In this document: one piece after another, positions 1-64,000 of the stretch | How the letters are laid out: the number at the start of each line of letters is the position of its first letter | Position numbering within the stretch: position 1 is the stretch's first letter | Source of the DNA: a bacterium | Lineage (GTDB): Bacteria > Bdellovibrionota > UBA1018 | DNA: 64,000 nucleotides | NCBI GenBank assembly: GCA_019751945.1 | Contig: JAIEMT010000003.1 | Coordinates: 34,993 to 98,992 of the forward strand | Direction: 5' to 3' | Position numbers and translations under genes: made by a program | Notes under the pieces: generated by a model | What the model was told of the DNA's origin: nothing | Databases searched by the model: none | The model's input: only the letters and a program-made list of their open reading frames with translations

Positions 1-73
1 AGACAACAATACAGGTACTTTTTAAAGTATACCTAAAACCGAGGGTTTGTTGCACAGCATTAAATAAAAATTT

Positions 74-319
74 CTACTGTGCCGAACTATTTGACAGGTG
101 TTCAGCTTGTATAGCCTCGAGGTAGGCAATCATTGCAGCTCGCAGCTGTTCGAGCGTCAAACTCTCCTGATCGTGGCCAGAATTCTTGACTATTTGCTGG
201 AGTTCTTCCTGTAATTCCTGGCTCGGAAGCCCCGTCAAAGCAATCACTTCATTGATTAAGTCTGCACCCGAATTCTCGGGCGAGTTGGAGATATCCGTTC
301 TCCCTTTGTCCCCGCTCAT
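74..319 (-). CDS. small hypothetical protein, acidic and Gln/Glu-rich
   Basis: 81-aa ORF with no recognisable motif; convergent with nothing obvious, upstream of EamA gene. Confidence 0.35.
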   Translation of the reverse strand: MSGDKGRTDISNSPENSGADLINEVIALTGLPSQELQEELQQIVKNSGHDQESLTLEQLRAAMIAYLEAIQAEHLSNSSAQ

Positions 320-402
320 AGCGCCTCTCTCTGCCTTTTCCCCAAAAGCCTTTTAGCTCCCCAAATCCCCAAGGAGCACTATGAGGTCAAGTATAGAAAT
401 GT

Positions 403-1323
403 CTAAATTGGAACCGCAAGCTTTTTATTCAACTGAACGCTCACTCCGAGAAGAATTAACGCCGCCCCAATAAACTGGATGGGAGTCATTAAATCCCCCA
501 GGACCAAGTAGCCAATGAGCGATCCCACCACAGGCTGAATAAAGAGGGTCACCGTGATGCTGGCAATCGAGATTCGGGTCAGGGCAACCATCCAAAACAG
601 GTAGCAAATCCCAGTGCCCAAAACCCCGTTCCAGACCGAGCCAGCGGCGCTCTTCCAGGTAAACTGATGAAGTGGCGGCAGCCCTGGACCCAGCAGAGTA
701 ATGATAGTGAGAAACACCCCTCCAAAGAACAGGGCGGTACCGAAAATCTCGGTCGGCTCATTCCGTTTTAAGGCGCCCCGAGCCAAAAGGGAATAAGCCG
801 CCTCTCCCAAGAGCGAGCAGAAAATGAGGAGGTTCCCCATCAAGTGGGGATCAAAACCGGCTCTGATCTTGGCGGGGGTCAGTCCGCTCAAAAGCGAAAA
901 ACCGACGATGGAGAGGGAGAAAGAAACCACGTGGTTCCATTGCATCCGATCCCGAAAAATCACCCAGGCCAGCACCACCGTAATGATGGGTTCCATAGCA
1001 ATGATGAGAGCGTTGTCGGTGGCGCGCGAAGTGGAGAGCCCCTTGAGTTGAAGGATACCCACTCCACAAAAAGTGATGGCGCCGATGGCAATCACGGTGG
1101 CCCAGTCTTTCGGATGTTTTGATTTTAAAAAAGGAGGGCTCTTCGCTCGCTTTGTGACTATCAAGAAAACGGTCAGCATCACGTAGAAAGCAAATGCCGA
1201 AACATAGCGAAGCCACGCCCCTTGAATCGGTGTGAAATCTTGCAGCACCCAAACCCCACCGACTGGCGCTGCAGACCAAATGATGTTGCAGAGAATGAGG
1301 CCGAGTAGAATCGAGAGTGGCAT
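403..1323 (-). CDS. EamA/DMT-family drug/metabolite transporter, about 10 TM helices
   Basis: 306-aa polytopic membrane protein with two EamA-like halves and Gly-rich helices. Confidence 0.7.
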   Translation of the reverse strand: MPLSILLGLILCNIIWSAAPVGGVWVLQDFTPIQGAWLRYVSAFAFYVMLTVFLIVTKRAKSPPFLKSKHPKDWATVIAIGAITFCGVGILQLKGLSTSRATDNALIIAMEPIITVVLAWVIFRDRMQWNHVVSFSLSIVGFSLLSGLTPAKIRAGFDPHLMGNLLIFCSLLGEAAYSLLARGALKRNEPTEIFGTALFFGGVFLTIITLLGPGLPPLHQFTWKSAAGSVWNGVLGTGICYLFWMVALTRISIASITVTLFIQPVVGSLIGYLVLGDLMTPIQFIGAALILLGVSVQLNKKLAVPI

Positions 1324-1382
1324 TCCTCTTGGCTAGCACGATATAATGGTGGTCACCACCTTTTGGTAGAGGACCGCGTCAC

Positions 1383-1907
1383 ATGAGCAAAAAAAATTCA
1401 GCCCCAGGGAATTCGGCGCCCGGGAAAAAAGTCAGCGAATCTGTCGTCCAAATGACCGAACTGGTTCTTCCTTCCGACACCAATACTTTGGGAACGATCT
1501 TCGGGGGCAAGATCATGGCGTGGATCGATATTGCTGCTGCGATTGCAGCTGGTCGGCACGCTCGCAGAGTGGTGGTCACGGCTTCGATCGACGCGCTTCA
1601 TTTCGTCAGTGCGGTGAAGATGGGTCACTTTGTTCACATTCAAGCTTCGGTGAACTTTGCAGGACGGACTTCCATGGAAGTCGGCGTGCGTGTGGACGCA
1701 GAAAATCCTCTCACCGGCAAGCGGCAGCACACGGCGACTGCTTATACCACCTTTGTGGCGCTAGATGAAAACGGACAACCCACTCCAGTTCCTCCTCTCA
1801 ACCCTGAAACGCCTGAAGAAAAACGACGCTTCGCCGAAGCGCAAAAGCGCCGCCAATCCCGAATGCGTTTAGCTGAAGAACTCAAGGCCACCCGTAACGA
1901 CGACTGA
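1383..1907 (+). CDS. acyl-CoA thioesterase, hotdog fold, YciA-like
   Basis: Motif ELVLPSDTNTLGTIFGGKIMAWID typical of YciA/Acot7 hotdog thioesterases; basic C-terminal tail. Confidence 0.65.
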   Translation: MSKKNSAPGNSAPGKKVSESVVQMTELVLPSDTNTLGTIFGGKIMAWIDIAAAIAAGRHARRVVVTASIDALHFVSAVKMGHFVHIQASVNFAGRTSMEVGVRVDAENPLTGKRQHTATAYTTFVALDENGQPTPVPPLNPETPEEKRRFAEAQKRRQSRMRLAEELKATRNDD

Positions 1908-2518
1908 TGGAACTCTATTTTTTTCGCCACGGCGAAACCGACTGGAACGTTGAAGGTAGAATTCAAGGACACGTCGACGTTCCTTTGAACGACAAAGGCC
2001 GCGGACAAGCGCGCTCCCTCGTACCGATTTTAAAAAAACTGGGAATTCAGGCGCTGCTCAGTTCCGACCTTTGTCGCGCGAGTGAGACTGCCGAGCTCAT
2101 TGCAAAACCCCTAGGACTACCCGTTCATGTTTCAGAAGGACTGCGCGAAGTTCATTTCGGAAGAATTCAGGGACTCAATCGCGAAGAGATGGCGACACAG
2201 TTTGGATTTACCTTCGCTCGCGATGTCATGGCTCGCACTCTTTCCGATGCCGAGCTCGTTCAATATGGAACAGAGACCAGCGAAAAAGTGATCAACCGGG
2301 TGACTCATGCGTTTATCGATTTGTTAGCGAAGCATGGACAGGGGCAATACCAAAAACTGGCAGTCGTCACGCATGGAGGCGTCATTCGCCGCCTCATTAT
2401 ACAAGCCACCAAAGACGATCCGTTTTATTCCGCCATCCCGAATGGGACGCTCTATCCGATGACGTTCTCTTCGACTGAGAAGAAGTTCCAACTCCGAAAT
2501 TTTGTACCCTGGGGCTAG
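1907..2518 (+). CDS. histidine phosphatase family protein (phosphoglycerate mutase-like)
   Basis: N-terminal FFRHGETDWN RHG catalytic motif; start overlaps upstream stop (ATGA), so the two genes are likely coupled. Confidence 0.7.
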   Translation: MELYFFRHGETDWNVEGRIQGHVDVPLNDKGRGQARSLVPILKKLGIQALLSSDLCRASETAELIAKPLGLPVHVSEGLREVHFGRIQGLNREEMATQFGFTFARDVMARTLSDAELVQYGTETSEKVINRVTHAFIDLLAKHGQGQYQKLAVVTHGGVIRRLIIQATKDDPFYSAIPNGTLYPMTFSSTEKKFQLRNFVPWG

Positions 2519-3396
2519 TTACCTCGCTCGAGGTAGGAACGCACTTCCCAGAGATACGGAAACGCGCGCTTCGACGTTGTGGATTTCAAATATTCCGCGC
2601 CGGCTGAACCGCCAGTGCCGCGTCTGAAACCAATCACGCGCTCAACGACACGCACATGATGTTCGCGCCAAAGAGACAGAAACTCGTCAAACTCCACGAG
2701 CGATTCGCTGAGTAGGTAGAGCTCATAGTTTTTGGCCGGGGTTTTGTAGATGGGAAGCAGAGCTTTAATGATGGCTGCCTTCGCCTCTTCGTCGCCTTCC
2801 ACTTCGAGCTTCGAAGCGTTGTTGGGGATGGCGTAGCCCATCTTCTTCAACATCTCGTAGTAATGATGGCGCACATCGGGCTCACCTAGACGCTTCTTCA
2901 ACGCTTCGATCATTTCAGGGCGATCTTTGAAGTATTTCAAAAAGCGCTCGTCGCGCATTCCGGCAACGTATTCCAGCTCGCGAAATTGGAGTGATTGAAA
3001 TCCGCTGGCAGGTTCTAGGCGATAACGGAATTCCATGAAGTCTGCGGGAGTCATGGTTTCGAGAATGTGAATCTGATCCACCAAGAGGCGCATGATGGCT
3101 ACTACGCGCTTCATGAAATGGTGGGCTTGAAGCACTTCCTTTTGATCCATGCACTTGATGGCCGCGCCGATTTCATGCAGCACCAGCTTGAACCAAAGTT
3201 CGTAAGCTTGGTGAATGACGATGAAGAGCAATTCGTCGTGATGGGGCGGATCGGACTGAAGCTTCTGAAGCGTCAGCAGCTCAGGCACCTTCAAGTAATC
3301 ATTATACGTGAGGTGTCCCGGCGTGACCTGAACAAAGGCCTCGGGATTTCCGTGCCCCATGGGGCATCCACCAGTAGACTTCGGTTTCTCTGCCAT
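2515..3396 (-). CDS. kynA: tryptophan 2,3-dioxygenase
   Basis: HHDELLFIVIHQAYELWFKLVLHE matches the conserved TDO haem-pocket region; length 293 aa. Confidence 0.8.
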   Translation of the reverse strand: MAEKPKSTGGCPMGHGNPEAFVQVTPGHLTYNDYLKVPELLTLQKLQSDPPHHDELLFIVIHQAYELWFKLVLHEIGAAIKCMDQKEVLQAHHFMKRVVAIMRLLVDQIHILETMTPADFMEFRYRLEPASGFQSLQFRELEYVAGMRDERFLKYFKDRPEMIEALKKRLGEPDVRHHYYEMLKKMGYAIPNNASKLEVEGDEEAKAAIIKALLPIYKTPAKNYELYLLSESLVEFDEFLSLWREHHVRVVERVIGFRRGTGGSAGAEYLKSTTSKRAFPYLWEVRSYLERGN

Positions 3397-3397
3397 A

Positions 3398-3991
3398 CTA
3401 CTTTCCTATTTGGCTCAAAAGCTGAGCCAAGCTTTGGGCCGAAGAGGCCTCAATATCTTTATGAAGCGAATTTCCGTGCGCATCGATCGTCACTACCACA
3501 GGAAACTTCACTACACGCAATTGCCAAATCGCTTCGGGACTTCCAAACTGTTCTAAGCCGTAAACGTTTTCGACTTCTTGAATCGCTTCGGCCAAAACTT
3601 GGGCAGCACCGCCGACGGCATGGAAGTAAACACAACCAAACTTTTCACAGGCGACGCGAGTCTTTTCGCCCATTCCACCTTTGCCGATCACACCGCGCAC
3701 ACCGAACTTTTCGATGATGCCGGCCTGATACGGTTCTTCACGAGTCGAGGTTGTCGGGCCAGCTGCTGTCACCACCCACTTGCCCTTCTTCTTCATCACC
3801 ACTGGGCCACAGTGATAAATGATGGCGTCTTTCAAACTCACCGGCGGCTCGTTTCCTTCGTGCAGCCACTTATGAACTGCATCTCGCCCCGTGTAGACCA
3901 CGCCTTCGATCTCCACCATGTCACCCACTTTGAGGGCGCGAATCTTGTCTTCCGTAAAAGGTGCTTTGAGCGTCTTCATTAGTAGAGCCAC
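3398..3991 (-). CDS. class I (Fe-S) fumarate/tartrate hydro-lyase beta subunit
   Basis: 197-aa protein matching the FumA/TtdB C-terminal domain (GKGGMG, CGPVVM motifs); overlaps alpha subunit gene by 13 nt. Confidence 0.75.
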   Translation of the reverse strand: MALLMKTLKAPFTEDKIRALKVGDMVEIEGVVYTGRDAVHKWLHEGNEPPVSLKDAIIYHCGPVVMKKKGKWVVTAAGPTTSTREEPYQAGIIEKFGVRGVIGKGGMGEKTRVACEKFGCVYFHAVGGAAQVLAEAIQEVENVYGLEQFGSPEAIWQLRVVKFPVVVTIDAHGNSLHKDIEASSAQSLAQLLSQIGK

Positions 3992-4872
3992 CGTTTAATT
4001 TTGGCGCCGCCGTCGACGATGGCGCCATGTCGTCTGTAGGCCCAGCACATGTACGAGATACTGACGAAGAATGAGGCTGGGAGCCTGTTGAGGACTCCTA
4101 CCTTTACTCCCATCAGCGTCGTCTTACCACCAAATCCCATGGGGCCGATGCCCAGTTGATTGGCTTCGTTCAGGCACTCTTCTTCGAGTTGAGCGAGCAC
4201 GGGATTCGGGTTCTTATCCTTCATTTTTCGAAGAAACTGCTCTTTCGAAAGTGCGTATCCCGTCGCTCGGTCGCCGCCGATGATCACGCCCAACACGCCC
4301 GGCCCACAGCCCTTGCCTTGCGCTTGTTGAACGGCGTCCAAAATACATTTCTTCACCCCTTTGATGTCACGACCTGCGCCCACGCGTCCGTCCGGTAAAC
4401 TGTACTGAGCGCCGACGTTTTCACATCCGCCGCCCTTCAGAATCAGACGAATATCGAATTCATTTTTCTTCCAGGGATGCAAGTGAAGCGACGGAGTCCC
4501 CGGACCGACGTTCGTACCGTTATTCTTTCCGGTCAAACTATCCACACTGTTTTGACGAAGGTAGCCCTTCTTAGTCGCAGCAACGACGGCCTTCTTGATC
4601 ACTTTTTCAAGCGCTTCTGCTTCGAGCTTCATCGGGTAATGAACGTAGAAAAGAATACTGCCCGTATCTTGACAAAGCGGCTGGCTCTTCGTTTTAGCTA
4701 GGTCGATGTTCTTGCAAATAATCCCCATCGCGTAGTCGCCGCGCGACTCTGGGGCTTCGACCCTCTTTCCTGACTGAATTGCCTCGATAACGTCTTTCGG
4801 GAGTTCGGCCGAGGTCTTCCGAATCACCTCGATAAAGGTGTCGACTAACTTCTTTTGGAGAGCTGCATTCAT
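3979..4872 (-). CDS. class I (Fe-S) fumarate/tartrate hydro-lyase alpha subunit
   Basis: 297-aa protein with the LCQDTGS Fe-S cluster-binding motif of FumA/TtdA N-terminal domain. Confidence 0.75.
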   Translation of the reverse strand: MNAALQKKLVDTFIEVIRKTSAELPKDVIEAIQSGKRVEAPESRGDYAMGIICKNIDLAKTKSQPLCQDTGSILFYVHYPMKLEAEALEKVIKKAVVAATKKGYLRQNSVDSLTGKNNGTNVGPGTPSLHLHPWKKNEFDIRLILKGGGCENVGAQYSLPDGRVGAGRDIKGVKKCILDAVQQAQGKGCGPGVLGVIIGGDRATGYALSKEQFLRKMKDKNPNPVLAQLEEECLNEANQLGIGPMGFGGKTTLMGVKVGVLNRLPASFFVSISYMCWAYRRHGAIVDGGAKIKRWLY

Positions 4873-4902
4873 GCGAATACCTTAACGTGATATGAACAGA
4901 AT

Positions 4903-5364
4903 GTGAATCAGGACCCCAAGAACGCCCCGTTTTTTGTGGATAACGAAGTCATCACCCTCAATCGGGAAGGGATTTGGATTGCCGACGGGATGGAAATCAC
5001 CCACGAACCCACGCGCAAACTCTTTGCCCGAAGCCTGAAGAAAGACGGAGACGGCTATTACCTCCACATCGGACGCGAAACCAAACGCATCGGCGTGGAA
5101 GACACGGCTTACTTTGTCGAAGGCTTAGAAGGTTCAGCTAAGACCGGTTATGAAATCCGTCTGAGCGATCAATCTCAAGAGCGGCTCGATGTGAAATCCT
5201 TAAAATACAAACCCGGGCGCTTGTGCTGCCGAATCAAATCGGGCTCGGAAGAAGCCAAGTTTCTGCGGGTGACCTACCACCAGATTCTTCGGGATTTAAA
5301 AGAGGACGGCGAAGGGTATTTCTTGGTTCTCGAAAATCAGCGAGTACAATTAGCTAAGAAATGA
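4903..5364 (+). CDS. DUF1285-like conserved hypothetical protein
   Basis: 153 aa; PFFVDNE...GIWIADG...EITHE pattern recalled from the DUF1285 family. Confidence 0.45.
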   Translation: MNQDPKNAPFFVDNEVITLNREGIWIADGMEITHEPTRKLFARSLKKDGDGYYLHIGRETKRIGVEDTAYFVEGLEGSAKTGYEIRLSDQSQERLDVKSLKYKPGRLCCRIKSGSEEAKFLRVTYHQILRDLKEDGEGYFLVLENQRVQLAKK

Positions 5365-5577
5365 CCCCTTTCTAAAACTCTACCTACTGAGCTGGAGTGC
5401 GCTCGTCGTCGCTCTCGCGCTGACCTTTCGTCATAGAAAATCGCTGAGCTGTTTCCTTGATACTCTCCTTTTTGTTTCAGTAATGCTTAGGTTTTGCCTA
5501 TCACACTCATTGCTATTCCCAATTATCTCCTATGCCTGATTCGAGTTACTTGAATCTTAGAAAAGGGGATAACGAAA

Positions 5578-6120
5578 ATGAAAAAACTTTTAGGAATTTT
5601 AGTGATGGTGACAAGTCTCAATGCTGAGGCGATGGAGTTCAATCTAGGTGGAGGAGGTCCAACTCCGGAAAGTGAAACGGCCGTGCTTTCAGTTCGGGAT
5701 GAAGGCGCTGTGACGCGCATTCGAGTGATGGTTTCGAATGGACGTTGCGCTGAATTTCGAACCGAGCTCTGCGGAGTTGCCCGAGTGCAGATGGTAGAGT
5801 TTGTAACGCCATCGAAAACGTGCACGATTCTCAAAAGCACTTTATTGACCTGCTACATGGACTCCTTCCATCCTCAGTCTCAGTTCACGGTGTTCTTGGC
5901 TGACGGATCTCAGCTTCAACCGGGCGAACTCTCAGTCTACCTCGCCGTCGGAGAAACCAAGCGGGTTGAAAACGGTATAGCGAGAGATTCCATCTTCATC
6001 GACTTCAGCGCAATGGGTCATCGCGCGGACGGTCTCGATACACTGATCGAAGAGCATTACGGTTCGAGCGCCTTCTTGATTTCACACCTGCAGGAAGTTT
6101 CGAAATCGCTTTTTAAATAA
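5578..6120 (+). CDS. secreted hypothetical protein (signal peptide)
   Basis: N-terminal MKKLLGILVMVTSLNAEA signal peptide; RBS AAAAGGGGA upstream; no known domain. Confidence 0.45.
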   Translation: MKKLLGILVMVTSLNAEAMEFNLGGGGPTPESETAVLSVRDEGAVTRIRVMVSNGRCAEFRTELCGVARVQMVEFVTPSKTCTILKSTLLTCYMDSFHPQSQFTVFLADGSQLQPGELSVYLAVGETKRVENGIARDSIFIDFSAMGHRADGLDTLIEEHYGSSAFLISHLQEVSKSLFK

Positions 6121-6155
6121 AACTGAGTTAGCGCATGCCTCGGGGTATTTGGGGC

Positions 6156-6731
6156 ATGCGCTATTTCACTTTAGTTTGTTTATTTTTTTCTGGCTGCCAG
6201 TTGGTGGAGCTCGACAAGGGAAAGTTTTATCGAAGCCCGCAACCCTCTCGAAAAGACTTGGAACGCGCCATCACCTTCTTAAAAATTAAAACGGTGATCA
6301 ACCTGCGCGGCGCGAACCCCGGCGAAATCTGGTACGACGAAGAAAAAGCGGTCACAGATTTTCGAGGGGTAAAGCTAATCGACATTCCCATGTCCGCTGG
6401 AAGATTGCCCCACCGCAAAGACCTCCTTGCCCTACTCGACGCCTATCAAACTGCAGAACGCCCCATCTTGGTACACTGCCAAGCAGGGGTAGACCGAACC
6501 GGGGAAGCCAGCGCCATTTACGCCATGCTTTATCTGGGGATTTCGAAGGACTTAGCGCTGGAAATGCTCACTCCACAATTTGGATATATTGAGGAGATTT
6601 CAGCAGCTCGCGCAAAAATGTATTTTATTCGCGACCTTTGGCAGGGGGAAGAATGGGCTCGCACACAATACGATCCCTGCAAACAGAACTACCGCTACTA
6701 CGATAAAAACAATTACGCCGAGTGCAAGTGA
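6156..6731 (+). CDS. secreted lipoprotein with dual-specificity/tyrosine phosphatase fold
   Basis: Lipobox FFSGC followed by Cys-X5-Arg P-loop VHCQAGVDRTG; alternative upstream ATG at 6135. Confidence 0.65.
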   Translation: MRYFTLVCLFFSGCQLVELDKGKFYRSPQPSRKDLERAITFLKIKTVINLRGANPGEIWYDEEKAVTDFRGVKLIDIPMSAGRLPHRKDLLALLDAYQTAERPILVHCQAGVDRTGEASAIYAMLYLGISKDLALEMLTPQFGYIEEISAARAKMYFIRDLWQGEEWARTQYDPCKQNYRYYDKNNYAECK

Positions 6732-6792
6732 TCAAAACCTAGACAGTATTTTAGACAATAAATCCTATAAGCAGTTTTAATTCTTCTTAACC

Positions 6793-7530
6793 TTGGCTTG
6801 GGTTTTGCTTTCTCTGTGCTCGAGTATGAACCTCACGTCGGTCCTCTCGGATATTGTCCTCGCTGCATTGGTGGCCTCACCCTTCATCCTCATTTTTGTC
6901 TTGGGTGAGAAAAACATGCTTGCGCGCGCTGGAAGAATCGAACGCGTACGCCAATCGAAGTACACTACAAAGGATCTCCTATTTGGCTCAAGGTACACAG
7001 CTTCCACAGTTTTCATTTGGTTTCTCTTCGATAGACTAGATAGCATTTTTACTCAGCAAGGCTGGAGCCTGGTTTACCGTGATAACACCCAACATGGCTG
7101 GATCTATTTCACCCTTTCGTTTTTACTTTTTTTTCTAGTCTACGATCTTTGGACCTTCTCCTTTCATTTTTCTCTCCACCACTTCAAGTGCTTGAGAAAA
7201 TTCCATAGCGTGCATCACCAAAACGAGACCTCCCCCATGGGTGCGTTTGCTTTCCATCCTGTAGAAGCGGTTTTATTTCGCCTTCCTATTACTTTGGCAA
7301 AGCTGTTTGTCCCGTTACCTTATTCTGTCTTTGTTTGGTTCTACATTATTGTGATCGCCCATACCGTCTACATCCACATGGGCTACGACTTCAAAGGCTT
7401 GAGCACAAAGTTCATCCTGACCTCACGGTTTCATTCCCTTCATCATCGAAACCCTCATCACAACTTTGGTTTGTTTTTCGGAATCTGGGACACCTTTTTT
7501 GGGACAGCTACGGGAGTGAATAAGAAATGA
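6793..7530 (+). CDS. fatty acid hydroxylase / sterol desaturase superfamily membrane protein
   Basis: His boxes HSVHHQ and HSLHHRNPHHNFG in a 4-TM protein. Confidence 0.7.
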   Translation: MAWVLLSLCSSMNLTSVLSDIVLAALVASPFILIFVLGEKNMLARAGRIERVRQSKYTTKDLLFGSRYTASTVFIWFLFDRLDSIFTQQGWSLVYRDNTQHGWIYFTLSFLLFFLVYDLWTFSFHFSLHHFKCLRKFHSVHHQNETSPMGAFAFHPVEAVLFRLPITLAKLFVPLPYSVFVWFYIIVIAHTVYIHMGYDFKGLSTKFILTSRFHSLHHRNPHHNFGLFFGIWDTFFGTATGVNKK

Positions 7531-8558
7531 AGTCACTCGCCCTAAGAAATAGTCCACATATCTCTCTTTTAAAGCTGGTAATGGCCATCGCCGTAGTACT
7601 TGCTCACGTTCATTGCACTTATGCTTCGGCGGTAACAGAAATCTGGCCCCTCAAAGACCCATTCGATACAAGTGCCGTACTGAATGCCACGATCCTTCTG
7701 CACTATATTTTAATGCCCCTATTTTTCTTCATAAGTGGGCTGACTGCTAGAAATTCTTTCAATAAGAAAACTCCGGAAAGATTTTGGAAGGATGGCGCCA
7801 CCCGACTAGCTGTCCCTCTTGTTTTAGGTCTGCTCATCCTCGAACCCTGGGCGGCGTGGGGATTTTCAGTTCAAAGCGGTGGAAACATTCTAGCGAGTTT
7901 CAACCTGGGGCACCTTTGGTATCTTTATTTTCTAATTCTATTTTACGTGCTGGCTCCTTTAGTGCTTAAGAAAGTCAGTACTTCATTTCTGGCAGATCCT
8001 TTCAAAGGACCGATTACTTTTGCAGCAGCCTTTTTGATTTTTCTGAATGTGAAAAAGGGAATCATTCCAACATCCCAAGGTGCCATCCCAGATCTTTCCG
8101 CATTTTTAGTATACGGATTACTTTTTACTTACGGCTGGGGATTTGAAGGTAAGAAAACAAGTCGCGATACGACCTACGTGCTCTTAGGTCTCCTGAGCTG
8201 GGTTGTAACCATGATTCTTTTCTTGAACTCGGATCAGAATGCGAGCGTGGTTATTCAACTTGCAGCCTCTGCATTTGCCGGCGTGACAGTATGGTTCTTC
8301 GTCACCGGCTTTTTTTCACTTTTCACTTCAATCAAAAACAAAAAAATTCTGGCACTCAGTCGATTTCACCGATTGAGCTACCCCATCTATCTTCTCCATT
8401 TTCCGTTCGTGATTTGGATTCCCATTTTGATTGCTGAACCTTTGCAGGGATTTCTACTCACCAAGATTTTCATTACATTTTTCGCAAGCCTGTTATTTTC
8501 AGTGTTTCTGGGCAAGGCCCTCACACCTCGGTCAGGACTTTTGTCCAGACTTTCTTAA
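7527..8558 (+). CDS. acyltransferase family 3-like polytopic membrane protein
   Basis: 343 aa, about 10 TM helices, conserved early His (AHVHC); ATGA overlap with upstream hydroxylase gene. Confidence 0.45.
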   Translation: MKSLALRNSPHISLLKLVMAIAVVLAHVHCTYASAVTEIWPLKDPFDTSAVLNATILLHYILMPLFFFISGLTARNSFNKKTPERFWKDGATRLAVPLVLGLLILEPWAAWGFSVQSGGNILASFNLGHLWYLYFLILFYVLAPLVLKKVSTSFLADPFKGPITFAAAFLIFLNVKKGIIPTSQGAIPDLSAFLVYGLLFTYGWGFEGKKTSRDTTYVLLGLLSWVVTMILFLNSDQNASVVIQLAASAFAGVTVWFFVTGFFSLFTSIKNKKILALSRFHRLSYPIYLLHFPFVIWIPILIAEPLQGFLLTKIFITFFASLLFSVFLGKALTPRSGLLSRLS

Positions 8559-8640
8559 ATTCTAGTCCAGATTGAAATTGACTCCGACGCCCGGCGTTGC
8601 TACCTCGGTCTCGTTCAAATTTTAAACGAGGAGATTAGAG

Positions 8641-10161
8641 ATGAACGTTTTCAAAATCGGTATGGTTCTGATGTTCTTGGCCGGTACCCCTGCTTTCGCG
8701 AGCGGCGGAGGAAAAACAGGGGGAGGCTTACCCAAACACCCCTCCAAATTCATAACCACCCACATTCTTCCGGATCAGACTCTGGTACAGACTCGAGAGC
8801 TCCTGGCAAAAATGTCAGCTAATTTCCCATCTCTGGCTGCGACTTTCAACCTCATGCTCGAAAGGTTCCTTGACGCGAATCAGGCCAAATATCTCATTCT
8901 CCGCTATGAAGGTGTGAACACCGAAGATTGGGCACACTACTACGCAAGTCCTGAGCTTGGGCCCAAGGGTCTCCCCCTCGAAGCACAACTCTGGTTCTGG
9001 GAAGACTTCGAAACGCTCCCAATAACCAACGACAGCCCCGATCAACCCAGCCAAGTGAAAGCGGTTTTACACGAACTGATTCATGTGGGCTTCACCGGTG
9101 AAAACGAACTGAAAACCGCAATGCTGGCTGAGAAGCTTTATCTCCTCTCAAGAGGGGTAGATGAAAGTCTTGAGACTCAGAAATTTATTCAAAGCCTGCT
9201 GTTTGAAAAAATCTCAGCTATTAACGACAGGAGCTACGGAGTCGGAAAATATGAAAAAGACTACAATCCCGACTGGTTTCCGATGATTCAGTCGTTCTAC
9301 TTTGCGAGCCAAGGCCTCAGGTGTGAGGACCTGATTCTCACTGATGAAATGGTCATTGCCGGGAGAACCTACCGCGCTCCGCTATTGTCGGACCTTCTCA
9401 AAGAAAAGGTCAGTATTATCAGGGACGACTTTTTCTCAAACCTTCGCAATCACTGTGTGAGACAGGTCGGTGACGGAATTTATTTTTCGAGGTTACAACT
9501 TCACACATCCTCTAAAGGCGGCACTGAGCTATGGCCTTCTATCGACCACCCTTTATTTTGGGACCCTGCAATTCAATACGCCTACCTCACCAATGGAGGT
9601 AGAAAGAGTATCCATATTTCTCTAGGGGGAGATAATAACGAACTCTATTTAGGAGTCGGCGGGAGCGGGAGCTCTGTAAGCGAACAGCCATTAAAAAGAA
9701 GAGAAAAACAACAGTCTTCTCGGCCTCTTTATGACCGAATTGAAGGCTACTCGAACTGGACAAACCGGATGAAGGAGCTTTACGGCCCGGGAGTACTGAA
9801 TAAACTTTCAATTCACCTTCTGCCATACAGCGCATTGCTGCGATATTGGGCCGATAAAAATCTAGAGGGCAAGGGCTCTGTTACAATTTCCTCAGGCTCC
9901 TCGTTTCCTGGGAACATCAGAGTCGAAACTACACATGGAGAATGGAGCCCTGCAGTCACCTGCTCTTACGAGTTTCGCATACTGACCTGTACTTTTCCTA
10001 AAGTAGGAAGGAAACTCTGGTTTCCCAAGGAAGCTAAAACAGCAACGGTACGTCTAGCCGATCTAGAAACCGATCCCGGTATCGACCCACCCTATTACGT
10101 AAACGTAGCCGATCTAGAAACCGATCCCGGTATCGACCCACCCTATTACGTAAACGAATGA
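8641..10161 (+). CDS. secreted protein with HExxH motif and C-terminal tandem 17-aa repeat
   Basis: Signal peptide MNVFKIGMVLMFLAGTPAFA; HELIH at about aa 140; C-terminus ADLETDPGIDPPYYVNV duplicated exactly. Confidence 0.5.
   Translation: MNVFKIGMVLMFLAGTPAFASGGGKTGGGLPKHPSKFITTHILPDQTLVQTRELLAKMSANFPSLAATFNLMLERFLDANQAKYLILRYEGVNTEDWAHYYASPELGPKGLPLEAQLWFWEDFETLPITNDSPDQPSQVKAVLHELIHVGFTGENELKTAMLAEKLYLLSRGVDESLETQKFIQSLLFEKISAINDRSYGVGKYEKDYNPDWFPMIQSFYFASQGLRCEDLILTDEMVIAGRTYRAPLLSDLLKEKVSIIRDDFFSNLRNHCVRQVGDGIYFSRLQLHTSSKGGTELWPSIDHPLFWDPAIQYAYLTNGGRKSIHISLGGDNNELYLGVGGSGSSVSEQPLKRREKQQSSRPLYDRIEGYSNWTNRMKELYGPGVLNKLSIHLLPYSALLRYWADKNLEGKGSVTISSGSSFPGNIRVETTHGEWSPAVTCSYEFRILTCTFPKVGRKLWFPKEAKTATVRLADLETDPGIDPPYYVNVADLETDPGIDPPYYVNE
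10056..10157 (+). repeat. perfect 51-bp tandem duplication (2 units) at the 3' end of the 8641-10161 CDS
   Basis: Units 10056-10106 and 10107-10157 identical except the last base. Confidence 0.9.
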
Positions 10162-11000
10162 TACCCAACACTCCCTCCCTCAAGTGCGACATCTTCCGAT
10201 ACTCGGATTACCGGTCGTACTTGAGGGACTTCATCAGTTTGAAGAAGGCTTCCGGAAAAGGCTTCAGCGTTCGACAATTCTGTCTGAAGGCAGGGATTAC
10301 CACCGAAAACTATCTCAATCGAATCCTCCGCAAACAAAGAAACATCGGCCCTAGAACTGCGGAGCGGCTGATCGATGTGATGAAGTTGAACCGCGAGGAA
10401 AAGAATTTCTTTATCACCTTGGTGCTCAAAGAAAGCGCAAAGACGGTGGAGTCCAAGAGTTTTTACCTGGAAAAAATTAGCGCCGTACAACGGCGCAAAA
10501 AAATCCCGGATCGAATCACTGACAACTCAATGATGCGGAACTGGTACACGGTCGTGATCTGGGAATTAGCGACGTGCAAGGACTTCGATCTCACCATCGA
10601 GAATATTATTCGCTCTCTCAGGAAACCGATCTCCCCCGCGCAGGCCAGAGAGGCGCTAAAATACCTCGTGGAAAAAGGGTTTTTGAAACAGGTCGACGGT
10701 AGGTGGCGGCAAAGCGAGAAGGCCTACACGACTACGAATGAAATCGAAGACCCCCTAGTTCAGATGAATCACAAAATGGCTTTCGAATCCGCAATCGAAT
10801 CGATCAACGGCCCCTTGGCTGAAAGGGGAATGTATGGCCTCACCATCGCCATCAATCGCAATCGGATTCCGACCCTCAAGAAACACCTAGACCGCTTCAT
10901 CGACGAACTCAATGCCGAGTTTGCCTACGACAAAAGTTCGGATGTCGTACTGAGGGCTGGCGCCTTTTGTTTCATTCAAGCAGAAACACCAAAATGCTGA
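10158..11000 (+). CDS. TIGR02147-family protein (HTH-containing paralogous family of Bdellovibrio/Fibrobacter)
   Basis: N-terminal YSDYRSYLRDF...GFSVRQFCLKAGI...NYLNRILRKQRN pattern; ATG overlaps upstream stop (ATGA). Confidence 0.5.
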   Translation: MIPNTPSLKCDIFRYSDYRSYLRDFISLKKASGKGFSVRQFCLKAGITTENYLNRILRKQRNIGPRTAERLIDVMKLNREEKNFFITLVLKESAKTVESKSFYLEKISAVQRRKKIPDRITDNSMMRNWYTVVIWELATCKDFDLTIENIIRSLRKPISPAQAREALKYLVEKGFLKQVDGRWRQSEKAYTTTNEIEDPLVQMNHKMAFESAIESINGPLAERGMYGLTIAINRNRIPTLKKHLDRFIDELNAEFAYDKSSDVVLRAGAFCFIQAETPKC

Positions 11001-11001
11001 A

Positions 11002-12024
11002 CTAACCGTGACCGCCCATTAAGAAGGGCTCAGCCATAAATTTATAGTCGCGAAGAGATGCAGTGGCTCCGAAGAACTTGCGGGCTTCCGTCCAGAGTTC
11101 TTCGGGTTGAATTTCACTGAAAACTTTTTTGCGAAACTCTGCCGATCCTGGAAAACCGGCTGAGTACCAAGCCAGAAACTTTCGGACGTGAATGACGGCG
11201 GAGCGCTCATTATAGTCTTCGCTCAGGAACGCGCGCTGACGGTCCATTAAATCGACGTAGCGCTGGGGCTCGGGCTTCGTAAAGCTGCGACCCTCCCAGA
11301 GAGCGTATGCTTGTTCAAAGATAAAGGGATTTCGAAGCGCGCCTCGGCCGATCATCACCGCATCGACGCCGTAGGTTTTCATTTTCTGAACGGCGACTTC
11401 GGGAGTGGTGATATCGCCGTTTCCAATAATCGGGAGCGGACTTTTCGCCTTCACGTCCCCGATGAAATCCCAGTCCGCCAAACCGCTGTAACCTTGTGCG
11501 CGCGTGCGGCCATGAATGGCTACCCAGCGAACACCGGCATCGGCTGCGGCTTCCACCACAGCGAGGGCATTCTTGGTCGACTCATCCCAGCCCGTTCGAA
11601 TTTTAATGGTCACCGGAATTTTTACGGACTCGACCATCATTTTTAACGTCTTGCCAAGTTCAGAGGGATTACGACACATCGCTGAGCCGGCGCCCTTCTT
11701 CACTACTTTTGGAACAGGACAGCCCAAATTCAAATCGACAAAGTCGGCACCCAAACGCTCCACATGCTGGCAGGCTTTGACTAAGAATTCAGGAACCTCG
11801 CCAAAAATCTGGAGGCCCACGGTGCGTTCGTCATCTTTGAAGCGGAGGAGCTCGAGAGTTTTCGGACCACCGTATTCAATGCCATTGGCAGAAACGAGTT
11901 CCGATACGACCATCGAGCTATTCAATCCCCGCATGAGTCGACGAAACGGGGAATTGGTAATTCCCGCCATCGGCGCCAGAATGAAAGGATGATCGAGTTT
12001 GAAAGGGCCTAGTACTACAGCCAT
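11002..12024 (-). CDS. dusB: tRNA-dihydrouridine synthase
   Basis: FILAPMAGITNSPFRRL and GADFVDLNLGCP DUS motifs; 340 aa with C-terminal helical extension. Confidence 0.8.
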   Translation of the reverse strand: MAVVLGPFKLDHPFILAPMAGITNSPFRRLMRGLNSSMVVSELVSANGIEYGGPKTLELLRFKDDERTVGLQIFGEVPEFLVKACQHVERLGADFVDLNLGCPVPKVVKKGAGSAMCRNPSELGKTLKMMVESVKIPVTIKIRTGWDESTKNALAVVEAAADAGVRWVAIHGRTRAQGYSGLADWDFIGDVKAKSPLPIIGNGDITTPEVAVQKMKTYGVDAVMIGRGALRNPFIFEQAYALWEGRSFTKPEPQRYVDLMDRQRAFLSEDYNERSAVIHVRKFLAWYSAGFPGSAEFRKKVFSEIQPEELWTEARKFFGATASLRDYKFMAEPFLMGGHG

Positions 12025-12030
12025 GTCACA

Positions 12031-13350
12031 TTACTTCTTGAGCGCTTCGATTTCCTCACGCAGCTTGGGAACATCCTTGGTCAGGACTTCGCAGCCGGTG
12101 TCGGTGACGAGCACGTCATCTTCAATTCGAATGCCGATGTTGCGGTACTCTTCGGGGACTTCCTTGTCATACGACTGGAAGTAGAGTCCCGGCTCCACAG
12201 TGAAAATCATTCCGGCTTGAAGCGGACGCGATTCCCCAGCTGGATTTCGATACAAGCCGACATCATGAACGTCCATCCCCAACCAATGGCCAGTGCCATG
12301 AGGATAGAAACGCTTGAAGGCATCGGTCTTGAGTAAATCCGGAACCTTGCCCTTGAGAAGCCCGAGACCCACCAAGCCTTCCGTGAGTATTTCACAAGCC
12401 TTCATGTGCAGGTCGCCTAAGCGCGCTCCTGGACGAACCGACTTGATCACTTCCATTTGAGCTTTCAAAACTAAGTCATAGATAGTGGCTTGAGGTTTGG
12501 TAAAAGTTTTTCCGATTGGGAAAGTGCGGGTGATGTCTGCCGTATAGTAATTGTATTCGCCGCCCGCATCGATCAGAAGAAGTTCACCGTCACGAAGTTC
12601 GTCGTTGTTGGAACGATAGTGCAAGCAGCAAGCATTTTTTCCACCGGCCACGATGCTGTCGTAACCCAGACGCTTACAACCGTTTTTGCGGAAGTAGTAG
12701 TCGATCATGGCTTCGACTTCGCTCTCATTCATTCCGGGCTTCACTTCTCGAATGATTTGCTTGTGAGCCAATGCGGTGATCTGGCAAGCCTTGCGCTGAA
12801 ACTCGACTTCTTCAGCTGATTTGAACAAGCGCAACTCACCTAAAACTTCGTTGGGATCGAGGATGGGAAGAAGTCCGCGACCGCTACGACCCATGCTCTT
12901 TCTAGCCGTGTCGAGTCCCTTAAGAATGGTGCGGTCCATGTCTTCATTCATGCCGACGCGGTAGAAAACTTTCTGCGCGCTCATTAGAAAATCGGGCATG
13001 CGCTTTTCGAAGTCTTCGATTGGAAAAACTTCGTCGAATCCAAAAATCTTTTTTGCACCTTCAACGCCGTATCGTTCGCCATCCCAAAGTTCCCGATCCG
13101 GATCACGCTGACGAACAAACATCACGGATTTATAGGAACCACCCTTCATGGGACAGAGCATCAACACGGACTCGGGCTCTTCGAATCCCGTGAGGTAGAA
13201 AAGGTTGCTCTCCTGGCGGAAGGGGTAAGTCACATCCGGATTGCGCAAAGTCTCCGGATTGGCAGGGAATATGAACGCCGCCTCCGGATTGGACTTCATA
13301 GCTTTATTTCTTCTATCCTTAAAAAACTTTGGCACGCTGGTCAGCAACAT
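12031..13350 (-). CDS. pepP: Xaa-Pro aminopeptidase (M24B)
   Basis: YPFRQESNLFYLTGFEEPESVLML N-terminal domain and C-terminal HGTGHWLGMDVHD pita-bread motifs; AGGTGG RBS before ATG at 13350. Confidence 0.8.
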   Translation of the reverse strand: MLLTSVPKFFKDRRNKAMKSNPEAAFIFPANPETLRNPDVTYPFRQESNLFYLTGFEEPESVLMLCPMKGGSYKSVMFVRQRDPDRELWDGERYGVEGAKKIFGFDEVFPIEDFEKRMPDFLMSAQKVFYRVGMNEDMDRTILKGLDTARKSMGRSGRGLLPILDPNEVLGELRLFKSAEEVEFQRKACQITALAHKQIIREVKPGMNESEVEAMIDYYFRKNGCKRLGYDSIVAGGKNACCLHYRSNNDELRDGELLLIDAGGEYNYYTADITRTFPIGKTFTKPQATIYDLVLKAQMEVIKSVRPGARLGDLHMKACEILTEGLVGLGLLKGKVPDLLKTDAFKRFYPHGTGHWLGMDVHDVGLYRNPAGESRPLQAGMIFTVEPGLYFQSYDKEVPEEYRNIGIRIEDDVLVTDTGCEVLTKDVPKLREEIEALKK

Positions 13351-13432
13351 AGGAAACCCACCTTATATGAGTTTACCACCATTCCTCAAGCCCCTGATTT
13401 CATGTTATAGAAGTTGGAAAAGGGGATCCTCA

Positions 13433-14125
13433 ATGAACCCAGTCGAAACCACCAGCACTCCAGATACCCAAAACACCAACGAAACCGAATCTGTAAAACT
13501 GATCGGACTGACACCCAAGGCGGAAGAAATCATCGCCTACTGCGCTCGAGTCAGTAACCCTCAGAACCAAGACAACCCTAAGATTTCCAACTTATTGACC
13601 TATTGTGTAAAAAACGGCCACTGGTCGATCTTCGAGCAAGCCAGCATGGTGCTTGAAATCGTCACCTCCAGAGGGATTGCACCTCAGATTTTGAGACATC
13701 GATCCTTCTCGTTCCAAGAATTCTCACAACGCTACGCTGCCGCGAACTCCTACGTGGGCTACCAGCCTCGCCGACAGGACTTAAAGAACCGACAAAACTC
13801 GGTGGATGACCTGGACACTCAGACTAAGGATTGGTTTCAACAGGCTCAGTCCGAAGTTTGGGAGCTGGCTTACACCAAGTATCAACAGGCACTTGAGAAG
13901 GGCATCGCCAAAGAATGTGCGCGCTTCTTACTGCCGCTCAACACCCAGACCCGTCTTTATATGAACGGGACAGTCCGCAGCTGGATTCATTATATTGAAC
14001 TCCGCACCGGGCACGGCACTCAGCTCGAACACATGCAGATCGCCAATAAGTGTAAGCAGATTTTCTGCGAACAGCTGCCGACAGTTGCGCAATCGCTGGG
14101 TTGGTTGCCTCCTCCGGCAAGCTAG
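13433..14125 (+). CDS. thyX: flavin-dependent thymidylate synthase ThyX
   Basis: ThyX signature RHRSFSFQEFSQRY; ATG at 13433 preceded by GGAAAAGGGGA RBS; the longer ORF-track start would overlap pepP. Confidence 0.8.
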   Translation: MNPVETTSTPDTQNTNETESVKLIGLTPKAEEIIAYCARVSNPQNQDNPKISNLLTYCVKNGHWSIFEQASMVLEIVTSRGIAPQILRHRSFSFQEFSQRYAAANSYVGYQPRRQDLKNRQNSVDDLDTQTKDWFQQAQSEVWELAYTKYQQALEKGIAKECARFLLPLNTQTRLYMNGTVRSWIHYIELRTGHGTQLEHMQIANKCKQIFCEQLPTVAQSLGWLPPPAS

Positions 14126-14550
14126 CGGCAGCGAACCGTAGAGTCATCAATTTGCCCGATGATATTCGTGGTGTTTTTTTCAAAAATCAGGCCCACCGGA
14201 TTCCCACCGGGATAGAAAATTGCTGTGTCAACTTCAGTCGGATTTGGCTTTGTTTGAGCAATCTCGACATTCAAATACAAATCTTCGCCCTCACTGCCTT
14301 CCATCAAATATCTAACAGCTTCGCTGAGGGCATGGATCTCTTGGTCTTCAGGAATAGCCTTATTCACGTGACGAGCCAGTATGATGATCTGTCCGGCCTG
14401 AACTGAATCCAGGTCGGTAGAGCCCGTGACATGCAAGCTCTCTTTTTGCGAGTAGGAATCTTCATCATAGCCGTCGGGCAAATTGCACGTCCCCGCAGCG
14501 CTTGCTTGAATAGAAAAACCCAGACCTAAAATCATAATAAATTTTCTCAT
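14122..14550 (-). CDS. small secreted hypothetical protein
   Basis: Internal start MRKFIMILGLGFSIQASAAG gives a signal peptide; the upstream part of the ORF is unlikely to be coding. Confidence 0.4.
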   Translation of the reverse strand: MRKFIMILGLGFSIQASAAGTCNLPDGYDEDSYSQKESLHVTGSTDLDSVQAGQIIILARHVNKAIPEDQEIHALSEAVRYLMEGSEGEDLYLNVEIAQTKPNPTEVDTAIFYPGGNPVGLIFEKNTTNIIGQIDDSTVRCR

Positions 14551-14606
14551 CACAAACCCCTTATACAAGAAGCAACTAAAACAAAATGGCAAAGATTGTC
14601 TAGAAC

Positions 14607-14740
14607 GAAGCCCCTGGGCAATTTTCGGGGTTCTTCTGGTTTCCGGACAAATCGAAGCAAAGCGCCATGATTTCATAGGGTGCTGTATCAAAATTTATGT
14701 ACGAAAAGGCGAAGAAACCCGAAAATTGCCCAGGGGAGAG
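14607..14740. repeat. about 26-bp inverted repeat (GAAGCCCCTGGGCAATTTTCGGGG... / ...CCCGAAAATTGCCCAGGGGAGAG) flanking a 74-nt spacer
   Basis: 14607-14636 is the reverse complement of 14711-14740 with one indel; intergenic between two minus-strand secreted-protein genes. Confidence 0.6.
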
Positions 14741-14745
14741 AATGA

Positions 14746-15435
14746 CTAGGGGGTGGCGGGCGGTGGGGTCTGAGGATCCCACTTCAGCTCCGCCTTTGGG
14801 GCCTCGTGATCGAAGAGAGTTTGAACTCGGAGTTTGATTAGCGCACCGAGGTCCACGGCCTTCGCAGTACAAGCACGACCCGATTTCACAAAGTTGTAAC
14901 CATGCAGGTTTTCTAAATCTGGAACCTTCTCACCTTCTCCAACTCCATCGAAGGACAGGAGATGCTCCTTTCCTCGAGAAATCACCGCAAGCTTCCATTT
15001 TTTAAAGTAAGCGCCGTTCACGCTAAGACTAGCCAGCTTGATATTAAAACAGGTCCGACGCAGAAAACTTTCCCGAAGTGCGCGGTCGACACTGGTTCGA
15101 GCCAATGCTTCGTCGAGCCCCTTTTTCTTAGCAGCCGTGAATGCCACCGCCTCCACATAAGACCGAGTCAGTAGTGCCGCCTCCACATAATAAAACGAGT
15201 AAGCGTTGTGAGAACGAGTCGCTGTTTCCAAAATCTTTGGAGCCGGGGTTTTACCATCCCATCCCATGGAGAAGGGCTTCGGCACTACGGGCTTATGCGA
15301 CGCCGCTGCTGTTGCAGCCGCTGTAGTTTCAGTAGGAGCAGTTTCAGGCTTTGTAGCCTTTGAAGTCGCACAAGATTGAAAAACTAAAATTAGCGGAATC
15401 CAGAGGAGTGCGTGCTTAATCTTCAGATACCTCAT
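14746..15435 (-). CDS. lipoprotein, Ala/Thr/Pro-rich linker then globular domain
   Basis: Signal plus lipobox LILVFQSC; low-complexity TAPTETTAAATAAAS linker; no known domain. Confidence 0.5.
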   Translation of the reverse strand: MRYLKIKHALLWIPLILVFQSCATSKATKPETAPTETTAAATAAASHKPVVPKPFSMGWDGKTPAPKILETATRSHNAYSFYYVEAALLTRSYVEAVAFTAAKKKGLDEALARTSVDRALRESFLRRTCFNIKLASLSVNGAYFKKWKLAVISRGKEHLLSFDGVGEGEKVPDLENLHGYNFVKSGRACTAKAVDLGALIKLRVQTLFDHEAPKAELKWDPQTPPPATP

Positions 15436-15829
15436 CAGTCAGTTCGTTGGGATTAACCTGCCCGTCAGCAGGAAAATATTTGCGAAGCGGTTTTCCCATT
15501 TTGTTCACTGCCCAGGCGATGGCGTTCTCGTAATGAGTGGATTTCAATGCCTCACCCAGTTCTTTTGCAATCTGATCCCAATACCTCTGAGAAACCTTTT
15601 CATGAATTCCGGTATCGCCCACGATTGCGAACTTCTTTCGGGTCACATTCACGTAAAGCAAAATTCCATTTCGAGCCTGAGTCTTCTGCATGCCGAGCTG
15701 GTAAAAAATTTTCTTGGCCCGCAAAAGAGGATCGGGTTCAAAAAACCTTCGAGCGATGTGCACTCGAATTTCTCCGGTGGTGCCCTTCTCGGCGATTTGA
15801 ATGGCTTCAATAATTTTACCAACTGCCAC
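15416..15829 (-). CDS. TPM-domain protein (small, YgcG-partner type)
   Basis: GEIRVHI...GILLYVNVTRKKFAIVGDTGI TPM/DUF477 pattern; probable GTG start after GGAGGAGG RBS inside the 3' end of the upstream gene. Confidence 0.6.
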   Translation of the reverse strand: MAVGKIIEAIQIAEKGTTGEIRVHIARRFFEPDPLLRAKKIFYQLGMQKTQARNGILLYVNVTRKKFAIVGDTGIHEKVSQRYWDQIAKELGEALKSTHYENAIAWAVNKMGKPLRKYFPADGQVNPNELTDEVSED

Positions 15830-16595
15830 TCGCACCTCCTCCGCCGGACCGGCCCCCACCGCCGCTGAATCCTCCACCGCCAAAACCGCCTCCACCCCAC
15901 CCACCGGTGTTGCGAGGAAAGTTAAAACCACCCCACCCCGTACGTATTCTACCGCGAGAAGTAAGGTGCCTCTCGGACAAACGTTGAATCACCGAGATAA
16001 AAACAATGATCCCAAAAAGAATTAGGAAAGCGGCGGGAGAACTTTTTCTCCGTTTCGTTTTTTTAGGAACTTGGTTGGCAAGCTCATCTGCCTGTCCCGA
16101 CAGAACCAACGGAGAATCTAAAACCTGAAGGATGGAATAAGCGCCCATGGAAACAGCGCGCGGAACATTTCCATCTTTCAAATTGGGAATAAGAATGGTT
16201 TCAATGACCCGCTTGGATTTCGCATCCGTCAGCGTGGCTTCAAGCCCATAGCCCACTTCGATTCGAATTTTTCTATCTTTGAGATAGATCGCTAAGAGCG
16301 CTCCCTTATTAGAACCCTTCTGACCAATACCCCAGATGGTGAAAACTCGATTGGTGAAATCCACCAACTCTTCTGAGTCGAGGGAATTAAAAACAGCGAC
16401 AACGACCTGTTCGCCTGTGGCCTGACTGTGCTGATAAAGAGTGGAGTTCAGCGACTGAATCACTTTTTCAGGGACAACTCCAGCTTCGTCGTAGATGTAA
16501 TACTTGGGCGGAGGTGGAACGGACCGCGACGCCTCTACAAAAGGCGCGGCAAGAAGAGCCAACGCGAGGATCGGGAAAAACCTGCGTGCAATCAT
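15816..16595 (-). CDS. TPM-domain protein (YgcG-like) with TM segment and Gly-rich C-terminal tail
   Basis: Signal peptide, TPM domain, a TM helix, then a GGWGGGGFGGGGFSGGGG tail. Confidence 0.7.
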   Translation of the reverse strand: MIARRFFPILALALLAAPFVEASRSVPPPPKYYIYDEAGVVPEKVIQSLNSTLYQHSQATGEQVVVAVFNSLDSEELVDFTNRVFTIWGIGQKGSNKGALLAIYLKDRKIRIEVGYGLEATLTDAKSKRVIETILIPNLKDGNVPRAVSMGAYSILQVLDSPLVLSGQADELANQVPKKTKRRKSSPAAFLILFGIIVFISVIQRLSERHLTSRGRIRTGWGGFNFPRNTGGWGGGGFGGGGFSGGGGRSGGGGASGSW

Positions 16596-16601
16596 TCTTC
16601 C

Positions 16602-17183
16602 TTAGAATTTCACTTCGGGAGCTGTAGCGGCACCAGCAGCTGCCGAGAAATACGGTCTCTCTTTAAAGCCACGAATCATGGCGATCAGCATTTGTGGAAA
16701 GGACCGAACGTATACATTGTAGGTTTGAGAAGCTTCATTGAAGCGTTGACGCTCGATGGTGATTCGATTCTCAGATCCTTCCAGCTGAGATTGCAGCTCT
16801 TGGAAGTTTCGGTCAGCTTTCAAATCCGGATATTTTTCAGCCACTACCAAAAGGCGCGAAAGCGCGTGGGAAAGCCCGACTTGAGCTTGATCGTACTTTG
16901 CAAAGTCCTCGGGCTTGGCGGTGATGTTCACCTGGCCTGCCTGGGAGCGAGCCTTAGCCACACCCTCCAGCACTTCCGCTTCATGCTTGGCATAGGCGCG
17001 GACCGTATTCACCAGATTGGGAATCAAATCCAACCGACGTTGATAGACGTTTTCGACCTGAGCTTTGGCTCCATTGACGCCCTCATCCAGCCTCACCATG
17101 GAATTGCTCACTGACACAGTCCATCCGATAAACAGAAGAACTGCCACACCGATACCCGGCAAAACCCATTTAGATTTGTTCAT
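16602..17183 (-). CDS. lemA: LemA family protein
   Basis: N-terminal TM helix and conserved LemA core (ENVYQRRLDLIPNLVNTV...); first gene of the lemA-TPM-TPM operon. Confidence 0.8.
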   Translation of the reverse strand: MNKSKWVLPGIGVAVLLFIGWTVSVSNSMVRLDEGVNGAKAQVENVYQRRLDLIPNLVNTVRAYAKHEAEVLEGVAKARSQAGQVNITAKPEDFAKYDQAQVGLSHALSRLLVVAEKYPDLKADRNFQELQSQLEGSENRITIERQRFNEASQTYNVYVRSFPQMLIAMIRGFKERPYFSAAAGAATAPEVKF

Positions 17184-17469
17184 ACCTCCCTAAAATTACC
17201 TGAGAATTTGAAAAAAGCTCGGATTTTCCGGTTGCGACGCACCGGATAACCGGGTAATACAGTCCCCATTACACACACCCCCGTCTTTACTATTTTATAG
17301 GCGTGGTGCTTAAGGGCTTAGGCTCTTGGGTTTAGGGGGTGGAGGGGAGTTCCTAAGTCAGGAGAATAGTTTCCTGGCTGTACTAGGTTCTCCATTAACC
17401 GCGGCTCACCTCGATCGCTTCGCCTCTCGCGTCGTCTCGAAGTCCCGCAGATTTAAAACGGAGTATTTA
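17184..17469 (+). promoter_or_regulatory. rpsB promoter and long 5' leader (candidate S2 autoregulatory element)
   Basis: About 285-nt non-coding region upstream of rpsB, longer than usual in a compact genome; S2 operons often have structured leaders. Confidence 0.3.
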
Positions 17470-18312
17470 ATGCCTGCAGTTACTATGAAAGAACTCTTGG
17501 AGGCCGGCGTTCATTTCGGTCACCAAACCCGTCGTTGGAATCCTAAGATGAAGCCCTATGTCTTTGGCGCCCGCAACGGTATCTACATCATCGACCTTCA
17601 AAAGACGGTCGAACAAACTCGTGCAGCTTGCACCTTCGCCTCCAAGATTACTTCGGAAGGGAAGAAGGTTCTCTTCGTCGGCACCAAGAAACAAGCGAAG
17701 GAAGTCATCGAAGAAGAAGCAAAGCGCTCTGGCATGTACTACGTCACCAACCGCTGGTTGGGCGGCATGCTCACCAATTATCAAACTGTAAAAGCTTCGA
17801 TCGACCGCTTAAAGAAGATTGAAGCTCTCAAAAACTCTCCTGAGTGGGATGAAACCCCGAAGAAGATGCAATCTCGCTACGATCGCGAACTTGAAAAACT
17901 CAAGAGATCGCTCGGCGGCATCGAAGACATGAAGAAACTCCCCGGAGCTCTCTTCGTCATCGACACGGAAAAAGAACACATCGCTATTAAGGAAGCCAAG
18001 AAGCTTGGCATTCCGACGATCGCCGTCGTGGACACCAACTGTGATCCAGGCAACGTTCAGCACGTTATTCCGGGCAACGACGATGCTATTCGCAGCGTTC
18101 GTCTCTTTGCTCGCTTGATCGCTGACAGCTGCTTGGAGGGCGCTAAGACGTTCCAGGAAAAACTGCGCGCTCAAGAGATCTCGGACAATAAGGAAGAAGT
18201 CACCGAGAAGAAGGTTTCTCGCTTTGAAGGCGACATCGACCTGCAGGGGATCGACGAAGCTGATATCGCAGCTGAAGAAACCACTGAGACCACTGAAGAG
18301 GCATCCGAATAA
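17470..18312 (+). CDS. rpsB: 30S ribosomal protein S2
   Basis: [27 protein letters not shown] canonical S2 N-terminus; ATG at 17470; acidic C-terminal tail. Confidence 0.92.
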
Positions 18313-18935
18313 TGGAAATCTCAGCAAACTTAGTAAAAGAGCTTCGTGAAAAAACCGGGGCCGGGATGATGGACTGTAAAAAGGCCCTCTCCGAAACCTC
18401 GGGTGATTTCGAGAAAGCCATCGAATATCTGCGCAAAAAAGGAGTCGCTGCTGCTGCCAAAAAAGCGGGCCGCGCTACCAAAGAAGGCGCGGTTACTTCT
18501 TATATTCATGGAGAAGGAAAAGTTGGCGTACTCCTCGAAGTCAATTGCGAAACCGATTTCGTGGCTCGAACAGAGCAGTTCCGTCAGTTCGTAAAAGATG
18601 TGGCCATGCACGTGGCTGCAGCTAGCCCCCAATGGGTTTTCCCTGAAGAAGTTCCAGCAAACATCCTTGCGAAAGAAAAAGAAATCGCAGTGGAGCAAAT
18701 GAAAGCTTCCGGCAAGCCGGTGGCTGTTCTGGAAAAAATTGCCGAAGGGAAGATCAAGAAATTCTACGAAGACACCTGCCTCATGCAGCAATCCTTCGTG
18801 AAAGATCCAGCAAAGAGCATTGAGCAATTGCTCAAAGAAACAATCGCATTGCTGGGTGAGAATATCTCGATCCGACGCTTTACACGTTATGCTTTGGGCG
18901 ATGGCCTCAAAGAAACGCCAAGCGCTGAAGCCTAA
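18312..18935 (+). CDS. tsf: elongation factor Ts
   Basis: EISANLVKELREKTGAGMMDCKKAL canonical EF-Ts N-terminus; ATG overlaps rpsB stop. Confidence 0.92.
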   Translation: MEISANLVKELREKTGAGMMDCKKALSETSGDFEKAIEYLRKKGVAAAAKKAGRATKEGAVTSYIHGEGKVGVLLEVNCETDFVARTEQFRQFVKDVAMHVAAASPQWVFPEEVPANILAKEKEIAVEQMKASGKPVAVLEKIAEGKIKKFYEDTCLMQQSFVKDPAKSIEQLLKETIALLGENISIRRFTRYALGDGLKETPSAEA

Positions 18936-18961
18936 AAGCGTAAGCCTAACTGGGAGGCCCT

Positions 18962-19699
18962 ATGGCGGCCGATAAGAAACGCAGTCAGCCCTACAAGCGC
19001 ATTTTGTTGAAGCTTTCTGGAGAAGCGCTTGCTGGGAACACCGGATACGGAATCGACACGACTGTTTTGAAATCCATTGCCGAGGAATTGAAAGAAATTC
19101 ACGACAAGGGGATTCAAATCGGAATCGTGCTCGGCGGTGGAAATATTTTTCGCGGAATCAAAGGTGCGACCCAAGGGATGGATCGCGCTTCCGCAGATTA
19201 TATGGGGATGCTTGCAACGGTCTTGAACTGTTTAGCGCTTTCAGATGCTCTGGAGCGTGAAGGAGTTCAGACCCGCGTGCAGTCGGCAATTGAAATGAGA
19301 GAGCTTGCCGAGCCCTACATCCGCAGAAGAGCCGTTCGACACCTCGAGAAAAAACGAGTGGTCATCTTCGGTGGTGGTACTGGCAATCCTTATTTCACTA
19401 CCGATACGACTGCCGCGCTACGAGCCATGGAAATTGGCTCCGAAGTGGTGATCAAAGCTACCAAGGTGGATGGAATCTACGACGCCGACCCCGTTAAAAA
19501 CCCCAAGGCTAAAATGTTCCAAGAGATTTCTTACATTGATGTCCTTCAAAAAGGACTGTCAGTGATGGACTCGACCGCGATTTCGCTTTGTATGGATAAC
19601 AAACTTCCCATTATTGTTTTCAACCTCGGCAAAGCCGGCGAACTCAAGCGCCTGGTCGAAGGTCAGCAAGTGGGAACTCTCGTACGTCAGGAGAAATAA
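18962..19699 (+). CDS. pyrH: UMP kinase
   Basis: [13 protein letters not shown]...GGGNIFRG PyrH motifs. Confidence 0.92.
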
Positions 19700-19701
19700 C
19701 G

Positions 19702-20262
19702 ATGTCTGCAAAAGAACATATGGATGTCATGATCCAGCACATGGACAAGAGTATTCAGTCGTTGAAGGCGGAACTCGCCAAGCTTCGAACTGGGCGCGCT
19801 TCCACCGCTCTGGTCGATACCGTGCACGTGGACTACTACGGCTCGAACGTGCCGATCAATCAAGTAGCTAACGTCACGACGCCCGATGCGCGAACCATTC
19901 AGATTGCTCCTTGGGAGGCCAACACCCTCGGCGCTATTGAGAAAGCTATTCTCGCTGCCAACATTGGCCTCACTCCAAACAACGATGGCAAAGTGATTCG
20001 AATTCCCCTTCCTCAAATGACCGAAGAGCGCCGCAAGGACCTTGTAAAGATCGTGAAGAAGTTGGGAGAAGAATCTAAGGTTGCTGTTCGCAATCAGCGC
20101 CGCGATTCGAACGAAGAAATTAAGAAGCTCGAAAAAGCCAAGAGCATGTCTGAAGACGAGTTGAAGAAAACTTTGGACGTCATTCAGAAAAAAACGGACG
20201 AGAAGACTACCGAGATCGACAAGATTGTTCAGGCCAAAGAAAAAGAGATCATGACGATCTAG
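19702..20262 (+). CDS. frr: ribosome recycling factor
   Basis: 186 aa with RTGRASTALVD...PTPDARTI conserved RRF motifs. Confidence 0.92.
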   Translation: MSAKEHMDVMIQHMDKSIQSLKAELAKLRTGRASTALVDTVHVDYYGSNVPINQVANVTTPDARTIQIAPWEANTLGAIEKAILAANIGLTPNNDGKVIRIPLPQMTEERRKDLVKIVKKLGEESKVAVRNQRRDSNEEIKKLEKAKSMSEDELKKTLDVIQKKTDEKTTEIDKIVQAKEKEIMTI

Positions 20263-20273
20263 TCGGAACGCGA

Positions 20274-21026
20274 ATGACTTCCTCCACGAGCACACCACGA
20301 CATGTTGCAATCATCATGGACGGAAACGGCCGCTGGGCACAGTCTCGTGGTCACCGCCGAATCTACGGTCACGTCCGCGGCGCTTCCCGAGTAAAAGCCA
20401 TTGTTCGAGAAGCGGATCGCTTAGGAGTCAAAGCTCTGACGCTATTTGCCTTCTCTACTGAGAACTGGCTGAGGCCCGAACTGGAGCTCCAAGTTCTCTG
20501 GAAACTGCTTAAAAAATACCTAGTTCTTGAACAAGAAGAGCTGCTCAGAGAAAATGTAAGACTGAGGGTCATTGGTGAAGTGGATCGACTAAGTGCGGAT
20601 GTTCGCGCCGTGTTGGATCCAGCTGTAGAAAAACTCTCGGGCAACACTGGACTGCAACTTACCTTCGCAATTTCCTATGGATCGCGAAGAGAGTTAACGG
20701 TCGCAGCGAGCCGTTTTGCAAAAGACTGTGTAGAAGGAAAACGCAGTCCGGGTGAAATGAACGAGAAACTTCTCTCTCAGTACCTGTGGACTTCGTATTT
20801 AGGGGATTTAGCTGAAGTGGATCTCATGATTCGAACCAGCGGAGAACATCGCGTGAGCAATTTTCTTCTCTGGCAGTCAGCATATGCCGAGTTTGTTTTT
20901 ACGGATCTGTGCTGGCCGGACTTCCGGCCCTATCACTTGCGTGAGGCGGTCGAAAAGTATTCGCATCGAGAGCGTCGTTATGGAGCGATCAATGCAGCCA
21001 GCGCTGCAGGAGCACAGCCGATATGA
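20274..21026 (+). CDS. uppS: undecaprenyl diphosphate synthase
   Basis: HVAIIMDGNGRWA...ENW cis-prenyltransferase motifs. Confidence 0.88.
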   Translation: MTSSTSTPRHVAIIMDGNGRWAQSRGHRRIYGHVRGASRVKAIVREADRLGVKALTLFAFSTENWLRPELELQVLWKLLKKYLVLEQEELLRENVRLRVIGEVDRLSADVRAVLDPAVEKLSGNTGLQLTFAISYGSRRELTVAASRFAKDCVEGKRSPGEMNEKLLSQYLWTSYLGDLAEVDLMIRTSGEHRVSNFLLWQSAYAEFVFTDLCWPDFRPYHLREAVEKYSHRERRYGAINAASAAGAQPI

Positions 21027-21880
21027 GCAGCCTGACCAATTCTCTTTCGATCTCGCCCGAGTTGAGTAAACGCATACTCACCGGACTGGCGGGAATCGTC
21101 GTCTTCACCTTACTCATTGTTTATGCAGGCCGAGTGGGAGTAGCTGCGATCTCCGTCATTATGTCACTGGGCATGCTCTTCGAGTTCGTCGACATGGTTT
21201 TCACTTTGCACGATAAACGCGAGAAGCGACTGATCCTCTTGGGCAGCGCGTGGCTCATTGCTTTCATCAACTTCTGGATTCCAAGAATGGAATTCGAACT
21301 CCTGCTCTTCGCTTTCTTTCCCCTCTTTGCTTATTTTCTTTTCACAGTAGAACGCCATCATGGGGATGCCCTGGCCACCCATTTCTGGGAACTCATGGCG
21401 TCCTTGTTTGGGGTTCTCTACTTAGTTTTCTTGCCTCTTTTTCTCATTTCTTTACGCGACGTACCAAAGGGCATGCACTGGACTTTGATTTTCTTCATCG
21501 TGGTTTGGGCATCTGACTCGGCCGCCTATTTCGTAGGTCGCAAATATGGGAAAAGGAAGCTCTTTGCTGCAATTAGTCCAAACAAAACTGTAGAAGGTGC
21601 CGCAGGCGGTTTGGCAGCTGGTTTCATCCTCGTTCTCTTATATAAAGCTGCGATTTTTAGGCAGATTCCGTGGAGCGCTACGATTGCCATCCCCATTTTT
21701 GTCGGGATTTTTGCGCAGCTTGGCGACCTCAGTGAGAGTTTTTTAAAACGCGCATTCCACCGAAAAGACTCTGGGAGCATGATTCCAGGGCATGGGGGCT
21801 TCCTAGACCGGTTTGACGGTGTAGTCTTCGCCCTGCCCGTCATGTATGGTTGTGTTAAGTACCTCGGTGGCGTCATCTAA
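21023..21880 (+). CDS. cdsA: phosphatidate cytidylyltransferase
   Basis: Polytopic membrane protein with C-terminal SxxKRxxxxKDxxxxxPGHGGxxDRxD CdsA signature. Confidence 0.82.
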   Translation: MSSLTNSLSISPELSKRILTGLAGIVVFTLLIVYAGRVGVAAISVIMSLGMLFEFVDMVFTLHDKREKRLILLGSAWLIAFINFWIPRMEFELLLFAFFPLFAYFLFTVERHHGDALATHFWELMASLFGVLYLVFLPLFLISLRDVPKGMHWTLIFFIVVWASDSAAYFVGRKYGKRKLFAAISPNKTVEGAAGGLAAGFILVLLYKAAIFRQIPWSATIAIPIFVGIFAQLGDLSESFLKRAFHRKDSGSMIPGHGGFLDRFDGVVFALPVMYGCVKYLGGVI

Positions 21881-21915
21881 GTCGTCCGCTACAGAGATTC
21901 AACGAGGAGAGTTCC

Positions 21916-23544
21916 GTGCTCATTTCGATTCTTGGTTTCTTAGTAGTTCTGGGTCCCCTGGTCATCGTCCATGAATTTGGACATTTCACCTTCGCCAAGA
22001 TTTTTGGCGTCCGTGCTGACATCTTTTCAATCGGATTTGGTCCGCGGATGTGGAGCAAGCAGATCGGGGAAACGGAATTCCGCGTCTCCTGGATTCCGCT
22101 CGGGGGTTACGTAAAACTCTTTGGCGAAGATTCGGCCTCAAAGGGTTCCCCGGCCGAACAAAAACGTGCCCTTCACAAGCAGGAGGCCTGGAAGCGGTTC
22201 TTTATTTTCTTCGGCGGCCCGCTCTTCAATTTCATTTTCGCAGTGTTGATCTTCATGGCCATCTTGGTCATCGGCGAGCCCCAAATGGCCAGCTATGTGG
22301 GGCGTTCCGTTCAGGGTTCGGCAGCACAACGTGCGGGCTTCCAAAGTGGAGACCAAGTGGTTTCCATCAACGGCACCCCGGTTCGAAAGTTTGAAGAAGT
22401 TCTGACTCATATTAATGAGCATCCGGATCTTCCGATGACCTTCTTAGTGAAACATCCGGGTCAAACGACGCCAAAGGAAATTCGCATCACCCCGACCATT
22501 CAATCGGGATACAGCGTTTACGGCGAAGCAGTGAATGTTGGGGAAATCGAAGGATTGCTCCCTACCTCTCGCTCCATGACGATTGGGGTTTCGAACCCCA
22601 ACTCTCCAGCGGGTCGCGCTGGAATAAAAACCGGCGACATCGCCCTGACCTTGAACGGTGCTGAAATCAATGACTGGGAAACGCTCGAAAATGCGTACCG
22701 AAATCTGGCGCCATCCACGACTTTCCAGCTCCAAGTAAAAACAGGCAAGGCGACTCGAAACGTTCTGCTAAACAAGCCCGCTAAAGCAACAAACTTGGGC
22801 GAAGATTTAGGACTCTACTCTTCAGAACTCTTCATCGATAAAACCGTAAAAGCCGCACCCGCTGAAACTGCCGGTGTTCGCGCTGGCGACCGCATTGTCA
22901 CCATTCACGGTCACAAAGTGCAGAGCTTCTTTGAATTGAGAGACTCGGTTCAACGTGCCGGCGAAAAAGACGGCAAGGTCAACGTGTCTTGGGAAAGAAA
23001 TGGAAAGATCATGACTGCAGCGATCTCCCCCACTTCCACTACGGGGCGCGATCCGTCGTTGAGAAAAACCACTCAGTACACCATCGGCATCGTTCCGATG
23101 CTGACCTGGGCAGAACCCAAAATGATTTTAGAAAGAACCTGGAACCCCTTCGTCCTCGTTTACAAAGCGACGGAAAGAATGGCGGTCTACAGCTGGAGAA
23201 ATCTCGTCTCCATCAAGAAAATGTTCACGGGCGATGTTTCGGTCGGCACTTTAGGCGGCCCCATCCTGATTGCAAAAATCTCGGGTGAATCGCTCTCTCG
23301 CGGACTCATTGCATTTTTAACCACCATGGCCATTCTCTCGGTCGGCTTGGGAATTCTGAACGTCTTACCGGTTCCGGTATTAGACGGCGGACATCTCTTG
23401 CTCTTGGGAATTGAATCCATTCGAGGCAGACCGCTCACCTTGCGACAGATGGAAATCTTTCAGCAAGTGGGGCTCTCGCTGATCTTGCTCCTGATGATTG
23501 TCGTCATGAGAAACGATTTAGCGCGGCTCCCGATTTTCCAGTAA
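21916..23544 (+). CDS. rseP: RIP zinc metalloprotease RseP with tandem PDZ domains
   Basis: HEFGH zinc motif in the first TM helix, multiple PDZ-like segments, C-terminal LDGG motif. Confidence 0.85.
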   Translation: MLISILGFLVVLGPLVIVHEFGHFTFAKIFGVRADIFSIGFGPRMWSKQIGETEFRVSWIPLGGYVKLFGEDSASKGSPAEQKRALHKQEAWKRFFIFFGGPLFNFIFAVLIFMAILVIGEPQMASYVGRSVQGSAAQRAGFQSGDQVVSINGTPVRKFEEVLTHINEHPDLPMTFLVKHPGQTTPKEIRITPTIQSGYSVYGEAVNVGEIEGLLPTSRSMTIGVSNPNSPAGRAGIKTGDIALTLNGAEINDWETLENAYRNLAPSTTFQLQVKTGKATRNVLLNKPAKATNLGEDLGLYSSELFIDKTVKAAPAETAGVRAGDRIVTIHGHKVQSFFELRDSVQRAGEKDGKVNVSWERNGKIMTAAISPTSTTGRDPSLRKTTQYTIGIVPMLTWAEPKMILERTWNPFVLVYKATERMAVYSWRNLVSIKKMFTGDVSVGTLGGPILIAKISGESLSRGLIAFLTTMAILSVGLGILNVLPVPVLDGGHLLLLGIESIRGRPLTLRQMEIFQQVGLSLILLLMIVVMRNDLARLPIFQ

Positions 23545-23561
23545 GCGAGCACAAGAAGTTC

Positions 23562-24359
23562 ATGCGTTTTTTAACCTGGGATACCTCATCAAAGACGGGA
23601 GCCATTGCGGCCATCGAAACCGATGTCGACGGGCATCAAACCCGCTTGGTGAGCGAGTGGAGCCTCAACATCGAAATGAGCACCCACTCGGAACACCTGC
23701 TCTGGGCCATCGATCAAGTTCTGGATGCTTCGAAGTGGACGCTCAGTGATGTCGATGTCTTTGGCGTTGGCGTAGGTCCCGGAAGTTTTACGGGCCTTCG
23801 CATTGGGGTAGTTACCGCTCGCACTCTCGCTCACACCATGCAAAAACCCTTGGTCTCGGTTTCTAGTCTTTCAGTCTTAGCCAGACCGGCCGCCATTTGG
23901 GCTCAATCCCAAAAAGAACCCACTGTAATAGTGGCCACCACCGACGCTTGCAAAGGAGAGCTCTTTGCCCTTTGGGGAAAAGCGCAGGACGTGGCAAAAT
24001 CATTTTCTGGAACTCGAAAAGGAGTGGCCGAAAAAGTGATTCGCCCCGCAGACCTCATCTCCGAAATAAAATCAGCGCAGAAAAAAAGTCGCGGCACTCG
24101 TTGGCTCGCTGTGGGTGAAGGTCGCCAACGCTATTTAGAAGAGTGGAAGAAGCTTTCTGCGAAACAAGCCCGTCAGGCGGAGTATCCGTTTCCCGACCAG
24201 GTTCAGGGGCGCTACTTAGCCATGCTCACTCTCGAGTCCTATCAAGCCCTCGAAAAGAAGAAGGCTCTCTCCGAAGATGCTGATCCCTTGAAAGTGTTTC
24301 CGCACTACGTGCGCGCGTCCGATGCTGAAATGAAGTTGAAAGCAGGTTTGCTGAAATGA
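23562..24359 (+). CDS. tsaB: tRNA t6A biosynthesis protein TsaB (YeaZ)
   Basis: LTWDTSSKTGAIAA...GVGPGSFTGLRIG YeaZ N-terminal pattern; longer C-terminus than E. coli TsaB. Confidence 0.7.
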   Translation: MRFLTWDTSSKTGAIAAIETDVDGHQTRLVSEWSLNIEMSTHSEHLLWAIDQVLDASKWTLSDVDVFGVGVGPGSFTGLRIGVVTARTLAHTMQKPLVSVSSLSVLARPAAIWAQSQKEPTVIVATTDACKGELFALWGKAQDVAKSFSGTRKGVAEKVIRPADLISEIKSAQKKSRGTRWLAVGEGRQRYLEEWKKLSAKQARQAEYPFPDQVQGRYLAMLTLESYQALEKKKALSEDADPLKVFPHYVRASDAEMKLKAGLLK

Positions 24360-25270
24360 CCGATGTCGCATGGCTGGGTCCAGTCTGCGCCTTCATGTCA
24401 TCAGTCACTTGGGCAATCGGGAGCAGCGCTTACTCTCATCTTTCAAAAAACTATTCTCCCTTTGGTGTAAACTTTTCGCGCGCATGGTTGGCGCTGCCCG
24501 TTTTTATTCTGGCCGTTTTCATAACCGGCGGGTCTTTGAGTGGGGGGCTCGCCCTCTACCGAGAACTCACCCCGTATCATTGGGCTTGGCTCGCCACCTC
24601 CATGGTAGTCAGCTACGGAATTGGAGACGCCCTTTTTCTGTGGAGCACTCGCTATCTTGGGATTCCCGGTGCCCTAGCTATTTCATCGGCCTACCCCCTG
24701 CTGACCACTTTGTATGGAGTGCTGTTTCGCGAAGAAGTACTGTCCATGAAACAAGCGCTTGGAATTCTGGTGGCGATTGGGGGAATGGTCCTGGTCATTC
24801 TTTACGCTCCCCACACCGAGGTTTCTCGACACAAAAAGAGAAGCCACGCCCTGAAGGGCTTAGCGCTAGCTACGGGGGCTTGCCTGCTCTGGGCCATGAA
24901 TTCCATTGCTGTGAGTTATGGGGGTCAAGGCATCTCGCCTTTTGTTGGAAACTCCGTTCGCATGCTTTTGGCGCTTCCCATTAGTGCGGCGGCGGGCTTC
25001 CTTTTGGCGAGACGGCAGCCTCTACTCCTCCCCGTGCGGGAGTTCAAAAAGTACTGGTGGGCCATTTTGTTCGAGGCCTTTGGGGGCTCCACTTTCTTCA
25101 TGTATGGTTTAGCCCATTCCTCGCTGGCAATAGGCTCAACATTATCAGCACTTGCTCCCATCCTAGCGGTTCCCTTTGCCTGGGCAATTGGGGGCGAAAA
25201 GGTGTCTTACGTTCGAACTGGGGGAGTGGGGATGGCGGTCTGCGGTCTCTGGCTTCTGGTGGTTCCTTAA
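24356..25270 (+). CDS. EamA/DMT-family transporter
   Basis: 304 aa, 10 TM, duplicated EamA-like halves; ATGA-coupled to tsaB. Confidence 0.65.
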   Translation: MTDVAWLGPVCAFMSSVTWAIGSSAYSHLSKNYSPFGVNFSRAWLALPVFILAVFITGGSLSGGLALYRELTPYHWAWLATSMVVSYGIGDALFLWSTRYLGIPGALAISSAYPLLTTLYGVLFREEVLSMKQALGILVAIGGMVLVILYAPHTEVSRHKKRSHALKGLALATGACLLWAMNSIAVSYGGQGISPFVGNSVRMLLALPISAAAGFLLARRQPLLLPVREFKKYWWAILFEAFGGSTFFMYGLAHSSLAIGSTLSALAPILAVPFAWAIGGEKVSYVRTGGVGMAVCGLWLLVVP

Positions 25271-25287
25271 TTCCTGACTTTGGGTTA

Positions 25288-26028
25288 ATGATTAAGGACA
25301 TGGACGCGATCAACACTGAAGCCGTAAATGAACTCGTAAAATTCCCAAGCTCCCCCATTGCCTATGATGGTTGGGCCATTATTTTGGCCGGCCTCTTCGT
25401 GGCTTTCGGGTGCTGGATTGGCCTGCGCTATATGAACCCCGAACCTCAAAGCACCGCTTGGATGCTCTGGGTGAGCGGAACCGTTCTGGCCCTCGCCTTC
25501 ACCGTTTTTTCGATCTGGTTTTTCAGAGATCCGCAGCGGACTCCGCTTTCGCAAGCTGCGGAAGACGTGATCAGCGCCGCTGACGGCACTGTATTGAAGG
25601 TAGAGACGGTGAACGATCCCCGCTACGGGGGCACGGCTGAAAAGATCAGCATTTTCATGTCTCCACTGAACGTGCACGTCAACCGCGCACCCATTCGAGG
25701 AAAAGTAACCAAGGTCGAATACGTTCCTGGAAAATTTTTCGCAGCTAACCTGGACAAGGCTTCTACTGATAACGAACGCAACTGGGTCAGCATGCAGAAT
25801 GCGAAAGGTCAGCAAGTGGCCTTCTTGCAAATTGCAGGGTTCATCGCTCGACGAATTGTTTGCCGCACTCACGTCGGCGACCATCTGGGCGTGGGGCAAC
25901 GCTACGGCATGATTCGTTTTGGATCGCGAATGGAAATCTTTTTACCCAAGGGCAGTAAAATCAACGTGAAGCCGGGAGATAAACTCCAGGCCGGTGAAAC
26001 TGTGGTGGGGAAACTCCCGAATGCGTAA
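25288..26028 (+). CDS. psd: phosphatidylserine decarboxylase, short (archaeal-type) form
   Basis: Psd proenzyme self-cleavage region FGSRMEIFLP near the C-terminus; ATG at 25288 just after the EamA stop. Confidence 0.7.
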   Translation: MIKDMDAINTEAVNELVKFPSSPIAYDGWAIILAGLFVAFGCWIGLRYMNPEPQSTAWMLWVSGTVLALAFTVFSIWFFRDPQRTPLSQAAEDVISAADGTVLKVETVNDPRYGGTAEKISIFMSPLNVHVNRAPIRGKVTKVEYVPGKFFAANLDKASTDNERNWVSMQNAKGQQVAFLQIAGFIARRIVCRTHVGDHLGVGQRYGMIRFGSRMEIFLPKGSKINVKPGDKLQAGETVVGKLPNA

Positions 26029-26779
26029 GGTCTACTTGGTCCCAAACTTCGTCACAACGGCGAACATGTTTTGCGGATTTTATTCGATGATTGCATCCAT
26101 TCGACACGAATTTGTCGATGCCTGCTGGTTCATCGTCGCTGCGTCGGTCTTCGATATGCTCGACGGGCGTATTGCTCGCTTAGCTCGAGCCACCAGTCAG
26201 TTCGGTGTGGAGTATGACAGCCTCTCCGATCTGGTCTCCTTCGGAATCGCTCCGGGAATTCTTCTGTATCTTTGGGCGCTCGAACCCTTTGGACGATTGG
26301 GTTGGTTAGCGGCGTTCCTGTTTGTCGCCTGCGGGGGTCTTCGTCTCGCTCGGTTCAACGTTTTTTCGGGCAGCTTACCAAAAGCCTACTTTCAAGGGTT
26401 GCCCATTCCTATGGCCGCGGGAATGGTTTCTACCTTCATTATCTTTAACAAGACGTCGGGGTGGCCCGATGCAAGTTCCCTGGGTGTCGTGAGCTTGCTC
26501 CTGACACTGACATTGGCCAGCTTAATGGTCAGCACCATTCGATTCCCTTCCTTTAAGGAGTTGAATTGGAGATCCCGCGCGAGCTTTGGCTTCATGTTGG
26601 TGGGCGTGTTGGCCATGATCCTCATCGCCACACAGCCAGAAGTAACGCTGTTCCTTCTGATTTCGACCTACATTGTTTTCAGCCTTCTCTGGAATGCAGC
26701 CCGATGGTTGGGAGTTCCGATCTTACAAGGCAAACCGAAAGTCGTTCACGCCTCTGCTCCAGATCCGGACGGGAGATAG
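26021..26779 (+). CDS. pssA: CDP-diacylglycerol--serine O-phosphatidyltransferase
   Basis: CDP-alcohol phosphotransferase motif DMLDGRIARL...G...D in a membrane protein; 8-nt overlap with psd. Confidence 0.8.
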   Translation: MRKVYLVPNFVTTANMFCGFYSMIASIRHEFVDACWFIVAASVFDMLDGRIARLARATSQFGVEYDSLSDLVSFGIAPGILLYLWALEPFGRLGWLAAFLFVACGGLRLARFNVFSGSLPKAYFQGLPIPMAAGMVSTFIIFNKTSGWPDASSLGVVSLLLTLTLASLMVSTIRFPSFKELNWRSRASFGFMLVGVLAMILIATQPEVTLFLLISTYIVFSLLWNAARWLGVPILQGKPKVVHASAPDPDGR

Positions 26780-26789
26780 TTTTACACTC

Positions 26790-27860
26790 ATGACAACGAA
26801 GTCTTCAAAACGGGGTTTAAAAGTCGCAGTCGTGGGCGTCACCGGCGCGGTCGGCCGTGAAATGCTCGCAGTGATGGAAGGCCGAAAGTTTCCAGTTCAA
26901 GATTTTGTGGGTTTTGCTTCAGCCCGCTCTGAAGGCAAAAATATTCGTCTCAACGACAAAACGTATCGTTGCCAATCCTTGAAGAAGGGCTGCTTTGAGG
27001 GAGTCGATCTGGCCTTCTTCGACGCATCAGACAGCATTTCAAACGAATGGGTGCCTGAAGCGTTGAATGCTGGGGCTTGGGTTGTCGACAATTCTTCTGC
27101 GCATCGAATGAAGCCCGATGTTCCCCTCATTGTTCCAGAAGTAAACGGCCACGCTCTAGAGAAATCCTTAAAAACTTCTCCGTCGAGTCGCTTGGTGGCT
27201 GGTCCGAATTGCTCGGTGGCTCAACTCGTCGTGGCGCTGAAACCCTTGCACGAAAAATGGGGCATTAAACGAGTGGTCGTATCGACTTATCAGAGCACGA
27301 GCGGGGCAGGCACTGCTGCCATGGATGAACTCTCTCGACAAACTGTGGCCATGTTCAACCAGGGATCTATTGAGCCGAAATTTTTTCCGCATCAGATTGC
27401 GTTTAATTGCATTCCCCAAATTGGAAGCTTTAAGGAAAACGGAAACACCTCGGAAGAAAATAAGATGATTGAAGAGGCGCGAAAGCTTCTCGAAATTCCC
27501 GGATTAAAAATCTCTGTGACGGCCGTTCGCGTTCCTACCTTTTCCTGTCATGCAGAGAGTGTGAATGTGGAATTTGAAAAAAGCCTGACTCCCGAAGAAG
27601 CTCGGGAGGTTCTCAATAGTGCCGATGGAATTCAGGTTTTGGACGACCCTTCGAAGAATATTTACCCCATGGGCTTTACCCATTCTGGAGGGAGCGTGGA
27701 GGCCGCTACGGGGCGGGACGCAGTCTACGTGGGGCGAATTCGACGAGACGAATCCACCGAAAATGGTTTAAACTTCTGGGTAGTGTCAGATAACTTGAGA
27801 AAGGGAGCCGCACTCAATGCCATCCAAATTGGCGAAGTTTTGCTTCGCGCTCTCGTTTAG
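26790..27860 (+). CDS. asd: aspartate-semialdehyde dehydrogenase
   Basis: LKVAVVGVTGAVGREML NAD-binding N-terminus; active-site Cys region GPNCSVAQLVVALKPL. Confidence 0.85.
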   Translation: MTTKSSKRGLKVAVVGVTGAVGREMLAVMEGRKFPVQDFVGFASARSEGKNIRLNDKTYRCQSLKKGCFEGVDLAFFDASDSISNEWVPEALNAGAWVVDNSSAHRMKPDVPLIVPEVNGHALEKSLKTSPSSRLVAGPNCSVAQLVVALKPLHEKWGIKRVVVSTYQSTSGAGTAAMDELSRQTVAMFNQGSIEPKFFPHQIAFNCIPQIGSFKENGNTSEENKMIEEARKLLEIPGLKISVTAVRVPTFSCHAESVNVEFEKSLTPEEAREVLNSADGIQVLDDPSKNIYPMGFTHSGGSVEAATGRDAVYVGRIRRDESTENGLNFWVVSDNLRKGAALNAIQIGEVLLRALV

Positions 27861-29277
27861 CTTACTTCTGACTTCGTGGAGCTGGGCGACGACAAACGTC
27901 TATCCCATTTCTCCTTGGTCTCGTTCGGTCGGGACTTCTGCTGTCGCCTACTCCGTCACACCCACCGCTTATGCGGGCGACACGAATTATAAAATCAATT
28001 ACGATTTCACGGTTCTTTCAACAGCTGCGGGAGAAGTTAGTGCTCGAAGCGGCGCCGGTCAACAAAGCCTGATCGACAATACGAACATGCTGTTGTTCAC
28101 GGTTTATTCCAGCAAAACAGATATCGGAGATCCTGCTAGAAATTACATCCTCACTGTGACCATGAACGCCAACAGTGCAGATAGCCGAGTCCCGATCGCC
28201 TTTTTTGGGAACCTCTCAACCGAAACCACAGGAACAGACTGTAACTCTACCGATTGCATCACGGAAACTTTAGCCGACGGAACTTCTTTCTTCGCCGCCG
28301 TTCCTCTCGCCACCAAGGGAATGCCCGCTACGATTGGCATTTATGTTGCCGACATCTGCAAATTCGCGCTCAGTCACTATGGAGCGCCAGAAACGGCCGC
28401 CACTCTTTGTTCCTCTGCGGGAACGAACAACGTCGCAACCGTCGATGCCACATCCGGATACAAAACACTCCCCCTCAAATTTAATATTTACCAAACTACA
28501 GGTGGCAGCACGAATGTCACGGCAGCCAGCGGTTCCACCACTGAAACCGATTCCATCACCATCAAAGCTCAGCTTTCTCAGCCGACCCTGACTTGCCCTG
28601 CAAATCTTTACGCCTCCTATTTTCCGGGAGATGAACAAATCTACGTCGACACCGGTCTTTTCGGTGGAGGTACTGCTATCAGCGGAAATGCAGTAGGCAC
28701 CACCCTGGTAGGCCTGGCTAGTCGGACGGCGACGCCGACGCCGTCGTCCTATCAAGCCATTGGCCGTATGCCCATTCAGTCCGGCCAGCAACCTTTCGGT
28801 GGTTTTGTGAACACCACCGACGGAACGGACAATGCCTACAACATCAGTTATCGGCTTCGCGACGACTCGGGAGTATTTTCCAACGCGGACCCCCTTTGCG
28901 AATTCACCGGCGTTAAAACTTCTGCCATCTACGGATTTCTGAAACAAGGTCAGTGCTTCATTGCTACGGCAGCATTTCAATCTGATAAGGCAGCGCCCGT
29001 CAGTCTCTTGCGAGAATTTCGAGGAGAGGTGCTGCTCAAGTCCGTCTTAGGTCGCGCTTTTGTCCGTTGGTATTATTCTTGGTCGCCCGATGCTGCGCTC
29101 TGGCTCTTAGAAAATCCGGACTTTAGGCAACCCGTTTTATCCTTGCTCTTACCACTTCAGATCTTCGCTTGGATCTGCTTGCGTCCCTTACTGCTAGCTG
29201 CGTTGGTGCTTGCGGGGATTGCGGCTCTCTTAGGGTCTCGGTTCCTAGTTCCGCGAACCTTGCGGGAGGTCGAATGA
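27817..29277 (+). CDS. secreted Thr/Ser-rich protein with conserved C-terminal CFIATAAF-hydrophobic domain
   Basis: Signal peptide; C-terminus CFIATAAFQSD...LREFRGEVLL...GRAFVRWYYSWSP followed by TM-like tail (see finding). Confidence 0.5.
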   Translation: MPSKLAKFCFALSFSLLLTSWSWATTNVYPISPWSRSVGTSAVAYSVTPTAYAGDTNYKINYDFTVLSTAAGEVSARSGAGQQSLIDNTNMLLFTVYSSKTDIGDPARNYILTVTMNANSADSRVPIAFFGNLSTETTGTDCNSTDCITETLADGTSFFAAVPLATKGMPATIGIYVADICKFALSHYGAPETAATLCSSAGTNNVATVDATSGYKTLPLKFNIYQTTGGSTNVTAASGSTTETDSITIKAQLSQPTLTCPANLYASYFPGDEQIYVDTGLFGGGTAISGNAVGTTLVGLASRTATPTPSSYQAIGRMPIQSGQQPFGGFVNTTDGTDNAYNISYRLRDDSGVFSNADPLCEFTGVKTSAIYGFLKQGQCFIATAAFQSDKAAPVSLLREFRGEVLLKSVLGRAFVRWYYSWSPDAALWLLENPDFRQPVLSLLLPLQIFAWICLRPLLLAALVLAGIAALLGSRFLVPRTLREVE

Positions 29278-30278
29278 GAATTCGAACTCTGAGCTTCGTG
29301 AGTCTGACCTTGATCTCGCTTTCGGCCTTTGCCGAACCAGAACTTCAACCCTACATCGATCAGCTGAAGAGCACTCTCCCCGAAGAGAAGCGAGTGCCTG
29401 ATCCAACAGATAGCAACCCGTCTCCATTCATCGACTCCATCAATGCCCAGGCAAAAGATAAGAAAACGGAAACCGATGAAGAATCCTACACCGAACACTT
29501 GAAGAAGACGGATCCGAAGCTCCGTGAAAATGAAGACGCCAAGCCCTTCACTGAAGAAGCGAAGAAAACACTGGGTCCAGGTGAACCCACTGACGGAGCG
29601 ATTGCAGCGGTCACTCAGGGAAAATCGGAACTTCACCCCCGATTGGATGGCGAAATTCACAACGCCTTTGGATTCTCTGTCGGCGGTGGTGGAACTAGAA
29701 ACCTAAGCGCTCCTTCGGATGTTCAAGGCGCAAATTTCAACACCCTTTACGGCAGCGGCTGGGCCCCCGACCTGAGATTCTTTTACGAGTACCAACCCTT
29801 TCACAGCGAATGGTTTGGAAACTTCGGCATCATTGCATCCGGTGCAGTGGCCATTCATACGGGAACGGGCGCCTTCGATCAGAACGTCGATGTGGGTGCT
29901 TCCACTAATTTTGGGAGCTCGTCACAAACCCAGTTTCGATTCCTCACCCTTCCGGCAACAGTCGGCGTAATTTATCGATTCAATCTGCTCCGAGTTATCC
30001 GCCCCTTTGTCTCCGTGAGCGCTGCCGCGGTTGGCTTCATTGAAAGCCGCTCGGACCGAGAAGCGACGATGTCGGGATACTCTTTGGGTTACCAAGCCGT
30101 TGGCGGCGTGAATATTTTGCTCAACGGCGTCAGTAAGGGCGCTCTTTGGGAGCTTTACTCCAGCGCCGATGTGAAGAAATATTACCTCACCGTAGACTTT
30201 ACCCGCCTACAAACCATTATTCGTCCCGTACGATTTGAAATTTCTGCAGTAAACATTGGCTTCACTTTCGAGTATTAA
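29274..30278 (+). CDS. putative outer-membrane beta-barrel protein
   Basis: Signal peptide MRIRTLSFVSLTLISLSAFA; alternating amphipathic strands; C-terminal ...NIGFTFEY aromatic terminus; ATGA overlap with upstream gene. Confidence 0.45.
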   Translation: MRIRTLSFVSLTLISLSAFAEPELQPYIDQLKSTLPEEKRVPDPTDSNPSPFIDSINAQAKDKKTETDEESYTEHLKKTDPKLRENEDAKPFTEEAKKTLGPGEPTDGAIAAVTQGKSELHPRLDGEIHNAFGFSVGGGGTRNLSAPSDVQGANFNTLYGSGWAPDLRFFYEYQPFHSEWFGNFGIIASGAVAIHTGTGAFDQNVDVGASTNFGSSSQTQFRFLTLPATVGVIYRFNLLRVIRPFVSVSAAAVGFIESRSDREATMSGYSLGYQAVGGVNILLNGVSKGALWELYSSADVKKYYLTVDFTRLQTIIRPVRFEISAVNIGFTFEY

Positions 30279-30289
30279 CTCAACAGACC

Positions 30290-31120
30290 ATGTGGAAATA
30301 CGCTTTACTCCTTTCTTACCGCGGCACCGATTTCTGCGGCTGGCAGAAACAACGGGGCGTCGCCGCTGAAGGCCTCCCCAGCATTCAGGCCACGATCGAA
30401 GCGGCTTTGAAAAGGATTACGCAAGAACCGGTCTCCGTTGTGGGAAGTGGTCGAACCGACTCGGGTGTGCATGCCCTGGGGCAGGTGGCCCACTTTGTTT
30501 TAAAAGGGGAACGTCACTGGGAATGCGAAATCCTTCGCCGCGGATTGAACGCCATTCTCTCCCCCCAGCAAATTCAAGTACGAGCAGTGATAGAAGCCCC
30601 GATGGATTTTCATGCGCAGCGCGGAGCGGAAAAAAAACAATACAGCTATTACTTTCAACAAGGCACCGCACCCCTCCCCCATCTGGAGCCTTTCAGCTGG
30701 TGGATTCGAAAGCCCCTCGACGTGAAAGCCATGCAAGAGGGCATTGCCCATTTGCTCGGTCGACATGACTTCAAACCCTTCCAAGCCTCCGGAGCCAAGC
30801 CGGGCGAAACGGTCCGTGAAATTTTAGAAGCCGAGGTGATTCAGGGACCGATCGGTTATCCCGTCTACCACGACAGTGTCATGGAGCACGAAAACCTAGG
30901 CCTGGTTCGCGTCCGAATCGTGGGAACGGGATTCTTGAAACAGATGGTTCGAGGCATTGCGGGCACCCTCCTTCAAGTGGGGGAAGGTCGCCGCCCAGCT
31001 AGCGACTTTGCCAAGATTCTTAGTACCGGGAAACGGGCTCTGGTAGGGCCTACAGCGCCATCCCGTGCCCTCTGGTTAGAGCGGGTTTGGTACCCCGATT
31101 TGGACTGGAGGAAAAGTTGA
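30290..31120 (+). CDS. truA: tRNA pseudouridine(38-40) synthase
   Basis: YRGTDFCGWQKQ and GSGRTDSGVHALGQVAHF catalytic-Asp motif. Confidence 0.85.
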   Translation: MWKYALLLSYRGTDFCGWQKQRGVAAEGLPSIQATIEAALKRITQEPVSVVGSGRTDSGVHALGQVAHFVLKGERHWECEILRRGLNAILSPQQIQVRAVIEAPMDFHAQRGAEKKQYSYYFQQGTAPLPHLEPFSWWIRKPLDVKAMQEGIAHLLGRHDFKPFQASGAKPGETVREILEAEVIQGPIGYPVYHDSVMEHENLGLVRVRIVGTGFLKQMVRGIAGTLLQVGEGRRPASDFAKILSTGKRALVGPTAPSRALWLERVWYPDLDWRKS

Positions 31121-31155
31121 CTTTTGCACTGCTGGTCGCATAAGAATAAGGCACA

Positions 31156-32517
31156 ATGAATCTTACAGTCGATGTCGAAAAGTCGTCCAATGTTGTCCGC
31201 AAACTCACCGTCAAGGTCCCAGCTGCCACCGTCGCCGAACACTTCGAGCGCGGGCTTGCTGAAGTTCAAAAGACCGCCAACGTCAAAGGCTTCCGCCAAG
31301 GGCATGTCCCGATTACCGTCATCAAGCAGATGTACGGCGATGACGTTCGTCACAAAGTTTTTCACAATTTAATCGAGGAGTCCTATCGCCAAGCCGTGCG
31401 GCAGAGCAACCTCATGCCCGTGGGCAATCCCAAGATTGAAACTCCGGATCACAAGACCGGCGAAGGCGCTCACGACCACTCCTTAAAAGAAGATCAGGAT
31501 CTCAACTACACCGCCACTGTTGAAATCATGCCTGAGATTCAAGTGAAGTCTTACAAGGGCATCGCGCTGAAAAAAGATTCCGTTGCCATCACCGATCAAG
31601 ACGTTGAACTCATCATTAAAAATCTCCGCGACTCTCAAGCCGAACTCATTCCAGTAGCAGGCGGATTGATCTTGGCAGACGGACAGCAATCGTCCCGTGC
31701 AGTGAAGACCGGCGATTACGTTGACATGGAATTTGAAGGCGGCGTCGTTACCGAAACCGGAATCAATAAGCTGGAGGGCATGAAGGGCTCCCGCATGATT
31801 GAAGTCGGCGGCAACACCCTCATTCCAGGATTTGAATCCAACATCGAAGGAATGAAACGCGGAGAAACCAAAACCTTCCGCATCAAATTTCCAGAAGATT
31901 ACGGCGATGCTCAACTCTCGGGCAAGGATGCAGAATTCACCGTAAAGGTGAACGAGCTGAAGGAAAAGAAACTTCCCGAGCTGAACGACGAGTTCGTCAA
32001 GACCATGGGTTATGAAAACCTCACCGACTTGATGACGAAAGCTCGCGACCATCTCACGAAGGAACGTGCGCAAGAAGTGGAACGCAAATTGAAGAGCGAT
32101 CTTCTTCAGGCATTGATCGACAAGAACCCCTTCGAAGTTCCGATGGTCTTGGTTCAAACTCAGACCCGAGCGCTAGCCCAAGACATTGCTGAAAACTTAA
32201 AGAACCAGGGCTACACCGAACAGCTGATCCAAGAGATGCTGGGTTCTGAATTCGAAAATTTAAAGAAACGCGCTGAAACCCAGGTTCGTTCCAGCCTCTT
32301 GCTCGAAGCGATTTCGAAGAAAGAAAACATCGAACTCGAACAAGGTGCGGTCGATTCTGAAATCGACAAGATTGCTGCCTCCATGAAAGTGGAAGTGGAT
32401 CGCTTGAAGGACTACTACAATAAGAATCCGAAGTTCTTGGAAGACCTGGAATACAAGCTGCGCGAAGAACAGACGGTGAAGTTCTTGCTCGGCCAATCCA
32501 AGGTCAGCGAAAAGTAA
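31156..32517 (+). CDS. tig: trigger factor
   Basis: 453 aa; ribosome-binding GFRQGHVP (GFRxGxxP) motif; FKBP-type middle domain. Confidence 0.9.
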   Translation: MNLTVDVEKSSNVVRKLTVKVPAATVAEHFERGLAEVQKTANVKGFRQGHVPITVIKQMYGDDVRHKVFHNLIEESYRQAVRQSNLMPVGNPKIETPDHKTGEGAHDHSLKEDQDLNYTATVEIMPEIQVKSYKGIALKKDSVAITDQDVELIIKNLRDSQAELIPVAGGLILADGQQSSRAVKTGDYVDMEFEGGVVTETGINKLEGMKGSRMIEVGGNTLIPGFESNIEGMKRGETKTFRIKFPEDYGDAQLSGKDAEFTVKVNELKEKKLPELNDEFVKTMGYENLTDLMTKARDHLTKERAQEVERKLKSDLLQALIDKNPFEVPMVLVQTQTRALAQDIAENLKNQGYTEQLIQEMLGSEFENLKKRAETQVRSSLLLEAISKKENIELEQGAVDSEIDKIAASMKVEVDRLKDYYNKNPKFLEDLEYKLREEQTVKFLLGQSKVSEK

Positions 32518-32535
32518 AATAGGGTTCGATCAGCT

Positions 32536-33372
32536 CTATTTCTTTCGCGCCGGAATATTTAACGCCGATACCGAAGTCAAATTGCCGTAACGGGCTGCCA
32601 CTTTAATCTGAGTATCGTCTTTGCGGGTGGCCTCGAGCAGATGGAGATGCCCACACCCCGTCTGTTTCACATCGTTACTATCGGTTTCCCAATCCGCAGC
32701 GCAGCTCACGTCTTCTTTCGTGCCGTCTTCACAGGAAGCAATCGCTTCGTACTTCAGATACTCGCTGTGTGCCGAACCCACGGAGGCCGGGGCCAAGCGA
32801 ACATCTAACCGAGTGAGCGCCTTTCTCAGACGAATGACTCGCGTCCCTTTTCGTGCTCCCATCCAATCGGCCTCCACACCCACATCGGCATGTACGCATC
32901 CAAACGTCAAAGTGTTGTCGCTGAGTCGAGCGCGATGAGGAACCACGACCCAAGTCACTTCGTCAGTGACATCGGTCTTCCGACCATCCGCATATTTCAA
33001 AACTGCACGCAGCTTGGCCTTCTTTCCTCGGTAGATCGGGTCTTCTGGGTCCGACAAAATCTCGACGGTCTGAACGCTGTGATTTTCTGGGAGCCCTCGA
33101 TAATAAGGAGCTGAGCCACCTTGACGTTGATAGAAGCGCGTCTCCATTCCCCATTCTCGAAGCAACGGATAGAAGCTACCTTGAGTTTCCAAAAGCTCTT
33201 TACGCTGTGCGCGAGTGAGATCGGGAAAGTACGCGACGTAGACTTTCTTCTGATCCGCGTCGAGCATGCGATAGAGTTCTGGCGCCTCTTTCACGAACGA
33301 TGTCGCGCAGCTGCTCACTACCCCACCGACTGCTGCTGTCAAAAAAAAGAACAGTAACTGTAAAGTTTTCAT
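32536..33372 (-). CDS. lipoprotein, hypothetical
   Basis: Signal plus lipobox VVSSC; several Cys pairs; no known domain. Confidence 0.45.
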   Translation of the reverse strand: MKTLQLLFFFLTAAVGGVVSSCATSFVKEAPELYRMLDADQKKVYVAYFPDLTRAQRKELLETQGSFYPLLREWGMETRFYQRQGGSAPYYRGLPENHSVQTVEILSDPEDPIYRGKKAKLRAVLKYADGRKTDVTDEVTWVVVPHRARLSDNTLTFGCVHADVGVEADWMGARKGTRVIRLRKALTRLDVRLAPASVGSAHSEYLKYEAIASCEDGTKEDVSCAADWETDSNDVKQTGCGHLHLLEATRKDDTQIKVAARYGNLTSVSALNIPARKK

Positions 33373-33412
33373 TCAACCGTCCCGATAGCGTCCTTAGGAC
33401 GGTAAAATTACC

Positions 33413-34456
33413 ATGAAAGCAAAAAAGACCAAAGTTCGAAGAAAGACACTGAAGTCGAAAGCTCGCCGGAAATCGGTTTCGCGCACGTGGCGCGGACTCA
33501 CCTCGACCGTGACTTCTACAGTCGCCTCGATGATGACACCCAAAATGAAAAAATTCTTCAAAGACCCCCGCAATGTTTTCGGTACGGCGTCAGCTGCACT
33601 AGTCGCGATGGTCTTCGCGTTCCACTTCGGAACTTCGAAGGGCGTATCGATTCAGGCCCCCGCCTTCACCGGAAAAATGCCGGCGGAATTTGCGAAAACC
33701 ATGGGAATGAACATGGGCGACCGTGTGGCTCACTGGACTCGCGCATTGGCAAACACCGATGGCATGAGAGCCAAGATCATGAAATATGGAACGGCTCCAA
33801 AGATCGGCGATACCGCCGCGTTGGTTCCCTCCAAGTTTGATTGCACCACTTTTGTTGAAACGGTTGTCGCTCTTTCCCGCAGCAAAAATCCGAATGAGTT
33901 CTATCCGAATCTCTTGGCAGTTCGTTACAAGAACTCGGAGCCGACCTTCTTGACCCGCAATCATTTTCCGGAAGCGGACTGGCTCCCGAACAATATGAAC
34001 GCAGGCATTCTTCGCGACATCACGGCTCAAGTCGGCCGTGCAGCCGGTGTTTCCTACCAAACGGAAGGAAAAGAAGTTCACAAAGCAGCTTGGCTGAACG
34101 CGCAAGTGAAACAAGGCAAAGTTTCTCGAAGCATCGCTTCGTCGACCGACAAATCTTGGTCACAAACCACGTACGCTGAAGTTCGCTACATTCCGGTTGC
34201 TGATGTTGACAAAGTGTTGAACTCCATTCCGAACGGAACGGTGATCAACATGGTTCGCAAGAACAACCCGAAATGGCCGGTGATCATCACTCACCAAGGT
34301 TTCGTGGTTCGCGTCGACGGTAAAGTTTATCTGCGACACGCTCTCGAAGGCGGCGCCATGAAAGTAGTTCCTCTGTCGGACTACATCCATTCATTAGCGA
34401 AGCAACGCGGAACGTGGCCGCTCATCGGTATCAATCTGAACGAAGTCCAGGGGTAA
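33413..34456 (+). CDS. membrane-anchored hypothetical protein with Lys/Arg-rich N-terminus
   Basis: Basic N-terminal 40 aa, one TM helix, then globular domain with conserved Cys (FDCTTFVETV); possible hydrolase fold, unverified. Confidence 0.4.
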   Translation: MKAKKTKVRRKTLKSKARRKSVSRTWRGLTSTVTSTVASMMTPKMKKFFKDPRNVFGTASAALVAMVFAFHFGTSKGVSIQAPAFTGKMPAEFAKTMGMNMGDRVAHWTRALANTDGMRAKIMKYGTAPKIGDTAALVPSKFDCTTFVETVVALSRSKNPNEFYPNLLAVRYKNSEPTFLTRNHFPEADWLPNNMNAGILRDITAQVGRAAGVSYQTEGKEVHKAAWLNAQVKQGKVSRSIASSTDKSWSQTTYAEVRYIPVADVDKVLNSIPNGTVINMVRKNNPKWPVIITHQGFVVRVDGKVYLRHALEGGAMKVVPLSDYIHSLAKQRGTWPLIGINLNEVQG

Positions 34457-34457
34457 G

Positions 34458-36437
34458 TCACTGCGGGGCGGCCAGGCCTAAAATCTTGGCCGCCTTCGCA
34501 TACGCTTGATCCATCATCGTCTCCGGATCAAACACTCTCACCTGAATCTCAATCCCACCTGTTGAATTCAATTCTCGCTTCAGCAGCTTCTTAGTCACAG
34601 CCGATTCTAATAACACCTGTCGAACCTGTTCTTCGGTCAGAGCGGGGTACTTTGCCAAAATCAAAGTGGCAGCAGCAGAAATCGCTGGAGTGGAACACGA
34701 CGTTCCTCCCACGCAACGTTTGTCATAAGATTCGTACGCATAGATATCCACCGGCGATCCGTAGTTCGAGTAAGAAGCAACCTCATCAAAGCCCGAGAGC
34801 GATTGCGACGCTCTTCTCAGAGCCCCCACACAGAGAATTCTGGAGAGCGGCCGATTCTGCGCCGGTACATCCAACATACAACTCGGCAGCTTATTGCTGT
34901 CCAAACTCAAACCACTGTTCCCTGCACTCATTACCCAGAGCCACGGGGTATTTTGAAAGAACTGGTCGTCTTTTATGGAGCGAAGAAGGGGCTGCATCAT
35001 GAAGGACATCGAAAGGGATACGATGCGCGGTTTTACCGGCGCATCCATTGCCGAAACCATGGCATCCCAAGTGCCAGCAAAAACCCCACGCCAAGTTCCA
35101 CGACCCTCGTGATTTCCGGAATTTTGTTGGCCCGCTAAGATCTGTCGAAGCGACTGCACCTTCCACATCGCCACATCGACTTTACGTTGTTCCAACGTTT
35201 CTTTGGAAAGCGAACCCACCAACGTGAGCAAGCTGGCCATCGTTCCCGTTCCGTGACCAAAAAGACCACCCGAATCTCCAGGCAACCAAGCGTTGCTGTC
35301 GTGATCGGTGGCATCAATCGAAGAAATTTCTCCGCTCTTCCCCTGACCCATGAACATTCCGAGCTCTGGAAAAGTTTGGAAGTCGACACCGGAATCCATG
35401 AACGCCACTCGGACAGCATCAGAAGCCGCTGCGGGGTGTACCGGCAACTCCGGATTATCACTGTCGCGCGCTTTTTTATAATCCGCGACCGCCGAAGCGA
35501 AAACCGTGTTCCCTAGAACAAAGCGATCGAGATATTCTTCGACCAGGGAGAAAAGCGGGTGCCGCTTTTGAAAATCAATCGGTGTAAAAATTTCGTCCGG
35601 CGTGGCGGGCAAGAGCGCTCCCCAGAGCAGGTAGCCCGTGTGAGCCGAAATATCTGGAATAGTATACGGCGTGGGGAGCGAGAAGTTCTTCTGAACTTCC
35701 GGCATTCCCGCAACGGTTTCAAACCAGAGTCGATCGGGCTCGGTAACATCGAGAGCACGCAGAAGCGCTTTCACTCTATCCAAATGAGCAAAGGCTTCCA
35801 GCGTAGCCCGATTCTGCTTTAAATAATCCACCACGCGAGCGCTGGCCTCTTTCAATGCCTTTTGGCGCTGAACGGACAAGGCATGAAGCTCGTCTAGTTC
35901 GGAGTCTTCATAGCGGGCGCGAGCCAGCTGACTTAAATCCTGCCGCATCCGACTCAGAAGCGAATTGTCTGGCTGATGCCCACCCAGGTACTCCGCCAGT
36001 TCTTTTAAACTCAGCCGAGAAAGCGGTTTCTGATCTTCCGGTAATCTAAAAAACTGAAAATGCTGGAAAGCCAGCCGAGTAACGTCATCGGCTGGCTCCA
36101 GCAAGTCGTGTGTGCAAAACAGTAATGAGACTAGTGCAGCTTGCTTCTGTCGAGTGCTTGCCGCCGGATCAAACGGAATCAAAGATCGGCACTCAGACGG
36201 GGTCTTTACCCCCATACTGGGCGCCTGCGGAGTCACGACCTCAAACCGGTCACTTCCCGGTACGTAGTCCGTAGCTCTCCACTTTTGGTTGATTTCGTTG
36301 AGTCGACGAATGGTTTCGCCTGAGACCAGTTCATCCACCGCCTTCTGCGTTGGATTGCCCTGCCCACAGGCCGATAATACAAATAATCCTACAGCAACGG
36401 CGATGCCGCCGCTGTACTTCCCCCTGGATTCCTTCAA
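34458..36437 (-). CDS. subtilisin-like (S8) serine peptidase lipoprotein with long N-terminal extension
   Basis: Lipobox LSAC; catalytic triad motifs AFMDSGVD (Asp), HGTGTMAS (His), GTSCSTP (Ser); about 350-aa N-terminal region of unknown function. Confidence 0.7.
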   Translation of the reverse strand: MKESRGKYSGGIAVAVGLFVLSACGQGNPTQKAVDELVSGETIRRLNEINQKWRATDYVPGSDRFEVVTPQAPSMGVKTPSECRSLIPFDPAASTRQKQAALVSLLFCTHDLLEPADDVTRLAFQHFQFFRLPEDQKPLSRLSLKELAEYLGGHQPDNSLLSRMRQDLSQLARARYEDSELDELHALSVQRQKALKEASARVVDYLKQNRATLEAFAHLDRVKALLRALDVTEPDRLWFETVAGMPEVQKNFSLPTPYTIPDISAHTGYLLWGALLPATPDEIFTPIDFQKRHPLFSLVEEYLDRFVLGNTVFASAVADYKKARDSDNPELPVHPAAASDAVRVAFMDSGVDFQTFPELGMFMGQGKSGEISSIDATDHDSNAWLPGDSGGLFGHGTGTMASLLTLVGSLSKETLEQRKVDVAMWKVQSLRQILAGQQNSGNHEGRGTWRGVFAGTWDAMVSAMDAPVKPRIVSLSMSFMMQPLLRSIKDDQFFQNTPWLWVMSAGNSGLSLDSNKLPSCMLDVPAQNRPLSRILCVGALRRASQSLSGFDEVASYSNYGSPVDIYAYESYDKRCVGGTSCSTPAISAAATLILAKYPALTEEQVRQVLLESAVTKKLLKRELNSTGGIEIQVRVFDPETMMDQAYAKAAKILGLAAPQ

Positions 36438-36613
36438 GAAAGTTCCCCCCCGGAAATTTTCCTGGGCGCCGATTATCCCGCCCCCAATTCAAATACAAGG
36501 CACACCGTCCCAATAGCCGCTCCAGGACTCTGGCGGGGAGCGCAAGAATTTGCTTGTCCCGAGCCCCCTCTCTTGTTAGCTAAGGATTTCAATCCAATGT
36601 GACTATGTGAGGT

Positions 36614-36688
36614 TGGGGTGTCGACAAGCGGTAAGTCACTGGATTTTGATTCCAGTATTCCTAGGTTCGAATCCTAGCACCCCAGCCA
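36614..36688 (+). tRNA. tRNA-Gln (anticodon TTG)
   Basis: Manual fold: acceptor TGGGGTG/CACCCCA with U1:A72; D-arm GACA-AGCGGTA-AGTC; anticodon stem CTGGA/TCCAG with loop TTTTGAT; T-arm CTAGG-TTCGAAT-CCTAG; discriminator G; CCA encoded. Confidence 0.85.
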
Positions 36689-37259
36689 ACTTTTCATCTC
36701 CTCTTATTTTTATTAGAGTTTTTTCAGGACTTACATTTTTGCGATCAATTGCGATCACCTCAGCCTCCCACTTTCGGTCGGAGACTTTTGTCAGCGCGCT
36801 TGCTTGGCGTTTTGCATACACATACGCTGACTGTGCCGATGAATTGCCAAGAAGCTGCTTTGCAACTTCGAGGTCAGAGGTTTCGTTATAGAGATTTCGA
36901 GTCCCTCCATGCCTCAAAACATGAGTGCCTGTATACGGCAGTCCCGCACTTCTGAAGGCTTGGTCATAGGCGTATTGAATCTGCCTATACTCAAAATGTC
37001 TTCCTCCTGATTCAAAGATCAGTCCTTTGGCTCCTGAAACATGCAAAGCCTCTAAGGCACGGTAGGTCTGTGGAAACATCGGATGTTCCTTAATCCCTTT
37101 ATTGGAATAGGAATTTTTGAAACCTGATTTTACCGCAGACAAGAGCCCCTTCTTTCTGGGCCATGAGACATATCGCACAACTTTGAGTCGAGACCTCTTA
37201 GGGTCGGACTGCAACAAAGTGTCCCGCTTTTTTGTTAACCGGACTTTTGACGCGATCAT
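36636..37259 (-). pseudogene. int: tyrosine recombinase (phage integrase) C-terminal catalytic fragment, separated from its N-terminal part by an IS insertion
   Basis: HVLRHGGTR (HxxR) box and downstream Tyr region; 3' end overlaps the tRNA-Gln 3' end; the first about 13 codons are IS-derived. Confidence 0.7.
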
Positions 37260-37297
37260 TTAAAGGATGATTTAATCTTTTAAACCGCGTCAAAGGA

Positions 37298-37639
37298 GTG
37301 AAGCGAATGGACCAACAAAATCAGAATACCCCACGTAAAAAGTTATCGCCAGACCAGAAGTTTAAAGTCATCAAAGAGCAAATGACGACGAAGACTTCGA
37401 TAAGCGATATTTGCAAAAAGTACGACATTGTTCCGTCGCAGTTTTACAAGTGGCAGGAGAAGTTTCTGAGTGGAGCTTTGGAGGGTTTCAAAAAATCTGA
37501 TGATGGCCCCACCAAGGCAGAACTTCGTAAAATTGATGAGCAGGAAAAAAGAATTCAGAAAATGCAGTCTGCAATCACCGAAATTATCCAGGAAAATATT
37601 GAGTTAAAAAAAAATCTTGGGGCTTCGGGACTTTTGTAG
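37298..37639 (+). CDS. IS3-family transposase OrfA (HTH)
   Basis: Matches IS3/IS911 OrfA pattern (KFKVIKEQMTTKTSISDICKKYDIVPSQFYKWQEKF, leucine-zipper tail); likely ATG at 37307 after GGAG. Confidence 0.8.
   Translation: MKRMDQQNQNTPRKKLSPDQKFKVIKEQMTTKTSISDICKKYDIVPSQFYKWQEKFLSGALEGFKKSDDGPTKAELRKIDEQEKRIQKMQSAITEIIQENIELKKNLGASGLL
37606..37614 (+). other. A9 slippery run, candidate programmed -1 frameshift site for OrfAB fusion
   Basis: A-run at the end of orfA where the orfB frame overlaps; typical of the IS3 family. Confidence 0.5.
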
Positions 37640-37668
37640 AAGTTCCCCCGGCAATCAGACCGCAAATC

Positions 37669-38604
37669 GTGGCTGATGTTGTTTTGCAACAGGATAGGTG
37701 TGAGCTGCAGCTTGAAGATTTGCTGCTTTGGTATGGGGTTAAAAAATCCACGTTTTATGACTGGCAAAAAGAGCCCACGATGGATGCAGAAAAGCCCCCG
37801 TTTGTAAGCGCCGCCTCGGTTCGTCCCGATGAGATTGCAGCAGTGCTGGCATATCGGGATCTTTACCCAGACATCGGGTACCGCAAGTTCACCTGGCAGA
37901 TGGTGGATGCGAACGTAGCGTTTTTATCGGAAAGCAAGGTCTACGATATTTTATCTGCCCACAATCGGCTTCAGGGATGGAACAAAGTCGACAACGGCGA
38001 AACTGGAAAAGAATATCGTCACAAACCCAGGTACGTTCACTATCACTGGCACACGGATATTGCGTACATCAAAGTGGGTGGAATCTTTTATTTTTTGATT
38101 ATGATGTTGGATGGCTACTCCCGGTATCTGCTGGATTGGGAGCTGATGACGGACATGCTTGGCGGGTCAGTTGAAAATTTTGTTCAACGTGTGAAAGAAA
38201 AATATCCACATGCACGGCCACGGCTGATCAACGACAATGGATCTCAGTTTATCAGTCACGATTTTAAACGACTTTTGCAAAAACTGGAAATCCAACAAAT
38301 ATTTACGCGCAGAAACCACCCGCAAACCAACGGGAAGATCGAACGAATGAATGGCACCGTCAAACAAGAAGCGCTTCGTCCCGGTCAACCTTGCGACTTT
38401 AGCGAGGCGTGGGAAATCTTGAACAAGTACAGTTACGAATACAATCACCAACGGCTGCATGCTGGGATCAATTTTTTGCGACCAGCGGATATGTTTTTTG
38501 GGCGTGGTGGGCAGGTGCTCAACGAACGTCGGGAAAAAATCGAAAATGCCCGCGCCGATCGAAAATCGCTCAACCGCGAGGAACGAATGAAAAATCTCCA
38601 CTAA
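37669..38604 (+). CDS. IS3-family transposase OrfB (DDE integrase core)
   Basis: HTDIAY...LIMMLDGYSR...NDNGSQFIS...HPQTNGKIER rve-domain motifs with D, D, E. Confidence 0.8.
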   Translation: MADVVLQQDRCELQLEDLLLWYGVKKSTFYDWQKEPTMDAEKPPFVSAASVRPDEIAAVLAYRDLYPDIGYRKFTWQMVDANVAFLSESKVYDILSAHNRLQGWNKVDNGETGKEYRHKPRYVHYHWHTDIAYIKVGGIFYFLIMMLDGYSRYLLDWELMTDMLGGSVENFVQRVKEKYPHARPRLINDNGSQFISHDFKRLLQKLEIQQIFTRRNHPQTNGKIERMNGTVKQEALRPGQPCDFSEAWEILNKYSYEYNHQRLHAGINFLRPADMFFGRGGQVLNERREKIENARADRKSLNREERMKNLH

Positions 38605-38636
38605 ATTTTTGCGTCAAAAGTCCGGATAGAAAAAAG

Positions 38637-39455
38637 CTAGACAAAAGATACGTCCTCCCAAAAAAGCCCTGCTACCTCAGAAATTCTCAAAGCCTGAAAA
38701 TATTGAACAGTTGCCATTGCCGAAAAGATCTCTCCATTTGGCTGCTCTCGAAGCTTTTCACAAAATCCCGAGAACTCTTCGACGGTAAGATCTCTAGATT
38801 TAGGTTTCGATTCACGGTTCAGCTTAACGGCCTTCTGGTGTCTCTCCTTGATCGGGTACCTGTATCTGGAGTCGTCATAGTACTCGCCATAGTATTTGAG
38901 AATCGTCCCTAATAACGAAAGCTCGTGATCAAATGACTTTCTGCGAACAGATTTCATAAAGGATCCTCTTGGGTCCTTCAAGGAATCAATCCATCGATCT
39001 ATTGCTGCTGAATCAGTTTTGAGAACTGGCAAATCCATCAACTGCTGAAAGTAAAGATTCACAATCTTTTCGTAGGCTACTCTTGTACTTTCCGCGAGCG
39101 TCGGAAATATTCTCGTTTTCCATTCTTCAATCAGCGTACCGAGAACAGGTCCTAAATCAGTTAAAACCCCGTCTGCCTTTATTTGAGTTTCCTGCGAAGC
39201 CTGCCACTTTCTGGCTTCCTCTAAAGTTGAAAAATACTCACTGATACGAATTGGTTTGCCATTAGCATCAGGTTCATACTTTTTAGCTAAATAATACTTT
39301 CCAGAAATTGGAAGAAGGTATTCTTTCCTGTCATTGTTCCAGACATATAAACGAGAGATCCTCGGCGCTCCGATGACTGCTCTATAAATACGATTCTTTC
39401 CTTCGTATTGTTTTGGATTTAGTTTCTTCACGGTTTGCTCCTTTTTTTGAGCCAC
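38637..39455 (-). pseudogene. int: tyrosine recombinase (phage integrase) N-terminal fragment: SAM-like domain plus box I
   Basis: Ends ...ALRISEVAGLFWEDV (box I Arg region) immediately before the IS end; continues in 36636-37259. Confidence 0.7.
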
Positions 39456-39616
39456 TCCGTGACTTCTCTTACCGAAAATCTTACGGCTCTACCGATCTTG
39501 AAATGAGGAAGTCCCTCGTAACGCATCAGTTTACTGATATAGCTGGGACAAACAGACAAGAGTTCGGCAAGCCGCTTCCTGGTTACATAGTGTTGGTTTT
39601 CAAAGAACGGCCCCAT
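39428..39616 (-). CDS. AlpA-family excisionase / phage transcriptional regulator (HTH)
   Basis: 62 aa; RLAELLSVCPSYISKLMRYEGLPHFKIGRAVRFSVREVTEWL matches the AlpA/Xis HTH_17 pattern; sits immediately upstream of int. Confidence 0.7.
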   Translation of the reverse strand: MGPFFENQHYVTRKRLAELLSVCPSYISKLMRYEGLPHFKIGRAVRFSVREVTEWLKKRSKP

Positions 39617-39618
39617 GG

Positions 39619-40044
39619 TTAGCCACCCTTCTTGTTTTTTTCAAGAGGTATGGTCGCAAAATCCAAGGTAAGTCCAACCCGTCCTCCTTCAAGAAGATAG
39701 TCTATGAGGAGGTTGTCCGGCGGGACCGATTCGCCCTTCCCTTTTAGAGGGCTACCAGAAGGGGGGGCGGGGGTTCTTTTTGGGTCAGGTTTCTCCAACA
39801 ATTTCAACAACAATTCATTCGAGTAACAATATCGACGAGACATTCTAAGCTGCCTCTTAGTTTCCAAAGGAACTTCCAAGTACTGAACCATGAAATCCAG
39901 GCCTGATTTTTTTAAAACAATCTTTTGAGGAAATGGCAGTAGATCAGAAAATTTAGAATCCGCGAGCTTCCTACTCTCGTTAAAAATATAAGCTACAAAA
40001 AGGTCGGGTCCTCTTTTTCTGATAAGACCGTACTTTCCAAACAA
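39619..40044 (-). CDS. hypothetical protein (island-encoded)
   Basis: 141-aa ORF, AT-rich, no recognisable motif; ATG-TGA-coupled to alpA. Confidence 0.3.
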   Translation of the reverse strand: MFGKYGLIRKRGPDLFVAYIFNESRKLADSKFSDLLPFPQKIVLKKSGLDFMVQYLEVPLETKRQLRMSRRYCYSNELLLKLLEKPDPKRTPAPPSGSPLKGKGESVPPDNLLIDYLLEGGRVGLTLDFATIPLEKNKKGG

Positions 40045-40077
40045 CCTCAGATCTTGTGAATTGACGTCGTCTTAAGG

Positions 40078-41533
40078 TCAGTTGAAATTTGAAGTTGAGT
40101 GGTTCACTCTTTCGGCAACTACGCTGTCAGAGAAACTCAACCGGTTGGATCGTAAAATCCGGCCAGACAAGGAACCACTCAACATGTCTATCCAAATATA
40201 TTTAGCCAATAAAAAGCGCAAGCCCCGTCGTCCAGTCGTCGCGATTAGTTGCCAGGAACTGGAGGCGGGACAAGTCCCAGGGTTCGAGCCTGGCGTGATG
40301 ATCGACTCCCAGCACTTGCTCATCTCGACATTGCTACCGCCAGCGGTGAAGGAGTTTCTCGCTCAATGCGAGAGGGAGGTCGCGAGCATCTGCGGAAAGC
40401 CTCACGCTCGTGAGGAGGGACTACTGTCGCGCTGGGGCACCCAGGCGGGATCGATCTATCTGGGAGGCCAGAAAGTCGCAGTGCAAAAGCCGCGCGTCAG
40501 GGGTAGCGAGGGCGAGCACACGCTCTCGACCTACGAGAGGTTTCAAGACCCCGCTCTTTTTGATCAGCAGGTATTCCAGGAGGGGATCCGCCGCGTCAGT
40601 CAGCGCGATTACGAGAAGGGGCTTCCGAAGATTGCTGCGAGCTTTGGAATGAGTAAAAGCAAAGTTTCAAAAAGCTGGGTAAAAGCAACGGAAAATCAGC
40701 TCGAAAAACTTCGTACTCGAAGCCTCAAAGAATTTGGAATCATAGCCGTCTTCATCGACGGCAAACGTTTCTCCAAACTCGGCGCCATCGTCGCGCTGGG
40801 AGTGGGAGCGGATGGGCGAAAACATGTGATCGGGCTTTATCAGAGTTCGACTGAGAACTCGGCTGCCTGCCGGGAACTTCTGGACGATCTGGAGCGGCGT
40901 GGATTGCCCGAAAGTGAGTTGCTGTTTGTCGTCGACGGCGGCAGCGGCTTGAACAAAGCCTTGGATGAAAAATATCAGTTGCACGATCCAAAGCAGAGCC
41001 GGGCCGTGCGAGTCCGTTGCCATATTCACAAATGGCGAAATATCACGGACGTGCTGACGCCGAAACAGAGCGAAGAGGCGTCAGGATTGTTCTGGGCCAT
41101 TCGGGAGGCCAGAGATCTGACTCAAGCCCTGGAGTGTGCGGCCTCACTGGAGCAGCTGCTCGGGAAGTTTAACGCCTCTGCGTTAGCCAGCTTTTTAGAG
41201 GCCAAGAATGACCTCCTGGCGCTTCATCGTCTGGGGCTCTCGGCTGAACTCCGGAAATTTTTCTCTACAACAAACCCGATCGAGAGTTTAAATTCTCTGC
41301 TCGAAGAGGACCTGAGGCGAGTGAAACGTTGGCAGGACTCGGCGCACTTCCAGCGCTGGCTTGCTACGGCATGTTTGCAGAACGAAAAGCGAATGCGACG
41401 GATCCGGGGCTTCCGATCTCTGCCAGCCGTCGTTGTGAGACTACAGTCGTTGTGTAATCAGGAAAAATCCGTTGACAAAGATACTCGAGCTGCGTGATGA
41501 ACTGCGAGCCACTCAACCGAGAGTTTCAACTGA
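40078..41533 (+). mobile_element. IS256-family (Mutator-type) insertion sequence, about 1.46 kb
   Basis: About 28-bp imperfect terminal inverted repeats TCAGTTGAAAYTY...GTTGAGTGG at 40078-40105 and 41506-41533 (rc); GC content higher than flanks; no clear 8-bp TSD. Confidence 0.65.
40082..41497 (+). CDS. IS256-family transposase
   Basis: C-terminal TTNPIESLNSLLEEDLRRVKRW matches the Mutator/IS256 TTNxIExxNxxhRRR signature; the ORF-track start lies within IRL, so the true start is probably internal (e.g. around 40184). Confidence 0.7.
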   Translation: MKFEVEWFTLSATTLSEKLNRLDRKIRPDKEPLNMSIQIYLANKKRKPRRPVVAISCQELEAGQVPGFEPGVMIDSQHLLISTLLPPAVKEFLAQCEREVASICGKPHAREEGLLSRWGTQAGSIYLGGQKVAVQKPRVRGSEGEHTLSTYERFQDPALFDQQVFQEGIRRVSQRDYEKGLPKIAASFGMSKSKVSKSWVKATENQLEKLRTRSLKEFGIIAVFIDGKRFSKLGAIVALGVGADGRKHVIGLYQSSTENSAACRELLDDLERRGLPESELLFVVDGGSGLNKALDEKYQLHDPKQSRAVRVRCHIHKWRNITDVLTPKQSEEASGLFWAIREARDLTQALECAASLEQLLGKFNASALASFLEAKNDLLALHRLGLSAELRKFFSTTNPIESLNSLLEEDLRRVKRWQDSAHFQRWLATACLQNEKRMRRIRGFRSLPAVVVRLQSLCNQEKSVDKDTRAA

Positions 41534-41630
41534 GTGAAGGACAAGGTCTGTGAATTAATTTTATTTTCAACAGCCCTATAGGAGCCAATATACTTAAGAC
41601 TCGTTTTAAAGCCGCTTATTTTTCTGGGTT

Positions 41631-42587
41631 TCATGCAGGCCTCCTTTCGGAGGCTCTTAGACCAAGAAAACGATTAATACGTTTTTTCCAAATCTTATTA
41701 AGATCTATATCTAATTTGCCAATGTAAGGAGCAATCGTCTTCGAAAAGTTACTACTAGAGTTGAATTCCTTTTTCGCAGGAGCAAAACCTATTTCAGCAG
41801 ATCTTTTTAAAAAATGCTGAACTACATGTGAACTCTTCAAACTCTTAAGCTGTACCTGCGACACCTGTTGAAATCTCAACCGCTCAAAAGGACTAATTGT
41901 CTGTAGCTTGTCGACTTCAGACAATGTCTTGATTGGTATTTTTTTTCCGTGAAGCTCAATTTCAATTCTAACCGCGTCAATATGACCGAAATCTGCTGGA
42001 CTATTCTTTGGAATGCAGTCGACGTCCTCTATTGGGACGCCACTTTTTTCGTACAATCTAACTAGGAAGGGCCGGCTTCCCATATAGAGGGTGCGTCCCC
42101 CGTCGCTTGACCACCGCTCGAAAGTTCTACATCCTGGCAAACTAATGCTCTGTGAAATTGTCGGATACGGAATGGCAAGGTTGACGCACAAATCTAATCG
42201 ATCGATCCTACCCTGTTCGATAATTTGACTGGAGAGGGAACCGAAGAGATCGGCGCTCCATTGTTTGAATTGGGAAATCGTCGAGAATTGGGACATGTGA
42301 AACTGGAGTAGACCTGGTGGTAGTGTTCCTCTCCTCGGCTCGAAACTAAAAAATACGTGATGATCATCTAAGTATCCCTCCAAACCATGACCAAGAAGGA
42401 AAACCACGCTTCGATACCATAGTTTTAACTCCAACTCAGTAATGGAACCACCCAAGTCTTGAACAAAATCCCTCGTTTTTTTGATAGCCGTGTTCTCTCT
42501 AAATTTCTCTCTTAGAATATGCAGGTTTTTGAGCGAGCTAGGATGGCGAAAACCGGCAAGTCCAGTGGGTGTGGAGGCAAATCCCAC
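41631..42587 (-). CDS. rep: rolling-circle replication initiator, Rep_trans (pT181 RepC-like) family
   Basis: Collinear matches to RepC motifs: RIDRLDLCVNLAI (cf. FTRLDLAFDFED), TLYMGSRPFLVRLYEK (cf. KYFGVRDSNRFIRIYNK), HIDAVRIEIELHGK (cf. HLWRVEIELKRD); similar length (318 vs 314 aa). Confidence 0.6.
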   Translation of the reverse strand: MGFASTPTGLAGFRHPSSLKNLHILREKFRENTAIKKTRDFVQDLGGSITELELKLWYRSVVFLLGHGLEGYLDDHHVFFSFEPRRGTLPPGLLQFHMSQFSTISQFKQWSADLFGSLSSQIIEQGRIDRLDLCVNLAIPYPTISQSISLPGCRTFERWSSDGGRTLYMGSRPFLVRLYEKSGVPIEDVDCIPKNSPADFGHIDAVRIEIELHGKKIPIKTLSEVDKLQTISPFERLRFQQVSQVQLKSLKSSHVVQHFLKRSAEIGFAPAKKEFNSSSNFSKTIAPYIGKLDIDLNKIWKKRINRFLGLRASERRPA

Positions 42588-42591
42588 TCCG

Positions 42592-45276
42592 CTATTGATA
42601 CTCCCTTGAAAGATAACCTAAGAAATTATCGACAGTACGATAAAAAACTAACGGCAAACCCGATGAGTTTAGGAGAAGCTTGGGGTATTGCCCTGCCAAA
42701 GAAGTGAAAGATCCACCGGAAGTGTTCTGATCGAGGTATTCGGCAGTCCAAGCTGCCTCTGTGACTAGCCGAGATTGTAAGGCGAGGCCCTGGAAGGCAG
42801 CTGAATAGTGAGAGATGTAGATTCTTCCTGAAGAGGTCACCTGAATACTCGGTGAAGTCACAATGTTTGAAGACGTTCCGGATGCTGCAACCACTTCTCC
42901 CGTAAATGCACCGGATCCTTGAGAAACACACCCAGCCACAGGTCCAGAGCATCCAACATACCTTATTTGTCCTGCGGTCATATCAAAGTGAGCAATGTGG
43001 GGAGAGTCGCTTGAGTCTAAGACCATTGAAATTCCCTCTCCTCGGGTGTTTCCTGAACTATCTAAAGATAAACAAGTCCATGAATAAGTAGACGATGTTA
43101 ACGCCTCGCTCGCGTAAGCTAGTTTAAGTGCACCATCCGACTGGTATACGATTACTGGTCGTCCAGTCGAAGTTAAAGCAAGGGTGGCATACTTCCCTGC
43201 ATCATTAGCTACGTTCCCGCAGGAACCTGTTCCTGTCATTCCATCGACGCTAAACCTCTTCCATCCCCCGCCGGGAGAAAAACGCGAAAACTTTAAACCA
43301 GTAGCACTGGCATCATAGTAGGCGACCCCTAAAGAAGTGCCTGACGAAGCGACCGAAGGGTATTGCCCTACATTGGCACTCGTGTCATCGACGACGGTGA
43401 CGGAAAATCCGGACTCATCATTCACTGATCTAGCTACATGAAGAGCCTGCGAAGCCGCTAGTCCGTTATAAAATGCGATAACTGGAGAATTATTAGAGTC
43501 ATAGGCTAAGCTCGGATAAGAACCAACGAACTGACCTGCTACACTCTCTGCCATGTTTACCACTGAAATTTGAGAAAAGGTTGGACTCCCAGCCGAGCCC
43601 CCCCTGACACCGTAATAAAGCTTCATATCGCCTGCAGTAGAGTCTTGAAAAAAGTATGTGTATCCTACTGTCCCCGAATTTGATTTTGCTGCCGCAAAAA
43701 CAGGTAAAGCTGTAGTGGGAAATAAGGATACTAAATTGTCGACATAGTCGAGTACAAAAGAACCAGCTGCGCCTCCGTTGGTAATGTCTGCCGCGATGCC
43801 AGAAGAAAGAACAATGTCATTTCCTGTTGCTCCTGCTCCTGCTGCTGGTAGTTGAGCGAAGGAACCATAAAGGGCATCAGAATTAAAATCATAAACAGCC
43901 CCCACTCCCTCAGCGCCTACAGTGGTCGTGGCAATCGTGGTGCCAGTAGCAAGCCATGCGCCAGCCGGCCCCGTCGATTTGTTTGCCAAAATCGTTGTCG
44001 TGCTATCCAAATAAAAAATGAAGTTTAAATTAATTGATGAACTCGAAGAAGCTAGCCTGAAACCGTTTTGCCCTTCATTTGATGCTCCTACCGATAAAGG
44101 TGCTCCCCAGGATCCCGATGCTCCTGTTTGTGAGTTTCCACAAGTTTGCGGAGCAGTTGCGGTGTACAAAGTGTTCGCAGGCGTAGCAGTCGTGTATAAA
44201 CCCACGATGGGGCGCTGAGTTGCTGCATCAATAGTGATGTCCATCCGGGTCGCTGCATTGGTGGTTGTTGTTATTCCTGCGGAAAAGCAGCTGGTTGCAC
44301 CTGTGCACCCATTAGAGAGCGACAAGGGACTCCAGGTCGAGCAGCTCCCGTTCGCATTCAAAGCTGTGCATCGAATTAAATAGGGTTTACCCGACCCAGC
44401 CGCCGCATCTACCGATGGCGTAGCTAAGAGCAACATGCCGTTTGCTGGACACATCACCGCTCCAGCTTGCATTGCACCTTGGGTCAACCCAGTAATGGTA
44501 CCGGCCCCGGAAACGGAGGCCATTACATCAGAGACAGACCAACTACCGGATGTGCTTCTAAATGCGTACTTTATAAAACTGTTTCCCACTAAGGTCTGCG
44601 CATAAAAAGAAAAAGTAAGATGAGGACGATTAGAAGAATCGAAGTTCAGTGTAAGCCCTTTGATTGCATCCACAGTGGCAGTGTTGGCGGCATTTGTGGC
44701 GCCTGCCGTAGCTGACGAAGCAAATGGTACCGTGATAGTCCATTCCCCGCTGGTTGAGCGCTCGGCATATCTCACTTGTTTATTCCCGGATCCGTTGAGA
44801 CTCATGCCATAGACATAGGCAATTGAAGGTCGCCCATCTGTGGTAAATGCGAGGCGAATAATACTCGCAGTTCCAGCGGCAGCAGCATTAGGCGCTCCGA
44901 GACAATAACTTCCTGCTATGCCACACACCACTGTCCCATAGTTGGCGTCCACCAGTTCGATGTTCCATCGTCCAAAAGTATCCAAGTAAGCATATTTGAG
45001 ACCCCCAACTGCTGCGGTTCCCGAGAATGAAGAATTCTTATCGTAGTAGGACACCGCGGGCCGCAGAGAAATCGGGTCGAGAGCCATATCATTTACTCCA
45101 CCGGTAAATGAATTAAAACTAAGAGAAGGTCCCGCCGCTACAATTCGTCGAATATCACTAGTGCCCCCACTATTGGTGGTGTCAGGTACCCCACTTATCT
45201 CAGTCTCGCAACCCAGCAGGAAGAGAACTAGTAGGACCGTCATTCCTGAACGGAAATTATTTTTCTGACTCAACAT
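42592..45276 (-). CDS. large (about 894 aa) Thr/Ser/Gly/Ala-rich surface lipoprotein, probable beta-rich adhesin/fibre
   Basis: Lipobox LLGC after MLSQKNNFRSGMTVLLVLF; very low-complexity Gly/Ala/Ser/Thr composition with repeated S/T-G-S motifs; GAGGGG RBS; 4 nt upstream of rep. Confidence 0.55.
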   Translation of the reverse strand: MLSQKNNFRSGMTVLLVLFLLGCETEISGVPDTTNSGGTSDIRRIVAAGPSLSFNSFTGGVNDMALDPISLRPAVSYYDKNSSFSGTAAVGGLKYAYLDTFGRWNIELVDANYGTVVCGIAGSYCLGAPNAAAAGTASIIRLAFTTDGRPSIAYVYGMSLNGSGNKQVRYAERSTSGEWTITVPFASSATAGATNAANTATVDAIKGLTLNFDSSNRPHLTFSFYAQTLVGNSFIKYAFRSTSGSWSVSDVMASVSGAGTITGLTQGAMQAGAVMCPANGMLLLATPSVDAAAGSGKPYLIRCTALNANGSCSTWSPLSLSNGCTGATSCFSAGITTTTNAATRMDITIDAATQRPIVGLYTTATPANTLYTATAPQTCGNSQTGASGSWGAPLSVGASNEGQNGFRLASSSSSINLNFIFYLDSTTTILANKSTGPAGAWLATGTTIATTTVGAEGVGAVYDFNSDALYGSFAQLPAAGAGATGNDIVLSSGIAADITNGGAAGSFVLDYVDNLVSLFPTTALPVFAAAKSNSGTVGYTYFFQDSTAGDMKLYYGVRGGSAGSPTFSQISVVNMAESVAGQFVGSYPSLAYDSNNSPVIAFYNGLAASQALHVARSVNDESGFSVTVVDDTSANVGQYPSVASSGTSLGVAYYDASATGLKFSRFSPGGGWKRFSVDGMTGTGSCGNVANDAGKYATLALTSTGRPVIVYQSDGALKLAYASEALTSSTYSWTCLSLDSSGNTRGEGISMVLDSSDSPHIAHFDMTAGQIRYVGCSGPVAGCVSQGSGAFTGEVVAASGTSSNIVTSPSIQVTSSGRIYISHYSAAFQGLALQSRLVTEAAWTAEYLDQNTSGGSFTSLAGQYPKLLLNSSGLPLVFYRTVDNFLGYLSREYQ

Positions 45277-45286
45277 AGAATCCCCT

Positions 45287-46090
45287 CTAAAAATTAAAAC
45301 GCACCTCGAATGGAACCGAGATTGGCAAAATTCGTTCGGAGGCTGACTGGGTACCCCTGGAACCTGCACCGGAAAAAAACTTTTGTTCCCATGTCGCGTT
45401 TGCAGATACACCGACCTGAAGGACTTCAGTAATACTGTATGTAAGAGCTACTTCTGGTTCGATAAAATATCCGAAATTATAAAACCCCGTATTTTGGTTC
45501 TTCTCGTAGTGAGAAATTGGGAAGCCAAATGAAATGCGAAACTCAAAACGAAAGTCACTCTTAAGTGAATTTATGTACTCTGTGAGAAAAAGAAGCCTCG
45601 TACTGCTCAGAGAGCTCATGACCTCACTCGGTGACGTTGGGGGGGTTGACTGCTGAAGAAGCTCTGCGCCTAAACCGAGCGATAATTTATCCACCACGGA
45701 AGAGCCACTGTCGGACTGAAAAAGATACCCGCTTAACAAAAAGCGTACTTTGGTGACCTCCTGGTTTACGCTGGACGGAGAAAGGCCACTGACTTTTAAC
45801 GTTACAGCTGTTTTCAGAAAAGTGGCTCGAATATAAGTCCCTGATTCACTCAGACGTCGTCGCAGCTCAGCTCCATAGACAGCGCCCGAACCATTAGGTA
45901 CCGACAAGCTCAGGCCAGAGCTATTCAAAGAATAGTTTAGTAAGCTCATACCCCCGAAAACTCGCGCGATCCACTTAGAGTTTTCGCCTGACAGATTTAG
46001 GCTATCCATATTCACTTTTTGTGGATTCTCTGCCCATGCAACCGTTCCGAAAGCTAAAATTGCGACAAGGCTAGCGGCAATCGCTTTCAT
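45287..46090 (-). CDS. outer-membrane beta-barrel protein
   Basis: Signal peptide MKAIAASLVAILAFGTVAWA; alternating-hydrophobic strands; C-terminal ...VPFEVRFNF with terminal Phe. Confidence 0.5.
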   Translation of the reverse strand: MKAIAASLVAILAFGTVAWAENPQKVNMDSLNLSGENSKWIARVFGGMSLLNYSLNSSGLSLSVPNGSGAVYGAELRRRLSESGTYIRATFLKTAVTLKVSGLSPSSVNQEVTKVRFLLSGYLFQSDSGSSVVDKLSLGLGAELLQQSTPPTSPSEVMSSLSSTRLLFLTEYINSLKSDFRFEFRISFGFPISHYEKNQNTGFYNFGYFIEPEVALTYSITEVLQVGVSANATWEQKFFSGAGSRGTQSASERILPISVPFEVRFNF

Positions 46091-46710
46091 CGGGGAAGCT
46101 CCTGCTCTCTAAATCCTTCGAATAGATAATTCGGATTCTTGGTGGCAGAAGGGCTAGTCTGCAATGAAGGTGGTGGTCCGACTGCAACCGTATTGCTCAA
46201 AGCAGGTCCAAAAGGTGCAAAGGCAACGGTATTTTTCGCTAATCTTTCAGATCCAGGAAGCAATATTTGCCGCGATCTCTCACGGGGTGAGGAATCGCCA
46301 ACTGTAGCAATGTCTCTTTCAGGCTGTGGGGGAACTATTGCCTCGAACTGAGAAGTAGCAGTGTCTAAGAGCCGACGAATTCCGTTTTTGACTTCTTCAA
46401 TTGTAGAAACTTTTAAAACGTACCGAAGCCTCTTTTTTGACAAACCCATTTCCTGGAGCTCTGGAATTCGAAGCTTTGTACCTAACGACACCACATCAGG
46501 ACTAGTAAGTCTATTTTTGTTTGCATCATAAATCTCACGCCAAAGTTGATGCGTTCCAAAAATACGATACGAAAAAGTTGCCAGTGTTTCGCCCGAAAGG
46601 ATGGTCTCCTCACGTACGGTGTCGGCGGAGTATCCAAGTTCTAAAAAAAAGAAAAAAGCAAACATTACCCAAATACAAATACGCATCCATTTACCGATCA
46701 TTAGGGGCAC
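46087..46710 (-). CDS. LysM domain-containing secreted protein
   Basis: TVREETILSGETLATFSYRIFGTHQLWREIYDANKNRLTSPDVVSLGTKLRIPEL is a canonical LysM; N-terminal TM/signal; Pro-rich C-terminus. Confidence 0.65.
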   Translation of the reverse strand: MPLMIGKWMRICIWVMFAFFFFLELGYSADTVREETILSGETLATFSYRIFGTHQLWREIYDANKNRLTSPDVVSLGTKLRIPELQEMGLSKKRLRYVLKVSTIEEVKNGIRRLLDTATSQFEAIVPPQPERDIATVGDSSPRERSRQILLPGSERLAKNTVAFAPFGPALSNTVAVGPPPSLQTSPSATKNPNYLFEGFREQELPR

Positions 46711-48169
46711 CTCCTAATGATCCAGCAAGCTTGCGTTTTAGTGAGTTCAGTTTTCTCGATGTCGATAACTCTAGGTGCGTTGGAACCTTGGCTCGTTCTA
46801 AAATGCTGATAGCCTCGTTAACTTTTCCAGTTTTTTCCATTAATAGTGCCAGGTTGACGCTCGCCTTAGGTCCAAACTCGGCATGATTCACTATTTTTCG
46901 GTATCTCGCTTCTGCTTCTTCATTTGCACCGGCAGATTCTAGAGTTAGAGCCAAATTAAAAGAGATAACAGGGTTCTCAGGATATCTTTTCTCAGCACCA
47001 AGGAGAATTTCAGCCGATTCTTTATATTTTTTCTGTTGATAAAATGTAATCGCTTTAAGGACAGCCACCTCGGGGTCAGTCTCTTCACTGGTTCTTATTT
47101 TCTTAATTTTATCGTAGGCCTGTTCGGGCAGATTGAAAGACAAGTAAAGTTTTGCCAATGCAATTGAGGCCCAGGACTGGTCCGGAGCCCTCTCATTATA
47201 AACAGCAACTAAGGAACCCGCTGCCTCCAGCTTTTTTTGGCTGATATAAAGATCAAATAGCAATCGGGTCGCCTGGTCAGAGGCAGGTTCTATTTTCAAC
47301 ACCTCTCGCAATGAATCTTCGGCTTTGTCGGGTTGCTTCAACTGAAGGTAAATCTCTGCTAAGCGCAAGCGCGGACTAGTTATCAAAGGTTCCAGTTCAA
47401 CAATTTTCGTTCCAACAGTTTGCGCTTCGCCTAAGCGTCCCAATGCCACCAATGCTTCCATCTTCCCATTCCAACCAGCCAAATTGGAGGGGTGGCTCGT
47501 CACGATACGTTCGAAAATGCGAAGACTTTCTTTTGCCTGATGGGTTTTAAGGTAAATATTTCCCAGACTTTCAAGTGCGGCTAAATTGTTGGGATCAGAT
47601 AAAAGCACTCGTAAGTAATCACTAATGGCGAATGTGGTCTTGCCCAACGCCTCGGCATTCCTAGCCGCTAAAAGGATTAAGTCTAAACTCTTACCTTTCT
47701 GTTTGCGTGAAGCCAAGAGTTCTTCAAGTTCAATATGTCTTGATAAACTGAAGAGGAGCTCGGCCCGTAGGATAAGAGCCTCTGGGTAGTCCCCCCGCAA
47801 CTTTTCAGCACGGCTTACTTCGACAAGAGCATCTTCCGATTTTCCGAAAGCCTTTAGACACTTGGCTTTAAGAAACCGTGCCTCTGCCCTAAACGGATTC
47901 TGATCTTCCAATAACTCATTGACCATAGCCAGAGCTTGATCTGGGTTGCCTACCGCTAATAGTACGCGAACCTGGCCTGTAATCGCTTCTTCCCGATACT
48001 CGCTTCTCTGAGCGAGCCGACGGTAAATTGAAAGAGCTGTGCGGAAATCATTGGAGCGTTCGGCGCTCTTAGCCAAAGAAATGTAATCAACGACGTCGAT
48101 ACCCTGCGCCCTTGGCTCTCCAATAAAAATTAAGCTAAATAAGCAAAGGACCCTAATGCAGTTCCCCAT
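46691..48169 (-). CDS. tetratricopeptide-repeat (TPR) protein, secreted
   Basis: Signal peptide then more than 10 consecutive TPR-like 34-aa helical repeats (A/L/Y-rich, W-LG-Y pattern). Confidence 0.7.
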   Translation of the reverse strand: MGNCIRVLCLFSLIFIGEPRAQGIDVVDYISLAKSAERSNDFRTALSIYRRLAQRSEYREEAITGQVRVLLAVGNPDQALAMVNELLEDQNPFRAEARFLKAKCLKAFGKSEDALVEVSRAEKLRGDYPEALILRAELLFSLSRHIELEELLASRKQKGKSLDLILLAARNAEALGKTTFAISDYLRVLLSDPNNLAALESLGNIYLKTHQAKESLRIFERIVTSHPSNLAGWNGKMEALVALGRLGEAQTVGTKIVELEPLITSPRLRLAEIYLQLKQPDKAEDSLREVLKIEPASDQATRLLFDLYISQKKLEAAGSLVAVYNERAPDQSWASIALAKLYLSFNLPEQAYDKIKKIRTSEETDPEVAVLKAITFYQQKKYKESAEILLGAEKRYPENPVISFNLALTLESAGANEEAEARYRKIVNHAEFGPKASVNLALLMEKTGKVNEAISILERAKVPTHLELSTSRKLNSLKRKLAGSLGGAPNDR

Positions 48170-48265
48170 GCATTAGTTATCGGGATCTTTTGTAAAGTAT
48201 TAAAAAAAAAAAGAAGGCAATCTTTTGACTGTGATGGAGCCGGCCCCAGGGCCGTGAAATGAGTT

Positions 48266-49303
48266 CTAATTTGTAGAAACCATCATACTCGTTACGCAAC
48301 GAGTATAAATTTGGGACGGGATATACGGACTAGTTCCAACGCGAGTTAAGGCGCCCGAGGCATAAGTAAACTTTTCAATGGTATTCGAGGTACTCAACGC
48401 ATTCGCGACATAGACATTGCCGGATGACGAATCAAGAGCCATAGCGGAGGGACCATTGATGATGGTCGAGTCCGAAAATGCAACTGCGGTATTAGAGATC
48501 GCGTTAGTCGTCGGATTGATGTCGTAAGAGTAAACATAATTTGATCCTGCAGTCGTGCTTCCATAGGCAACCAGTATTTTTCCGCTCGTATGCATCATGA
48601 TCCCAGTGGGCAGAGCCGTAGTACTAGGAGCCGTTTGCGAGGAGAGACAATCAGCAGACACGCTGTATCCGGTGGCTGCAATGACACCAAATTTGTTGTT
48701 CGGAGTTGCTGCCGCGTGGGCGTAGAGAATCTTTCCATTTGAGAGCGTGGTCATGCTGGAGATTAATGTGGTCGAGGTGGCACAGGAACCTGCCGGTGCG
48801 CTAACAAAAGGATTGGCCCCAGAGGTGATGCGAGATTTGTTAGAAGAAAATTTCTCAAGAGCCGTACCTTTGCTAACCAATAAACCTCCATCCGGCGACA
48901 TAAATATGCCTCGAAGCTGTGCGCTCATGGCCGTACTATTCACCAAATAGGTCGTTACCGTGTTGTAATAGGTCTTATCTACAAGATCAATTCTGCGACC
49001 ACTTGCGTTTTCAACCAAAACCAAAATTTGAGATGAGCTATAGTTGACCATGCCCACTGGCGAGTCGGATGGAGAAAATGAGTTGTAATCTACCAGTAGA
49101 GTATCATAGGCCCCCGTGGCCAAATCAAACTTAGTAATCGTGTTAGAGGCAGTGCTCACGGCGACGCCTCCACCGTAACAGGTCCCGCTTGCGACGTAGA
49201 GGAATGGGCCACTGGTTCCGGAAGGGGTGAGTACGTCCAAATTACCGCAGCTAAAGGCGACAGAACTAAGAGTCAAAACCAAAAAAAATCTTGACCTGGG
49301 CAT
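48266..49303 (-). CDS. lipoprotein, Ser/Thr-rich, probable beta-propeller-like repeats
   Basis: Lipobox AFSCG after MPRSRFFLVLTLSSV; repeated hydrophobic-strand/S-T-G segments; first gene of the five-gene minus-strand operon; the ORF-track start at 49321 is probably too far upstream. Confidence 0.45.
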   Translation of the reverse strand: MPRSRFFLVLTLSSVAFSCGNLDVLTPSGTSGPFLYVASGTCYGGGVAVSTASNTITKFDLATGAYDTLLVDYNSFSPSDSPVGMVNYSSSQILVLVENASGRRIDLVDKTYYNTVTTYLVNSTAMSAQLRGIFMSPDGGLLVSKGTALEKFSSNKSRITSGANPFVSAPAGSCATSTTLISSMTTLSNGKILYAHAAATPNNKFGVIAATGYSVSADCLSSQTAPSTTALPTGIMMHTSGKILVAYGSTTAGSNYVYSYDINPTTNAISNTAVAFSDSTIINGPSAMALDSSSGNVYVANALSTSNTIEKFTYASGALTRVGTSPYIPSQIYTRCVTSMMVSTN

Positions 49304-49492
49304 TTTACTTCCTCCGCGCATTTCGATACCACCAATATTATATCGTAATTATTTAGTTAATAGTTAAGGGCGGAATACGACATAGGGCGTTATATCTCTC
49401 ATAACAGCTTGTTAAATATTCTAAATGTAATAAATTGTTAACCTTTTGTTTTTTGTCAACTCACAAGTTCGTTCTGCCGAACGGTAATAGTA

Positions 49493-50098
49493 ATGAGGTG
49501 TCTTCAAACTCTCCCGTTATTGGTGTCCGCTGTTCTCGTGACGCTGTGTCCCGTTATGGGTTTTGCATTTACCAAAGAGCGGGCTGCGGCCATCGTGATG
49601 GGCGGAGCAACTTTTTACGGCGGAGGAACAACTGGTAGTTTAGCGGGAACGACAGGTTTTTCGTTTAGCCTGCAGGCGCAGCCCAAAAAAGGACTTCTCC
49701 GCCCCACTTTAGGAATATTTGGCGAAGCCGCTTCTGGCGTAGCTCCAATCTCTGGCACTCAGACTTCCTACAGCCTCTATGGAGGGGGATTCGCAGTTGG
49801 CGTGCAAATTTCTCCCTTCGCAGAAGGAAACATTACTCCTTACATTTCTGCAGACGGAATTTTGGGATGGAACTTACTCAAACTCGGAAGCAGTTCGACG
49901 ACGACCAATAACACGAATTCCCTGATGTATGGCTACGTCATTGGAGCAGGCGCAGATATTCGGTTAGCGCGAACCAAAGGAAATGCGATTCGATTGCAAA
50001 CTGGTTACCTTTACAAAGTTGGCAGATTAGCCGGGATTAATAGTTTTGCGATCCAGGGATTTGTCGTTTCCATCGGGTACTGCTTCTCGCCTCAATGA
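49493..50098 (+). CDS. small outer-membrane beta-barrel protein (OmpW/OmpA-N-like)
   Basis: Signal peptide; Gly/Thr-rich amphipathic strands; C-terminal ...SIGYCFSPQ; divergent from the island operon across an AT-rich promoter region. Confidence 0.5.
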   Translation: MRCLQTLPLLVSAVLVTLCPVMGFAFTKERAAAIVMGGATFYGGGTTGSLAGTTGFSFSLQAQPKKGLLRPTLGIFGEAASGVAPISGTQTSYSLYGGGFAVGVQISPFAEGNITPYISADGILGWNLLKLGSSSTTTNNTNSLMYGYVIGAGADIRLARTKGNAIRLQTGYLYKVGRLAGINSFAIQGFVVSIGYCFSPQ

Positions 50099-50505
50099 AA
50101 AAGCTGCTCCAACTCCTTGAAGGGCCCGGCGTACTAAAGATGAAGCGCGAGAACCGGAAGGCGAATCCTAATCCACGTACACGAGTTCAGATTTCAAAAA
50201 AGGCATTTCGCCCACCATTCTCAAATCCCGCCAGGGTATAAAGTCAGCGATGTGCAACCAACATTGAAGTGAAAAGTAGATCAAATCCTGCTGACACTGG
50301 AGTTGGAACCCTCTATCCATTTTGGATTAAGGTCAGAAAAGTGAGCCGATTTTGCAAAGAAAAAAGCAGCTCGAATGACCCTCTTTTGTTGCCCAACGGA
50401 GTAGCAATGCCAAGTCAAGATCGGGAAGCAGGAGTTCCCCTTTAAGACTTTTAGAATCCTTGTAAATTAAATCATTCTTATAGTTAGCGAGGGGGTCCGT
50501 ATTTT

Positions 50506-50805
50506 TCACGCGGCTCTTATTTTGACGTGCTTGGCGAGAATCTCATTGATGAGCGATTGATAGCCCGTGCGCTTCTCTTTGGCCTCACGGCGAATACCCT
50601 TAAGTGTTTCCTGGTCAATTCTCACGGCGATAAGTTTTCGCGGCGCGCTCCCAAGTAGGGGGCGACCCAAGCGCTTCATTGCATCAAGCTGCTTCCCGGA
50701 TAGTTCCGGAATGTCCGAAAAATCGATCTTACGATCGAGGATAGACTTTGCGCTCTTTTTTGCTGGCACACCGCGAGCTGATGATGCGGAATTTTTCTTT
50801 GCCAT
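50506..50805 (-). CDS. brnA: BrnA antitoxin (RHH/CopG-like) of type II BrnT/BrnA toxin-antitoxin system
   Basis: IDFSDIPELS...GRP...KLIAVRIDQETLKGIRREAKEKRTGYQSLINEIL matches the BrnA consensus. Confidence 0.65.
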   Translation of the reverse strand: MAKKNSASSARGVPAKKSAKSILDRKIDFSDIPELSGKQLDAMKRLGRPLLGSAPRKLIAVRIDQETLKGIRREAKEKRTGYQSLINEILAKHVKIRAA

Positions 50806-50977
50806 CTTTGCTTCTCCTCACTGTAAAAATAAAAGTCAGAATTCGACCTCGCTCTGACTTCGCGATTGCAACATACCGGTCTTCTGATTTTGAGTGAGAG
50901 CAGCTCATCGTCTCTTCAAAGCTCACGCCATGCTTTTCAAGGTTCCTGGCTGCTTTACGACTTTCCCGCTCAAACAC
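50729..50977 (-). CDS. brnT: BrnT toxin (DUF497 ribonuclease)
   Basis: ARNLEKHGVSFEE...HSKSEDRYVAIA...RILTFIFTVRR...FRIISSRCASKKERKVY matches the BrnT consensus; 82 aa. Confidence 0.65.
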   Translation of the reverse strand: MFERESRKAARNLEKHGVSFEETMSCSHSKSEDRYVAIAKSERGRILTFIFTVRRSKDGKEKFRIISSRCASKKERKVYPRS

Positions 50978-51114
50978 CTATTTAAGTATATACAAAAGTA
51001 GAGCATTCGCAAGAAGAAGTAGGTCATTGCCTAAAACAGGGCAGCCGAATAGGCCTTGCATGACGCAAATGCTTGTCCTACTGGGCCGATGTAAAGGGAA
51101 TTTGTCTTGTGTCG

Positions 51115-51834
51115 TCAGCCACGAATGAGAAAGTTTAGCCCCGCAAGAACTAGGGTCGCTTCCACGAGAACGAGGAAAACACGCTCTGGCAGCTTCTTTA
51201 CGATTTGCTTCCCAAGCCAGGATCCCAGAATCATGACCGGTCCCACAGCGAGCCCGACATAGACCATCTTCTCGGTCAGAAGTGAGGTCTGATGGTAGGC
51301 GGCGATCTTAAAGACGTGCATGACAACGGTGCAGAGGGCTTCGGTCCCAATGAACGCACCTTTTACAAGACCGTAGGCAAGAAAGAACGGCACAATAAAG
51401 GGACCAACACTTCCGACTAGGGCTGAGAGAAAACTAAAGCCTAGTCCAACGCCGATGAATCCCCGTACAGGCATCCTCTTAACCCGCTTGGTTCCAACCC
51501 AGCGCCAAAGGACAGTCAGCAGAAGAAATGGCCCGAGGAACCGAATGAGGACAGGAGCGGGAGCTTTTGCGAAGAAAAATCCGCCGATCAGAGCACTAGG
51601 AATTGCGCTGACTGAAAAATAGCGGACCACTTTCCAATCCAGCTCGTGGCGGTGAAAGAAAACTCGGCTTCCGTTTCCAATGAGTTGAGCGACCGCGAGG
51701 ATCGGAATGGCGTCCCTAACGCCGAAAATCGCAACGAGAACCGGAAGAAGAACAGCAGCGCCGCCGAACCCAGTGATGCCAGCAAGCGTGGAACCACCGA
51801 GCGCAGCTCCGGCAAGGAGAATCCACTGCATCAT
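51115..51834 (-). CDS. TauE/SafE family sulfite/anion exporter
   Basis: 239 aa, 8 TM, two internal repeats with Gly-rich helices typical of TauE/SafE. Confidence 0.75.
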   Translation of the reverse strand: MMQWILLAGAALGGSTLAGITGFGGAAVLLPVLVAIFGVRDAIPILAVAQLIGNGSRVFFHRHELDWKVVRYFSVSAIPSALIGGFFFAKAPAPVLIRFLGPFLLLTVLWRWVGTKRVKRMPVRGFIGVGLGFSFLSALVGSVGPFIVPFFLAYGLVKGAFIGTEALCTVVMHVFKIAAYHQTSLLTEKMVYVGLAVGPVMILGSWLGKQIVKKLPERVFLVLVEATLVLAGLNFLIRG

Positions 51835-52203
51835 GCGTTGCCCACTCGTATCGTTACAGTCTGAAGGTCTTCCAAGGATTTTGAGATCAAATCTTTATCC
51901 GACGACTTTTTATCAAGCGGAGTTCCTTACTTCTGAAAGGGGATGTTGCTCCTTCAAGGGCTTCGTCACAAATTTTCTTCACTGCTATTTCCTGACATTT
52001 CGCGAGTTGTCCTATTTTGCTGAAAATTTAAAAAAACCCCACGAAATAGGCGTTGTTTAACGCAGGTGCTTGTCCTACAATAGGACAAAACGGGCAGTAA
52101 GTAATGGATTTTATTCAGTCCCAATCAAACCAGCCATTTAAAAAAGATTAAACTCCCTCAAAATAAAAAATCTCCGACAAACCAATCGACTATTCGAAGC
52201 ACG

Positions 52204-52223
52204 CTGGGGTGCTAGGATTCGAA
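52204..52223 (-). repeat. exact 20-bp inverted copy of the tRNA-Gln 3' end (TTCGAATCCTAGCACCCCAG)
   Basis: 52204-52223 is the reverse complement of 36666-36685; candidate att remnant or island boundary; pairs 13/14 with 52360-52373. Confidence 0.7.
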
Positions 52224-52429
52224 GCGAAGGACGCGACCCGCGGACGACTCCAAAGGAGTCGGACGAGGGGCGGCGCAGTGAGGGAGCGTGAAGCGACCGA
52301 ACGTAGTGGCCGAATCTCGCCCGAGGCACGCGCGTGCCGAGCCTCTAAGCAAGAAGACAAATCCTAGCCCCCCTTGTCCTCCATTGCCTTTGTTTGCTTT
52401 TCTAAGCAAAAAATTGAATCTGATATACT

Positions 52430-53032
52430 TTGACGGTGAGATTCGAACTCATCCTAACCATCGGAATTCTACTCAGCAGCGGTCTTCCCACTCACGCCGC
52501 CGAAGACGACTGCGACCACCACTACGCCGATCTTCAAGCCTATCTCAAGCAGCATACAGAATTGAACAGCGAGGTTCTCGACATTCAAGATGGAAAAATA
52601 TCCGTGCAAACGGTGCTACTAGAATCACGGCAGGGGAAATTTCTGCAACTCCTAGGGGCTGCCATAAAAAACGGCCGAGTAACCGAGATTCAAGCTGGCA
52701 ATGTCGTCGCTCCTAAGATCCTCTCCTTCTTTGTGAACGCAAAACGATACGCCCCTCAAGAGGGCTCATGCAAAGTCAAAGGACTCCTAAACCCCACGTT
52801 TTTGAAAACGATGGCCCAAGCAGAAAAGAAGCTCAAAAGCCCATTGAAACCCGACGGCACTCGCAACCCGAACTACTGGAGTGATGCCGACAAAAAGAGA
52901 TTCGACGCAGCCTGGAAAAATCTCAAGATTGAGGAAGCTTGCCGGAAGTTCTATCCAGCGGAGCCTTGCGACGACCTAGTCTTTGAGTTTGACGTCCGTG
53001 ATCCCACTCAAATTCAATGGCGACGTCCCTAA
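52430..53032 (+). CDS. secreted hypothetical protein
   Basis: Signal peptide MTVRFELILTIGILLSSGLPTHAA; several Cys; no known domain. Confidence 0.4.
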   Translation: MTVRFELILTIGILLSSGLPTHAAEDDCDHHYADLQAYLKQHTELNSEVLDIQDGKISVQTVLLESRQGKFLQLLGAAIKNGRVTEIQAGNVVAPKILSFFVNAKRYAPQEGSCKVKGLLNPTFLKTMAQAEKKLKSPLKPDGTRNPNYWSDADKKRFDAAWKNLKIEEACRKFYPAEPCDDLVFEFDVRDPTQIQWRRP

Positions 53033-53052
53033 GTTTCAGCTACACTCCCTTT

Positions 53053-53415
53053 ATGGCAAAAAACTATTACGTTGATGGATTCCTGGCTCCTGTTCCCCGC
53101 AAAAAACTGAAAGAGTACCAGCGCAATGCTGCTGTCTTAGGCAAGATCTGGCGCAAGTACGGTGCTTTGAAATATGTGGAATGCGTGGGCGACGACACCC
53201 CCAAAGGAAAAATCACTTCTTTTCCCCGAAGCGTGAAACTCAAATCGGGTGAAGTCGTGATCTACTCTTGGATTCAATACAAATCCCGCGCGCATCGCGA
53301 TGCTGTGATGAAGAAAATCCACAAAGACGCGAAGGTCGCCGAGATTTTTGAGAACATGCCCTTCGACGGAATGCGCATGGTTTGGGGCGGATTTAAGCCG
53401 TTCGTCAGCCTCTAA
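53053..53415 (+). CDS. DUF1428 family protein
   Basis: MAKNYYVDGFLAPVPRKKLKEYQRNAAVLGKIWRKYGALKYVECVGDD matches the DUF1428 N-terminus. Confidence 0.6.
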   Translation: MAKNYYVDGFLAPVPRKKLKEYQRNAAVLGKIWRKYGALKYVECVGDDTPKGKITSFPRSVKLKSGEVVIYSWIQYKSRAHRDAVMKKIHKDAKVAEIFENMPFDGMRMVWGGFKPFVSL

Positions 53416-53663
53416 TCAAACAGCTCTTCAAAAATCGATTTCTTCCGCTTGTAAGGCTTTTGGTAATACTCGCCCTGCGACTGCGGGTGGTGTTTGTCGT
53501 CTCGATGAGAAGGCGGTTGATCTGCCTCTTTTGATTTTTCTAAAATCTTGTCGAGCTCTCCTCGGTCTAACCAAACACCGCGGCAGTCTGGACAGTAATC
53601 AATCTCCACACCTTTTCTTTCGGACATCACCAGTTTAGATTCTTTGCAGTTTGGACACTTCAT
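53412..53663 (-). CDS. zinc-ribbon (TFIIB-type) domain protein
   Basis: MKCPNCKESKL...DYCPDCRGVWLDRGELDKI has two CxxC pairs; strong AAAGGGG RBS before the internal ATG; upstream in-frame ATG at 53714 also possible. Confidence 0.55.
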   Translation of the reverse strand: MKCPNCKESKLVMSERKGVEIDYCPDCRGVWLDRGELDKILEKSKEADQPPSHRDDKHHPQSQGEYYQKPYKRKKSIFEELFD

Positions 53664-53722
53664 ACACGCCCCTTTTGCAAGAATACTAAACCCAGATTCC
53701 CTCGAAATCCACATTCCCTGAC

Positions 53723-54064
53723 ATGAACATTCGTGCTACGAGTGGCCGCATGAATTCACATTTCTTAACAGCTGCAGTTGCCCTTTCATTAGTGATGCTC
53801 ACTTCATCTGAAATTCACGCGAAAGAAAAAAAGAAGACTCCGACACCTGCGGGCTTCAAAATTGTGAGCGTGGAATCGGGGAGTATTTTTGAAAAGCTGA
53901 ACTTCAAGAAGGGTGACGTCATCACGACTGTGAATGGTCAATCGATGGCCACTGTGCCGAATCCTTCAGCCATGCTCGAGTACCTCAACAAACCTGGAAA
54001 TATGGAAATTCAATTCGTAAGAAACGGGCAGCCTCAGACGCTGACGTTTCACTTCAAAGAATAA
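53723..54064 (+). CDS. small periplasmic PDZ-domain protein
   Basis: Signal peptide then a single PDZ-like fold (GFKIVSVESGSIFEKLNFKKGDVITTVNGQ). Confidence 0.5.
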   Translation: MNIRATSGRMNSHFLTAAVALSLVMLTSSEIHAKEKKKTPTPAGFKIVSVESGSIFEKLNFKKGDVITTVNGQSMATVPNPSAMLEYLNKPGNMEIQFVRNGQPQTLTFHFKE

Positions 54065-54065
54065 T

Positions 54066-54887
54066 TTATTGCGAATCTGCAGGAAGCACGGTGATTTCAA
54101 TTCGCCGATTTGTCGCTCGACCCGTGGTGGTCGAGTTATCGCCAATCGGATGGTAGTAAGAAGCGCCGGCGAGTTGAATTCGGCGCGGATCCCACTGTTC
54201 ATTTCTCTGTAACCAGAACTGCACCACAGACTGCGCTCTTGCAGTGGAAAGCTTCCAACCGACCGACGGATCGGATTCCGATTCTTCAGTGGGTTCCGTA
54301 TGACCTTCAATACGAATCTTATGCTTCTTATACTTGGCCAATAGGTTTCCTAGCTTAGAGAGAACCGGTGACATGTCCGGAATGATTTCCGATTTTCCAT
54401 GAGCAAAGAACTCTGGCGTGACGATTCTGAGAACCACACCCTTTTTCTCATAACGAGATTCAAAATGAGTGGGGCTTTCAGGAGTCATTCCAAGCTGAAC
54501 TGAAATACTGTTTTCAATCTCATCCACGATAGCGAGCAAGTCGACTTCCGGAGAAGTAGGCGGAACGAATCGGCCAACGGGTAAATCCACCGTGCGTCCG
54601 GATACCGTTTGAGTTTGAACGAAGGGCTCGAGCTGACTTCCACCCTTGGGCTGATCCATGGGAATCTTCAAGGGGCTAATCTCGGCTTGCGAAGTTCCAT
54701 TAAAATGGCCGGCGATTTCGGCTTTGGTTTCTTCGTCGACACCCATGAGCCACATCACCAAGAAAAAAGCCATCATCGCGGTAACGAAGTCGGCGTAAGC
54801 AACTTTCCAAGCGCCGCCGTGGTGTCCCCCATGGCCGCCGCCCTTTTTCTTTCTAACGATAATGACTGCACCTTTAGGAGCCGCCAT
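54066..54887 (-). CDS. motB: flagellar motor stator protein MotB (OmpA-like C-terminus)
   Basis: N-terminal TM with conserved Asp (AYADFVTAMMAFF), C-terminal OmpA-like peptidoglycan-binding domain (RIEGHTE...NRRIEITV). Confidence 0.75.
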   Translation of the reverse strand: MAAPKGAVIIVRKKKGGGHGGHHGGAWKVAYADFVTAMMAFFLVMWLMGVDEETKAEIAGHFNGTSQAEISPLKIPMDQPKGGSQLEPFVQTQTVSGRTVDLPVGRFVPPTSPEVDLLAIVDEIENSISVQLGMTPESPTHFESRYEKKGVVLRIVTPEFFAHGKSEIIPDMSPVLSKLGNLLAKYKKHKIRIEGHTEPTEESESDPSVGWKLSTARAQSVVQFWLQRNEQWDPRRIQLAGASYYHPIGDNSTTTGRATNRRIEITVLPADSQ

Positions 54888-54890
54888 GAA

Positions 54891-55697
54891 TTATGCCGCC
54901 TTCTTTCCAGCTGAAGAAGTTTGAGAATCGATTTCCTTGAAGCTGGGTCTCAAGTGCATAGGAATCGATCGGCGAGCAAATTCGACGCAGACCTTGGGAG
55001 GAGCTTCCCGAGCCAGTGCGATCAGAGCCACTTTGATGACATTATACATCTTCGTGTGCCCTTCGAGATTCGCTTCCATCTTTGCGGCTAACGGCTGCAT
55101 GAATCCGTACGATGCCAAAATCCCCAAAAACGTTCCGACCAACGCTGCAGCGACGCTATGACCGATGACTTCTTTACCTTGGGTCAGCTTACCCATGGTG
55201 ATCACGACCCCCAAGACGGCGGCGACGATCCCCAAACCAGGCATCGCATCCCCGATTCGTGTGACCGTGGCAGGAGCTTGAGCATCATCGTGATGAACCG
55301 TCGCGATGTCGGTATCCAAAAGTTCTTCAAGATCGAAGGGGGTCATCGGCGAGCTGACTTGCATTTTCAAAGTGTCGCAGATGAAGTCGACCATGTGAGG
55401 GTCGTGGAGCACAAACGGATAGCGTTTGAAAATTTCGTTGTCTTTCGGATTTTCTGCGATGGGTTCTAGAGCAAGTGGATTTGCTTTACCGATTTTGAAT
55501 ATCTCATACAAGCAAAGCAGAACTTGTGTGTATTCATCGCGACTGGCAGAATGTCCCGCGATAGTTCCGATTGCTTGCGAAATAATTTTTTTGATTAAAG
55601 TCACAGGCGCAGAAATCAAGAGAGAGCCCAACGCTGCCCCACCAATGATCAACAACTCGACCGGTTGGAAAAGGACGTGGATCTTCCCTCCCTCCAT
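54891..55697 (-). CDS. motA: flagellar motor stator protein MotA
   Basis: 268 aa, 4 TM, MotA/TolQ/ExbB proton-channel C-terminal helices (TFLGILASYGF). Confidence 0.8.
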   Translation of the reverse strand: MEGGKIHVLFQPVELLIIGGAALGSLLISAPVTLIKKIISQAIGTIAGHSASRDEYTQVLLCLYEIFKIGKANPLALEPIAENPKDNEIFKRYPFVLHDPHMVDFICDTLKMQVSSPMTPFDLEELLDTDIATVHHDDAQAPATVTRIGDAMPGLGIVAAVLGVVITMGKLTQGKEVIGHSVAAALVGTFLGILASYGFMQPLAAKMEANLEGHTKMYNVIKVALIALAREAPPKVCVEFARRSIPMHLRPSFKEIDSQTSSAGKKAA

Positions 55698-56021
55698 GAG
55701 GTAGCCCCCGAATACCGAAACAATAACTACGACTACGCCAATGATGACTAGCAGGTGTGTAGCTCCAGTATTCTTATCGCCGGATCCCTATGAATTCCTG
55801 AAAGATTCTTGGGGGTTTGGGCAGATAATTCTGCTGTCAAAAACCCGGCGAGCCTGCCAAAAAGAAGCTCGGCGTCACTGACTCAGCTCAACAATAAAAG
55901 TCGCCAGGCAGCGAACCCCCTCCATTTATTACACAAACTTTACATCTCACCCGCGGAATCCCCCTTCTCTCTTTTGACTCAATGTGTTACGAGCCTTCAA
56001 GCTTTCTGAAAGAGGTGTTCC

Positions 56022-56384
56022 ATGAAGCTGATTTCCGTCATTTTACTGGCTGTTGCCACCACCGTCCGAGCTGCTGAAACGGATTCCCAAGATCCACCGA
56101 CATGCTACTTGCGCAGTGCAGGCAATTCCCTCCGCGCTCCGAAAACTCACTGTAAAGTCACTATCGCTTGTCCCATCGCAGGAACAGACATTCTGGGAAC
56201 GATGTCTTTTGATTGCGAAGCCGACAAACAGGGCTGCCTCTACATCGACGAACCTCGGTCCAGCGATCGCACCGAGCTCACCCAAGATGCGTCCAGCAAA
56301 GTTAGAAAATCTATCGACGGCGGTAAAGCCTATGAAGCCGCCTCCACCTTGGCTTGCGAGAAACTGAAAGCCCTTCAACAGTGA
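56022..56384 (+). CDS. small secreted Cys-rich protein (7 Cys)
   Basis: Signal peptide MKLISVILLAVATTVRA; 120 aa; no known family. Confidence 0.45.
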   Translation: MKLISVILLAVATTVRAAETDSQDPPTCYLRSAGNSLRAPKTHCKVTIACPIAGTDILGTMSFDCEADKQGCLYIDEPRSSDRTELTQDASSKVRKSIDGGKAYEAASTLACEKLKALQQ

Positions 56385-56812
56385 CACTCTATCCCGTTGC
56401 GCTTGCCGCACTTTTCTTCTCTCTCCCCTCTTTCGCCCAAGACCAAGCCGCTCTCTGTGAAACCCACGACGGCATGGCCATTGGAAAAATCACGGAACGC
56501 TTTATTGAAAATGGAGTTCCTAGCGCGAATTTCGCCGGCCACTTCTTTCAAGACGTGGCCTCTGGATCCGGCTTTGATTTGAAGCCCACTCTCGACGGCG
56601 AAGTGGTTTACGGAGTGAAACAAGACAACTGCTATCCCGCCAAACAGGGCGATACGCGAAGCAACTCGAAGGCCGTGTGTAACGGCGTCGCGGGGTCCAT
56701 CAAAGAAATCTACGTTTTGGCAAATGCCTATTTAGGAGAGTTGAGTGAGTTCACTTCTCAAGACCAGAAAACCCACCGACTCGTTCGCGTGAAAGACTGT
56801 CGCTTCAACTAG
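56381..56812 (+). CDS. small secreted Cys-containing protein, GTG start overlapping upstream stop
   Basis: GTG at 56381 overlaps the upstream TGA (GTGA); N-terminus VTLYPVALAALFFSLPSFA is signal-like. Confidence 0.4.
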   Translation: MTLYPVALAALFFSLPSFAQDQAALCETHDGMAIGKITERFIENGVPSANFAGHFFQDVASGSGFDLKPTLDGEVVYGVKQDNCYPAKQGDTRSNSKAVCNGVAGSIKEIYVLANAYLGELSEFTSQDQKTHRLVRVKDCRFN

Positions 56813-57329
56813 CCTTCTTAAACACGCACCGATAATTCTTCGGAAAAGATTTGCTGTAAGGGGCAATCATCAAGTCATCGGGCCGCTCTTCGGATTCATA
56901 TCCATACTTCTCATAGATCAGTGTCGAAACATCTTGAAGTTTGTAAACACCCATAATGATCGAAAGCCCGCCCGTGCCCGGTTTCTTGTCGCCTTCTTTT
57001 TTCCAAATACTGCCGACCACAATCTGCCTTCCTTGATTGTAGGATTCTGGCAATCGAATGGTCCTATAGGTCACACCTTCTCCATCTTTTTCAACGACTT
57101 CGTTGGCGGTGTTCAAATCAGAGATCACTTTTCCGCGAGTGACCTGAAAAATACCCGCTAAGGTTTTAGAGATCGTCAACTCACTGGGCCAGCTGGGGTG
57201 TTTTTCGCAATCTTCGGTCGCAACCCACTTTCCTAGCATTTCTGGAGAGACCTGAACGGGAGCAGGTGCTTTATTTGCCGCAAATGCCGCCGGGACAAAA
57301 ACGAACATCAACAGAAATGGAAACCTCAT
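56805..57329 (-). CDS. secreted hypothetical protein
   Basis: Internal start MRFPFLLMFVFVPAAFA is a signal peptide; ATGA-coupled to the upstream desaturase. Confidence 0.4.
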   Translation of the reverse strand: MRFPFLLMFVFVPAAFAANKAPAPVQVSPEMLGKWVATEDCEKHPSWPSELTISKTLAGIFQVTRGKVISDLNTANEVVEKDGEGVTYRTIRLPESYNQGRQIVVGSIWKKEGDKKPGTGGLSIIMGVYKLQDVSTLIYEKYGYESEERPDDLMIAPYSKSFPKNYRCVFKKAS

Positions 57330-58078
57330 CCGCCCTCCGGCACTCTTCGCACTGAAGCCAAGCGCAAAATTTCTAAAGTACGAATATAAAACCAACCCAA
57401 ATCAAACTCGTACCATTTATGAGAAAGCTTTGCTGAAGCGGGTTGCGCGTGATGGTTGTTGTGCAACTCTTCCCCGCCGATGAACCACGCCCAGGGCACA
57501 ATGTTGCGGCTCGTGTCTTTCAAAACATGATTGCGATAACCCCAGTGGTGGCCAATTCCATTGATCACGCCAGCCGCCCAAAACGGAATCCAAACCATCT
57601 GGACTACAAAAATCAAAGTCCCCGGAACGAGGCCGAACAAGAGGAGATCAATCACGGCCATTGTCACAGGCCCCTTGAAACTATGCGGAGTGTAGAGATG
57701 GTGTTCGATCCAATCGTCCGGAGTACCCTGGCCGTAGCGCTCTAAAGTTTCTGGCTTGGCCGCTTCCCGCGTATAGAGCAAAGCCCCCGTCCAAAGCACG
57801 CGATTGATTCCCAAAACATAGGGACTGTGCGGATCTTCAACGGTGTCGCACTTTGCGTGATGCTTGCGGTGAACCGCAGTCCACTCTTTCGTCACCATCC
57901 CGGTGGTGAGCCAACCCCAGAATCGAAAAAAATGACTGACGATGGGATGCAACTCCAGCGAGCGGTGCGCTTGATGGCGATGTAAAAAAATCGTGACCGT
58001 CGCAATGGTGATATGAGTTAGACCGAGTGCGACAAAGACATACCCCCAAAAGCTTAGTTGGATGAGTCCCTGAAACAT
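57326..58078 (-). CDS. membrane fatty-acid (acyl-CoA/acyl-lipid delta-9-like) desaturase
   Basis: Three His boxes HRHQAHRS, HRKHHA, HNNHHA with the spacing and TM layout of the stearoyl-CoA desaturase family. Confidence 0.75.
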   Translation of the reverse strand: MFQGLIQLSFWGYVFVALGLTHITIATVTIFLHRHQAHRSLELHPIVSHFFRFWGWLTTGMVTKEWTAVHRKHHAKCDTVEDPHSPYVLGINRVLWTGALLYTREAAKPETLERYGQGTPDDWIEHHLYTPHSFKGPVTMAVIDLLLFGLVPGTLIFVVQMVWIPFWAAGVINGIGHHWGYRNHVLKDTSRNIVPWAWFIGGEELHNNHHAQPASAKLSHKWYEFDLGWFYIRTLEILRLASVRRVPEGG

Positions 58079-58118
58079 TCTTTCCGTCTATCACGGAATG
58101 AAGAAAGGGGGGAGAGAG

Positions 58119-58445
58119 CTATCCTTCTGCAGAATCCGCCTGCTTCTCAGCTTCTTCAGCGGAAACAGGAACGCCACGATTCAGAGAGGGGCGCTTGATC
58201 TCGGCGAGGTACGCGTCGAGAATCTTTTTTTCCATGGTGGTGCGGGTGGATTGATTGAGGGGGTGCGCGATATCCTTGAACGCTCCGTCTTTACGGCGCT
58301 TGCTTGGCATCGCAACAAAGAGGCCCGTGTTGCCACTAATGATCTTCAAATCTCGGATAACGAAACAGTTATCCAAGACGATCGTAATATAGGCTTTCAG
58401 CTTCTCTTCGTTCACAGGGAAGACTTTGACTTCAGTGATGTCCAT
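58119..58445 (-). CDS. spoVG: SpoVG family protein
   Basis: MDITEVKVFPVNEEKLKAYITIVLDNCFVIRDLKIISGNTGLFVAMPSKRRKDGAFKDIAHPLN matches SpoVG nearly throughout; GAGGAAG RBS. Confidence 0.78.
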   Translation of the reverse strand: MDITEVKVFPVNEEKLKAYITIVLDNCFVIRDLKIISGNTGLFVAMPSKRRKDGAFKDIAHPLNQSTRTTMEKKILDAYLAEIKRPSLNRGVPVSAEEAEKQADSAEG

Positions 58446-58712
58446 CCGGGCTACTTCCTCCCAATCAGCTCGTGTGGTAACACTCTGAATCACTTAAATC
58501 GGCACAGAAATCAAATATATTAGAGCCCACACCCAATTCCCCTACAGTGTAATGAATTCACTTCTACTTTACTATGGGGGAGTTGACGGAACTCGAGAAA
58601 TAACCCTAAGTGATTGATTTTTAGCTCGTTTGATAGGAAGCGCCAAAATCGTAAGTGGCTTAAATGACTTGGTTCTGCGCAAAAACCAACCAAAGTCCTT
58701 AATATAAACTTA

Positions 58713-61295
58713 TCAATCAAACACGATTTGACCACCCCGCGCATCAACCAATACAGTCGAACCTGGAGCGAACTTACCCTTCAAAAGCTCCATAGCTAAG
58801 GGATTTTGGACTTCTTTCTGAAAGACTCGCTTCATGGGTCGAGCCCCGTAATCCCGATCGTAACCCTTCTCACTCAGGAGGGTGAGCGCCTTTTCAGTGA
58901 ACTCTAACTGCAGATTCTTCTCTTTCAACATACGATTGAGCGAATCCACATAGTGACCCACAATCGAGCGTAGGTCTGACGGCTCGAGATGAGAGAAAAT
59001 TAAAATCTCATCGATTCGATTTAAAAACTCGGGACGGAAATGTTGGCGAACTAGTTCCATCACTCCCGCTTCTCGCTTCTTCGTGTCGCTTTCTTCCAGA
59101 ATCAAACGACTACCAATGTTTGAAGTCATGATGATAATGGCGTTCGTGAAATTCACCGTACGACCTTGCCCATCTGTGGCGCGACCATCATCTAAAATCT
59201 GCAAGAAGACGTTGAAGACATCGGGATGCGCCTTTTCGATCTCATCTAAAAGAATGACCGCGTAGGGCCGACGACGAACCGCTTCTGTGAGCGCTCCCCC
59301 CTCTTCGTAACCGACGTAGCCCGGAGGCGCGCCGATCAGTCGGGCAACGGAATGTTTTTCCATGTACTCACTCATATCGATGCGAACCATGGCTTGCGGA
59401 TCGTCGAAAAGAAATTCGGCTAGTGCCTTGGCGGTTTCGGTTTTACCCACTCCGGTAGGACCTAAGAACAAAAAAGAACCCATGGGCCGATGGCGCTCTT
59501 GCAAACCTAGACGCGAACGTCGCACAGCATTCGAAATAGCAGAGATCGCCTCTTTCTGACCGACCACTCGCTTCGCCAATCGCTCTTCCATATGAACCAG
59601 CTTCTGCTGTTCGCCTTCCATCATCTTGGCAACGGGCACACCAGTCCACTTGGCCACGACTTCAGCAATGTCGTTCTCGGTCACTTCTTGCCGCAACAGA
59701 GAAGCCTTCGAGGTGTGTGCAGCTTCTTCCTTCAACTTCGCATCGAGTTGTTTTTGAAGCGCCAGCAACTTCCCGTAGCGGAGCTCCGCTGCCTTTTCGA
59801 GGTTGCCTTGTCGCTCGGCTTGCTCCGATTCGAGGCGAACTTTTTCAATCTGTTCCTTGACTTCCTGAACGGCAGTTACTTCGGCCTTTTCACGCTCCCA
59901 CTGCGCCTTGAGACCAGAGCTTTCAGATTTCAACTCCGTCAAATCCTGCTCGATCTGCTTGAGGCGAGATTGAGACCCAGAATCGCGTTCCTTCTTCAAA
60001 GCTTGGCGCTCCACCTCTAGCTGCAGAATTTTTCGCTCGAGTTGGTCAATGACTTCAGGACGGGAATCAATTGCCATTCGAAGTTTTGAAGCCGCCTCAT
60101 CGACCAAGTCGATTGCTTTATCGGGAAGAAATCGATCCGAAATATAGCGATGTGAAAGAGTCGCCGCCGCTACCAGTGCCGCGTCGCGAATGGACACCCC
60201 ATGGTGCAACTCGTATTTCTCTTTCAGACCTCGCAAAATGCTGACCGTATCTTCGACGGAAGATTCGCGCACGTAGACCGGTTGGAAACGCCGTTCGAGA
60301 GCCGCATCTTTTTCGATATGCTTTCGATATTCATCTAAGGTAGTGGCACCGATGCAGCGAAGCTCTCCGCGAGCTAAAGCGGGCTTCAACATATTCGATG
60401 CATCCATGGCACCCTCTGCGGCACCCGCACCTACTAAAGTGTGAAGTTCGTCAACAAAGAGGATGACTTCCCCTTCGGCCTTGCTCACTTCTTTCAAAAC
60501 TGTCTTGAGACGCTCTTCAAATTCACCGCGAAATTTCGCACCCGCCAAAAGGGCCCCTAAGTCTAAAGTGAGAAGTCTCTTTTCTTTCAGTCCTTCCGGA
60601 ACGTCGCCCGCAATGATTCGAAGAGCCAGGCCTTCCACGATGGCCGTCTTGCCGACGCCAGGCTCCCCAATGAGAACGGGATTGTTTTTAGTTCGACGAG
60701 AGAGCACTTGAATCACCCGACGAATTTCTTCATCCCGTCCAATGACGGGATCCAACTTTTGTTTTCGAGCGGCATCGGTGAGATCACGGCAATACTTTTC
60801 TAAGGCTCGGTATTTTCCTTCCGGTTCGGGATCTTGAATTTTTTCTCCTCCCCGAGTTTTTTGGATGGCCTGAGTGAGCGAAGCTCTTGTCACGCCACTC
60901 TCTGAAAGCGCGCGCGCTGCTTCGGTGTCTTTGGATTGAGAAGAAAAGAGTGCGAGGAGAAAGTGTTCGCCCGATATGTATTCATCGCCGAGCTTCTTGG
61001 CCTCATCTTCGGCCATGACTAAAACCCGGTTTAATTTCCCAGACGCGTAGACTTGATCGTTTCCGCCGGAAACGCGGGGTTGCTTGGTTAGAGCCGACTG
61101 TAAGCGCGCTTTAAGCGCCTGAAGGTTGGCACCGGCAACTTGAAGAATATTCGAAACAACGCCCTGGCCGTCGTCCTGGTTCAGCAGCGCTAAGAACACA
61201 TGTTCCGCGCTGAGTTCCTGATGCTCGCGTCGAATCGCCTCAGCCTGACCCTGTTGAACTGCCTCTTGGAAACTGTTTGTTAGCTTTAAACTCAT
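58713..61295 (-). CDS. clpB: ATP-dependent chaperone ClpB
   Basis: 860 aa; two AAA+ modules with Walker A GEPGVGKT and GPTGVGKT, long middle coiled-coil. Confidence 0.92.
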
Positions 61296-61341
61296 ATCTA
61301 AAAGATGAGTTCAAAGTAGTCCGAGTCAAGGCCGGGACCGA

Positions 61342-62922
61342 TTATTTCTTATTGAAGTCCAGCACAACCACTTGAAATACTTCGGTTCCTCGGGGGTCTA
61401 CCCGGCGCACACGAAGGAGGTAACTCTTCTTTTCCTTTACAACGGAATAGAAGTCGTCTTCATCCTTAATAGTCTTAGTGTCGACCTCAATGATGACATC
61501 CCCACGCATGAGGCCCGAGCGGTCGGCAGCCCCACCGTAGGCAACATTCGTCACCACGATGCCGGTGGCACTGTCCTTCATGCCCAACTCTTTTTTGGTT
61601 TGGGAGTCGAGGGTTTCGACTTCCATGCCGGTGTCGACATGGGCCTTCTTAGGATCTTTCTTATTCTTCTTCGGTTCTTTGTTTGCAGCCTGCTGACCAT
61701 TCGGACGCTGACTGATCTTAATGGTGAGATTTTGTTCCCCACCCTTACGCCAAACCTTGATGGGAACCGATTGGTCTATTCCAGTCGCGGTCACCTTACT
61801 CACCAGCTCCGCTCCGTTTTTCACGGGCTTGCCGTTGAACTCTAAAATCACGTCGTAGGGTTTCAAGCCCGCCTTATCTGCTGGTTCACCCGGACGAATT
61901 TCAGTAACGATCGGACCGCGGAGATTCTTCGGCAAATTGAGCTTAGTCGTAATCTGCGGGGTGAGTTCTTGAATTCCCACGCCGATATAGCCACGACTGA
62001 CTGAACCCTTGCTTCGCAGCTGGGGGAGTACGGTCTTCACTAGGCTAATCGGAATTGCAAAACCAATTCCCTGAGCACCTTGGTGAATGGCGTTGTTGAT
62101 GCCAATCACTTCGCCCTTCAGGTTCACGAGCGGTCCTCCCGAGTTTCCAGGATTAATGGGAGCATCGGTTTGTAAATAATTTGCAAGCTGGAAGTCCGGC
62201 GCGCGGCGCTGCTTCGCCGAAATAATTCCATGAGTAACGGAGTGCCCTTGGCCGAACGGATTTCCCACGGCCATGACGTATTCGCCTACTTCCAAGGTAT
62301 CGGAATCACCCAGCGGGAGCGGCACGAGCTGCCTGTTCGTTTTTACGCGAATGAGAGCTAAATCCAGCTCGGGGTCGCGGCCCACCACTTGGCCGTCAGT
62401 CGGTTTCTCGTCTTCATCTTCAGTAAAAATAATTTTGATTTCTTCTGCCTCTGCCACGACATGGTTGTTAGTGAGAATCAAACCTGTACTGTCGATGATG
62501 AAGCCGGTACCGAGAGACATCGCGCGTGGAGCATTCTTCGGAGCAGGGCCCGGACGAGGAGCATCTTCCTCATCGCCCTCGTCATCGTCTCCTCCGCCGC
62601 GAGGACCGGGGTATCCCCCTGCTCCACCACGATTTCTAAACATATCTTCAAAGAATCGGAAAAAATCATCCGGCGTTCCTGGACGGTATTGACCGCCGCG
62701 CGCGGACGAAAAAGTCGAAATGTTCACCACGGAAGGCACAGCTTTCTTTGCTAAGCCCACAAAAATATTTGCGGCATTCGGCGTGACCGAAGAAGCAAAG
62801 GCCGTAGTCGCTTCAGGAGTCTTCGAAAAATTCCCCGATAGTAAAAAAACTCCAGACAGAATGACGATCACATTCACTGCCAGAATGAACTGAACAATAG
62901 GATTAGACTTGGTGTGGTTCAT
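61342..62922 (-). CDS. degP: periplasmic serine endoprotease DegP/HtrA (Do family) with PDZ domains
   Basis: Trypsin-like triad with GNSGGPL active-site Ser motif, two PDZ segments, N-terminal signal/TM, Gly-rich linker. Confidence 0.85.
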   Translation of the reverse strand: MNHTKSNPIVQFILAVNVIVILSGVFLLSGNFSKTPEATTAFASSVTPNAANIFVGLAKKAVPSVVNISTFSSARGGQYRPGTPDDFFRFFEDMFRNRGGAGGYPGPRGGGDDDEGDEEDAPRPGPAPKNAPRAMSLGTGFIIDSTGLILTNNHVVAEAEEIKIIFTEDEDEKPTDGQVVGRDPELDLALIRVKTNRQLVPLPLGDSDTLEVGEYVMAVGNPFGQGHSVTHGIISAKQRRAPDFQLANYLQTDAPINPGNSGGPLVNLKGEVIGINNAIHQGAQGIGFAIPISLVKTVLPQLRSKGSVSRGYIGVGIQELTPQITTKLNLPKNLRGPIVTEIRPGEPADKAGLKPYDVILEFNGKPVKNGAELVSKVTATGIDQSVPIKVWRKGGEQNLTIKISQRPNGQQAANKEPKKNKKDPKKAHVDTGMEVETLDSQTKKELGMKDSATGIVVTNVAYGGAADRSGLMRGDVIIEVDTKTIKDEDDFYSVVKEKKSYLLRVRRVDPRGTEVFQVVVLDFNKK

Positions 62923-63200
62923 TTTTTTCCCGCTTTCTTTTGAATCTCTACGAATCTCATTCGCGTTTCAAAAAGCAGCTGATCGAGCAGTTTGTCTTCT
63001 TCAGGAGTGCGATTACCCTTGGTCTTTTCCCAAATCAATTCGAGCAAATCGATGTTGTGACGGGCCAGTTCCAAATTTTGCTGAGGCTTCTCTCCTTCTC
63101 CGGCTGGTAAAATTCCCAGGCCCATGAAAGCAGCCGAAGAAACCGACAGCATGAAAGTGGTGAGATCAATCTTTGGTAACTGAGTAGAATCGGTTCCCAT
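62919..63200 (-). CDS. DUF1844 domain protein
   Basis: 93 aa; IDLTTFMLSVSSAAFMGLG...NLELARHNIDLLELIWEKTKGN matches the DUF1844 pattern; ATGA-coupled downstream of degP. Confidence 0.55.
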   Translation of the reverse strand: MGTDSTQLPKIDLTTFMLSVSSAAFMGLGILPAGEGEKPQQNLELARHNIDLLELIWEKTKGNRTPEEDKLLDQLLFETRMRFVEIQKKAGKK

Positions 63201-63236
63201 ATAAGGACGAGATTTACCTTAGATTTCCGAAGAGAA

Positions 63237-63992
63237 CTAGCCTGGAATCAGGGAAAGCGGGTGACGGATGGGGGCAGGATGGAAGATATAGTGGTAAAGA
63301 GAAGTCGGATACCAAATCTGGCCAGAACCATAGATTTGAGTGTCTCGAATTTTCTGCACCGCATTGAACAATGCCTGAGACCGACTCAAAGCCTGGTTTT
63401 GAGAAACAAAACCGTAGCGCCCCCCGATGAAGAGTAAGAACTTCACCCAAGGAACAAGCACGCAGAACCAGAGGAAGGTCACGATCGAGAAGTCTTCTCC
63501 CGGCACAGTCGGTTCAGAAATTCGATCATTTGAGAAAAAGAAGCGCACCCATCCGGCAGGAGCCAAGCTCAAAAGAGCCCCGGCCATGAGCGAACAGAGC
63601 CCTTGGAGCACCAAACCGGGACGACGAGTTTCAGGAGCCGCTTCGGCAATCACGGATTCGATTTCACTCTCATTTAAGAGAGCAATCAAACCCCGGTTAA
63701 GAAAGAGGCTGCCCTTCCCGAACAAGGATCGCACCACCAATAAATTGGGATTCGGATCGTCGATCACAAAGAGGCGCACGTTTTTCGAAAGACGATACTT
63801 TGCCGATTCTTCCGGAATGGCTTTGAATTTTTTAATGTAGATACGCTCGATCTGGGTACAGAACAACCACGTCGCGGCGACTGCAATAGCCACGCCTACC
63901 CACGCCAGCTGCGGCTGGAATGAAACCAACACAATTGGAAACGAGATGCAGAGAGAGAGAAATGTCTCCAACACCAAAACTCGAAACCACAC
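63237..63992 (-). CDS. polytopic membrane protein, hypothetical
   Basis: 251-aa ORF with several TM helices; start codon within 8 nt of the window end; no motif recognised. Confidence 0.35.
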   Translation of the reverse strand: MWFRVLVLETFLSLCISFPIVLVSFQPQLAWVGVAIAVAATWLFCTQIERIYIKKFKAIPEESAKYRLSKNVRLFVIDDPNPNLLVVRSLFGKGSLFLNRGLIALLNESEIESVIAEAAPETRRPGLVLQGLCSLMAGALLSLAPAGWVRFFFSNDRISEPTVPGEDFSIVTFLWFCVLVPWVKFLLFIGGRYGFVSQNQALSRSQALFNAVQKIRDTQIYGSGQIWYPTSLYHYIFHPAPIRHPLSLIPG

Positions 63993-64000
63993 GAACAGTG

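What the first reader, a model, noticed from the sequence alone, without database searches (positions are those of the whole stretch)
36636..39455. Island integrase is split in two by an IS3-family insertion
The integrase N-terminal part (38637-39455, ending in the box I region ALRISEVAGLFWEDV) and the C-terminal catalytic part (36636-37259, with HxxR and Tyr) are collinear on the minus strand. They are separated exactly by the IS3 element (IRs CCGGACTTTTGACGC at 37239-37253 and 38611-38625). The island is therefore probably immobilised, and the insertion is probably recent because both halves are still intact ORFs.
Basis: seen in the sequence. Interest (0 to 1): 0.5.

Follow-up and report, generated by a model that had tools for sequence, protein, structure and literature searches.

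The report
Island integrase broken by IS3 insertion
A 1.4-kb jumping gene of the IS3 family has landed inside the integrase gene of a genomic island next to a tRNA-Gln gene, cutting the enzyme in two; this is a clean but ordinary example of how mobile islands lose their own mobility gene.

Summary
On the minus strand, ORFs 38637-39455 and 36636-37259 are the two halves of one tyrosine integrase. An IS3-family insertion sequence lies between them.

The real ends are TG at 37220 and CA at 38643 (1,424 bp, about 50-bp imperfect inverted repeats). The element is flanked by a 4-bp target duplication, AAAG.

Removing the IS plus one AAAG gives a single 463-aa ORF. It aligns without a gap to 420-460-aa integrases of Bdellovibrionota. 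A family profile matches the halves at positions 2-269 and 270-436. The break separates Arg-I (R257) from H369/R372/Y404.

The IS looks intact: orfA, orfB in the -1 frame, and an A AAA AAA slippery site. The fused OrfAB passes NCBIfam's IS3 cut-off.

"Recent" is only partly right. Neither half has decayed, but every sampled assembly carries the same insertion and no intact allele was found. "Immobilised" is a reasonable inference, not shown.

This is an ordinary event and a new member of known kinds. Interest is low.

The parts
36614..36688 (+). tRNA-Gln (anticodon UUG). This is the presumed integration target. Its 3' part is overlapped on the opposite strand by the last ~17 codons of the integrase ORF.
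   Evidence: ARAGORN. Rfam RF00005, 61.9 bits at 36614-36685.
36636..37219 (-). C-terminal part of the integrase (residues ~270-463 of the restored protein). It carries H369, R372, N395 and Y404. The listed ORF 36636-37259 adds 13 IS-encoded codons, starting from an ATG inside the IS left end.
   Evidence: Family HMM positions 270-436. XerD alignment for the catalytic residues.
37216..37219 (.). Left copy of the 4-bp target-site duplication AAAG.
37220..38643 (+). IS3-family insertion sequence, 1,424 bp, with TG...CA ends. Its transposase genes lie on the strand opposite to the integrase.
   Evidence: End alignment. A public 1,425-bp contig equals 37220-38644. A flank contig ends at 37249. Only one copy is in the window.
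37220..37267 (.). Left terminal inverted repeat (imperfect). The perfect 15-bp core is 37239-37253.
37298..37639 (+). orfA, 113 aa, with the HTH_Tnp_1 DNA-binding domain.
   Evidence: Pfam PF01527, E 4e-11.
37606..37612 (+). Candidate -1 frameshift site A AAA AAA, inside an A9 run (37606-37614). The -1 frame is open from 37612 into orfB.
   Evidence: The fused OrfAB (435 aa) scores 180.5 bits against NF033516, cut-off 160.
37669..38604 (+). orfB, 311 aa from the first start codon, with DDE transposase catalytic domains (rve, rve_3). It lies in the -1 frame relative to orfA.
   Evidence: Pfam PF00665, E 8e-16, and PF13683.
38597..38643 (.). Right terminal inverted repeat. The perfect core is 38611-38625. 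It contains the TAG (38637-38639) that ends the N-terminal integrase fragment.
38644..38647 (.). Right copy of the target-site duplication AAAG.
38644..39455 (-). N-terminal part of the integrase (residues 1-~270), including box I with Arg-I (R257). The listed ORF 38637-39455 adds two IS-encoded codons and the stop.
   Evidence: Family HMM positions 2-269.
39428..39616 (-). 62-aa excisionase/AlpA-like HTH gene directly upstream of the integrase start, overlapping it by 28 nt.
   Evidence: Pfam HTH_17, E 8e-9. TIGR01764 'excise', 29.2 bits against a cut-off of 28.8.

Best explanation
A tyrosine integrase gene sits next to tRNA-Gln, convergent with it. It belongs to a Bdellovibrionota-wide family of integrases that lie beside tRNA or tmRNA genes. 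It has been inactivated by transposition of a 1,424-bp IS3-family element into codon 269/270.

The IS has the full IS3 anatomy:
- TG...CA ends within ~50-bp imperfect inverted repeats.
- orfA (HTH) and orfB (DDE/rve) in the 0 and -1 frames.
- An A AAA AAA slippery site that would give an OrfAB transposase by programmed -1 frameshifting.
- A 4-bp target duplication (AAAG).

The break falls 12 residues after the box-I arginine. One fragment (272 aa) keeps the N-terminal DNA-binding part and Arg-I. The other fragment (193 integrase residues behind 13-14 IS-encoded residues) keeps His, Arg and the nucleophilic Tyr. Neither polypeptide has a complete active site, so the island has lost its own integration and excision enzyme.

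Shown: the anatomy, the precise restoration of the reading frame, and the homology. Inferred: loss of activity, frameshifting, and immobility of the island.
For: - ORFs and sequence.
- Inverted repeats with TG/CA ends and the AAAG duplication.
- Deleting 37220-38647 gives a 463-aa ORF, whereas cutting at the 15-bp core repeats leaves an in-frame TAG.
- Pfam Phage_integrase spans the junction, residues 224-408, 45.3 bits against a cut-off of 27.1.
- 204 homologues were found. The best full-length ones have 40-59% identity and cover 89-98% of the query.
- The alignment has no gap at ...FWEDV|SLLQSDPKRSRL....
- A family HMM matches the fragments at 2-269 and 270-436, with no other hit among the window's ORFs.
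- XerD alignment maps R257, H369, R372 and Y404.
- IS domains HTH_Tnp_1, rve and rve_3.
- The OrfAB fusion scores 180.5 bits over positions 2-367 of the 369-position IS3 model (cut-off 160). IS481 scores 176.7, below its cut-off of 224.
- An IS-only contig equals 37220-38644.
- Homologous integrases lie 30-240 nt from the 3' end of a tRNA or tmRNA gene in 18 of 24 related loci.
Against: - Nothing contradicts the split-gene reading.
- For the functional inferences, no activity can be measured here.
- Frameshifting has no support beyond the slippery run and the open -1 frame. The downstream hairpin is not better than shuffles (z -1.3) and there is no Rfam frameshift element.
- orfB alone scores slightly better against IS481 than against IS3.
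- No direct repeat of the tRNA 3' part marks the far end of the island, so 'island' rests on gene content and composition.
Confidence: 0.93

Rival explanations
1. The two ORFs are remnants of two different recombinase genes, or of an old pseudogene, that merely flank an IS. The apparent continuity would then be a coincidence.
For: None found.
Against: The frame is restored exactly when the IS plus one TSD copy is removed. The profile coordinates abut at 269|270. There is no gap at the junction against 10 full-length homologues.
Confidence: 0.01
2. The inserted element belongs to the IS481 family, or to another rve-type family, rather than to IS3.
For: orfB alone scores 151.5 bits against IS481 and 136.2 against IS3. 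The two families are close relatives.
Against: The two-ORF layout with orfB in the -1 frame and an A9 run at the overlap is the IS3 layout. IS481 transposases are single ORFs (established knowledge). The fused OrfAB passes the IS3 cut-off (180.5 against 160) and fails the IS481 cut-off (176.7 against 224). The TG...CA ends, the 4-bp TSD and the 1.42-kb length fit IS3.
Confidence: 0.05
3. The island is not immobilised. It can still move by an integrase supplied in trans from a related element elsewhere in the genome, by homologous recombination of its flanks between strains, or through rare residual activity.
For: The segment 36187-40189 and 46172-52482, which includes the IS, is 100% identical in assemblies whose neighbouring chromosome differs by 0.5-1.4% on the left and about 7% in 52483-53914 on the right. 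A published case shows low-level excision of an element whose integrase carries a frameshift (PMC12637031). Only 64 kb of the genome is visible.
Against: Divergence between these strains is patchy everywhere. For example, there are zero differences in 53915-57835 and in some 1-2-kb stretches on the left, so an identical island does not prove transfer. No second integrase of this family is in the window. A physical split between Arg-I and the rest of the active site is more severe than a slippery-tract frameshift.
Confidence: 0.2
4. The insertion is not recent. It is an old, fixed feature of this lineage.
For: All 13 contigs that carry the exact OrfB have the same insertion site, apart from one IS-only contig. 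Contigs from other samples reached through neighbouring genes also carry it. No intact allele above 59% identity exists among 5.8 billion proteins.
Against: Neither half has acquired a stop or a frameshift over 463 codons. The IS and the island show zero substitutions between strains. Both IS ORFs, both inverted repeats and the TSD are intact.
Confidence: 0.3

Closest known systems
IS3-family insertion sequences (such as IS911, IS150, IS3, IS407); NCBIfam NF033516
   Same: Length of 1.42 kb. Terminal inverted repeats ending 5'-TG...CA-3'. A 4-bp target duplication. orfA with HTH_Tnp_1 and orfB with rve/DDE in the -1 frame. An A-rich slippery heptamer at the orfA/orfB overlap. The fused OrfAB scores above the family cut-off.
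   Different: This is an unnamed element from an uncultured bacterium, probably of the Bdellovibrionota. The subgroup was not assigned because ISfinder is not available here. The inverted repeats are long (~50 bp) and contain one indel. No convincing frameshift-stimulating RNA structure was found.
tRNA-targeting tyrosine integrases of genomic islands and prophages (Pfam PF00589; lambda Int and P4 Int type; catalytic domain as in XerD, PDB 1a0p)
   Same: The catalytic domain has Arg-I, His-x-x-Arg and Tyr aligned to XerD R148, H244, R247 and Y279. The gene is convergent with a tRNA gene and close to its 3' end. A small Xis/AlpA-like HTH gene lies upstream.
   Different: The family is confined in the hits to Bdellovibrionota/Oligoflexia metagenome genomes. 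It has Asn where XerD has the second His (H270), in all 11 aligned members. The N-terminal region of ~220 aa has no Pfam match. In this copy the ORF runs on into the tRNA gene for 53 nt, which most relatives do not do.
Decay and domestication of integrative elements by loss of the integrase (cryptic prophages, anchored islands)
   Same: The integrase is knocked out while the cargo is kept. Related loci show the same fate. L019 is split by another IS3-type element. L024 has an IS3-type transposase abutting a remnant. L012, L015, L020 and L023 are 5'-truncated remnants beside tRNA genes.
   Different: There is nothing unusual here. Whether the host benefits from the anchoring is unknown.

Membership tests
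Tyrosine recombinase / phage integrase (PF00589) | Catalytic-domain profile match above the curated threshold | tested here: met
   The restored protein scores 45.3 bits against a cut-off of 27.1, over residues 224-408, which span the IS junction at 269/270.
Tyrosine recombinase / phage integrase (PF00589) | Catalytic residues Arg-I, His-x-x-Arg-II and nucleophilic Tyr present | tested here: met
   R257, H369, R372 and Y404 are invariant in the family alignment and align to XerD R148, H244, R247 and Y279. The second His is Asn (N395) in all members.
Tyrosine recombinase / phage integrase (PF00589) | Site-specific recombination activity | not testable with these tools
   This needs an excision or integration assay. 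The split gene is predicted to be inactive.
IS3 family | Transposase with an N-terminal HTH and a DDE (rve) catalytic domain that scores above the family cut-off | tested here: met
   HTH_Tnp_1, rve and rve_3 are present. The fused OrfAB scores 180.5 bits against the NF033516 cut-off of 160, covering positions 2-367 of 369.
IS3 family | Two overlapping ORFs, with orfB in the -1 frame and a slippery motif at the overlap | tested here: met
   orfA is 37298-37639 and orfB is in the -1 frame. A AAA AAA lies at 37606-37612, and the -1 frame is open from 37612. Actual frameshifting was not tested.
IS3 family | Terminal inverted repeats ending TG...CA, and a 3-5 bp target duplication | tested here: met
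   TG at 37220, CA at 38643, and AAAG on both sides. The ends are confirmed by an IS-only contig.
IS481 family | Single-ORF transposase scoring above the family cut-off | tested here: not met
   The score is 176.7 bits (fused) or 151.5 bits (orfB alone) against a cut-off of 224, and the element has a two-ORF layout.
tRNA-integrated genomic island | Integrase gene adjacent to the 3' end of a tRNA gene | tested here: met
   tRNA-Gln is at 36614-36688 and the int ORF ends at 36636. The same arrangement is seen in 18 of 24 related loci.
tRNA-integrated genomic island | Direct repeat of the tRNA 3' segment (att core) at the far end | tested here: not met
   Only a 21-nt exact copy in inverted orientation (52203-52223) and a 13/14 direct match (52360-52373) were found.
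tRNA-integrated genomic island | Absent from the same site in related genomes (empty site) | tested here: inconclusive
   Every assembly found carries the island. The exact tRNA sequence occurs in one JGI contig, which is also occupied.

The most novel reading that the evidence does not exclude
The island, with its integrase already broken, may still be spreading or sweeping through the population without its own integrase, for example by homologous recombination of short flanks. It is base-for-base identical, IS included, in strains whose adjacent chromosome differs by 0.5-7%. The IS is traversed by k=31 assemblies in several samples, which I take to mean it is single-copy there. That would be odd for a copy-out-paste-in element that jumped within this genome. 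A related possibility is that IS insertion into this integrase family recurs because selection favours anchoring the islands: 3 of 25 loci have IS3-type elements in or against the gene.
Probability: 0.15. Interest if true: 0.35.

Novelty: new member of a known kind. Interest (0 to 1): 0.15.

Why it matters
The value is mainly for annotation. The two 'hypothetical' or weak-integrase ORFs should be merged into one IS-disrupted integrase pseudogene. The IS should be annotated as 37220-38643, with orfAB produced by a -1 frameshift. The island should be flagged as lacking a working integrase of its own.

The finding also adds an unnamed IS3-family element and a tRNA-targeting integrase family from predatory or uncultured Bdellovibrionota. 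It does not open a new question.

Tried and rejected
1. A 4-bp 'CCGG' TSD puts the halves in the same frame but with that stop between them, so I rejected it in favour of TG/CA ends 19 bp (left) and 18 bp (right) further out.

2. I searched for the island's far att site as a direct repeat of the tRNA 3' end. With up to 3 mismatches over 33 nt, only the tRNA itself matched. Exact k-mers and short BLAST gave only an inverted 21-mer and a weak 13/14 direct match.

3. I tried to read the island ends from where public k=31 contigs break (36686/36657 and 52400/52372). No single empty-site or inversion junction fits both breaks, so this is left unresolved.

4. I looked for an uninterrupted allele. 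The protein search found no intact relative above 59% identity. The exact-tRNA scan of JGI metagenomes found only the same occupied locus. The species-representative genome scan did not contain this genome.

5. A frameshift-stimulating RNA was not supported. The hairpin after the slippery site is not significant and Rfam gave no hit.

6. I asked whether reading of the integrase ORF into the tRNA is a family trait. Most relatives stop 30-240 nt before the tRNA, so here it is an incidental tail.

7. I asked whether the identical island against diverged flanks proves horizontal spread. Divergence is patchy throughout, so I downgraded this to a possibility.

8. Two literature searches for a directly comparable published case gave no close precedent worth citing. 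The only useful find was a frameshifted integrase that still excised at low level.
Full report
**1. What is in the sequence**

On the minus strand there are two ORFs. ORF 38637-39455 (272 aa) ends ...ALRISEVAGLFWEDVSFV*. ORF 36636-37259 (207 aa) begins MIASKVRLTKKRDTLLQSDPK.... Between them, on the plus strand, lie a 113-aa ORF (37298-37639) and a 311-aa ORF (37669-38604).

**2. True ends of the insertion**

Aligning the two ends shows that the 15-bp repeat is only the perfect core of imperfect inverted repeats of about 50 bp. These start with TG at 37220 and end with CA at 38643, with one 1-nt indel between the arms. Immediately outside is AAAG on both sides (37216-37219 and 38644-38647).

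I scanned all deletions around the ends. No deletion that stops at or near the 15-bp core restores a frame, because the TAG that ends the N-fragment (38637-38639) lies inside the IS right end. Deleting 37220-38647, which is the IS plus one AAAG, gives a single ORF of 463 aa.

Public assemblies give independent support. A 1,425-bp contig present in four samples equals window 37220-38644 with no mismatch. In the same sample a flanking contig stops at 37249, exactly 30 nt (k-1) into the element. This is the pattern expected when the first 30 nt of the IS have more than one left-hand context.

**3. One gene, not two**

- The restored protein hits Pfam Phage_integrase over residues 224-408, across the junction at 269/270.
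- A search of 5.8 billion proteins returned 204 relatives. The best full-length ones are 420-460 aa, have 40-59% identity and cover 89-98% of the query. Those that carry a source name come from Oligoflexus, Pseudobdellovibrionaceae, Silvanigrellaceae and 'Deltaproteobacteria' MAGs.
- In an alignment with ten of them there is no gap at ...FWEDV|SLLQSDPKRSRLKVV....
- A profile built from that alignment matches the N-fragment at positions 2-269 and the C-fragment at 270-436. Nothing is lost or duplicated, and no other ORF in the window matches.
- Alignment to E. coli XerD identifies R257 as Arg-I, H369 and R372 as His-x-x-Arg, and Y404 as the nucleophile. Position 395 is Asn where XerD has His, in every member aligned.

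The IS therefore separates Arg-I from the rest of the active site.

**4. The inserted element**

orfA carries HTH_Tnp_1, and orfB carries rve and rve_3. orfB is in the -1 frame relative to orfA. An A9 run (37606-37614) contains A AAA AAA in the orfA frame, and the -1 frame is open from 37612 into orfB.

orfB alone scores slightly higher against the IS481 model than against IS3. The 435-aa OrfAB fusion, however, scores 180.5 bits over nearly the whole IS3 model (cut-off 160) and stays below the IS481 cut-off (176.7 against 224). Together with the TG...CA ends, the 4-bp duplication and the 1.42-kb length, this makes it an IS3-family element.

A hairpin follows the slippery site but is not better than shuffled sequence (z -1.3), and Rfam finds only the tRNA. 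So frameshifting is inferred from the layout only. The window holds a single copy.

**5. Setting**

tRNA-Gln(UUG) lies at 36614-36688 on the plus strand, and the integrase converges on it. In 18 of 24 related loci from species-representative genomes, a tRNA or tmRNA gene (Ser, Pro, Tyr, Leu, Arg, tmRNA) lies in the same convergent position just after the integrase. This family is therefore a tRNA-targeting island or prophage integrase.

Here the ORF lacks a stop where relatives end. It runs 53 nt into the tRNA gene, giving the tail ...LAGVLGFEPRNTGIKIQ. Most relatives stop 30-240 nt before the tRNA, so this tail is incidental.

Upstream, overlapping the integrase start, is a 62-aa HTH_17/'excise' gene. 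Next comes an IS256-family transposase (40082-41497). After that come ORFs without Pfam matches, a TPR protein, a BrnA-like antitoxin and a TauE gene. From about 53 kb there are clear core genes: DUF1428, MotA/MotB, ClpB and HtrA. GC content is 0.44-0.49 across 36-50 kb, against 0.50-0.53 to the left.

I could not find a direct repeat of the tRNA 3' part. The only copies are an exact 21-mer in inverted orientation at 52203-52223 and a 13/14 direct match at 52360-52373. The right end of the island is therefore unresolved.

**6. Age and mobility**

Neither half of the integrase has any stop or frameshift. The IS has intact ORFs, inverted repeats and target duplication, which fits a young insertion.

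But every assembly I could reach carries the same insertion at the same site:
- 13 contigs holding the exact OrfB, one of which is the IS alone;
- contigs reached through the neighbouring protease and trigger-factor genes;
- the only JGI contig that holds the exact tRNA.

These come from Logan, ENA, NCBI and JGI samples. No intact allele exists in the protein database.

Some of these assemblies differ from the window by 0.5-1.4% in the chromosome to the left, with the last difference at 36186. They differ by about 7% in 52483-53914. They have no differences in 36187-40189 and at most one in 46172-52482. This could mean the IS-bearing island has recently spread between strains. However, divergence is patchy throughout (for example, none in 53915-57835), so I treat this as a possibility only.

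'Immobilised' is the natural inference from a split active site. It is not demonstrated. Only 64 kb is visible, and a published element with a frameshifted integrase still excised at very low frequency (PMC12637031).

**7. Comparison and verdict**

Both components are members of well-known kinds. The event, an IS landing in the integrase of an integrated element, is a familiar route of decay.

The related loci show it repeatedly:
- L019 is split by a different IS3-type element at about residue 310, with TG...CA ends and an AGATG duplication.
- L024 has an IS3-type transposase abutting a remnant that starts at residue 374.
- L022 has an IS66-like ORF (judged by eye from the sequence, not tested against a profile) upstream of a truncated copy.
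- Four further loci are 5'-truncated remnants.

The finding is correct, well delimited and useful for annotation, but not surprising.

Noticed in passing
window 52203-52223 (minus strand) and 52360-52373 (plus strand): There is an exact 21-nt copy of the tRNA-Gln T-arm/acceptor 3' segment (36666-36686), but in inverted orientation, about 150 bp from where core genes resume. A 13/14 direct match, AATCCTAGCCCCCC, lies nearby. An att remnant would be expected as a direct repeat, so the inverted copy is unexplained. It could reflect an inversion or an older element. Integrase-driven inversions between tRNA fragments have been proposed in archaea (PMC5495485, listed but not read).
   Followed up: partly
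window 36657-36686 and 52372-52400: Public k=31 contigs break here. In SRR15085121 one contig ends at 36686 and the next spans 36657 to about 52400. In three samples the following contig starts at 52372. Contigs from SRR15085121, SRR15085120, ERR2163669 and SRR3303204 (the last contig seen in 4 samples) end at 52400. This suggests alternative junctions in the population at both ends of the ~15.7-kb island, but no single excision or inversion model fits both break points.
   Followed up: partly
window 41549-48143: In ENA assembly ERZ1079237 (L047), window position 48144 is joined directly to 41548, just after the IS256-family element. The 6.6-kb block of unknown ORFs plus the TPR gene is therefore absent in that strain. 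Logan contig L049 also ends at 48144. The island cargo is structurally variable next to the IS256 copy.
   Followed up: partly
window 52483-53200 (ORF 52430-53032 and start of DUF1428 gene): This gene for a 200-aa protein with a hydrophobic N-terminus is hypervariable. About 90 substitutions between strains fall within ~700 bp, while the 6 kb to the left and the 4 kb to the right (53915-57835) are identical. The neighbouring S8 protease gene (35175-36186) also concentrates the differences on the other side of the island.
   Followed up: no
L019 (JBEDKY010000467.1) 440-1775; L024 30-965; L022 ~2700-4000: Homologous integrases in other MAGs are also hit by insertion sequences. L019 is split at about residue 310 by a different IS3-type element (TG...CA ends, AGATG duplication). 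L024 has a related IS3-type transposase abutting an integrase remnant. L022 has an IS66-like ORF upstream of a truncated copy. The insertion sites all differ, so there is no sign of a specific target.
   Followed up: partly
window 40082-41497: This is an IS256-family (Mutator) transposase gene, at 176 bits against NF033543 (cut-off 150). Several public contigs end at 40092-40189, so this element is probably multi-copy in those samples.
   Followed up: no
window 36636-36688: The integrase ORF reads 53 nt into the tRNA-Gln gene on the opposite strand, giving the tail ...GVLGFEPRNTGIKIQ. Two relatives do the same with their own tRNAs: P0003 ends ...AGELGFEPR, and L021 reads through tRNA-Pro. Most relatives do not.
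   Followed up: yes
window 50506-50977: There is a small overlapping gene pair on the minus strand: a 99-aa BrnA-antitoxin-like ORF (weak Pfam hit in the precomputed annotation) and an 82-aa ORF upstream of it. It is probably a toxin-antitoxin pair inside the island.
   Followed up: no
window 10055-10156: This is a perfect tandem duplication of 51 bp (10055-10105 = 10106-10156), found in the self-comparison of the window.
   Followed up: no

Follow-up and report, generated by a model that had tools for sequence, protein, structure and literature searches.

Rep_trans nickases are well studied in plasmids, ICEs and IMEs of Firmicutes and in a few filamentous phages of Gram-negative bacteria. The rep gene analyzed in this work has a chromosomal setting in a deep-branching member of the Bdellovibrionota, and a preliminary description had read it as a RepC-like initiator belonging to a replicative integrative element or else to a captured plasmid or filamentous-phage remnant. 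What does this gene encode, and what kind of element surrounds it? Both questions were approached within a window of 64,000 nucleotides, i.e., the whole stretch of DNA analyzed, whose features are compiled in Table 1. We consider it likely that the product, Rep, is a highly divergent tyrosine nickase with the Rep_trans fold of pT181 RepC/RepD and RepSTK1, that it represents a rare, previously unannotated family, and that its gene forms part of an integrative module which has since decayed.

Table 1. Features of the rep locus and its surroundings (positions within the window).
Feature	Position	Strand	Remarks
tRNA-Gln (UUG)	36614..36688	+	ARAGORN; Rfam RF00005, 61.9 bits; probable integration target
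Tyrosine integrase, C-terminal (catalytic) half	36636..37247	-	Pfam Phage_integrase, E 1.5e-6
IS3-family element	37229..38635	+	orfA 37298-37639, orfB 37669-38604; HTH_Tnp_1, rve and rve_3 domains; ends approximate
Tyrosine integrase, N-terminal half	38637..39455	-	PHROG_1 integrase, E 1.6e-18
Xis, excisionase-type HTH_17 protein	39428..39616	-	62 aa; Pfam HTH_17, E 8.4e-9
orfX, C-terminal part	39619..40054	-	Position conserved, sequence variable
IS256-family element	40063..41548	+	Transposase 40082-41497; inserted in orfX
orfX, 5' part	41549..41634	-	From sequence and in silico reconstruction
rep	41631..42587	-	Probable nickase with a divergent Rep_trans fold; annotated length 318 aa
rep motif I (R130/D132)	42200-42192	-	
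rep motif II (T166-G170)	42092-42078	-	
rep motif III (catalytic Y179-E-K181)	42053-42045	-	
rep motif IV (R207/E209)	41969-41961	-	
rep C-terminal helical domain			Residues ~222-310
Possible cargo operon	42592..49321	-	Secreted/envelope proteins; tightly packed, one strand
BrnT/BrnA type II toxin-antitoxin pair	50506..50977	-	PF04365, E 6e-14; PF14384, E 3.4e-7
tRNA-Gln-derived hairpin	52196..52380	.	137-nt GC-rich segment between arms

Results

Rep carries the motifs of a divergent Rep_trans family

The three collinear RepC-family motifs announced in the preliminary description were all found in Rep (R130-L-D132-L, T166-L-Y168-M-G170...R177-L-Y179-E-K181 and R207-I-E209-I-E-L). They are no chance matches, since they are conserved in an alignment of 99 family members, in which R130, D132, R207 and E209 are invariant, while G170, K181 and Y168 are kept in 97, 88 and 79 sequences, respectively. 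The catalytic tyrosine, Y179 of motif III, is present in 98 of the 99 members. In profile searches, the motifs aligned to their counterparts in RepDE and RepSTK1: the family profile matched the pT181-family structures 4CWC (RepDE) and 4CWE (RepDN), with an E value of 8e-6, as well as RepSTK1 (4CIJ), with the motifs in register, R130-L-D132 being aligned to RLDLAFD and motif IV to RVEIEL of 4CWC.

Carr et al. enumerated the residues of the active site (PMC4797284), and their counterparts in Rep are R130/D132, T166/Y168/G170, R177/Y179/K181 and R207/E209, all of them (near-)invariant across the family. In RepDE, motif I corresponds to R140/D142, with D142 as a metal ligand (PMC4797284, PMC5714925), motif II (T/S-x-Y/E-x-G) to T176/Y178/G180, motif III ((R)xYxKxxE), which holds the catalytic tyrosine, to R189/Y191/K193/E196, and motif IV (RxE) to R212/E214, with E214 also serving as a metal ligand (PMC4797284). 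The trailing glutamate of motif III is absent from Rep, which has V184 instead; RepSTK1 lacks it too (Q184), and the effect of E196Q in RepDE is minimal. At the position of RepDE D146, the second, strictly conserved aspartate of motif I, Rep has N136, and the family has Asp in 93 and Asn in 5 of the 99 sequences. The third metal ligand is an N-terminal aspartate on strand 1, namely D46 in RepDE and D9 in RepSTK1 (PMC4797284, PMC5714925). This motif N' is unrecognisable in Rep, a loss that applies to the window copy and not to the family; the majority of relatives begin with M-D-T (31), M-x-D (23) or M-G-T (12).

The search with the PF02486 model, proposed earlier as a check, did return a match, albeit one below the Pfam gathering threshold (E 0.0029; 17.7 bits against 29.6). 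Similarity to RepC had also been claimed over the full length, which was too strong: PF02486 covers residues 159-225 only, residues 1-68 are unalignable even to Rep's own family, and the family HMM is confined to residues 69-313. Among the 99 family members, only 13 matched PF02486 at E ≤ 0.01 (best, 1.6e-5), and the identity of Rep to the solved proteins of pT181 RepC/RepD type (RepDE, RepDN) and to RepSTK1 is 12-15%. Scans of the window ORF with NCBIfam and PADLOC gave no match, PHROG_453 ('replication initiation protein') reached an E value of 0.38, a single-sequence phmmer search against the PDB returned nothing, and family scans revealed no N-terminal HTH domain. An exhaustive HMMER search recovered 195 metagenomic relatives, compared with only 2-4 in word-indexed homology searches; no relatives were present in genome contigs (two locus scans) or viral contigs, and metagenome contigs yielded one partial locus.

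With regard to structure, Rep has the crescent-shaped, two-module β-sheet catalytic fold, and it resembles plasmid Reps (TM 0.45-0.52) more than an inovirus Rep (TM 0.29); an AF2 model from an alignment of just two sequences was uninformative (pLDDT 32). The comparison of TM values bears on whether rep might be left over from an integrated filamentous, inovirus-like prophage, with a Rep_trans initiator of the kind of CTXphi RstA. Such initiators are known in Gram-negative filamentous phages (PMC4797284), the Rep_trans/Phage_CRI active-site arrangement of CTXphi RstA and M13 gpII works in Gram-negative hosts and in integrating elements, and the best BFVD match of Rep, its sole viral structural match, is a Rep_trans-type Rep from Inoviridae (E 4e-4). 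However, neither the window nor the related loci encode a Zot/pI-type ATPase (no candidate has a Walker A motif), a set of small single-TM coat proteins or a ssDNA-binding protein, phage morphogenesis genes are likewise missing here, and neither PHROG nor Pfam gave a match. Together with the low TM value, these results make a filamentous-phage origin very unlikely. As judged from its fold and motifs, Rep would be a nicking enzyme and, by analogy with the characterized proteins, the family putatively nicks DNA at a specific site of a cognate origin, in a metal-dependent reaction that forms a covalent 5'-phosphotyrosine bond.

The rep reading frame is intact but lacks its canonical start

The rep gene is an uninterrupted ORF of 318 codons with an annotated GTG start. 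A further minus-strand ORF, whose 939-aa product has a lipoprotein-type signal sequence, ends (stop codon, 42592-42594) 4 nt ahead of this start; there is no intergenic promoter region at this junction. The position of the relatives' ATG is occupied by CTG in the window copy, where the equivalent of the canonical start reads CTG-His-Ile. Other upstream reading frames were checked for the missing N-terminus, and none encodes the N-terminal motif.

This arrangement raises the possibility that rep was domesticated or is expressed fortuitously together with the surface-protein operon, or that it is a recent pseudogene devoid of function. The intact reading frame, the preserved core residues, the direct contact with the 939-aa gene and the fixation of the arrangement in the lineage are in line with such a fate, but the partner genes of rep have been destroyed and both its N-terminal motif and its canonical start have been lost, and we therefore judge this explanation to be improbable. 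The available copies of rep are all identical. Given that the ORF is intact and that all core catalytic residues are kept, rep may still be active or co-opted.

rep is the first gene of an integrative module abutting tRNA-Gln

The rep gene is the first of a module formed by rep, orfX, an excisionase gene and a tyrosine integrase gene, which abuts tRNA-Gln. The 3' end of the tRNA gene (36666-36688) is the putative att core adjoining the integrase, and the junction recurs in related strains (L013-L016). Both halves of the integrase are contiguous on the intact integrase of the related locus L007, of which residues 12-260 align to 39365-38640 and residues 258-388 to 37205-36810. In addition to HTH_17, Xis matched the TIGR01764 excisionase model (29.2 bits; cut-off, 28.8) and PHROG_66 excisionase, and it is named as an excisionase family protein by JGI. 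The ATG of orfX overlaps the stop codon of rep (ATGA), which suggests translational coupling; in silico removal of the IS256 and one copy of its target duplication brought orfX back in frame as a 173-aa ORF, without any match in Pfam, PHROG or the PDB. The nickase gene is hence adjoined by an integrase and an excisionase of its own, as in integrative elements of the IME/ICE kind. Of the origins put forward previously, the replicative integrative element gains support from this xis/int module at tRNA-Gln, whereas no genes or records back a captured plasmid or a filamentous-phage remnant.

The IS256 reported beside rep is real, as its Mutator-family transposase shows (Transposase_mut, E 1.7e-26). 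Its terminal inverted repeats, read from the sequence, are imperfect, and the 8-bp target sequence TGTGAATT is duplicated on either side of it (40055-40062 and 41549-41556). The gap between the IS256 and the stop codon of rep is 83 bp, a proximity that would suit a pT181-type rolling-circle plasmid captured in the chromosome, for instance via this flanking element. Nevertheless, the IS256 is a simple insertion in orfX with a duplication of its own and marks no junction, and rep is grouped with xis and int as in an operon, beside a tRNA and in a chromosomal context. Moreover, no similar gene was found in 72,556 plasmid records, the relatives share the integrative module and lack plasmid features, and the origin that had been expected next to rep was not found there, neither as a hairpin nor as a motif. 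Plasmid capture is thus extremely improbable.

Contigs assembled from metagenomes of this population are interrupted at the IS256 repeat. The IS3-family element, which has 39-nt terminal inverted repeats (37229-37267 and 38597-38635), breaks the integrase at about codon 259, an insertion that is also present in related strains. The same IS damage was observed in related strains from several samples, and when an empty tRNA-Gln site was sought in such strains, all of them carried the same degraded element. The element in the window is a fixed, decayed remnant; its synteny, its IS disruptions and its fixation in the lineage are demonstrated, as are the fold and motifs of Rep. It is most likely immobile, since an IS3 interrupts its integrase and an IS256 its orfX, and since the canonical start, the N-terminal motif and the origin-like upstream motif of rep have been lost.

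Extent and possible cargo of the island

Sequence composition is atypical from 36.7 to about 50 kb. The possible cargo operon and int/xis/orfX/rep have GC3 values of 0.37-0.50 versus 0.51-0.63 in the flanks, and tetranucleotide correlations of 0.51-0.65 versus 0.83-0.91. The BrnT/BrnA pair sits where the island, as judged from composition, gives way to the flank, and this position and the atypical composition both count for a foreign origin. The operon upstream of rep, which encodes a 351-aa NHL-like protein, a 492-aa TPR protein, a 207-aa protein, a 267-aa OMP-like protein and the 939-aa lipoprotein, is possibly the cargo of the element. Homologues of the genes found upstream of rep in the relatives were not present anywhere in the window.

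No direct att repeat of the tRNA-Gln 3' end was found on the plus strand of the window. The sole other tRNA-Gln-derived copies lie about 15.5 kb away, where an inverted copy of the tRNA 3' end (21/23; 52201-52223) and a partner complementary to it (13/14; 52360-52373) form the arms of a hairpin. This structure, to which neither Rfam nor ARAGORN assigned a call, may be an att scar. An inversion that flipped attR together with the remainder of the element is a conceivable model, which is neither favoured nor refuted by the lack of inverted repeats at the junctions and of homologues of the relatives' upstream genes.

Related loci share the module and an upstream motif

The order rep-(orf)-HTH_17-integrase recurs in seven independent metagenomic loci (L003, L004, L005, L006, L007, L008 and L009), and an ORF start overlapping the rep stop codon was observed in L001, L003, L004, L006, L007, L008 and L009. 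At about 7-10 kb, the related elements are small; they have no transfer machinery, and their rep is preceded by genes for lipoproteins or for proteins with a signal peptide. Their accessory proteins (a ~316-aa protein encoded upstream of rep, orfX and the cargo) had no match in Pfam, PHROG or the PDB, and no tRNA was found beside the integrase within the contig in any related locus.

In L004, L005, L006 and L009, a divergently transcribed gene for a cI-like HTH repressor accompanies Xis and Int. This phage-like regulatory layout, along with the Inoviridae Rep as lone viral structural match, would fit a phage satellite or a cryptic prophage-like element (PICI-like) with rep as its replication gene, whose repressor-controlled excision and replication would be triggered by infection with a helper phage and followed by packaging. 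By contrast, the accessory genes gave no PHROG packaging, capsid or terminase match, neither 50,697 phage records nor IMG/VR contained a match, and the cargo resembles secreted or lipoprotein genes; we consequently regard a satellite as decidedly unlikely.

A motif of the form TATTAYAY-N15-CAGTACGA represents a candidate origin. A motif is kept upstream of rep in four relatives, and in the intact relatives of L004 and L005 the region from -80 to -30 before the gene contains TATTACAT...CAGTACGA. The motif is absent from the island in the window. Hairpins associated with it are thermodynamically weak (z -0.3 to -1.9), and it could be a promoter or operator and not an origin. We tentatively suggest, as a possibility somewhat short of an even chance, that these loci are an undescribed family of small integrative elements of Bdellovibrionota and other uncultured diderms, which after excision undergo rolling-circle replication or mobilisation from this motif. 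In their common layout, a cI-like repressor would be followed by secreted/lipoprotein cargo, the ~316-aa protein, the divergent Rep_trans nickase, a variable ORF, Xis and Int.

A related proposal is that the element was an IME with Rep as a MOBT-type relaxase, nicking an oriT and using a helper conjugation pore, and not self-replicating. Rep_trans proteins serve as relaxases in Tn916, ICEBs1 and ICESt3, as well as in numerous IMEs of streptococci, where they are combined with tyrosine integrases (PMC5704250, PMC6499999), the small size and missing transfer machinery of the related elements are as in IMEs, and IMESag-rpsI has a toxin-antitoxin system (PMC6499999), as does the island with its BrnTA pair. 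On the other hand, neither a TcpA/FtsK-like coupling protein nor T4SS domains were detected among the ORFs of the island or the accessory genes that accompany the relatives, and MOBT systems have been described only in Firmicutes (PMC5704250, PMC6499999). A relaxase role is also compatible with replication, given that NicK and Orf20 do both. A primary role as relaxase seems rather unlikely to us.

Discussion

The locus combines a Rep_trans nickase gene with those of a tyrosine recombinase and an excisionase, as do Tn916 (Orf20), ICEBs1 (NicK), ICESt3 (RelSt3) and the IMEs IME_Sga2069_rpmE and IMESag-rpsI. Integration into the 3' terminus of a tRNA or a conserved gene, as in MOBT ICEs and IMEs, would be a further parallel, as would, by analogy, a dual role in circle replication and/or transfer; elements of this kind are small and cargo-bearing, and some of them include a toxin-antitoxin system. 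It differs from them in the absence of genes for a coupling protein and T4SS, in the lack of a detectable N-terminal HTH domain, in its phylum, in belonging to a clade not caught by Pfam, NCBIfam or PHROG models, and in its accessory genes, since nothing comparable is known for the ~316-aa protein encoded upstream of rep or for the variable orfX. Unlike the initiators of pT181 plasmids, rep is chromosomal and integrase-linked, not carried by an autonomous plasmid, it contains no pT181-like origin, and its host belongs to the Bdellovibrionota instead of the Firmicutes.

The reference systems are NicK (ICEBs1), Orf20 (Tn916) and the Rep_trans proteins found in IMEs of streptococci (PMC5704250, PMC5714925), and a mechanism for the ancestral element can be proposed by analogy with them. 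Int and Xis would excise a circle from the tRNA-Gln 3' end, and Rep would bind an origin, presumably upstream of its own gene. Rep, with Tyr179 as nucleophile and a metal coordinated by Asp132, Glu209 and the N-terminal Asp, would then cleave a single strand and become covalently joined to the 5' end. Rolling-circle replication by host helicase and polymerase would maintain or amplify the excised circle, and the same nick could double as an origin of transfer.

The presence of rep in an element beside tRNA-Gln shows that nickase-carrying integrative elements, known from Gram-positives, occur in Bdellovibrionota too. Since the window copy is a decaying remnant, its value is that of a pointer to a family and not of a working system, and that family comprises a clade tied by synteny to excisionase and tyrosine integrase and missed by every curated model tested. 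Genes for secreted proteins and lipoproteins seem to make up the cargo in the related elements. If these are indeed novel elements, the integrative lifestyle of Rep_trans/MOBT proteins would extend beyond Firmicutes and would offer a route by which envelope genes pass between bacteria. Intact members, if active, would give new access to the study of horizontal transfer in a phylum with barely known mobile elements, and they would lend themselves to development into small replicons or integration vectors for bacteria that are hard to engineer.

Identification of rep as a divergent Rep_trans-type gene

The placement of rep proposed in the preliminary description was recovered in full, with its start 4 nt past the stop codon of a same-strand 939-aa ORF, whose product bears a signal sequence of the lipoprotein type. 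The three motifs described for the product, R130-L-D132-L, T166-L-Y168-M-G170 ... R177-L-Y179-E-K181 and R207-I-E209-I-E-L, were likewise present and in order. Against Pfam PF02486, the protein scored 17.7 bits (E 0.0029, residues 159-225 only), below the gathering score of 29.6; taken alone, this value would speak against the proposed kinship with pT181 RepC. An NCBIfam scan gave no match, and the best PHROGs hit, a 'replication initiation protein' family, had an E value of 0.38.

Only the protein itself and one relative with 49% identity were returned when 5.8 billion clusters were searched by word index. HMMER, run exhaustively over 1.84 billion representatives, retrieved 195 relatives (85 at E<=1e-10), almost all of them 270-350 aa long. 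In a 99-member family alignment, R130, D132, R207 and E209 were invariant, G170 and K181 were conserved in 97 and 88 members, respectively, and Y179, identified by alignment as the catalytic tyrosine, was retained in 98. Among proteins with crystal structures, the profile built from these members matched S. aureus RepDE/RepDN (4CWC/4CWE; E about 1e-5) and Geobacillus RepSTK1 (4CIJ; E 0.0098), and all three motifs lined up in the matches. The Rep_trans active site comprises the catalytic Y191 with R189 and K193, T176/Y178/G180, R140/D142/A144/D146 and R212/E214, with the metal bound by D142, E214 and, in the N-terminal region, D46 (Carr et al. 2016, PMC4797284). Counterparts exist in the window protein at every position but three: D146 corresponds to N136 (D in 93/99 relatives, N in 5), A144 to C134 (C in 57/99, A in 14), and no equivalent of RepDE D46 was found. 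Based on the HMMER relatives, the conserved residues, the profile matches to solved Reps and this residue mapping, the protein was filed as a member of the Rep_trans fold/superfamily, in a clade that escapes the current Pfam model, which only 13 of the 99 family members match at E<=0.01. The negative Pfam outcome was thus reversed by the family profile and the active-site residues.

As judged from the alignments, the catalytic core of rep is intact and its 5' end is either badly diverged or replaced. The usual start of the relatives is M-D-T (alternatively M-x-D or M-G-T), ahead of a beta-strand and a helix, and this M-D-T position corresponds to motif N', which provides the third metal ligand (PMC5714925). 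The window sequence has CTG (L22), then His-Ile, opposite the relatives' start Met, and the annotated GTG opens the frame 21 codons above L22, directly behind the 939-aa gene. Moreover, a family HMM built without the window sequence aligned only to residues 69-313, and the 43 missing profile positions were not encoded in any other upstream frame.

Genomic context of rep

The window is chromosomal, as indicated by its ClpB, DegP, RseP, trigger factor, Asd, PepP and MotAB genes. The closest named relatives of the trigger factor, at just 53-63% identity, belong to Oligoflexia, Bdellovibrionia, Bdellovibrionales and Bdellovibrionota MAGs, and a CFI-box-CTERM domain protein (NF041770, E 1.7e-19) adjoins an outer-membrane beta-barrel protein with weak matches to the Bd0486 and MXAN_2562 families (27817-30278). 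Together, these features point to a deep, poorly sampled Bdellovibrionota lineage as the probable host, in agreement with the Gram-negative genome first suggested.

The context of rep is an integrative element, one of the readings offered initially, and neither a plasmid nor a filamentous phage. On the same strand, rep is accompanied by the small ORF orfX, an excisionase-type Xis and a split tyrosine integrase placed against tRNA-Gln. The neighbouring IS256 noted earlier was confirmed by a Mutator-family transposase match (E 1.7e-26); when it was removed in silico with one copy of the duplication, the 5' ORF joined a 141-aa ORF in frame, yielding a 173-aa orfX. In a syntenic relative (L007) the integrase is intact, and its residues 12-260 aligned to one of the window pieces and residues 258-388 to the other, so that the window integrase was once a single gene. 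No clean target-site duplication was identified for the IS3-family element.

Features of the rep region and of related loci
Feature	Coordinates	Strand	Remarks
rep	41631-42587	minus	318 codons, GTG start
orfX, 5' part		minus	ATG overlaps rep stop (ATGA); IS256 cuts after 29 codons
IS256	40063-41548		imperfect terminal inverted repeats; 8-bp target duplication TGTGAATT
Xis		minus	HTH_17 excisionase-type, 62 aa; Pfam E 8e-9; TIGR01764 above cut-off
Tyrosine integrase		minus	two pieces, IS3-family element between
IS3-family element	37229-38635		orfA/orfB; 39-nt terminal inverted repeats; inside integrase
tRNA-Gln	36614-36688		abutted by integrase
Five-gene secreted/envelope protein operon	42592-49321	minus	tightly packed
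BrnT/BrnA type II toxin-antitoxin	50506-50977	minus	BrnT PF04365 E 6e-14; BrnA PF14384 E 3.4e-7
tRNA-Gln-derived long hairpin	52196-52380		predicted about -77 to -80 kcal/mol for 185 nt
Gene immediately upstream of rep in relatives	L001 2269-3219; L004 3421-4377; L005 4702-5652		~316-318 aa

The order rep, variable ORF or none, HTH_17 and tyrosine integrase was shared by seven independent metagenomic loci (L003, L004, L005, L006, L007, L008 and L009). In the distant P0009 subgroup (L010-L012), rep adjoins a serine resolvase and two Endonuc_Holl genes, not a tyrosine integrase. Upstream of rep, related elements carry a divergently transcribed cI-like repressor and several signal-peptide or lipoprotein genes. 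The proteins of ~316 aa encoded immediately upstream, which may be Rep partners, were 38% identical between L001 and L004; the L005 protein at the same position had no BLAST similarity to these two, none matched Pfam, PHROG or PDB entries, and the window has no copy of the gene. Cargo with signal peptides and the newly defined Pfam domain PF27186 (PM0630, precomputed annotation) was also observed (L004 1622-2101, L005 3242-4405), and L005 starts with a serine-recombinase fragment.

The initial proposal of a captured plasmid or filamentous-phage remnant was not borne out. A pT181-type plasmid was excluded by the chromosomal integrase module, by the gene content of the relatives and by a tblastn search with the Rep protein, which found no match in 72,556 plasmid records. 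With regard to a phage origin, the viral structure library gave a weak match only, to an inovirus Rep_trans-type protein (E 4e-4). No match was found in 50,697 phage records, IMG/VR contained no relative, and no Walker-A/Zot ATPase, coat-gene set or PHROG packaging function was present in any related element; a filamentous prophage is therefore very unlikely.

Apparent extent and possible cargo of the island

Atypical GC3 and tetranucleotide signatures extended from the integrase through rep, the operon (939-aa, 267, 207, TPR-492 and 351-aa products) and a 201-aa OMP-like gene to about 50 kb. GC3 was 0.37-0.50 in this island vs 0.51-0.63 in the flanks, and tetranucleotide correlations were 0.51-0.75 vs 0.83-0.91. 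The BrnT/BrnA ORFs, which overlap by 77 nt in different frames, are sited exactly where the atypical composition ends. The low GC3 suggests that the operon was horizontally acquired with the rep/int module. Except for TPR and a weak NHL match, its products had no Pfam domains. Ser, Thr, Gly and Ala are abundant in the 939-aa lipoprotein, the longest ORF of which shares 125 nt with the upstream 267-aa gene (the JGI call is 894 aa). Since genes for secreted proteins or lipoproteins precede rep in relatives as well, this large surface-protein gene may be island cargo and not host DNA; the odd composition of the surface-protein genes could nevertheless have other causes.

A second atypical stretch, at ~5000-10500 (GC 0.44-0.48, GC3 0.44-0.50, tetranucleotide correlation down to 0.70), may be another island; its products include a weak MdoC-like acyltransferase of 343 aa and one protein of 506 aa without a family match.

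No direct repeat of the tRNA-Gln 3' end was found. The only copy of this end, at 52201-52223, runs in the inverted orientation, agrees at 21/23 positions where shuffles would be expected to give none, and covers the T-loop, the 3' strands of the T-stem and acceptor, and the discriminator. This copy pairs with a 13/14 complementary arm (52360-52373), enclosing a 137-nt GC-rich segment for which strong structure is predicted. Neither ARAGORN nor Rfam called the resulting hairpin, of which the window contains no second copy; it may be the scar of an att site, the trace of a rearrangement or a structured RNA. As for a possible inversion, neither junction repeats nor relocated element genes were found.

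Decay of the element and a candidate origin motif

In the four closest relatives (L001, L004, L005 and L006), the 145-500 bp upstream of rep hold two conserved blocks, sTATTAYAy and yCAGTACGAs (CTCTACGAC in L001), at a fixed spacing of 24 nt, 35-51 nt ahead of the ATG and within a stretch 35-75 nt before rep. In a small, weak hairpin (z -0.3 to -1.9), the 3' half is made up by the second block. This motif, a candidate origin, nick site or operator, was absent from the more distant relatives L008-L010 and from the whole island of the window, including 41500-41640 and 42590-42700, where a search for an origin had been suggested.

In the window, both the integrase and orfX are split by IS elements, and the 5' end of rep is abnormal, without an intergenic region ahead of the gene. 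Strains at least 90% identical, from several other samples, showed the identical split integrase, IS3, Xis and orfX, with a contig break at IS256. The IS3 insertion, common to related strains L013, L015 and L016 from other samples, is thus old and fixed, and the identical arrangement across samples indicates a fixed, vertically inherited remnant.

Proposed activity and comparison with known systems

Rep_trans proteins such as pT181 RepC/D, NicK (ICEBs1), Orf20 (Tn916) and those of streptococcal IMEs start rolling-circle replication of the excised circle and/or serve as relaxases (PMC5704250, PMC5714925). By analogy, the ancestral element would have been excised through Int and Xis, and Rep would have nicked it at an origin upstream of rep via Tyr179, with metal bound by Asp/Glu. 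Host helicase and polymerase would then have copied the circle, and this nick could also have supplied the conjugation pore of a helper element; no coupling protein, T4SS or packaging genes are linked to the rep module.

The likeness to Rep_trans/MOBT-bearing IMEs and ICEs of Firmicutes would lie in the way the element works, whereas the window element belongs to another phylum, has accessory genes without known identity and lacks transfer genes. In fold and active site the protein is a Rep_trans member, but its clade falls below the threshold of all curated models tested (Pfam, NCBIfam, PHROGs, PADLOC), and the window copy has no recognisable N' motif. This copy has most likely lost mobility, and we rate the locus as a fossil and the rep family as a worthwhile lead.

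Follow-up and report, generated by a model that had tools for sequence, protein, structure and literature searches.

A conserved module of TPR, LysM, putative β-barrel and double-propeller lipoprotein genes in Bdellovibrionota

Four adjacent genes, called here B, C, D and E, are a real unit: a conserved and undescribed outer-membrane module of predatory-type Bdellovibrionota. All coordinates (Table 1) are positions in the window, the whole stretch of 64,000 nt that was analysed, which belongs to contig JAIEMT010000003.1 (Bdellovibrionota, UBA1018). The original prediction described a tightly packed operon of five exported envelope proteins, A to E, and the ORF list does contain the five minus-strand ORFs. 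Export is supported by the sequences as read by eye: lipoboxes are present in A and E and signal-peptide-like N-termini in B, C and D. The spacing of 4-20 nt that had been described holds for B/C (an overlap of 20 nt with the GTG start of C, or 11 nt with the ATG), for C/D (an overlap of 4 nt) and for D/E (a gap of 10 nt, AGGGGA preceding the ATG of E), but not for A/B, where the gap is 96 nt. The start of C is more likely the ATG at 46701 than the GTG at 46710; AGGAGG stands 8 nt before this ATG, and gene callers choose it. The genes are indeed co-oriented, translationally coupled envelope genes that match no named system, and neither D nor E has a significant Pfam, NCBIfam or PDB-sequence match. 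The unit of five genes has to be reduced, however: in the loci whose E is close (42-71% identical), no homologue of A stands nearby.

Table 1. Features of the cluster and its surroundings (positions in the window)
Feature	Position	Strand	Description and basis
tRNA-Gln	36614-36688
F	41631-42587	-	extra ORF, absent from the list of the original prediction; begins 4 nt after the stop of E
E	42592-45276	-	894 aa counted from ATG; ORF extends to GTG at 45411
E, C-terminal propeller	42598-43818	-	residues ~487-893; 29 strands in AF2 DSSP string
E, N-terminal propeller	43849-45162	-	residues ~39-476; 27 strands in AF2 DSSP string
D	45287-46090	-	267 aa; putative small outer-membrane β-barrel; signal peptide ...AWA/E, C-terminal ...VRFNF
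C, GTG start	46087-46710	-	207 aa; start in ORF list
C, ATG start	46087-46701	-	204 aa; exported LysM protein, Pro-rich tail
C, LysM domain	46459-46608	-	residues 35-86; NCBIfam and PDB matches
B	46691-48169	-	492 aa; exported all-TPR protein; TPR_19 and many other TPR models
A-B spacer	48170-48265	-	96 nt; sequence
A	48266-49321	-	351 aa; putative lipoprotein, lipobox VAFSC by eye; sub-threshold NHL, lactonase and Kelch matches
Divergent A/G intergenic region	49322-49492	.	AT-rich, GC 0.316
G	49493-50098	+	201 aa; putative small exported β-rich, OMP-like protein; weak OMP_b-brl_2 match only
Inverted 21-nt copy of tRNA 3' end	52203-52223

Orthologues in other genomes were checked for synteny as opposed to scatter, and the outcome was divided: B-C-D-E are syntenic or fused, A is not. 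The order B-C-D-E is kept in three other lineages (L024, L016 and L009, where E is 71%, 63% and 42% identical), B-D-E in L022 and D-E in L006, L011, L012, L020 and L026. A D homologue is located immediately upstream of E in all of these loci and in L030, and D-E adjacency extends to at least six lineages beyond the three with the complete order. A HMMER search with the D profile returned about ten proteins of 508-885 aa that carry the D barrel C-terminally; TPR is N-terminal in every one of the ten, and in six LysM lies between TPR and barrel. The TPR part, which is the separate ORF B in the window, is fused N-terminally to the barrel protein in P0054, P0060, P0067, P0070, P0117 and P0147; the loci with D-E only have none inside 10 kb. 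TPR, LysM and a D-type barrel form a single polypeptide of 825-885 aa in L027, L028 and L029. The E homologue starts 1-2 nt after this fusion in L027 and L028 (44% and 43% identity; for L027 the hhalign probability is 100, E=2e-204), and in L029, a Bacteriovoracia MAG by its NCBI name, a divergent E-family lipoprotein follows it directly. The arrangement in L030 is a TPR protein divergent from a D-type barrel and then a divergent E-family gene; the C-terminal end of this TPR protein is LysM-like by eye, and Pfam gives TPR only.

Many loci contain D-E with neither B nor C inside 10 kb, thus the TPR and LysM arms are either dispensable or encoded elsewhere. In a rough neighbour-joining tree of E the loci linked to TPR/LysM are basal and those with D-E only form a derived clade. 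The protein preceding E is an unrelated one of 243 aa in L005, L013 and L018 and one of 390 aa in L025, and in L007 E has a G-type neighbour only. Every relative originates from a metagenome or a MAG, and those that bear a lineage name all belong to Bdellovibrionota.

The cluster had also been placed on a mobile island, and one would argue that adjacent envelope genes on such an island are horizontally acquired surface decoration without a joint function. The cluster does lie between tRNA-Gln and the inverted copy of its 3' end, it is adjoined by an integrase fragment, IS3, IS256 and a Rep_trans-like ORF, and its GC content (0.472) is slightly under that of the flanks (0.50-0.51). However, the block of mobile genes ends exactly at the stop codon of E, and in the relatives the module occupies varied loci with few mobile-element genes nearby, as judged from precomputed Pfam lists (L030 has one resolvase-family gene about 2 kb downstream of the module). 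Therefore the location on an island is not established, and the module may merely abut it. Moreover, the same four parts are found together in at least eight independent loci and in four gene architectures, fusions included. The fusion and synteny data largely refute the absence of a joint function, which we regard as very improbable.

The assignments of B and C to TPR and LysM proteins were upheld. B matches TPR_19 with E=4.9e-32; its matches to PrsT, PgaA, BcsC, PilW and GltE are generic and far below cut-off, and that to PF24575 TPR_Slam is likewise weak and generic (E=8.5e-4, 20 bits versus a cut-off of 35 bits). The LysM domain of C is recognised by NCBIfam NF008399 (E=1.9e-7) and by the Kbp LysM in PDB (E=4.6e-7), with Pfam PF01476 below its cut-off (E=0.044); the LysM segment of the fused homologues P0067 and P0070 is above the Pfam cut-off (48.3 and 50.8 bits versus 20.9).

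D retains the C-terminal Phe that had been pointed out, and its putative barrel region comprises about 210-230 residues. The D profile, searched exhaustively with HMMER, gave 174 representatives at E<=1e-3, and PF13505 OMP_b-brl was found sub-threshold in two of the six D members (E=0.04 for D, 4.8e-5 for the best member). The AlphaFold2 model is all-β with about 10-12 long strands, a count that is approximate at a pLDDT of 54.5 and three sequences. The listed Foldseek matches of this model are nearly all β-barrel membrane proteins; none is significant (best E=0.028), and the weak ones include NanC, OpcA and FapF-type barrels of 10-12 strands.

The description of E as a Ser/Gly/Thr-rich lipoprotein agrees with its composition (Ser, Ala, Gly and Thr make up 47% combined) and with the lipobox LLGC ending at Cys23, read by eye. 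The picture of a giant low-complexity fibre does not agree with the AlphaFold2 model, which is globular and consists of two 7-bladed β-propellers, nor with the entropy in 30-residue windows (mean 3.44 bits, minimum 2.88) and the full-length identity of 42-71% across relatives. Blades 74-220 of the N-terminal propeller align to blades 650-761 of the C-terminal one. The latter contains a repeated motif, YPSLAYDS..P.IAFY, which is invariant in alignment A1, and it is to the C-terminal half that the distant relatives L017 and L030 are similar. The conservation of about 12 Cys is consistent with an extracytoplasmic protein, and the linker after the lipobox Cys differs in length among relatives, with a long Thr/Ala repeat in L022. 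Structure comparison finds the closest folds in Photorhabdus and Burkholderia lectins and in glycan-active propellers (also PL42 and GH145-type), and the surface protein PorZ (structure 5m11) is among them as well; at the sequence level E shows no membership in these lectin or glycan-active families. Its identity to the seven-bladed propeller lectins PLL, PHL and BP39L (PDB 5c9o, 5mxg, 6gxr) is only 9-19%, and these are soluble single propellers, whereas E is a lipid-anchored double propeller. Four E homologues bear the automatic JGI name "trimeric autotransporter adhesin". This candidate identity was rejected on the double-propeller model, the N-terminal lipobox and YadA-type Pfam domains in 0 of 17 members; the database label of several E homologues is wrong and is corrected here.

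Gene linkage, fusions, folds and the LysM and TPR identities are direct results of the analysis, and from them we infer a physical complex of B, C and D with E. Our preferred reading, to which we assign a probability of about 0.5, is a peptidoglycan-anchored outer-membrane complex of B, C and D that positions E, a glycan-binding and possibly glycan-processing lipoprotein, at the outer membrane. B, C and D would be one outer-membrane protein split into three translationally coupled genes: D would be a small barrel of about 10-12 strands in the outer membrane, C and B its periplasmic arms, the former binding peptidoglycan and the latter serving as a platform for protein docking. The TPR and LysM parts probably face the periplasm, since they are N-terminal to the barrel in the fusions and LysM binds peptidoglycan. 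E would be the conserved partner of B/C/D, and its two 7-bladed propellers, with lectins and glycan-active propellers as nearest folds, suggest that it binds glycan. The many loci with D-E and without B/C, as well as the other proteins found upstream of E in some, speak against an anchored complex.

Known tethers offer partial parallels. OmpM/SlpA-type SLH-barrel tethers have an N-terminal peptidoglycan-binding domain and a C-terminal barrel, and OmpA has the reverse arrangement. Like these, the fused relatives of the module join a cell-wall-binding module and an outer-membrane barrel in one polypeptide, thus a link from the outer membrane to peptidoglycan is implied. Unlike in these, LysM takes the place of SLH or OmpA_C as the wall binder, there is a long TPR array in addition, and the barrel is small and has a conserved lipoprotein partner gene. 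In T9SS, PorE is a peptidoglycan-binding lipoprotein with TPR and propeller, and PorQ-PorZ is a barrel that anchors a double-propeller surface protein. The module differs from both, as there is no sequence relationship, there are no T9SS genes and no C-terminal sorting domain, E is lipid-anchored, and the organism is outside Bacteroidota.

The main rival to the anchored complex is a surface display analogous to Slam, a tentative reading that we consider unlikely. Slam consists of a periplasmic TPR domain and a β-barrel, encoded adjacent to a lipoprotein gene (PMC5449769), and in type XI secretion TPR and a DUF560 barrel stand beside the surface-lipoprotein cargo (PMC5449769, PMC8406197). By analogy, the TPR arm would take the E precursor in the periplasm and the D barrel would move E across the outer membrane or keep it there, so that the double-propeller lectin would reach the cell surface, e.g., for recognition of prey or substrate glycans. 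As in Slam, a lipoprotein gene is immediately adjacent, and in the fused relatives a TPR is N-terminal to the putative barrel (a separate ORF in the window); the secreted lectins and PorZ among the closest folds of E and its variable post-lipobox linker also favour display. However, DUF560 was not found in six D members (Pfam to E=10) or in ten fusions (to E=1e-3), the D barrel of about 225 residues appears smaller than the 14 strands of Slam, and LysM is inserted between TPR and barrel. The candidate cargo is a double 7-bladed propeller and not a TbpB-like handle and barrel, and its model lacks the TbpB-like 8-stranded barrel domain. Many D-E loci have no TPR gene nearby, whereas TPR is present in every Slam homologue (PMC5449769), and the taxon is Bdellovibrionota, not Proteobacteria. 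The conserved Cys of E may indicate disulfide folding in the periplasm, which would be ill-suited to threading via a small barrel. Membership in the Slam family itself was rejected, with D not a DUF560 barrel and E without a TbpB-like domain. A bolder proposal, quite unlikely in our estimation, is a DUF560-independent counterpart of Slam, in which a TPR-LysM-barrel translocon or anchor (split in three here) would expose a double-propeller lectin at the cell surface of Bdellovibrionota, and this lectin would recognise prey or substrate glycans. If true, this would be a new way in which lipoproteins become exposed on the surface and would add a new candidate factor for prey recognition.

Another function that the folds bring to mind is glycan uptake, after the model of NanC and the propeller mutarotase NanM. 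D would be a small specific channel comparable to the 12-strand KdgM/NanC porins, and E a glycan-binding or glycan-cleaving propeller that feeds D or acts on its substrate; we judge this improbable. To the same doubtful degree, the LysM protein would bind GlcNAc-containing polymers, e.g., peptidoglycan or chitin fragments. Such a pair fits the size of D and the weak matches of its model, the resemblance of E to lectins, PL42 and GH145-type propellers, and the nature of LysM, which is a GlcNAc-polymer binding module. That some lineages have another protein in the position before E would agree with a modular pairing of channel and binder if the replacements are also barrels. On the other hand, none of the loci has linked genes for sugar catabolism, transporters or regulators, a catalytic motif was not identified, every structural match of D is non-significant, and substrate-specific porins do not typically carry a large fused TPR domain.

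The likeness to curli, Tad and two-partner secretion that had been suggested was not borne out: A-E and G gave no CsgG/CsgA, Tad/Flp or TpsB (POTRA and 16-strand barrel) matches in Pfam and NCBIfam. Synthase-dependent exopolysaccharide export (PgaA, BcsC, AlgK/AlgE, PelB) also couples TPR to an outer-membrane barrel, and B weakly matches the TPR regions of PgaA and BcsC; the putative D barrel, however, is much smaller than the 16-18 strands of those systems. B was rejected as an export protein of the PgaA/BcsC type, since its 50-59 bits are far under the cut-offs of 367 and 858. The operon contains no gene for a synthase or a glycosyltransferase, either in the window or in the relatives.

Positioning of lipoproteins at or across the outer membrane is known for few systems only, e.g., Slam/T11SS and the Bacteroidota export signal, and the envelope biology of Bdellovibrionota is mostly uncharted. 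The module defined here has four conserved parts, is clearly backed by gene fusions and comes with a definite structural hypothesis; its D and E represent two protein families without annotation. Two testable questions follow: is a lectin-like lipoprotein anchored, or exported, by a small barrel that has TPR and LysM arms, and how important is the module for predation or envelope integrity?

A and G are accessories that vary by strain or lineage. The claim that A is a propeller lipoprotein stands in part: the lipobox is present, and the propeller, which is probable, has the sub-threshold matches behind it. A is a strain-specific add-on outside the conserved module. Its lone trace elsewhere is in L029, where a lipoprotein of 315 aa encoded downstream of the divergent E relative resembles A weakly and collinearly (25% over 87 aa, pairwise E=1e-5) and matches a Mala_s_1-like propeller (E=6.9e-6). 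A canonical terminator is lacking in the A-B spacer, and RNA structure there is not significant (folding z-score -0.22); the spacer is partly similar to an equally long spacer (96 nt) upstream of B in L024 and possibly carries a promoter and ribosome-binding site of B's own. The region between A and G is AT-rich, as had been noted, and a σ70-consensus site was not found there; a promoter in it is a candidate by inference only. G is a recurrent neighbour of the module: L024 has two paralogues (40% and 24% identity) on the strand of B and directly upstream of it, and L007 and L008 have a G homologue oriented divergently from E (jackhmmer E=2e-83 after iteration).

Our analysis shows that the genes of the TPR protein B, the LysM protein C, the small barrel D and the 894-aa lipoprotein E form one genetic unit, and the decisive result is provided by gene fusions. 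In word-indexed searches D alone retrieved only D itself and a six-sequence D alignment only three proteins. We ran the D profile by exhaustive HMMER over 1.84 billion representatives at a threshold of E<=1e-3 and obtained 174 proteins, mostly of 240-300 aa; about ten of them are 508-885 aa long and carry the D barrel at the C-terminus. According to Pfam, all ten long proteins harbor N-terminal TPR arrays and six have LysM between the TPR and the barrel, as exemplified by protein P0060 (TPR 29-373, LysM 481-529, barrel 618-825). In loci L027 and L028 a homologue of E starts 1-2 nt after the fused gene (identity 44% and 43%, respectively), and the former is matched by hhalign with a probability of 100 and E=2e-204. 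In L029, a Bacteriovoracia MAG by its NCBI name, the gene after the fusion encodes a divergent lipoprotein of the E family, which the gene caller truncated. In locus L030 the genes of a TPR protein and a D-type barrel are divergently oriented, and behind the barrel gene lies a divergent member of the E family; by eye, the C-terminus of the TPR protein looks like LysM, where Pfam gave only TPR. Therefore, B, C and D correspond to one polypeptide elsewhere, and E is their conserved partner across four gene architectures. The fused protein P0070 of L028 has two tandem LysM matches instead of one.

Four contigs from the same population carry the cluster of the window unchanged. Among independent loci, the complete B-C-D-E set is present in L024, L016 and L009 (E identical by 71%, 63% and 42%), a TPR fragment with D and E in L022, and D-E only in L006, L011, L012, L020 and L026. 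Upstream of E there is an unrelated 243-aa exported protein (D2) in L005, L013 and L018, a 390-aa protein in L025 and, in L007, only a divergent small OMP of the type of G, the 201-aa exported β-rich protein next to A. In a rough neighbour-joining tree of E the TPR/LysM-linked loci are basal and the D-E-only loci constitute a derived clade. The original prediction united all five envelope genes in one operon; this holds for B-C-D-E by synteny and fusions, but not for the propeller-like lipoprotein A: none of the loci with a close E contains a homologue of it.

The ORF list bears out five co-oriented genes (see the table). The junctions, supposed to be 4-20 nt throughout, are indeed tight between B/C and C/D, which overlap (C and D share 4 nt, ATGA), and between D and E, which are 10 nt apart, but A and B are separated by 96 nt. 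Neither a canonical terminator nor a significant RNA structure was found in this spacer, and a consensus scan of the AT-rich spacer upstream of A gave no σ70 promoter. C, D and E are each preceded by a Shine-Dalgarno-like site. For C the more likely start is the ATG at 46701, preceded by AGGAGG; the gene callers chose it, and it yields 204 aa. Reading of the sequences gives lipoboxes in A (VAFSC) and E (LLGC), signal peptides in B, C and D, and a C-terminal Phe in D.

Coordinates of the envelope genes, neighbouring elements and features of related loci (window positions unless a locus is named)
Feature	Position	Strand	Remarks
A, propeller-like lipoprotein	48266-49321	-	351 aa
B, TPR	46691-48169	-	492 aa
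C, LysM	46087-46710	-	207 aa
D, small barrel	45287-46090	-	267 aa
E, lipoprotein	42592-45276	-	894 aa counted from ATG
F	41631-42587	-	318 aa; weak Rep_trans (replication initiator) match, E=0.0029; begins 4 nt past E stop
G	49493-50098	+	201 aa
BrnT toxin / BrnA antitoxin	50506-50977	-	overlapping pair between G and TauE gene
tRNA-Gln	36614-36688		followed by mobile-gene block
Tyrosine integrase remnant and IS3-type element	36636-38635		remnant beside tRNA
IS3-type element	37669-38604		position is that of rve transposase; element flanked by 39-nt inverted repeats 37229-37267 and 38597-38635
Copy of tRNA-Gln 3' end	52203-52223		21 nt; inverted, not direct; 15.5 kb away, 0 expected by chance
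G-family, L024	5747-6966		two tandem copies upstream of B
G-family, L007	9272-9919		divergent from E
Long linker, L022	1267-1767		in E homologue
Split E homologue, L020	9824-12479		338 aa and 549 aa
Lipoprotein and barrel, L029	13231-14774		315 aa and 196 aa
Tandem LysM, L028	9240-9626		in P0070

Searches in Pfam, NCBIfam, PDB sequences and PDB profiles gave nothing significant for E or D. The word-indexed search revealed 17 relatives of E, nearly all full-length and 42-71% identical, all of them from metagenomes or MAGs. Among the seven genome-collection loci with an E relative, four have Bdellovibrionota, Bdellovibrionales or Pseudobdellovibrionaceae in the title, two have unspecific or other labels and one is a weak repeat-only match in a Gemmatimonadales MAG. 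For E, AlphaFold2 predicts from the alignment of 17 sequences (pLDDT 75.9) an all-β protein whose approximately 56 strands fall into two blocks. Foldseek ranks PLL and PHL highest, two Photorhabdus lectins with 7 blades (TM on the target 0.70-0.75), and comparison of the family profile with itself indicates that blades are homologous both within each half and between the halves. Therefore, E is a globular lipoprotein of tandem 7-bladed propellers and not the fibre that had been proposed; its richness in Ser, Ala, Gly and Thr is real, but the sequence is not low-complexity. About 12 cysteines are conserved in E. The fold neighbours suggest that E may bind glycan. The automatic JGI name 'trimeric autotransporter adhesin', borne by the homologues P0003, P0004, P0006 and P0011, is unsupported by domain scans and by the structure model. 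In the L022 homologue the lipobox Cys is connected to the first propeller by a long Thr/Ala dipeptide-repeat linker (…ATATATATATATATAT…), thus the tether length varies in the family. The L020 homologue occupies two overlapping ORFs, which reflects either pseudogenization by a frameshift or an error in the assembly.

The model of D, from a three-sequence alignment, has about 10-12 long strands at low confidence (pLDDT 54.5); the Foldseek matches listed are nearly all β-barrel membrane proteins, none of them significant. PF13505 OMP_b-brl is touched, at sub-threshold level, by two of six D-family members (best E 4.8e-5). B is all-TPR, its matches to named TPR families being generic and far under cut-offs, and C contains a LysM domain. 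The best reading, to which we assign a probability of about 0.5, is an outer-membrane scaffold anchored to peptidoglycan and holding a lipoprotein that binds glycan. D would be placed in the outer membrane; TPR and LysM would lie on the periplasmic side, because the fusions place both N-terminally of the barrel and LysM binds peptidoglycan; and the TPR would dock a partner, most simply E. One would argue that the genes encode a display system like Slam, in which TPR plus barrel is likewise encoded beside a lipoprotein gene (PMC5449769). However, D is not DUF560, E has no TbpB-like domain, TPR is missing from many loci, and the numerous cysteines of E speak against threading through a small barrel, so that we regard this main rival as doubtful. 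An uptake pair of a porin and a binder is still less probable. BAM-like (no POTRA) and Tol-Pal-like (no TolB or Pal homology) readings were rejected, as were EPS export, curli, Tad and TPS on Pfam/NCBIfam domain searches. The module, whose function is putative, resembles a known kind of system, an outer-membrane barrel with a periplasmic TPR arm and a lipoprotein partner; what is new is the two unannotated families, D and E, and the clear fusion signature. A literature search for a Bdellovibrio system of TPR, LysM, barrel and propeller lipoprotein found nothing relevant among the papers searched.

Small exported β-rich proteins of the G family accompany the module in three lineages with differing orientation: in the window G and A are transcribed divergently, and in L024, the closest relative, two same-strand paralogues occupy the slot upstream of B. 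D, D2 and G have no homology to one another detectable by hhalign, and the idea that A is a paralogue of the E propellers was rejected (hhalign probability 0.1). L029 has, downstream of its divergent E relative, a lipoprotein that matches A weakly and collinearly (E=1e-5) and gives a Mala_s_1-like propeller match (E=6.9e-6), followed after 5 nt by a barrel with an OMP_b-brl match of 30 bits, over the cut-off. This pair echoes A and G of the window, and such a second couple of small barrel and propeller lipoprotein may be a recurring accessory.

In the relatives the module is located in diverse contexts with few mobile-element genes nearby, judging by precomputed Pfam lists. Therefore, carriage on a mobile island, as originally predicted, is possible in the window but does not characterize the module as such. 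We consider it very improbable that the genes are chance island cargo. The GC content of the module (0.472) is slightly under that of the flanks. After the tRNA-Gln come a C-terminal integrase fragment, an IS3-type element, an IS256 transposase and the Rep_trans-like ORF F. Since no other locus has F downstream of E, this ORF marks the border of the mobile block; it could be reached by read-through from the operon. All that is left of the integrase is its catalytic C-terminal part, and the IS3-type element appears to have truncated it. A degraded integrative element could have left the inverted copy of the tRNA-Gln 3' end (TTCGAATCCTAGCACCCCAGC) as a rearranged att site.

Follow-up and report, generated by a model that had tools for sequence, protein, structure and literature searches.

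Some genomic islands and prophages use tyrosine integrases to integrate into the 3' ends of tRNA genes, at sublocations in the T-loop and at the 3' end, and leave attL and attR sites. What, then, should be made of a tRNA end that occurs back to front? The 64-kb window analysed here (by which we mean the whole stretch of 64,000 nt) raises this question with a 171-nt segment (52203-52373) in which two copies of the 3' end of tRNA-Gln face each other around a GC-rich spacer. An earlier reading, made from the letters alone (the sequence-only reading), had proposed either an att remnant or a structured ncRNA, and had offered three origins for the inverted copy: an inversion between two tRNA-Gln-derived sites, a degraded second tRNA gene, or an RNA element.

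Two facing copies of a tRNA end

The window has a single tRNA gene, tRNA-Gln(UUG), according to both ARAGORN and Rfam. The 21 nt that precede its terminal CA (36666-36686) form a block that spans the T-loop, the 3' strands of the T-stem and of the acceptor stem, the discriminator base G73 and C74, the first C of CCA. The reverse complement of this block constitutes the left arm of the segment (blastn within the window, E ~1e-6), so that the inverted copy, previously given as 20/20, is real and one base longer. The 13/14 inverted partner of 52206-52219 (AATCCTAGCCCCCC), which leaves 140 nt between the 14-nt arms, is also borne out, and an equally good partner arm arose in only one of 2000 shuffles of the adjoining 220 nt. 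As had been noticed, the same 14 nt are a weaker direct copy of the tRNA end, identical at 13 positions to 36670-36683; alone, this match is not significant (E 4.4). The description of the surroundings stands as well: the palindrome GGCACGCGCGTGCC at 52325-52338 falls within the spacer, the spacer is much richer in GC than its flanks (67%, against 40% on the left and 34% on the right), and the segment lies in the 601-nt gap between two divergent genes (Table 1).

Table 1. Features of the segment, of the island at tRNA-Gln and of their surroundings (window coordinates unless another contig is named).
Feature	Coordinates	Strand	Remarks
tRNA-Gln(UUG)	36614..36688	+	putative integration target (attL side); ARAGORN; Rfam tRNA 61.9 bits
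tyrosine integrase, C-terminal fragment	36636..37259	-	HxLRH box, catalytic Tyr region; Pfam Phage_integrase 1.5e-6
IS3-family insertion sequence	37226..38634 (approximate ends)	+	orfA 37298-37639, orfB 37669-38604; Pfam rve/rve_3
tyrosine integrase, N-terminal fragment	38637..39455	-	ends ...ALRISEVAGLFWEDVSF, first catalytic Arg box
TauE	51115-51834	-	left border of the 601-nt gap
9-nt direct repeat ATTCGAAGC	52192-52200 and 52217-52225	+	flanks the tRNA-derived GCTGGGGTGCTAGG; read from the sequence
antisense arm	52203..52223	-	tRNA-Gln 3' end copied exactly over 21 nt, in the orientation opposite to the tRNA gene; blastn 21/21
spacer (core)	52224..52359	.	136 nt, 67% GC, CpG observed/expected 1.41, several short hairpins
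sense arm	52360..52373	+	AATCCTAGCcCCCC; same orientation as the tRNA-Gln gene, whose 3' end it copies at 13/14 positions; candidate for a decayed att copy on the distal side
198-aa gene	52436-53032	+	right border of the 601-nt gap; starts 63 nt downstream of the element
shared SpoVG-ClpB region	window 58119-63200; L147 11561-16552; L167 11493-14790

In a scan of metagenomes, the bare 21-mer TTCGAATCCTAGCACCCCAGC proved to be the tRNA-Gln 3' end of a very wide range of organisms: it occurs at at least 120 loci (122 occurrences), all of them within or at the end of intact tRNA-Gln genes among the matches listed. Hence, the sequence of the arm alone cannot identify a donor. The core has no match in plasmid and phage collections, and the element has no second copy in the 64-kb window (both by blastn). 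Separately, a TTGTCCT(A) motif occurs four times in the spacer between TauE and the 198-aa gene (52007-52016, 52071-52089, 52374-52381). One occurrence lies within the perfect palindrome TTGTCCTAcaaTAGGACAA, which has the look of an operator, and another is found immediately to the right of the right arm.

Could the segment be an RNA gene? ARAGORN, run on both strands of the window, returns the tRNA-Gln gene and no tmRNA, and at gathering thresholds Rfam likewise has tRNA-Gln as its sole match in the window. A permissive Rfam scan of 51800-52500, with E up to 10, gave two chance-level matches (E 0.3-2), the top scores being 18.7 bits for snoU61 and 14.5 bits for Guanidine-III, for gathering thresholds of 55 and 36. 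The similarity of the core to the body of tRNA-Gln is no better than that of shuffles, and the 5' half of the T-stem expected in a tmRNA-like T-arm is absent before TTCGAAT. A degraded second tRNA gene, with neither a scanner match nor a core resembling tRNA-Gln, is thus not upheld. The sequence-only reading had named such silence of the scanners as telling against its proposal; it does so for the RNA options only, and leaves the att option standing.

The alternative of a structured ncRNA would take the form of a minus-strand transcript whose 5' end would pair with a tRNA-Gln-like 3' end and so mimic the acceptor/T-arm minihelix, with a 136-nt domain inserted. The 14-bp closing helix, the internal hairpins and the position of a GC-rich segment in an AT-rich spacer are in its favor, and the minus strand folds better than shuffles (z = -2.3; plus strand, z = -1.1). 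Yet, this advantage is marginal and mostly owed to the arms, nothing in the tRNA, tmRNA and Rfam searches rose above chance even at E up to 10, no sigma-70-like promoter occurs in 51700-52600, and no terminator adjoins the element. Folded as DNA, the segment does no better than shuffles (z about -0.3). The 600-nt spacer is 100% identical among contigs of the same species, and covariation is therefore uninformative. We return below to this alternative, which we hold to be very unlikely.

The island at tRNA-Gln and its variation among strains

The neighborhood of tRNA-Gln is that of an integrated island. The open reading frame of the C-terminal integrase fragment extends into the 3' end of tRNA-Gln, on the strand antisense to it, and an IS3-family element, whose terminal inverted repeats can be read from the sequence (...CCGGACTTTTGACGC), separates this fragment from the N-terminal one. 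Once joined, the pieces have 178 database homologues, of which the best is 59% identical over 99% of the length, and the full-length homologues range from 40 to 59% identity at 99% coverage. They are therefore one integrase gene split by the IS3, and this insertion has inactivated the integrase of the island. Since the gene is disrupted, excision would need a helper. The cargo that follows comprises an excisionase-like HTH_17 gene (called in L017), an IS256-type transposase and hypothetical genes and, further on, a TPR protein, a BrnA antitoxin and TauE, after which comes the element. The BrnA-type antitoxin gene (50506-50805), just left of TauE, is probably one half of a type II toxin-antitoxin pair.

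We compared the window with same-species contigs from other samples, which are 98.8-100% identical to it. On the left side, three diverging contigs (L018, L019 and L022) have SNPs at ~0.7% up to position 36186. From 36187 the SNPs disappear, until about 40185-40189 in L018 and L019, which extend furthest, while L022 ends at 37249. On the right side, two contigs have 0-1 SNPs over 46172-52482; the first SNP is at 52483, and divergence reaches 15% across the 198-aa gene, just right of the SNP-poor block. The stretch from tRNA-Gln to just past the element thus behaves as one recently shared block. A second SNP-free stretch follows (54000-58000), before ordinary divergence resumes from SpoVG/ClpB. 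This suggests that an array of island DNA continues to SpoVG and that the element is internal to it rather than at its outer edge; islands may be arrayed over the whole interval of 36.6-58.1 kb, and the element would then mark a junction within the array. The SNP-poor block ends ~109 nt to the right of the direct arm, and not at the arm.

Two other observations concern the content of the interval. The 198-aa protein looks secreted and is an orphan, with only two alleles, 81% identical, among 5.8 billion proteins. Its gene lies in a SNP-dense patch (~15% across 52483-53100) in strains that are otherwise 0-0.7% apart, and this patch (52436 to about 53999) points to diversifying selection or to an imported allele. 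In the ENA contig k127_94231 (L002), position 48144 is joined directly to 41548, beside the IS256-type transposase, and the 6.6 kb in between (41549-48143), which carry five hypothetical or TPR genes, are missing.

A segment bounded by inverted repeats upstream of such a variable gene might be thought to be an inverton, in which a recombinase would use the 14-bp repeats to flip the 140-bp core and thereby switch the 198-aa secreted gene. The length of the repeats and the size of the segment they flank are typical of invertons. The gene is suitably placed, 63 nt downstream, it is an orphan, and its product differs by 19% between strains. The breaks of Logan contigs at 52372-52400, in at least five samples, could also be taken as signs of flipping. 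Nevertheless, all eight same-species contigs that cover the core have, as assembled, the orientation of the window, and the breaks fall elsewhere than at the inner edges of the repeats, the positions from which the two orientations would differ. The neighboring integrase is disrupted, the core has no promoter-like site, and the comparable modules of two relatives described below (L145 and L154) have no downstream gene to control. We thus consider an inverton highly improbable.

The contig ends deserve a description of their own. Contigs from at least five Logan samples end at 52400 or start at 52372, and the last base of one Logan contig (L021) is 36686, precisely where the 21-mer ends, while another from the same sample (L003) crosses 52203 uninterrupted. 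These ends, at 52372-52400 and at 36686, imply branches in the assembly graph. Core flipping, homopolymer length variation and excision were considered as causes of the breaks at 52372-52400, and the coordinates fit none of them.

Integrase relatives and a possibly recurrent layout

The relatives of the integrase show what its sites usually look like. Homologous integrases lie 4-46 nt from tRNA-Gln (L147, L167) or tRNA-Pro (L144, L145), and at greater distance from tRNA-Ser (L154, L164) or tRNA-Arg (L161), and direct repeats of the tRNA end, 19-21 nt long, recur at the opposite edge of these islands. A block of ~21 nt is therefore the usual att block of the family, and the 21-mer of the window fits it in size and content. 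The repeat can be plain: in L147 the tRNA end is repeated directly, over 21 nt, at a distance of 11 kb, and L164 is a 5.8-kb tRNA-Ser island with another of 21 nt. In L158, an unintegrated element with an integrase 51% identical to that of the window, the attP carries TGGCTGGGGTGCTAGGA, the antisense of the window's tRNA-Gln end, which shows that elements of this family do carry the tRNA-Gln-end block.

Other searches returned less. When GTDB genomes were scanned with TauE, only three relatives came up (66% amino-acid identity), and neither synteny nor the element is seen in them. Viral contigs had no match to the orphan 21-mer, none to the hairpin pattern, no close and four distant integrases, and, for the tRNA-Ser att, one attP of an unrelated phage. 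The arm-type integrase-site motifs of the relatives (doublets of CTTCCACCGAAATC and TGGTCGCAA) are not enriched near the element.

Two of the relatives depart from the plain repeat in the same direction as the window. In L145, at tRNA-Pro and with an integrase 53% identical to the window's, the tRNA end occurs twice as direct repeats (7545-7565 and 7317-7335), and the outer one, a perfect 19-nt att copy, is followed by a 136-nt core at 64% GC and by an inverted arm matching at 14/17 positions (26/2000 shuffles). In L154, at tRNA-Ser and with an integrase 46% identical to the window's, the integrase stop is 33 nt away from a perfect 21-nt att copy, which is followed by a 141-nt core at 64.5% GC, an inverted arm split by a small hairpin, a terminator and the intact tRNA (direct att copies at 2017-2037 and 2223-2243). 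The inverted arm of L154 is weak as a single segment (185/2000 shuffles), and its outer 8-mer also pairs across the tRNA terminator. All three instances have the same order along the direction of the tRNA: antisense arm, core, sense arm. In the window as in L145, 136 nt separate the perfect att copy from its partner, and the three cores have similar CpG observed/expected ratios (1.41, 1.38 and 1.33). Local and in-register comparisons found no homology among the cores. The palindromic design at the att junction is unusual and possibly recurrent, with three instances known, one of them weak; the members L147, L164, L158 and the inner copy of L145 have AT-rich arms without the module, which is absent from roughly half of the visible distal junctions of the family. 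The three-instance layout thus remains a lead, not a result.

The integrase protein of L154 also occurs at a second genomic site, one that has no tRNA (L152, 11346-11667). After the integrase there, the tRNA-Ser end forms a perfect inverted repeat of 12 nt (AGTGGCGGAGAG / CTCTCCGCCACT) around a 298-nt spacer of 47% GC.

These comparisons bear on the nature of the segment. An alignment of the three instances does not reveal a structure in common (-11 kcal/mol; the covariation term is positive). Terminators lie so close to the L145 and L154 units, which begin 2-12 nt after one on either side, that a promoter would not fit. The element of L154 does fold well (z = -4.2), as an RNA element would, but the CCA end is itself paired, to the 5' arm, which is not the case in a tRNA acceptor. 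The segment is neither a tRNA pseudogene nor an RNA gene, and is probably not transcribed as a functional RNA. Because the three cores share no sequence or fold, and because the units of L145 and L154 leave no room for a promoter, we conclude that the palindromic layout is a property of the DNA, linked to the att site, rather than the mark of an RNA family. A small mobile palindromic repeat of the MITE or REPIN type, with tRNA-like ends by chance, would have the terminal inverted repeats, the ~170-nt length and the intergenic location in its favor. This explanation is scarcely plausible when the cores of the three instances are unrelated and the arms match the local tRNA each time. Moreover, the element is present in a single copy in the 64 kb, has no plasmid or phage match and no hairpin counterpart in viral contigs, and its arms have no flanking target-site duplication.

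The comparison with L147 and L167 raises the matter of rearrangement. These come from organisms ~71% identical in ClpB DNA, and share the order integrase, a few bases, convergent tRNA-Gln, then SpoVG-ClpB; HtrA and DUF1844 come next in L147, and likewise in the window. As both have this arrangement, tRNA-Gln beside SpoVG is a conserved target in the group. In the window, the integrase/tRNA-Gln pair is inverted relative to L147 and L167, lies 21.5 kb from SpoVG, and no tRNA trace is found beside SpoVG (58.1 kb). These differences in orientation and in the neighborhood of SpoVG mean that at least one rearrangement separates the window genome from L147 and L167.

Such a rearrangement might seem to explain the inverted arm: the perfect 21-mer would be the footprint of a former direct attR turned round by an inversion, site-specific or homologous, of which one end fell between it and the tRNA, and its 13/14 partner would be incidental. 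Besides the opposite orientation of the integrase-tRNA-Gln pair, which abuts SpoVG-ClpB in L147 and L167, the presence of IS3 and IS256 copies and the end of L021 exactly at 36686 would suit this account. However, an inversion containing both copies leaves their relative orientation unchanged, and one between the copies appears in none of the 13 same-species contigs that reach the right-hand copy or the DNA on either side of it; the crossing of 52203 by L003, from the sample of L021, is also against it. The account has to treat as accidental a partner arm that shuffling indicates is significant, and L145 and L154 have a similar order of antisense arm, core and sense arm without any inversion. 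We also tried to derive the window's gene order from that of L147 and L167 by one or two inversions, and rejected the attempt: no single inversion changes the orientation of the tRNA relative to the 21-mer. For this reason inversion was dropped as the main explanation. The inversion between two tRNA-Gln-derived sites that had been suggested is not needed for an order found in three instances, and we regard it as unlikely.

A proposed attachment-junction module and its known counterparts

We favor, with slightly better than even confidence, the explanation that the segment is a DNA-level recombination-site module at the distal junction of a tRNA-Gln island integrated via a tyrosine integrase. 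The att remnant, one of the two original proposals, is the one that gained support: the integrase abuts tRNA-Gln, the DNA from the tRNA to the element is shared by strains with differing flanks, and relatives leave 19-21-nt copies of tRNA ends. The island would have integrated into the tRNA-Gln 3' end through its tyrosine integrase. The direct arm would then be the partly decayed distal att junction, and the inverted arm with its GC/CpG-rich spacer would be an island-side arm beside it. This arm could be part of the island's own attP, or a tiny, integrase-less remnant of the cis-mobilizable element (CIME) kind against which the island piled up. Past the direct arm would lie different DNA, from the 198-aa orphan gene onward to SpoVG.

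Of the hallmarks of an att junction in a tRNA-integrated island, the window has the integrase next to the target tRNA and a segment that is distinct as a unit from its flanks, as indicated by the SNP pattern and by the position of tRNA-Gln directly beside SpoVG in relatives. The distal direct repeat, on the other hand, is only 13/14 (E 4.4 alone), and the exact 21-mer is the inverted copy. Several further points count against the att explanation. The direct arm diverges after its 13/14 match, with CCCC followed by TTGTCC in place of AGCCA, whereas a fresh attR is expected to have the full identity block. The perfect copy is the inverted one in the window and the direct one in L145 and L154. 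The SNP-poor block runs on past the direct arm, and the second SNP-free stretch would make the element an internal junction. The small number of instances and the family members with AT-rich arms are on the same side of the balance. Neither excision nor an empty-site junction was observed. No proximal direct att copy was found to the left of the element in the window (928/2000 shuffles match equally well); here the module may belong to the attP arm of the island itself. A candidate decayed proximal copy at ~52121-52137 was discarded as not significant.

What would an inverted arm do at such a junction? It may bind additional integrase at a set distance from the crossover site. The equal spacing of 136 nt, together with a spacer that varies freely, suggests to us an accessory integrase-binding site in phase with the crossover; a substrate made of a folded single strand is less likely. 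A more specific proposal, which we hold to be improbable as it stands, is that some islands of the clade use an attP with a second, inverted copy of the crossover sequence 136 bp away across a sequence-variable GC/CpG-rich spacer, the two being bridged in a loop or paired in a single-strand hairpin. In such a design, 136 bp (~13 helical turns) would let integrase molecules bridge both arms in a looped complex. Alternatively, the site would fold as a single-stranded DNA hairpin, like the attP of CTX-phi or the attC of integrons.

For annotation, the segment would mark, on our favored explanation, a junction within the 21 kb of arrayed island DNA that lie between tRNA-Gln and SpoVG. att remnants are normally plain direct repeats, and a combination of an inverted arm, a GC-rich spacer of 136-141 nt and an att copy, at three tRNA genes and in one integrase clade, would differ from them. 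If a wider survey found this to be true, it would point to an accessory element of tRNA-targeting integration sites that has so far not been described, or to a group of minimal hitchhikers that lack an integrase.

How does the segment compare with known systems? It shares with the attL and attR of tRNA islands an integrase that adjoins the tRNA, a block of ~21 nt from the T-loop to the acceptor end, and a copy of this block at the far edge of foreign-looking genes. The relatives L147, L164 and L145 show textbook direct repeats, whereas in the window the exact copy is inverted, the direct copy is 13/14, and a GC-rich spacer of 136 nt lies between these facing copies. Integron attC sites and the attP hairpin of CTX-phi are recombination sites that act folded or paired. 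Like the segment, they have imperfect inverted repeats of a recombination site around a variable center, with structure and length conserved and the sequence between the arms not. They differ in that the segment has no IntI or Xer system and does not fold as DNA beyond expectation (z = -0.34); its integrase belongs to a tRNA-targeting clade, and the arms in the window have no R''/R' boxes of attC (RYYYAAC ... GTTRRRY). Invertons resemble it in having a 14-bp inverted repeat that flanks ~140 bp upstream of a gene for a variable secreted protein. They are unlike it in that one orientation was seen, no promoter was detected, and the arms come from a tRNA and go with the integrase of an island, not with an invertase of their own.

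A further parallel is offered by CIMEs, which have direct attL and attR sites on both sides and no integrase or transfer genes inside, and which accrete in tandem with integrative elements (PMC5704250). L145 and L154 each have a gene-free unit of ~185-210 nt between direct att copies, in tandem with an integrase-bearing island, as in CIME accretion (PMC5704250). The strict definition applies to these two units and not to the window, which has no proximal direct att copy. The units of L145 and L154 are nevertheless far smaller than the CIMEs described, and differ from them in following a recurrent plan of a terminator, an inverted att arm and a GC-rich core of 136-141 nt.
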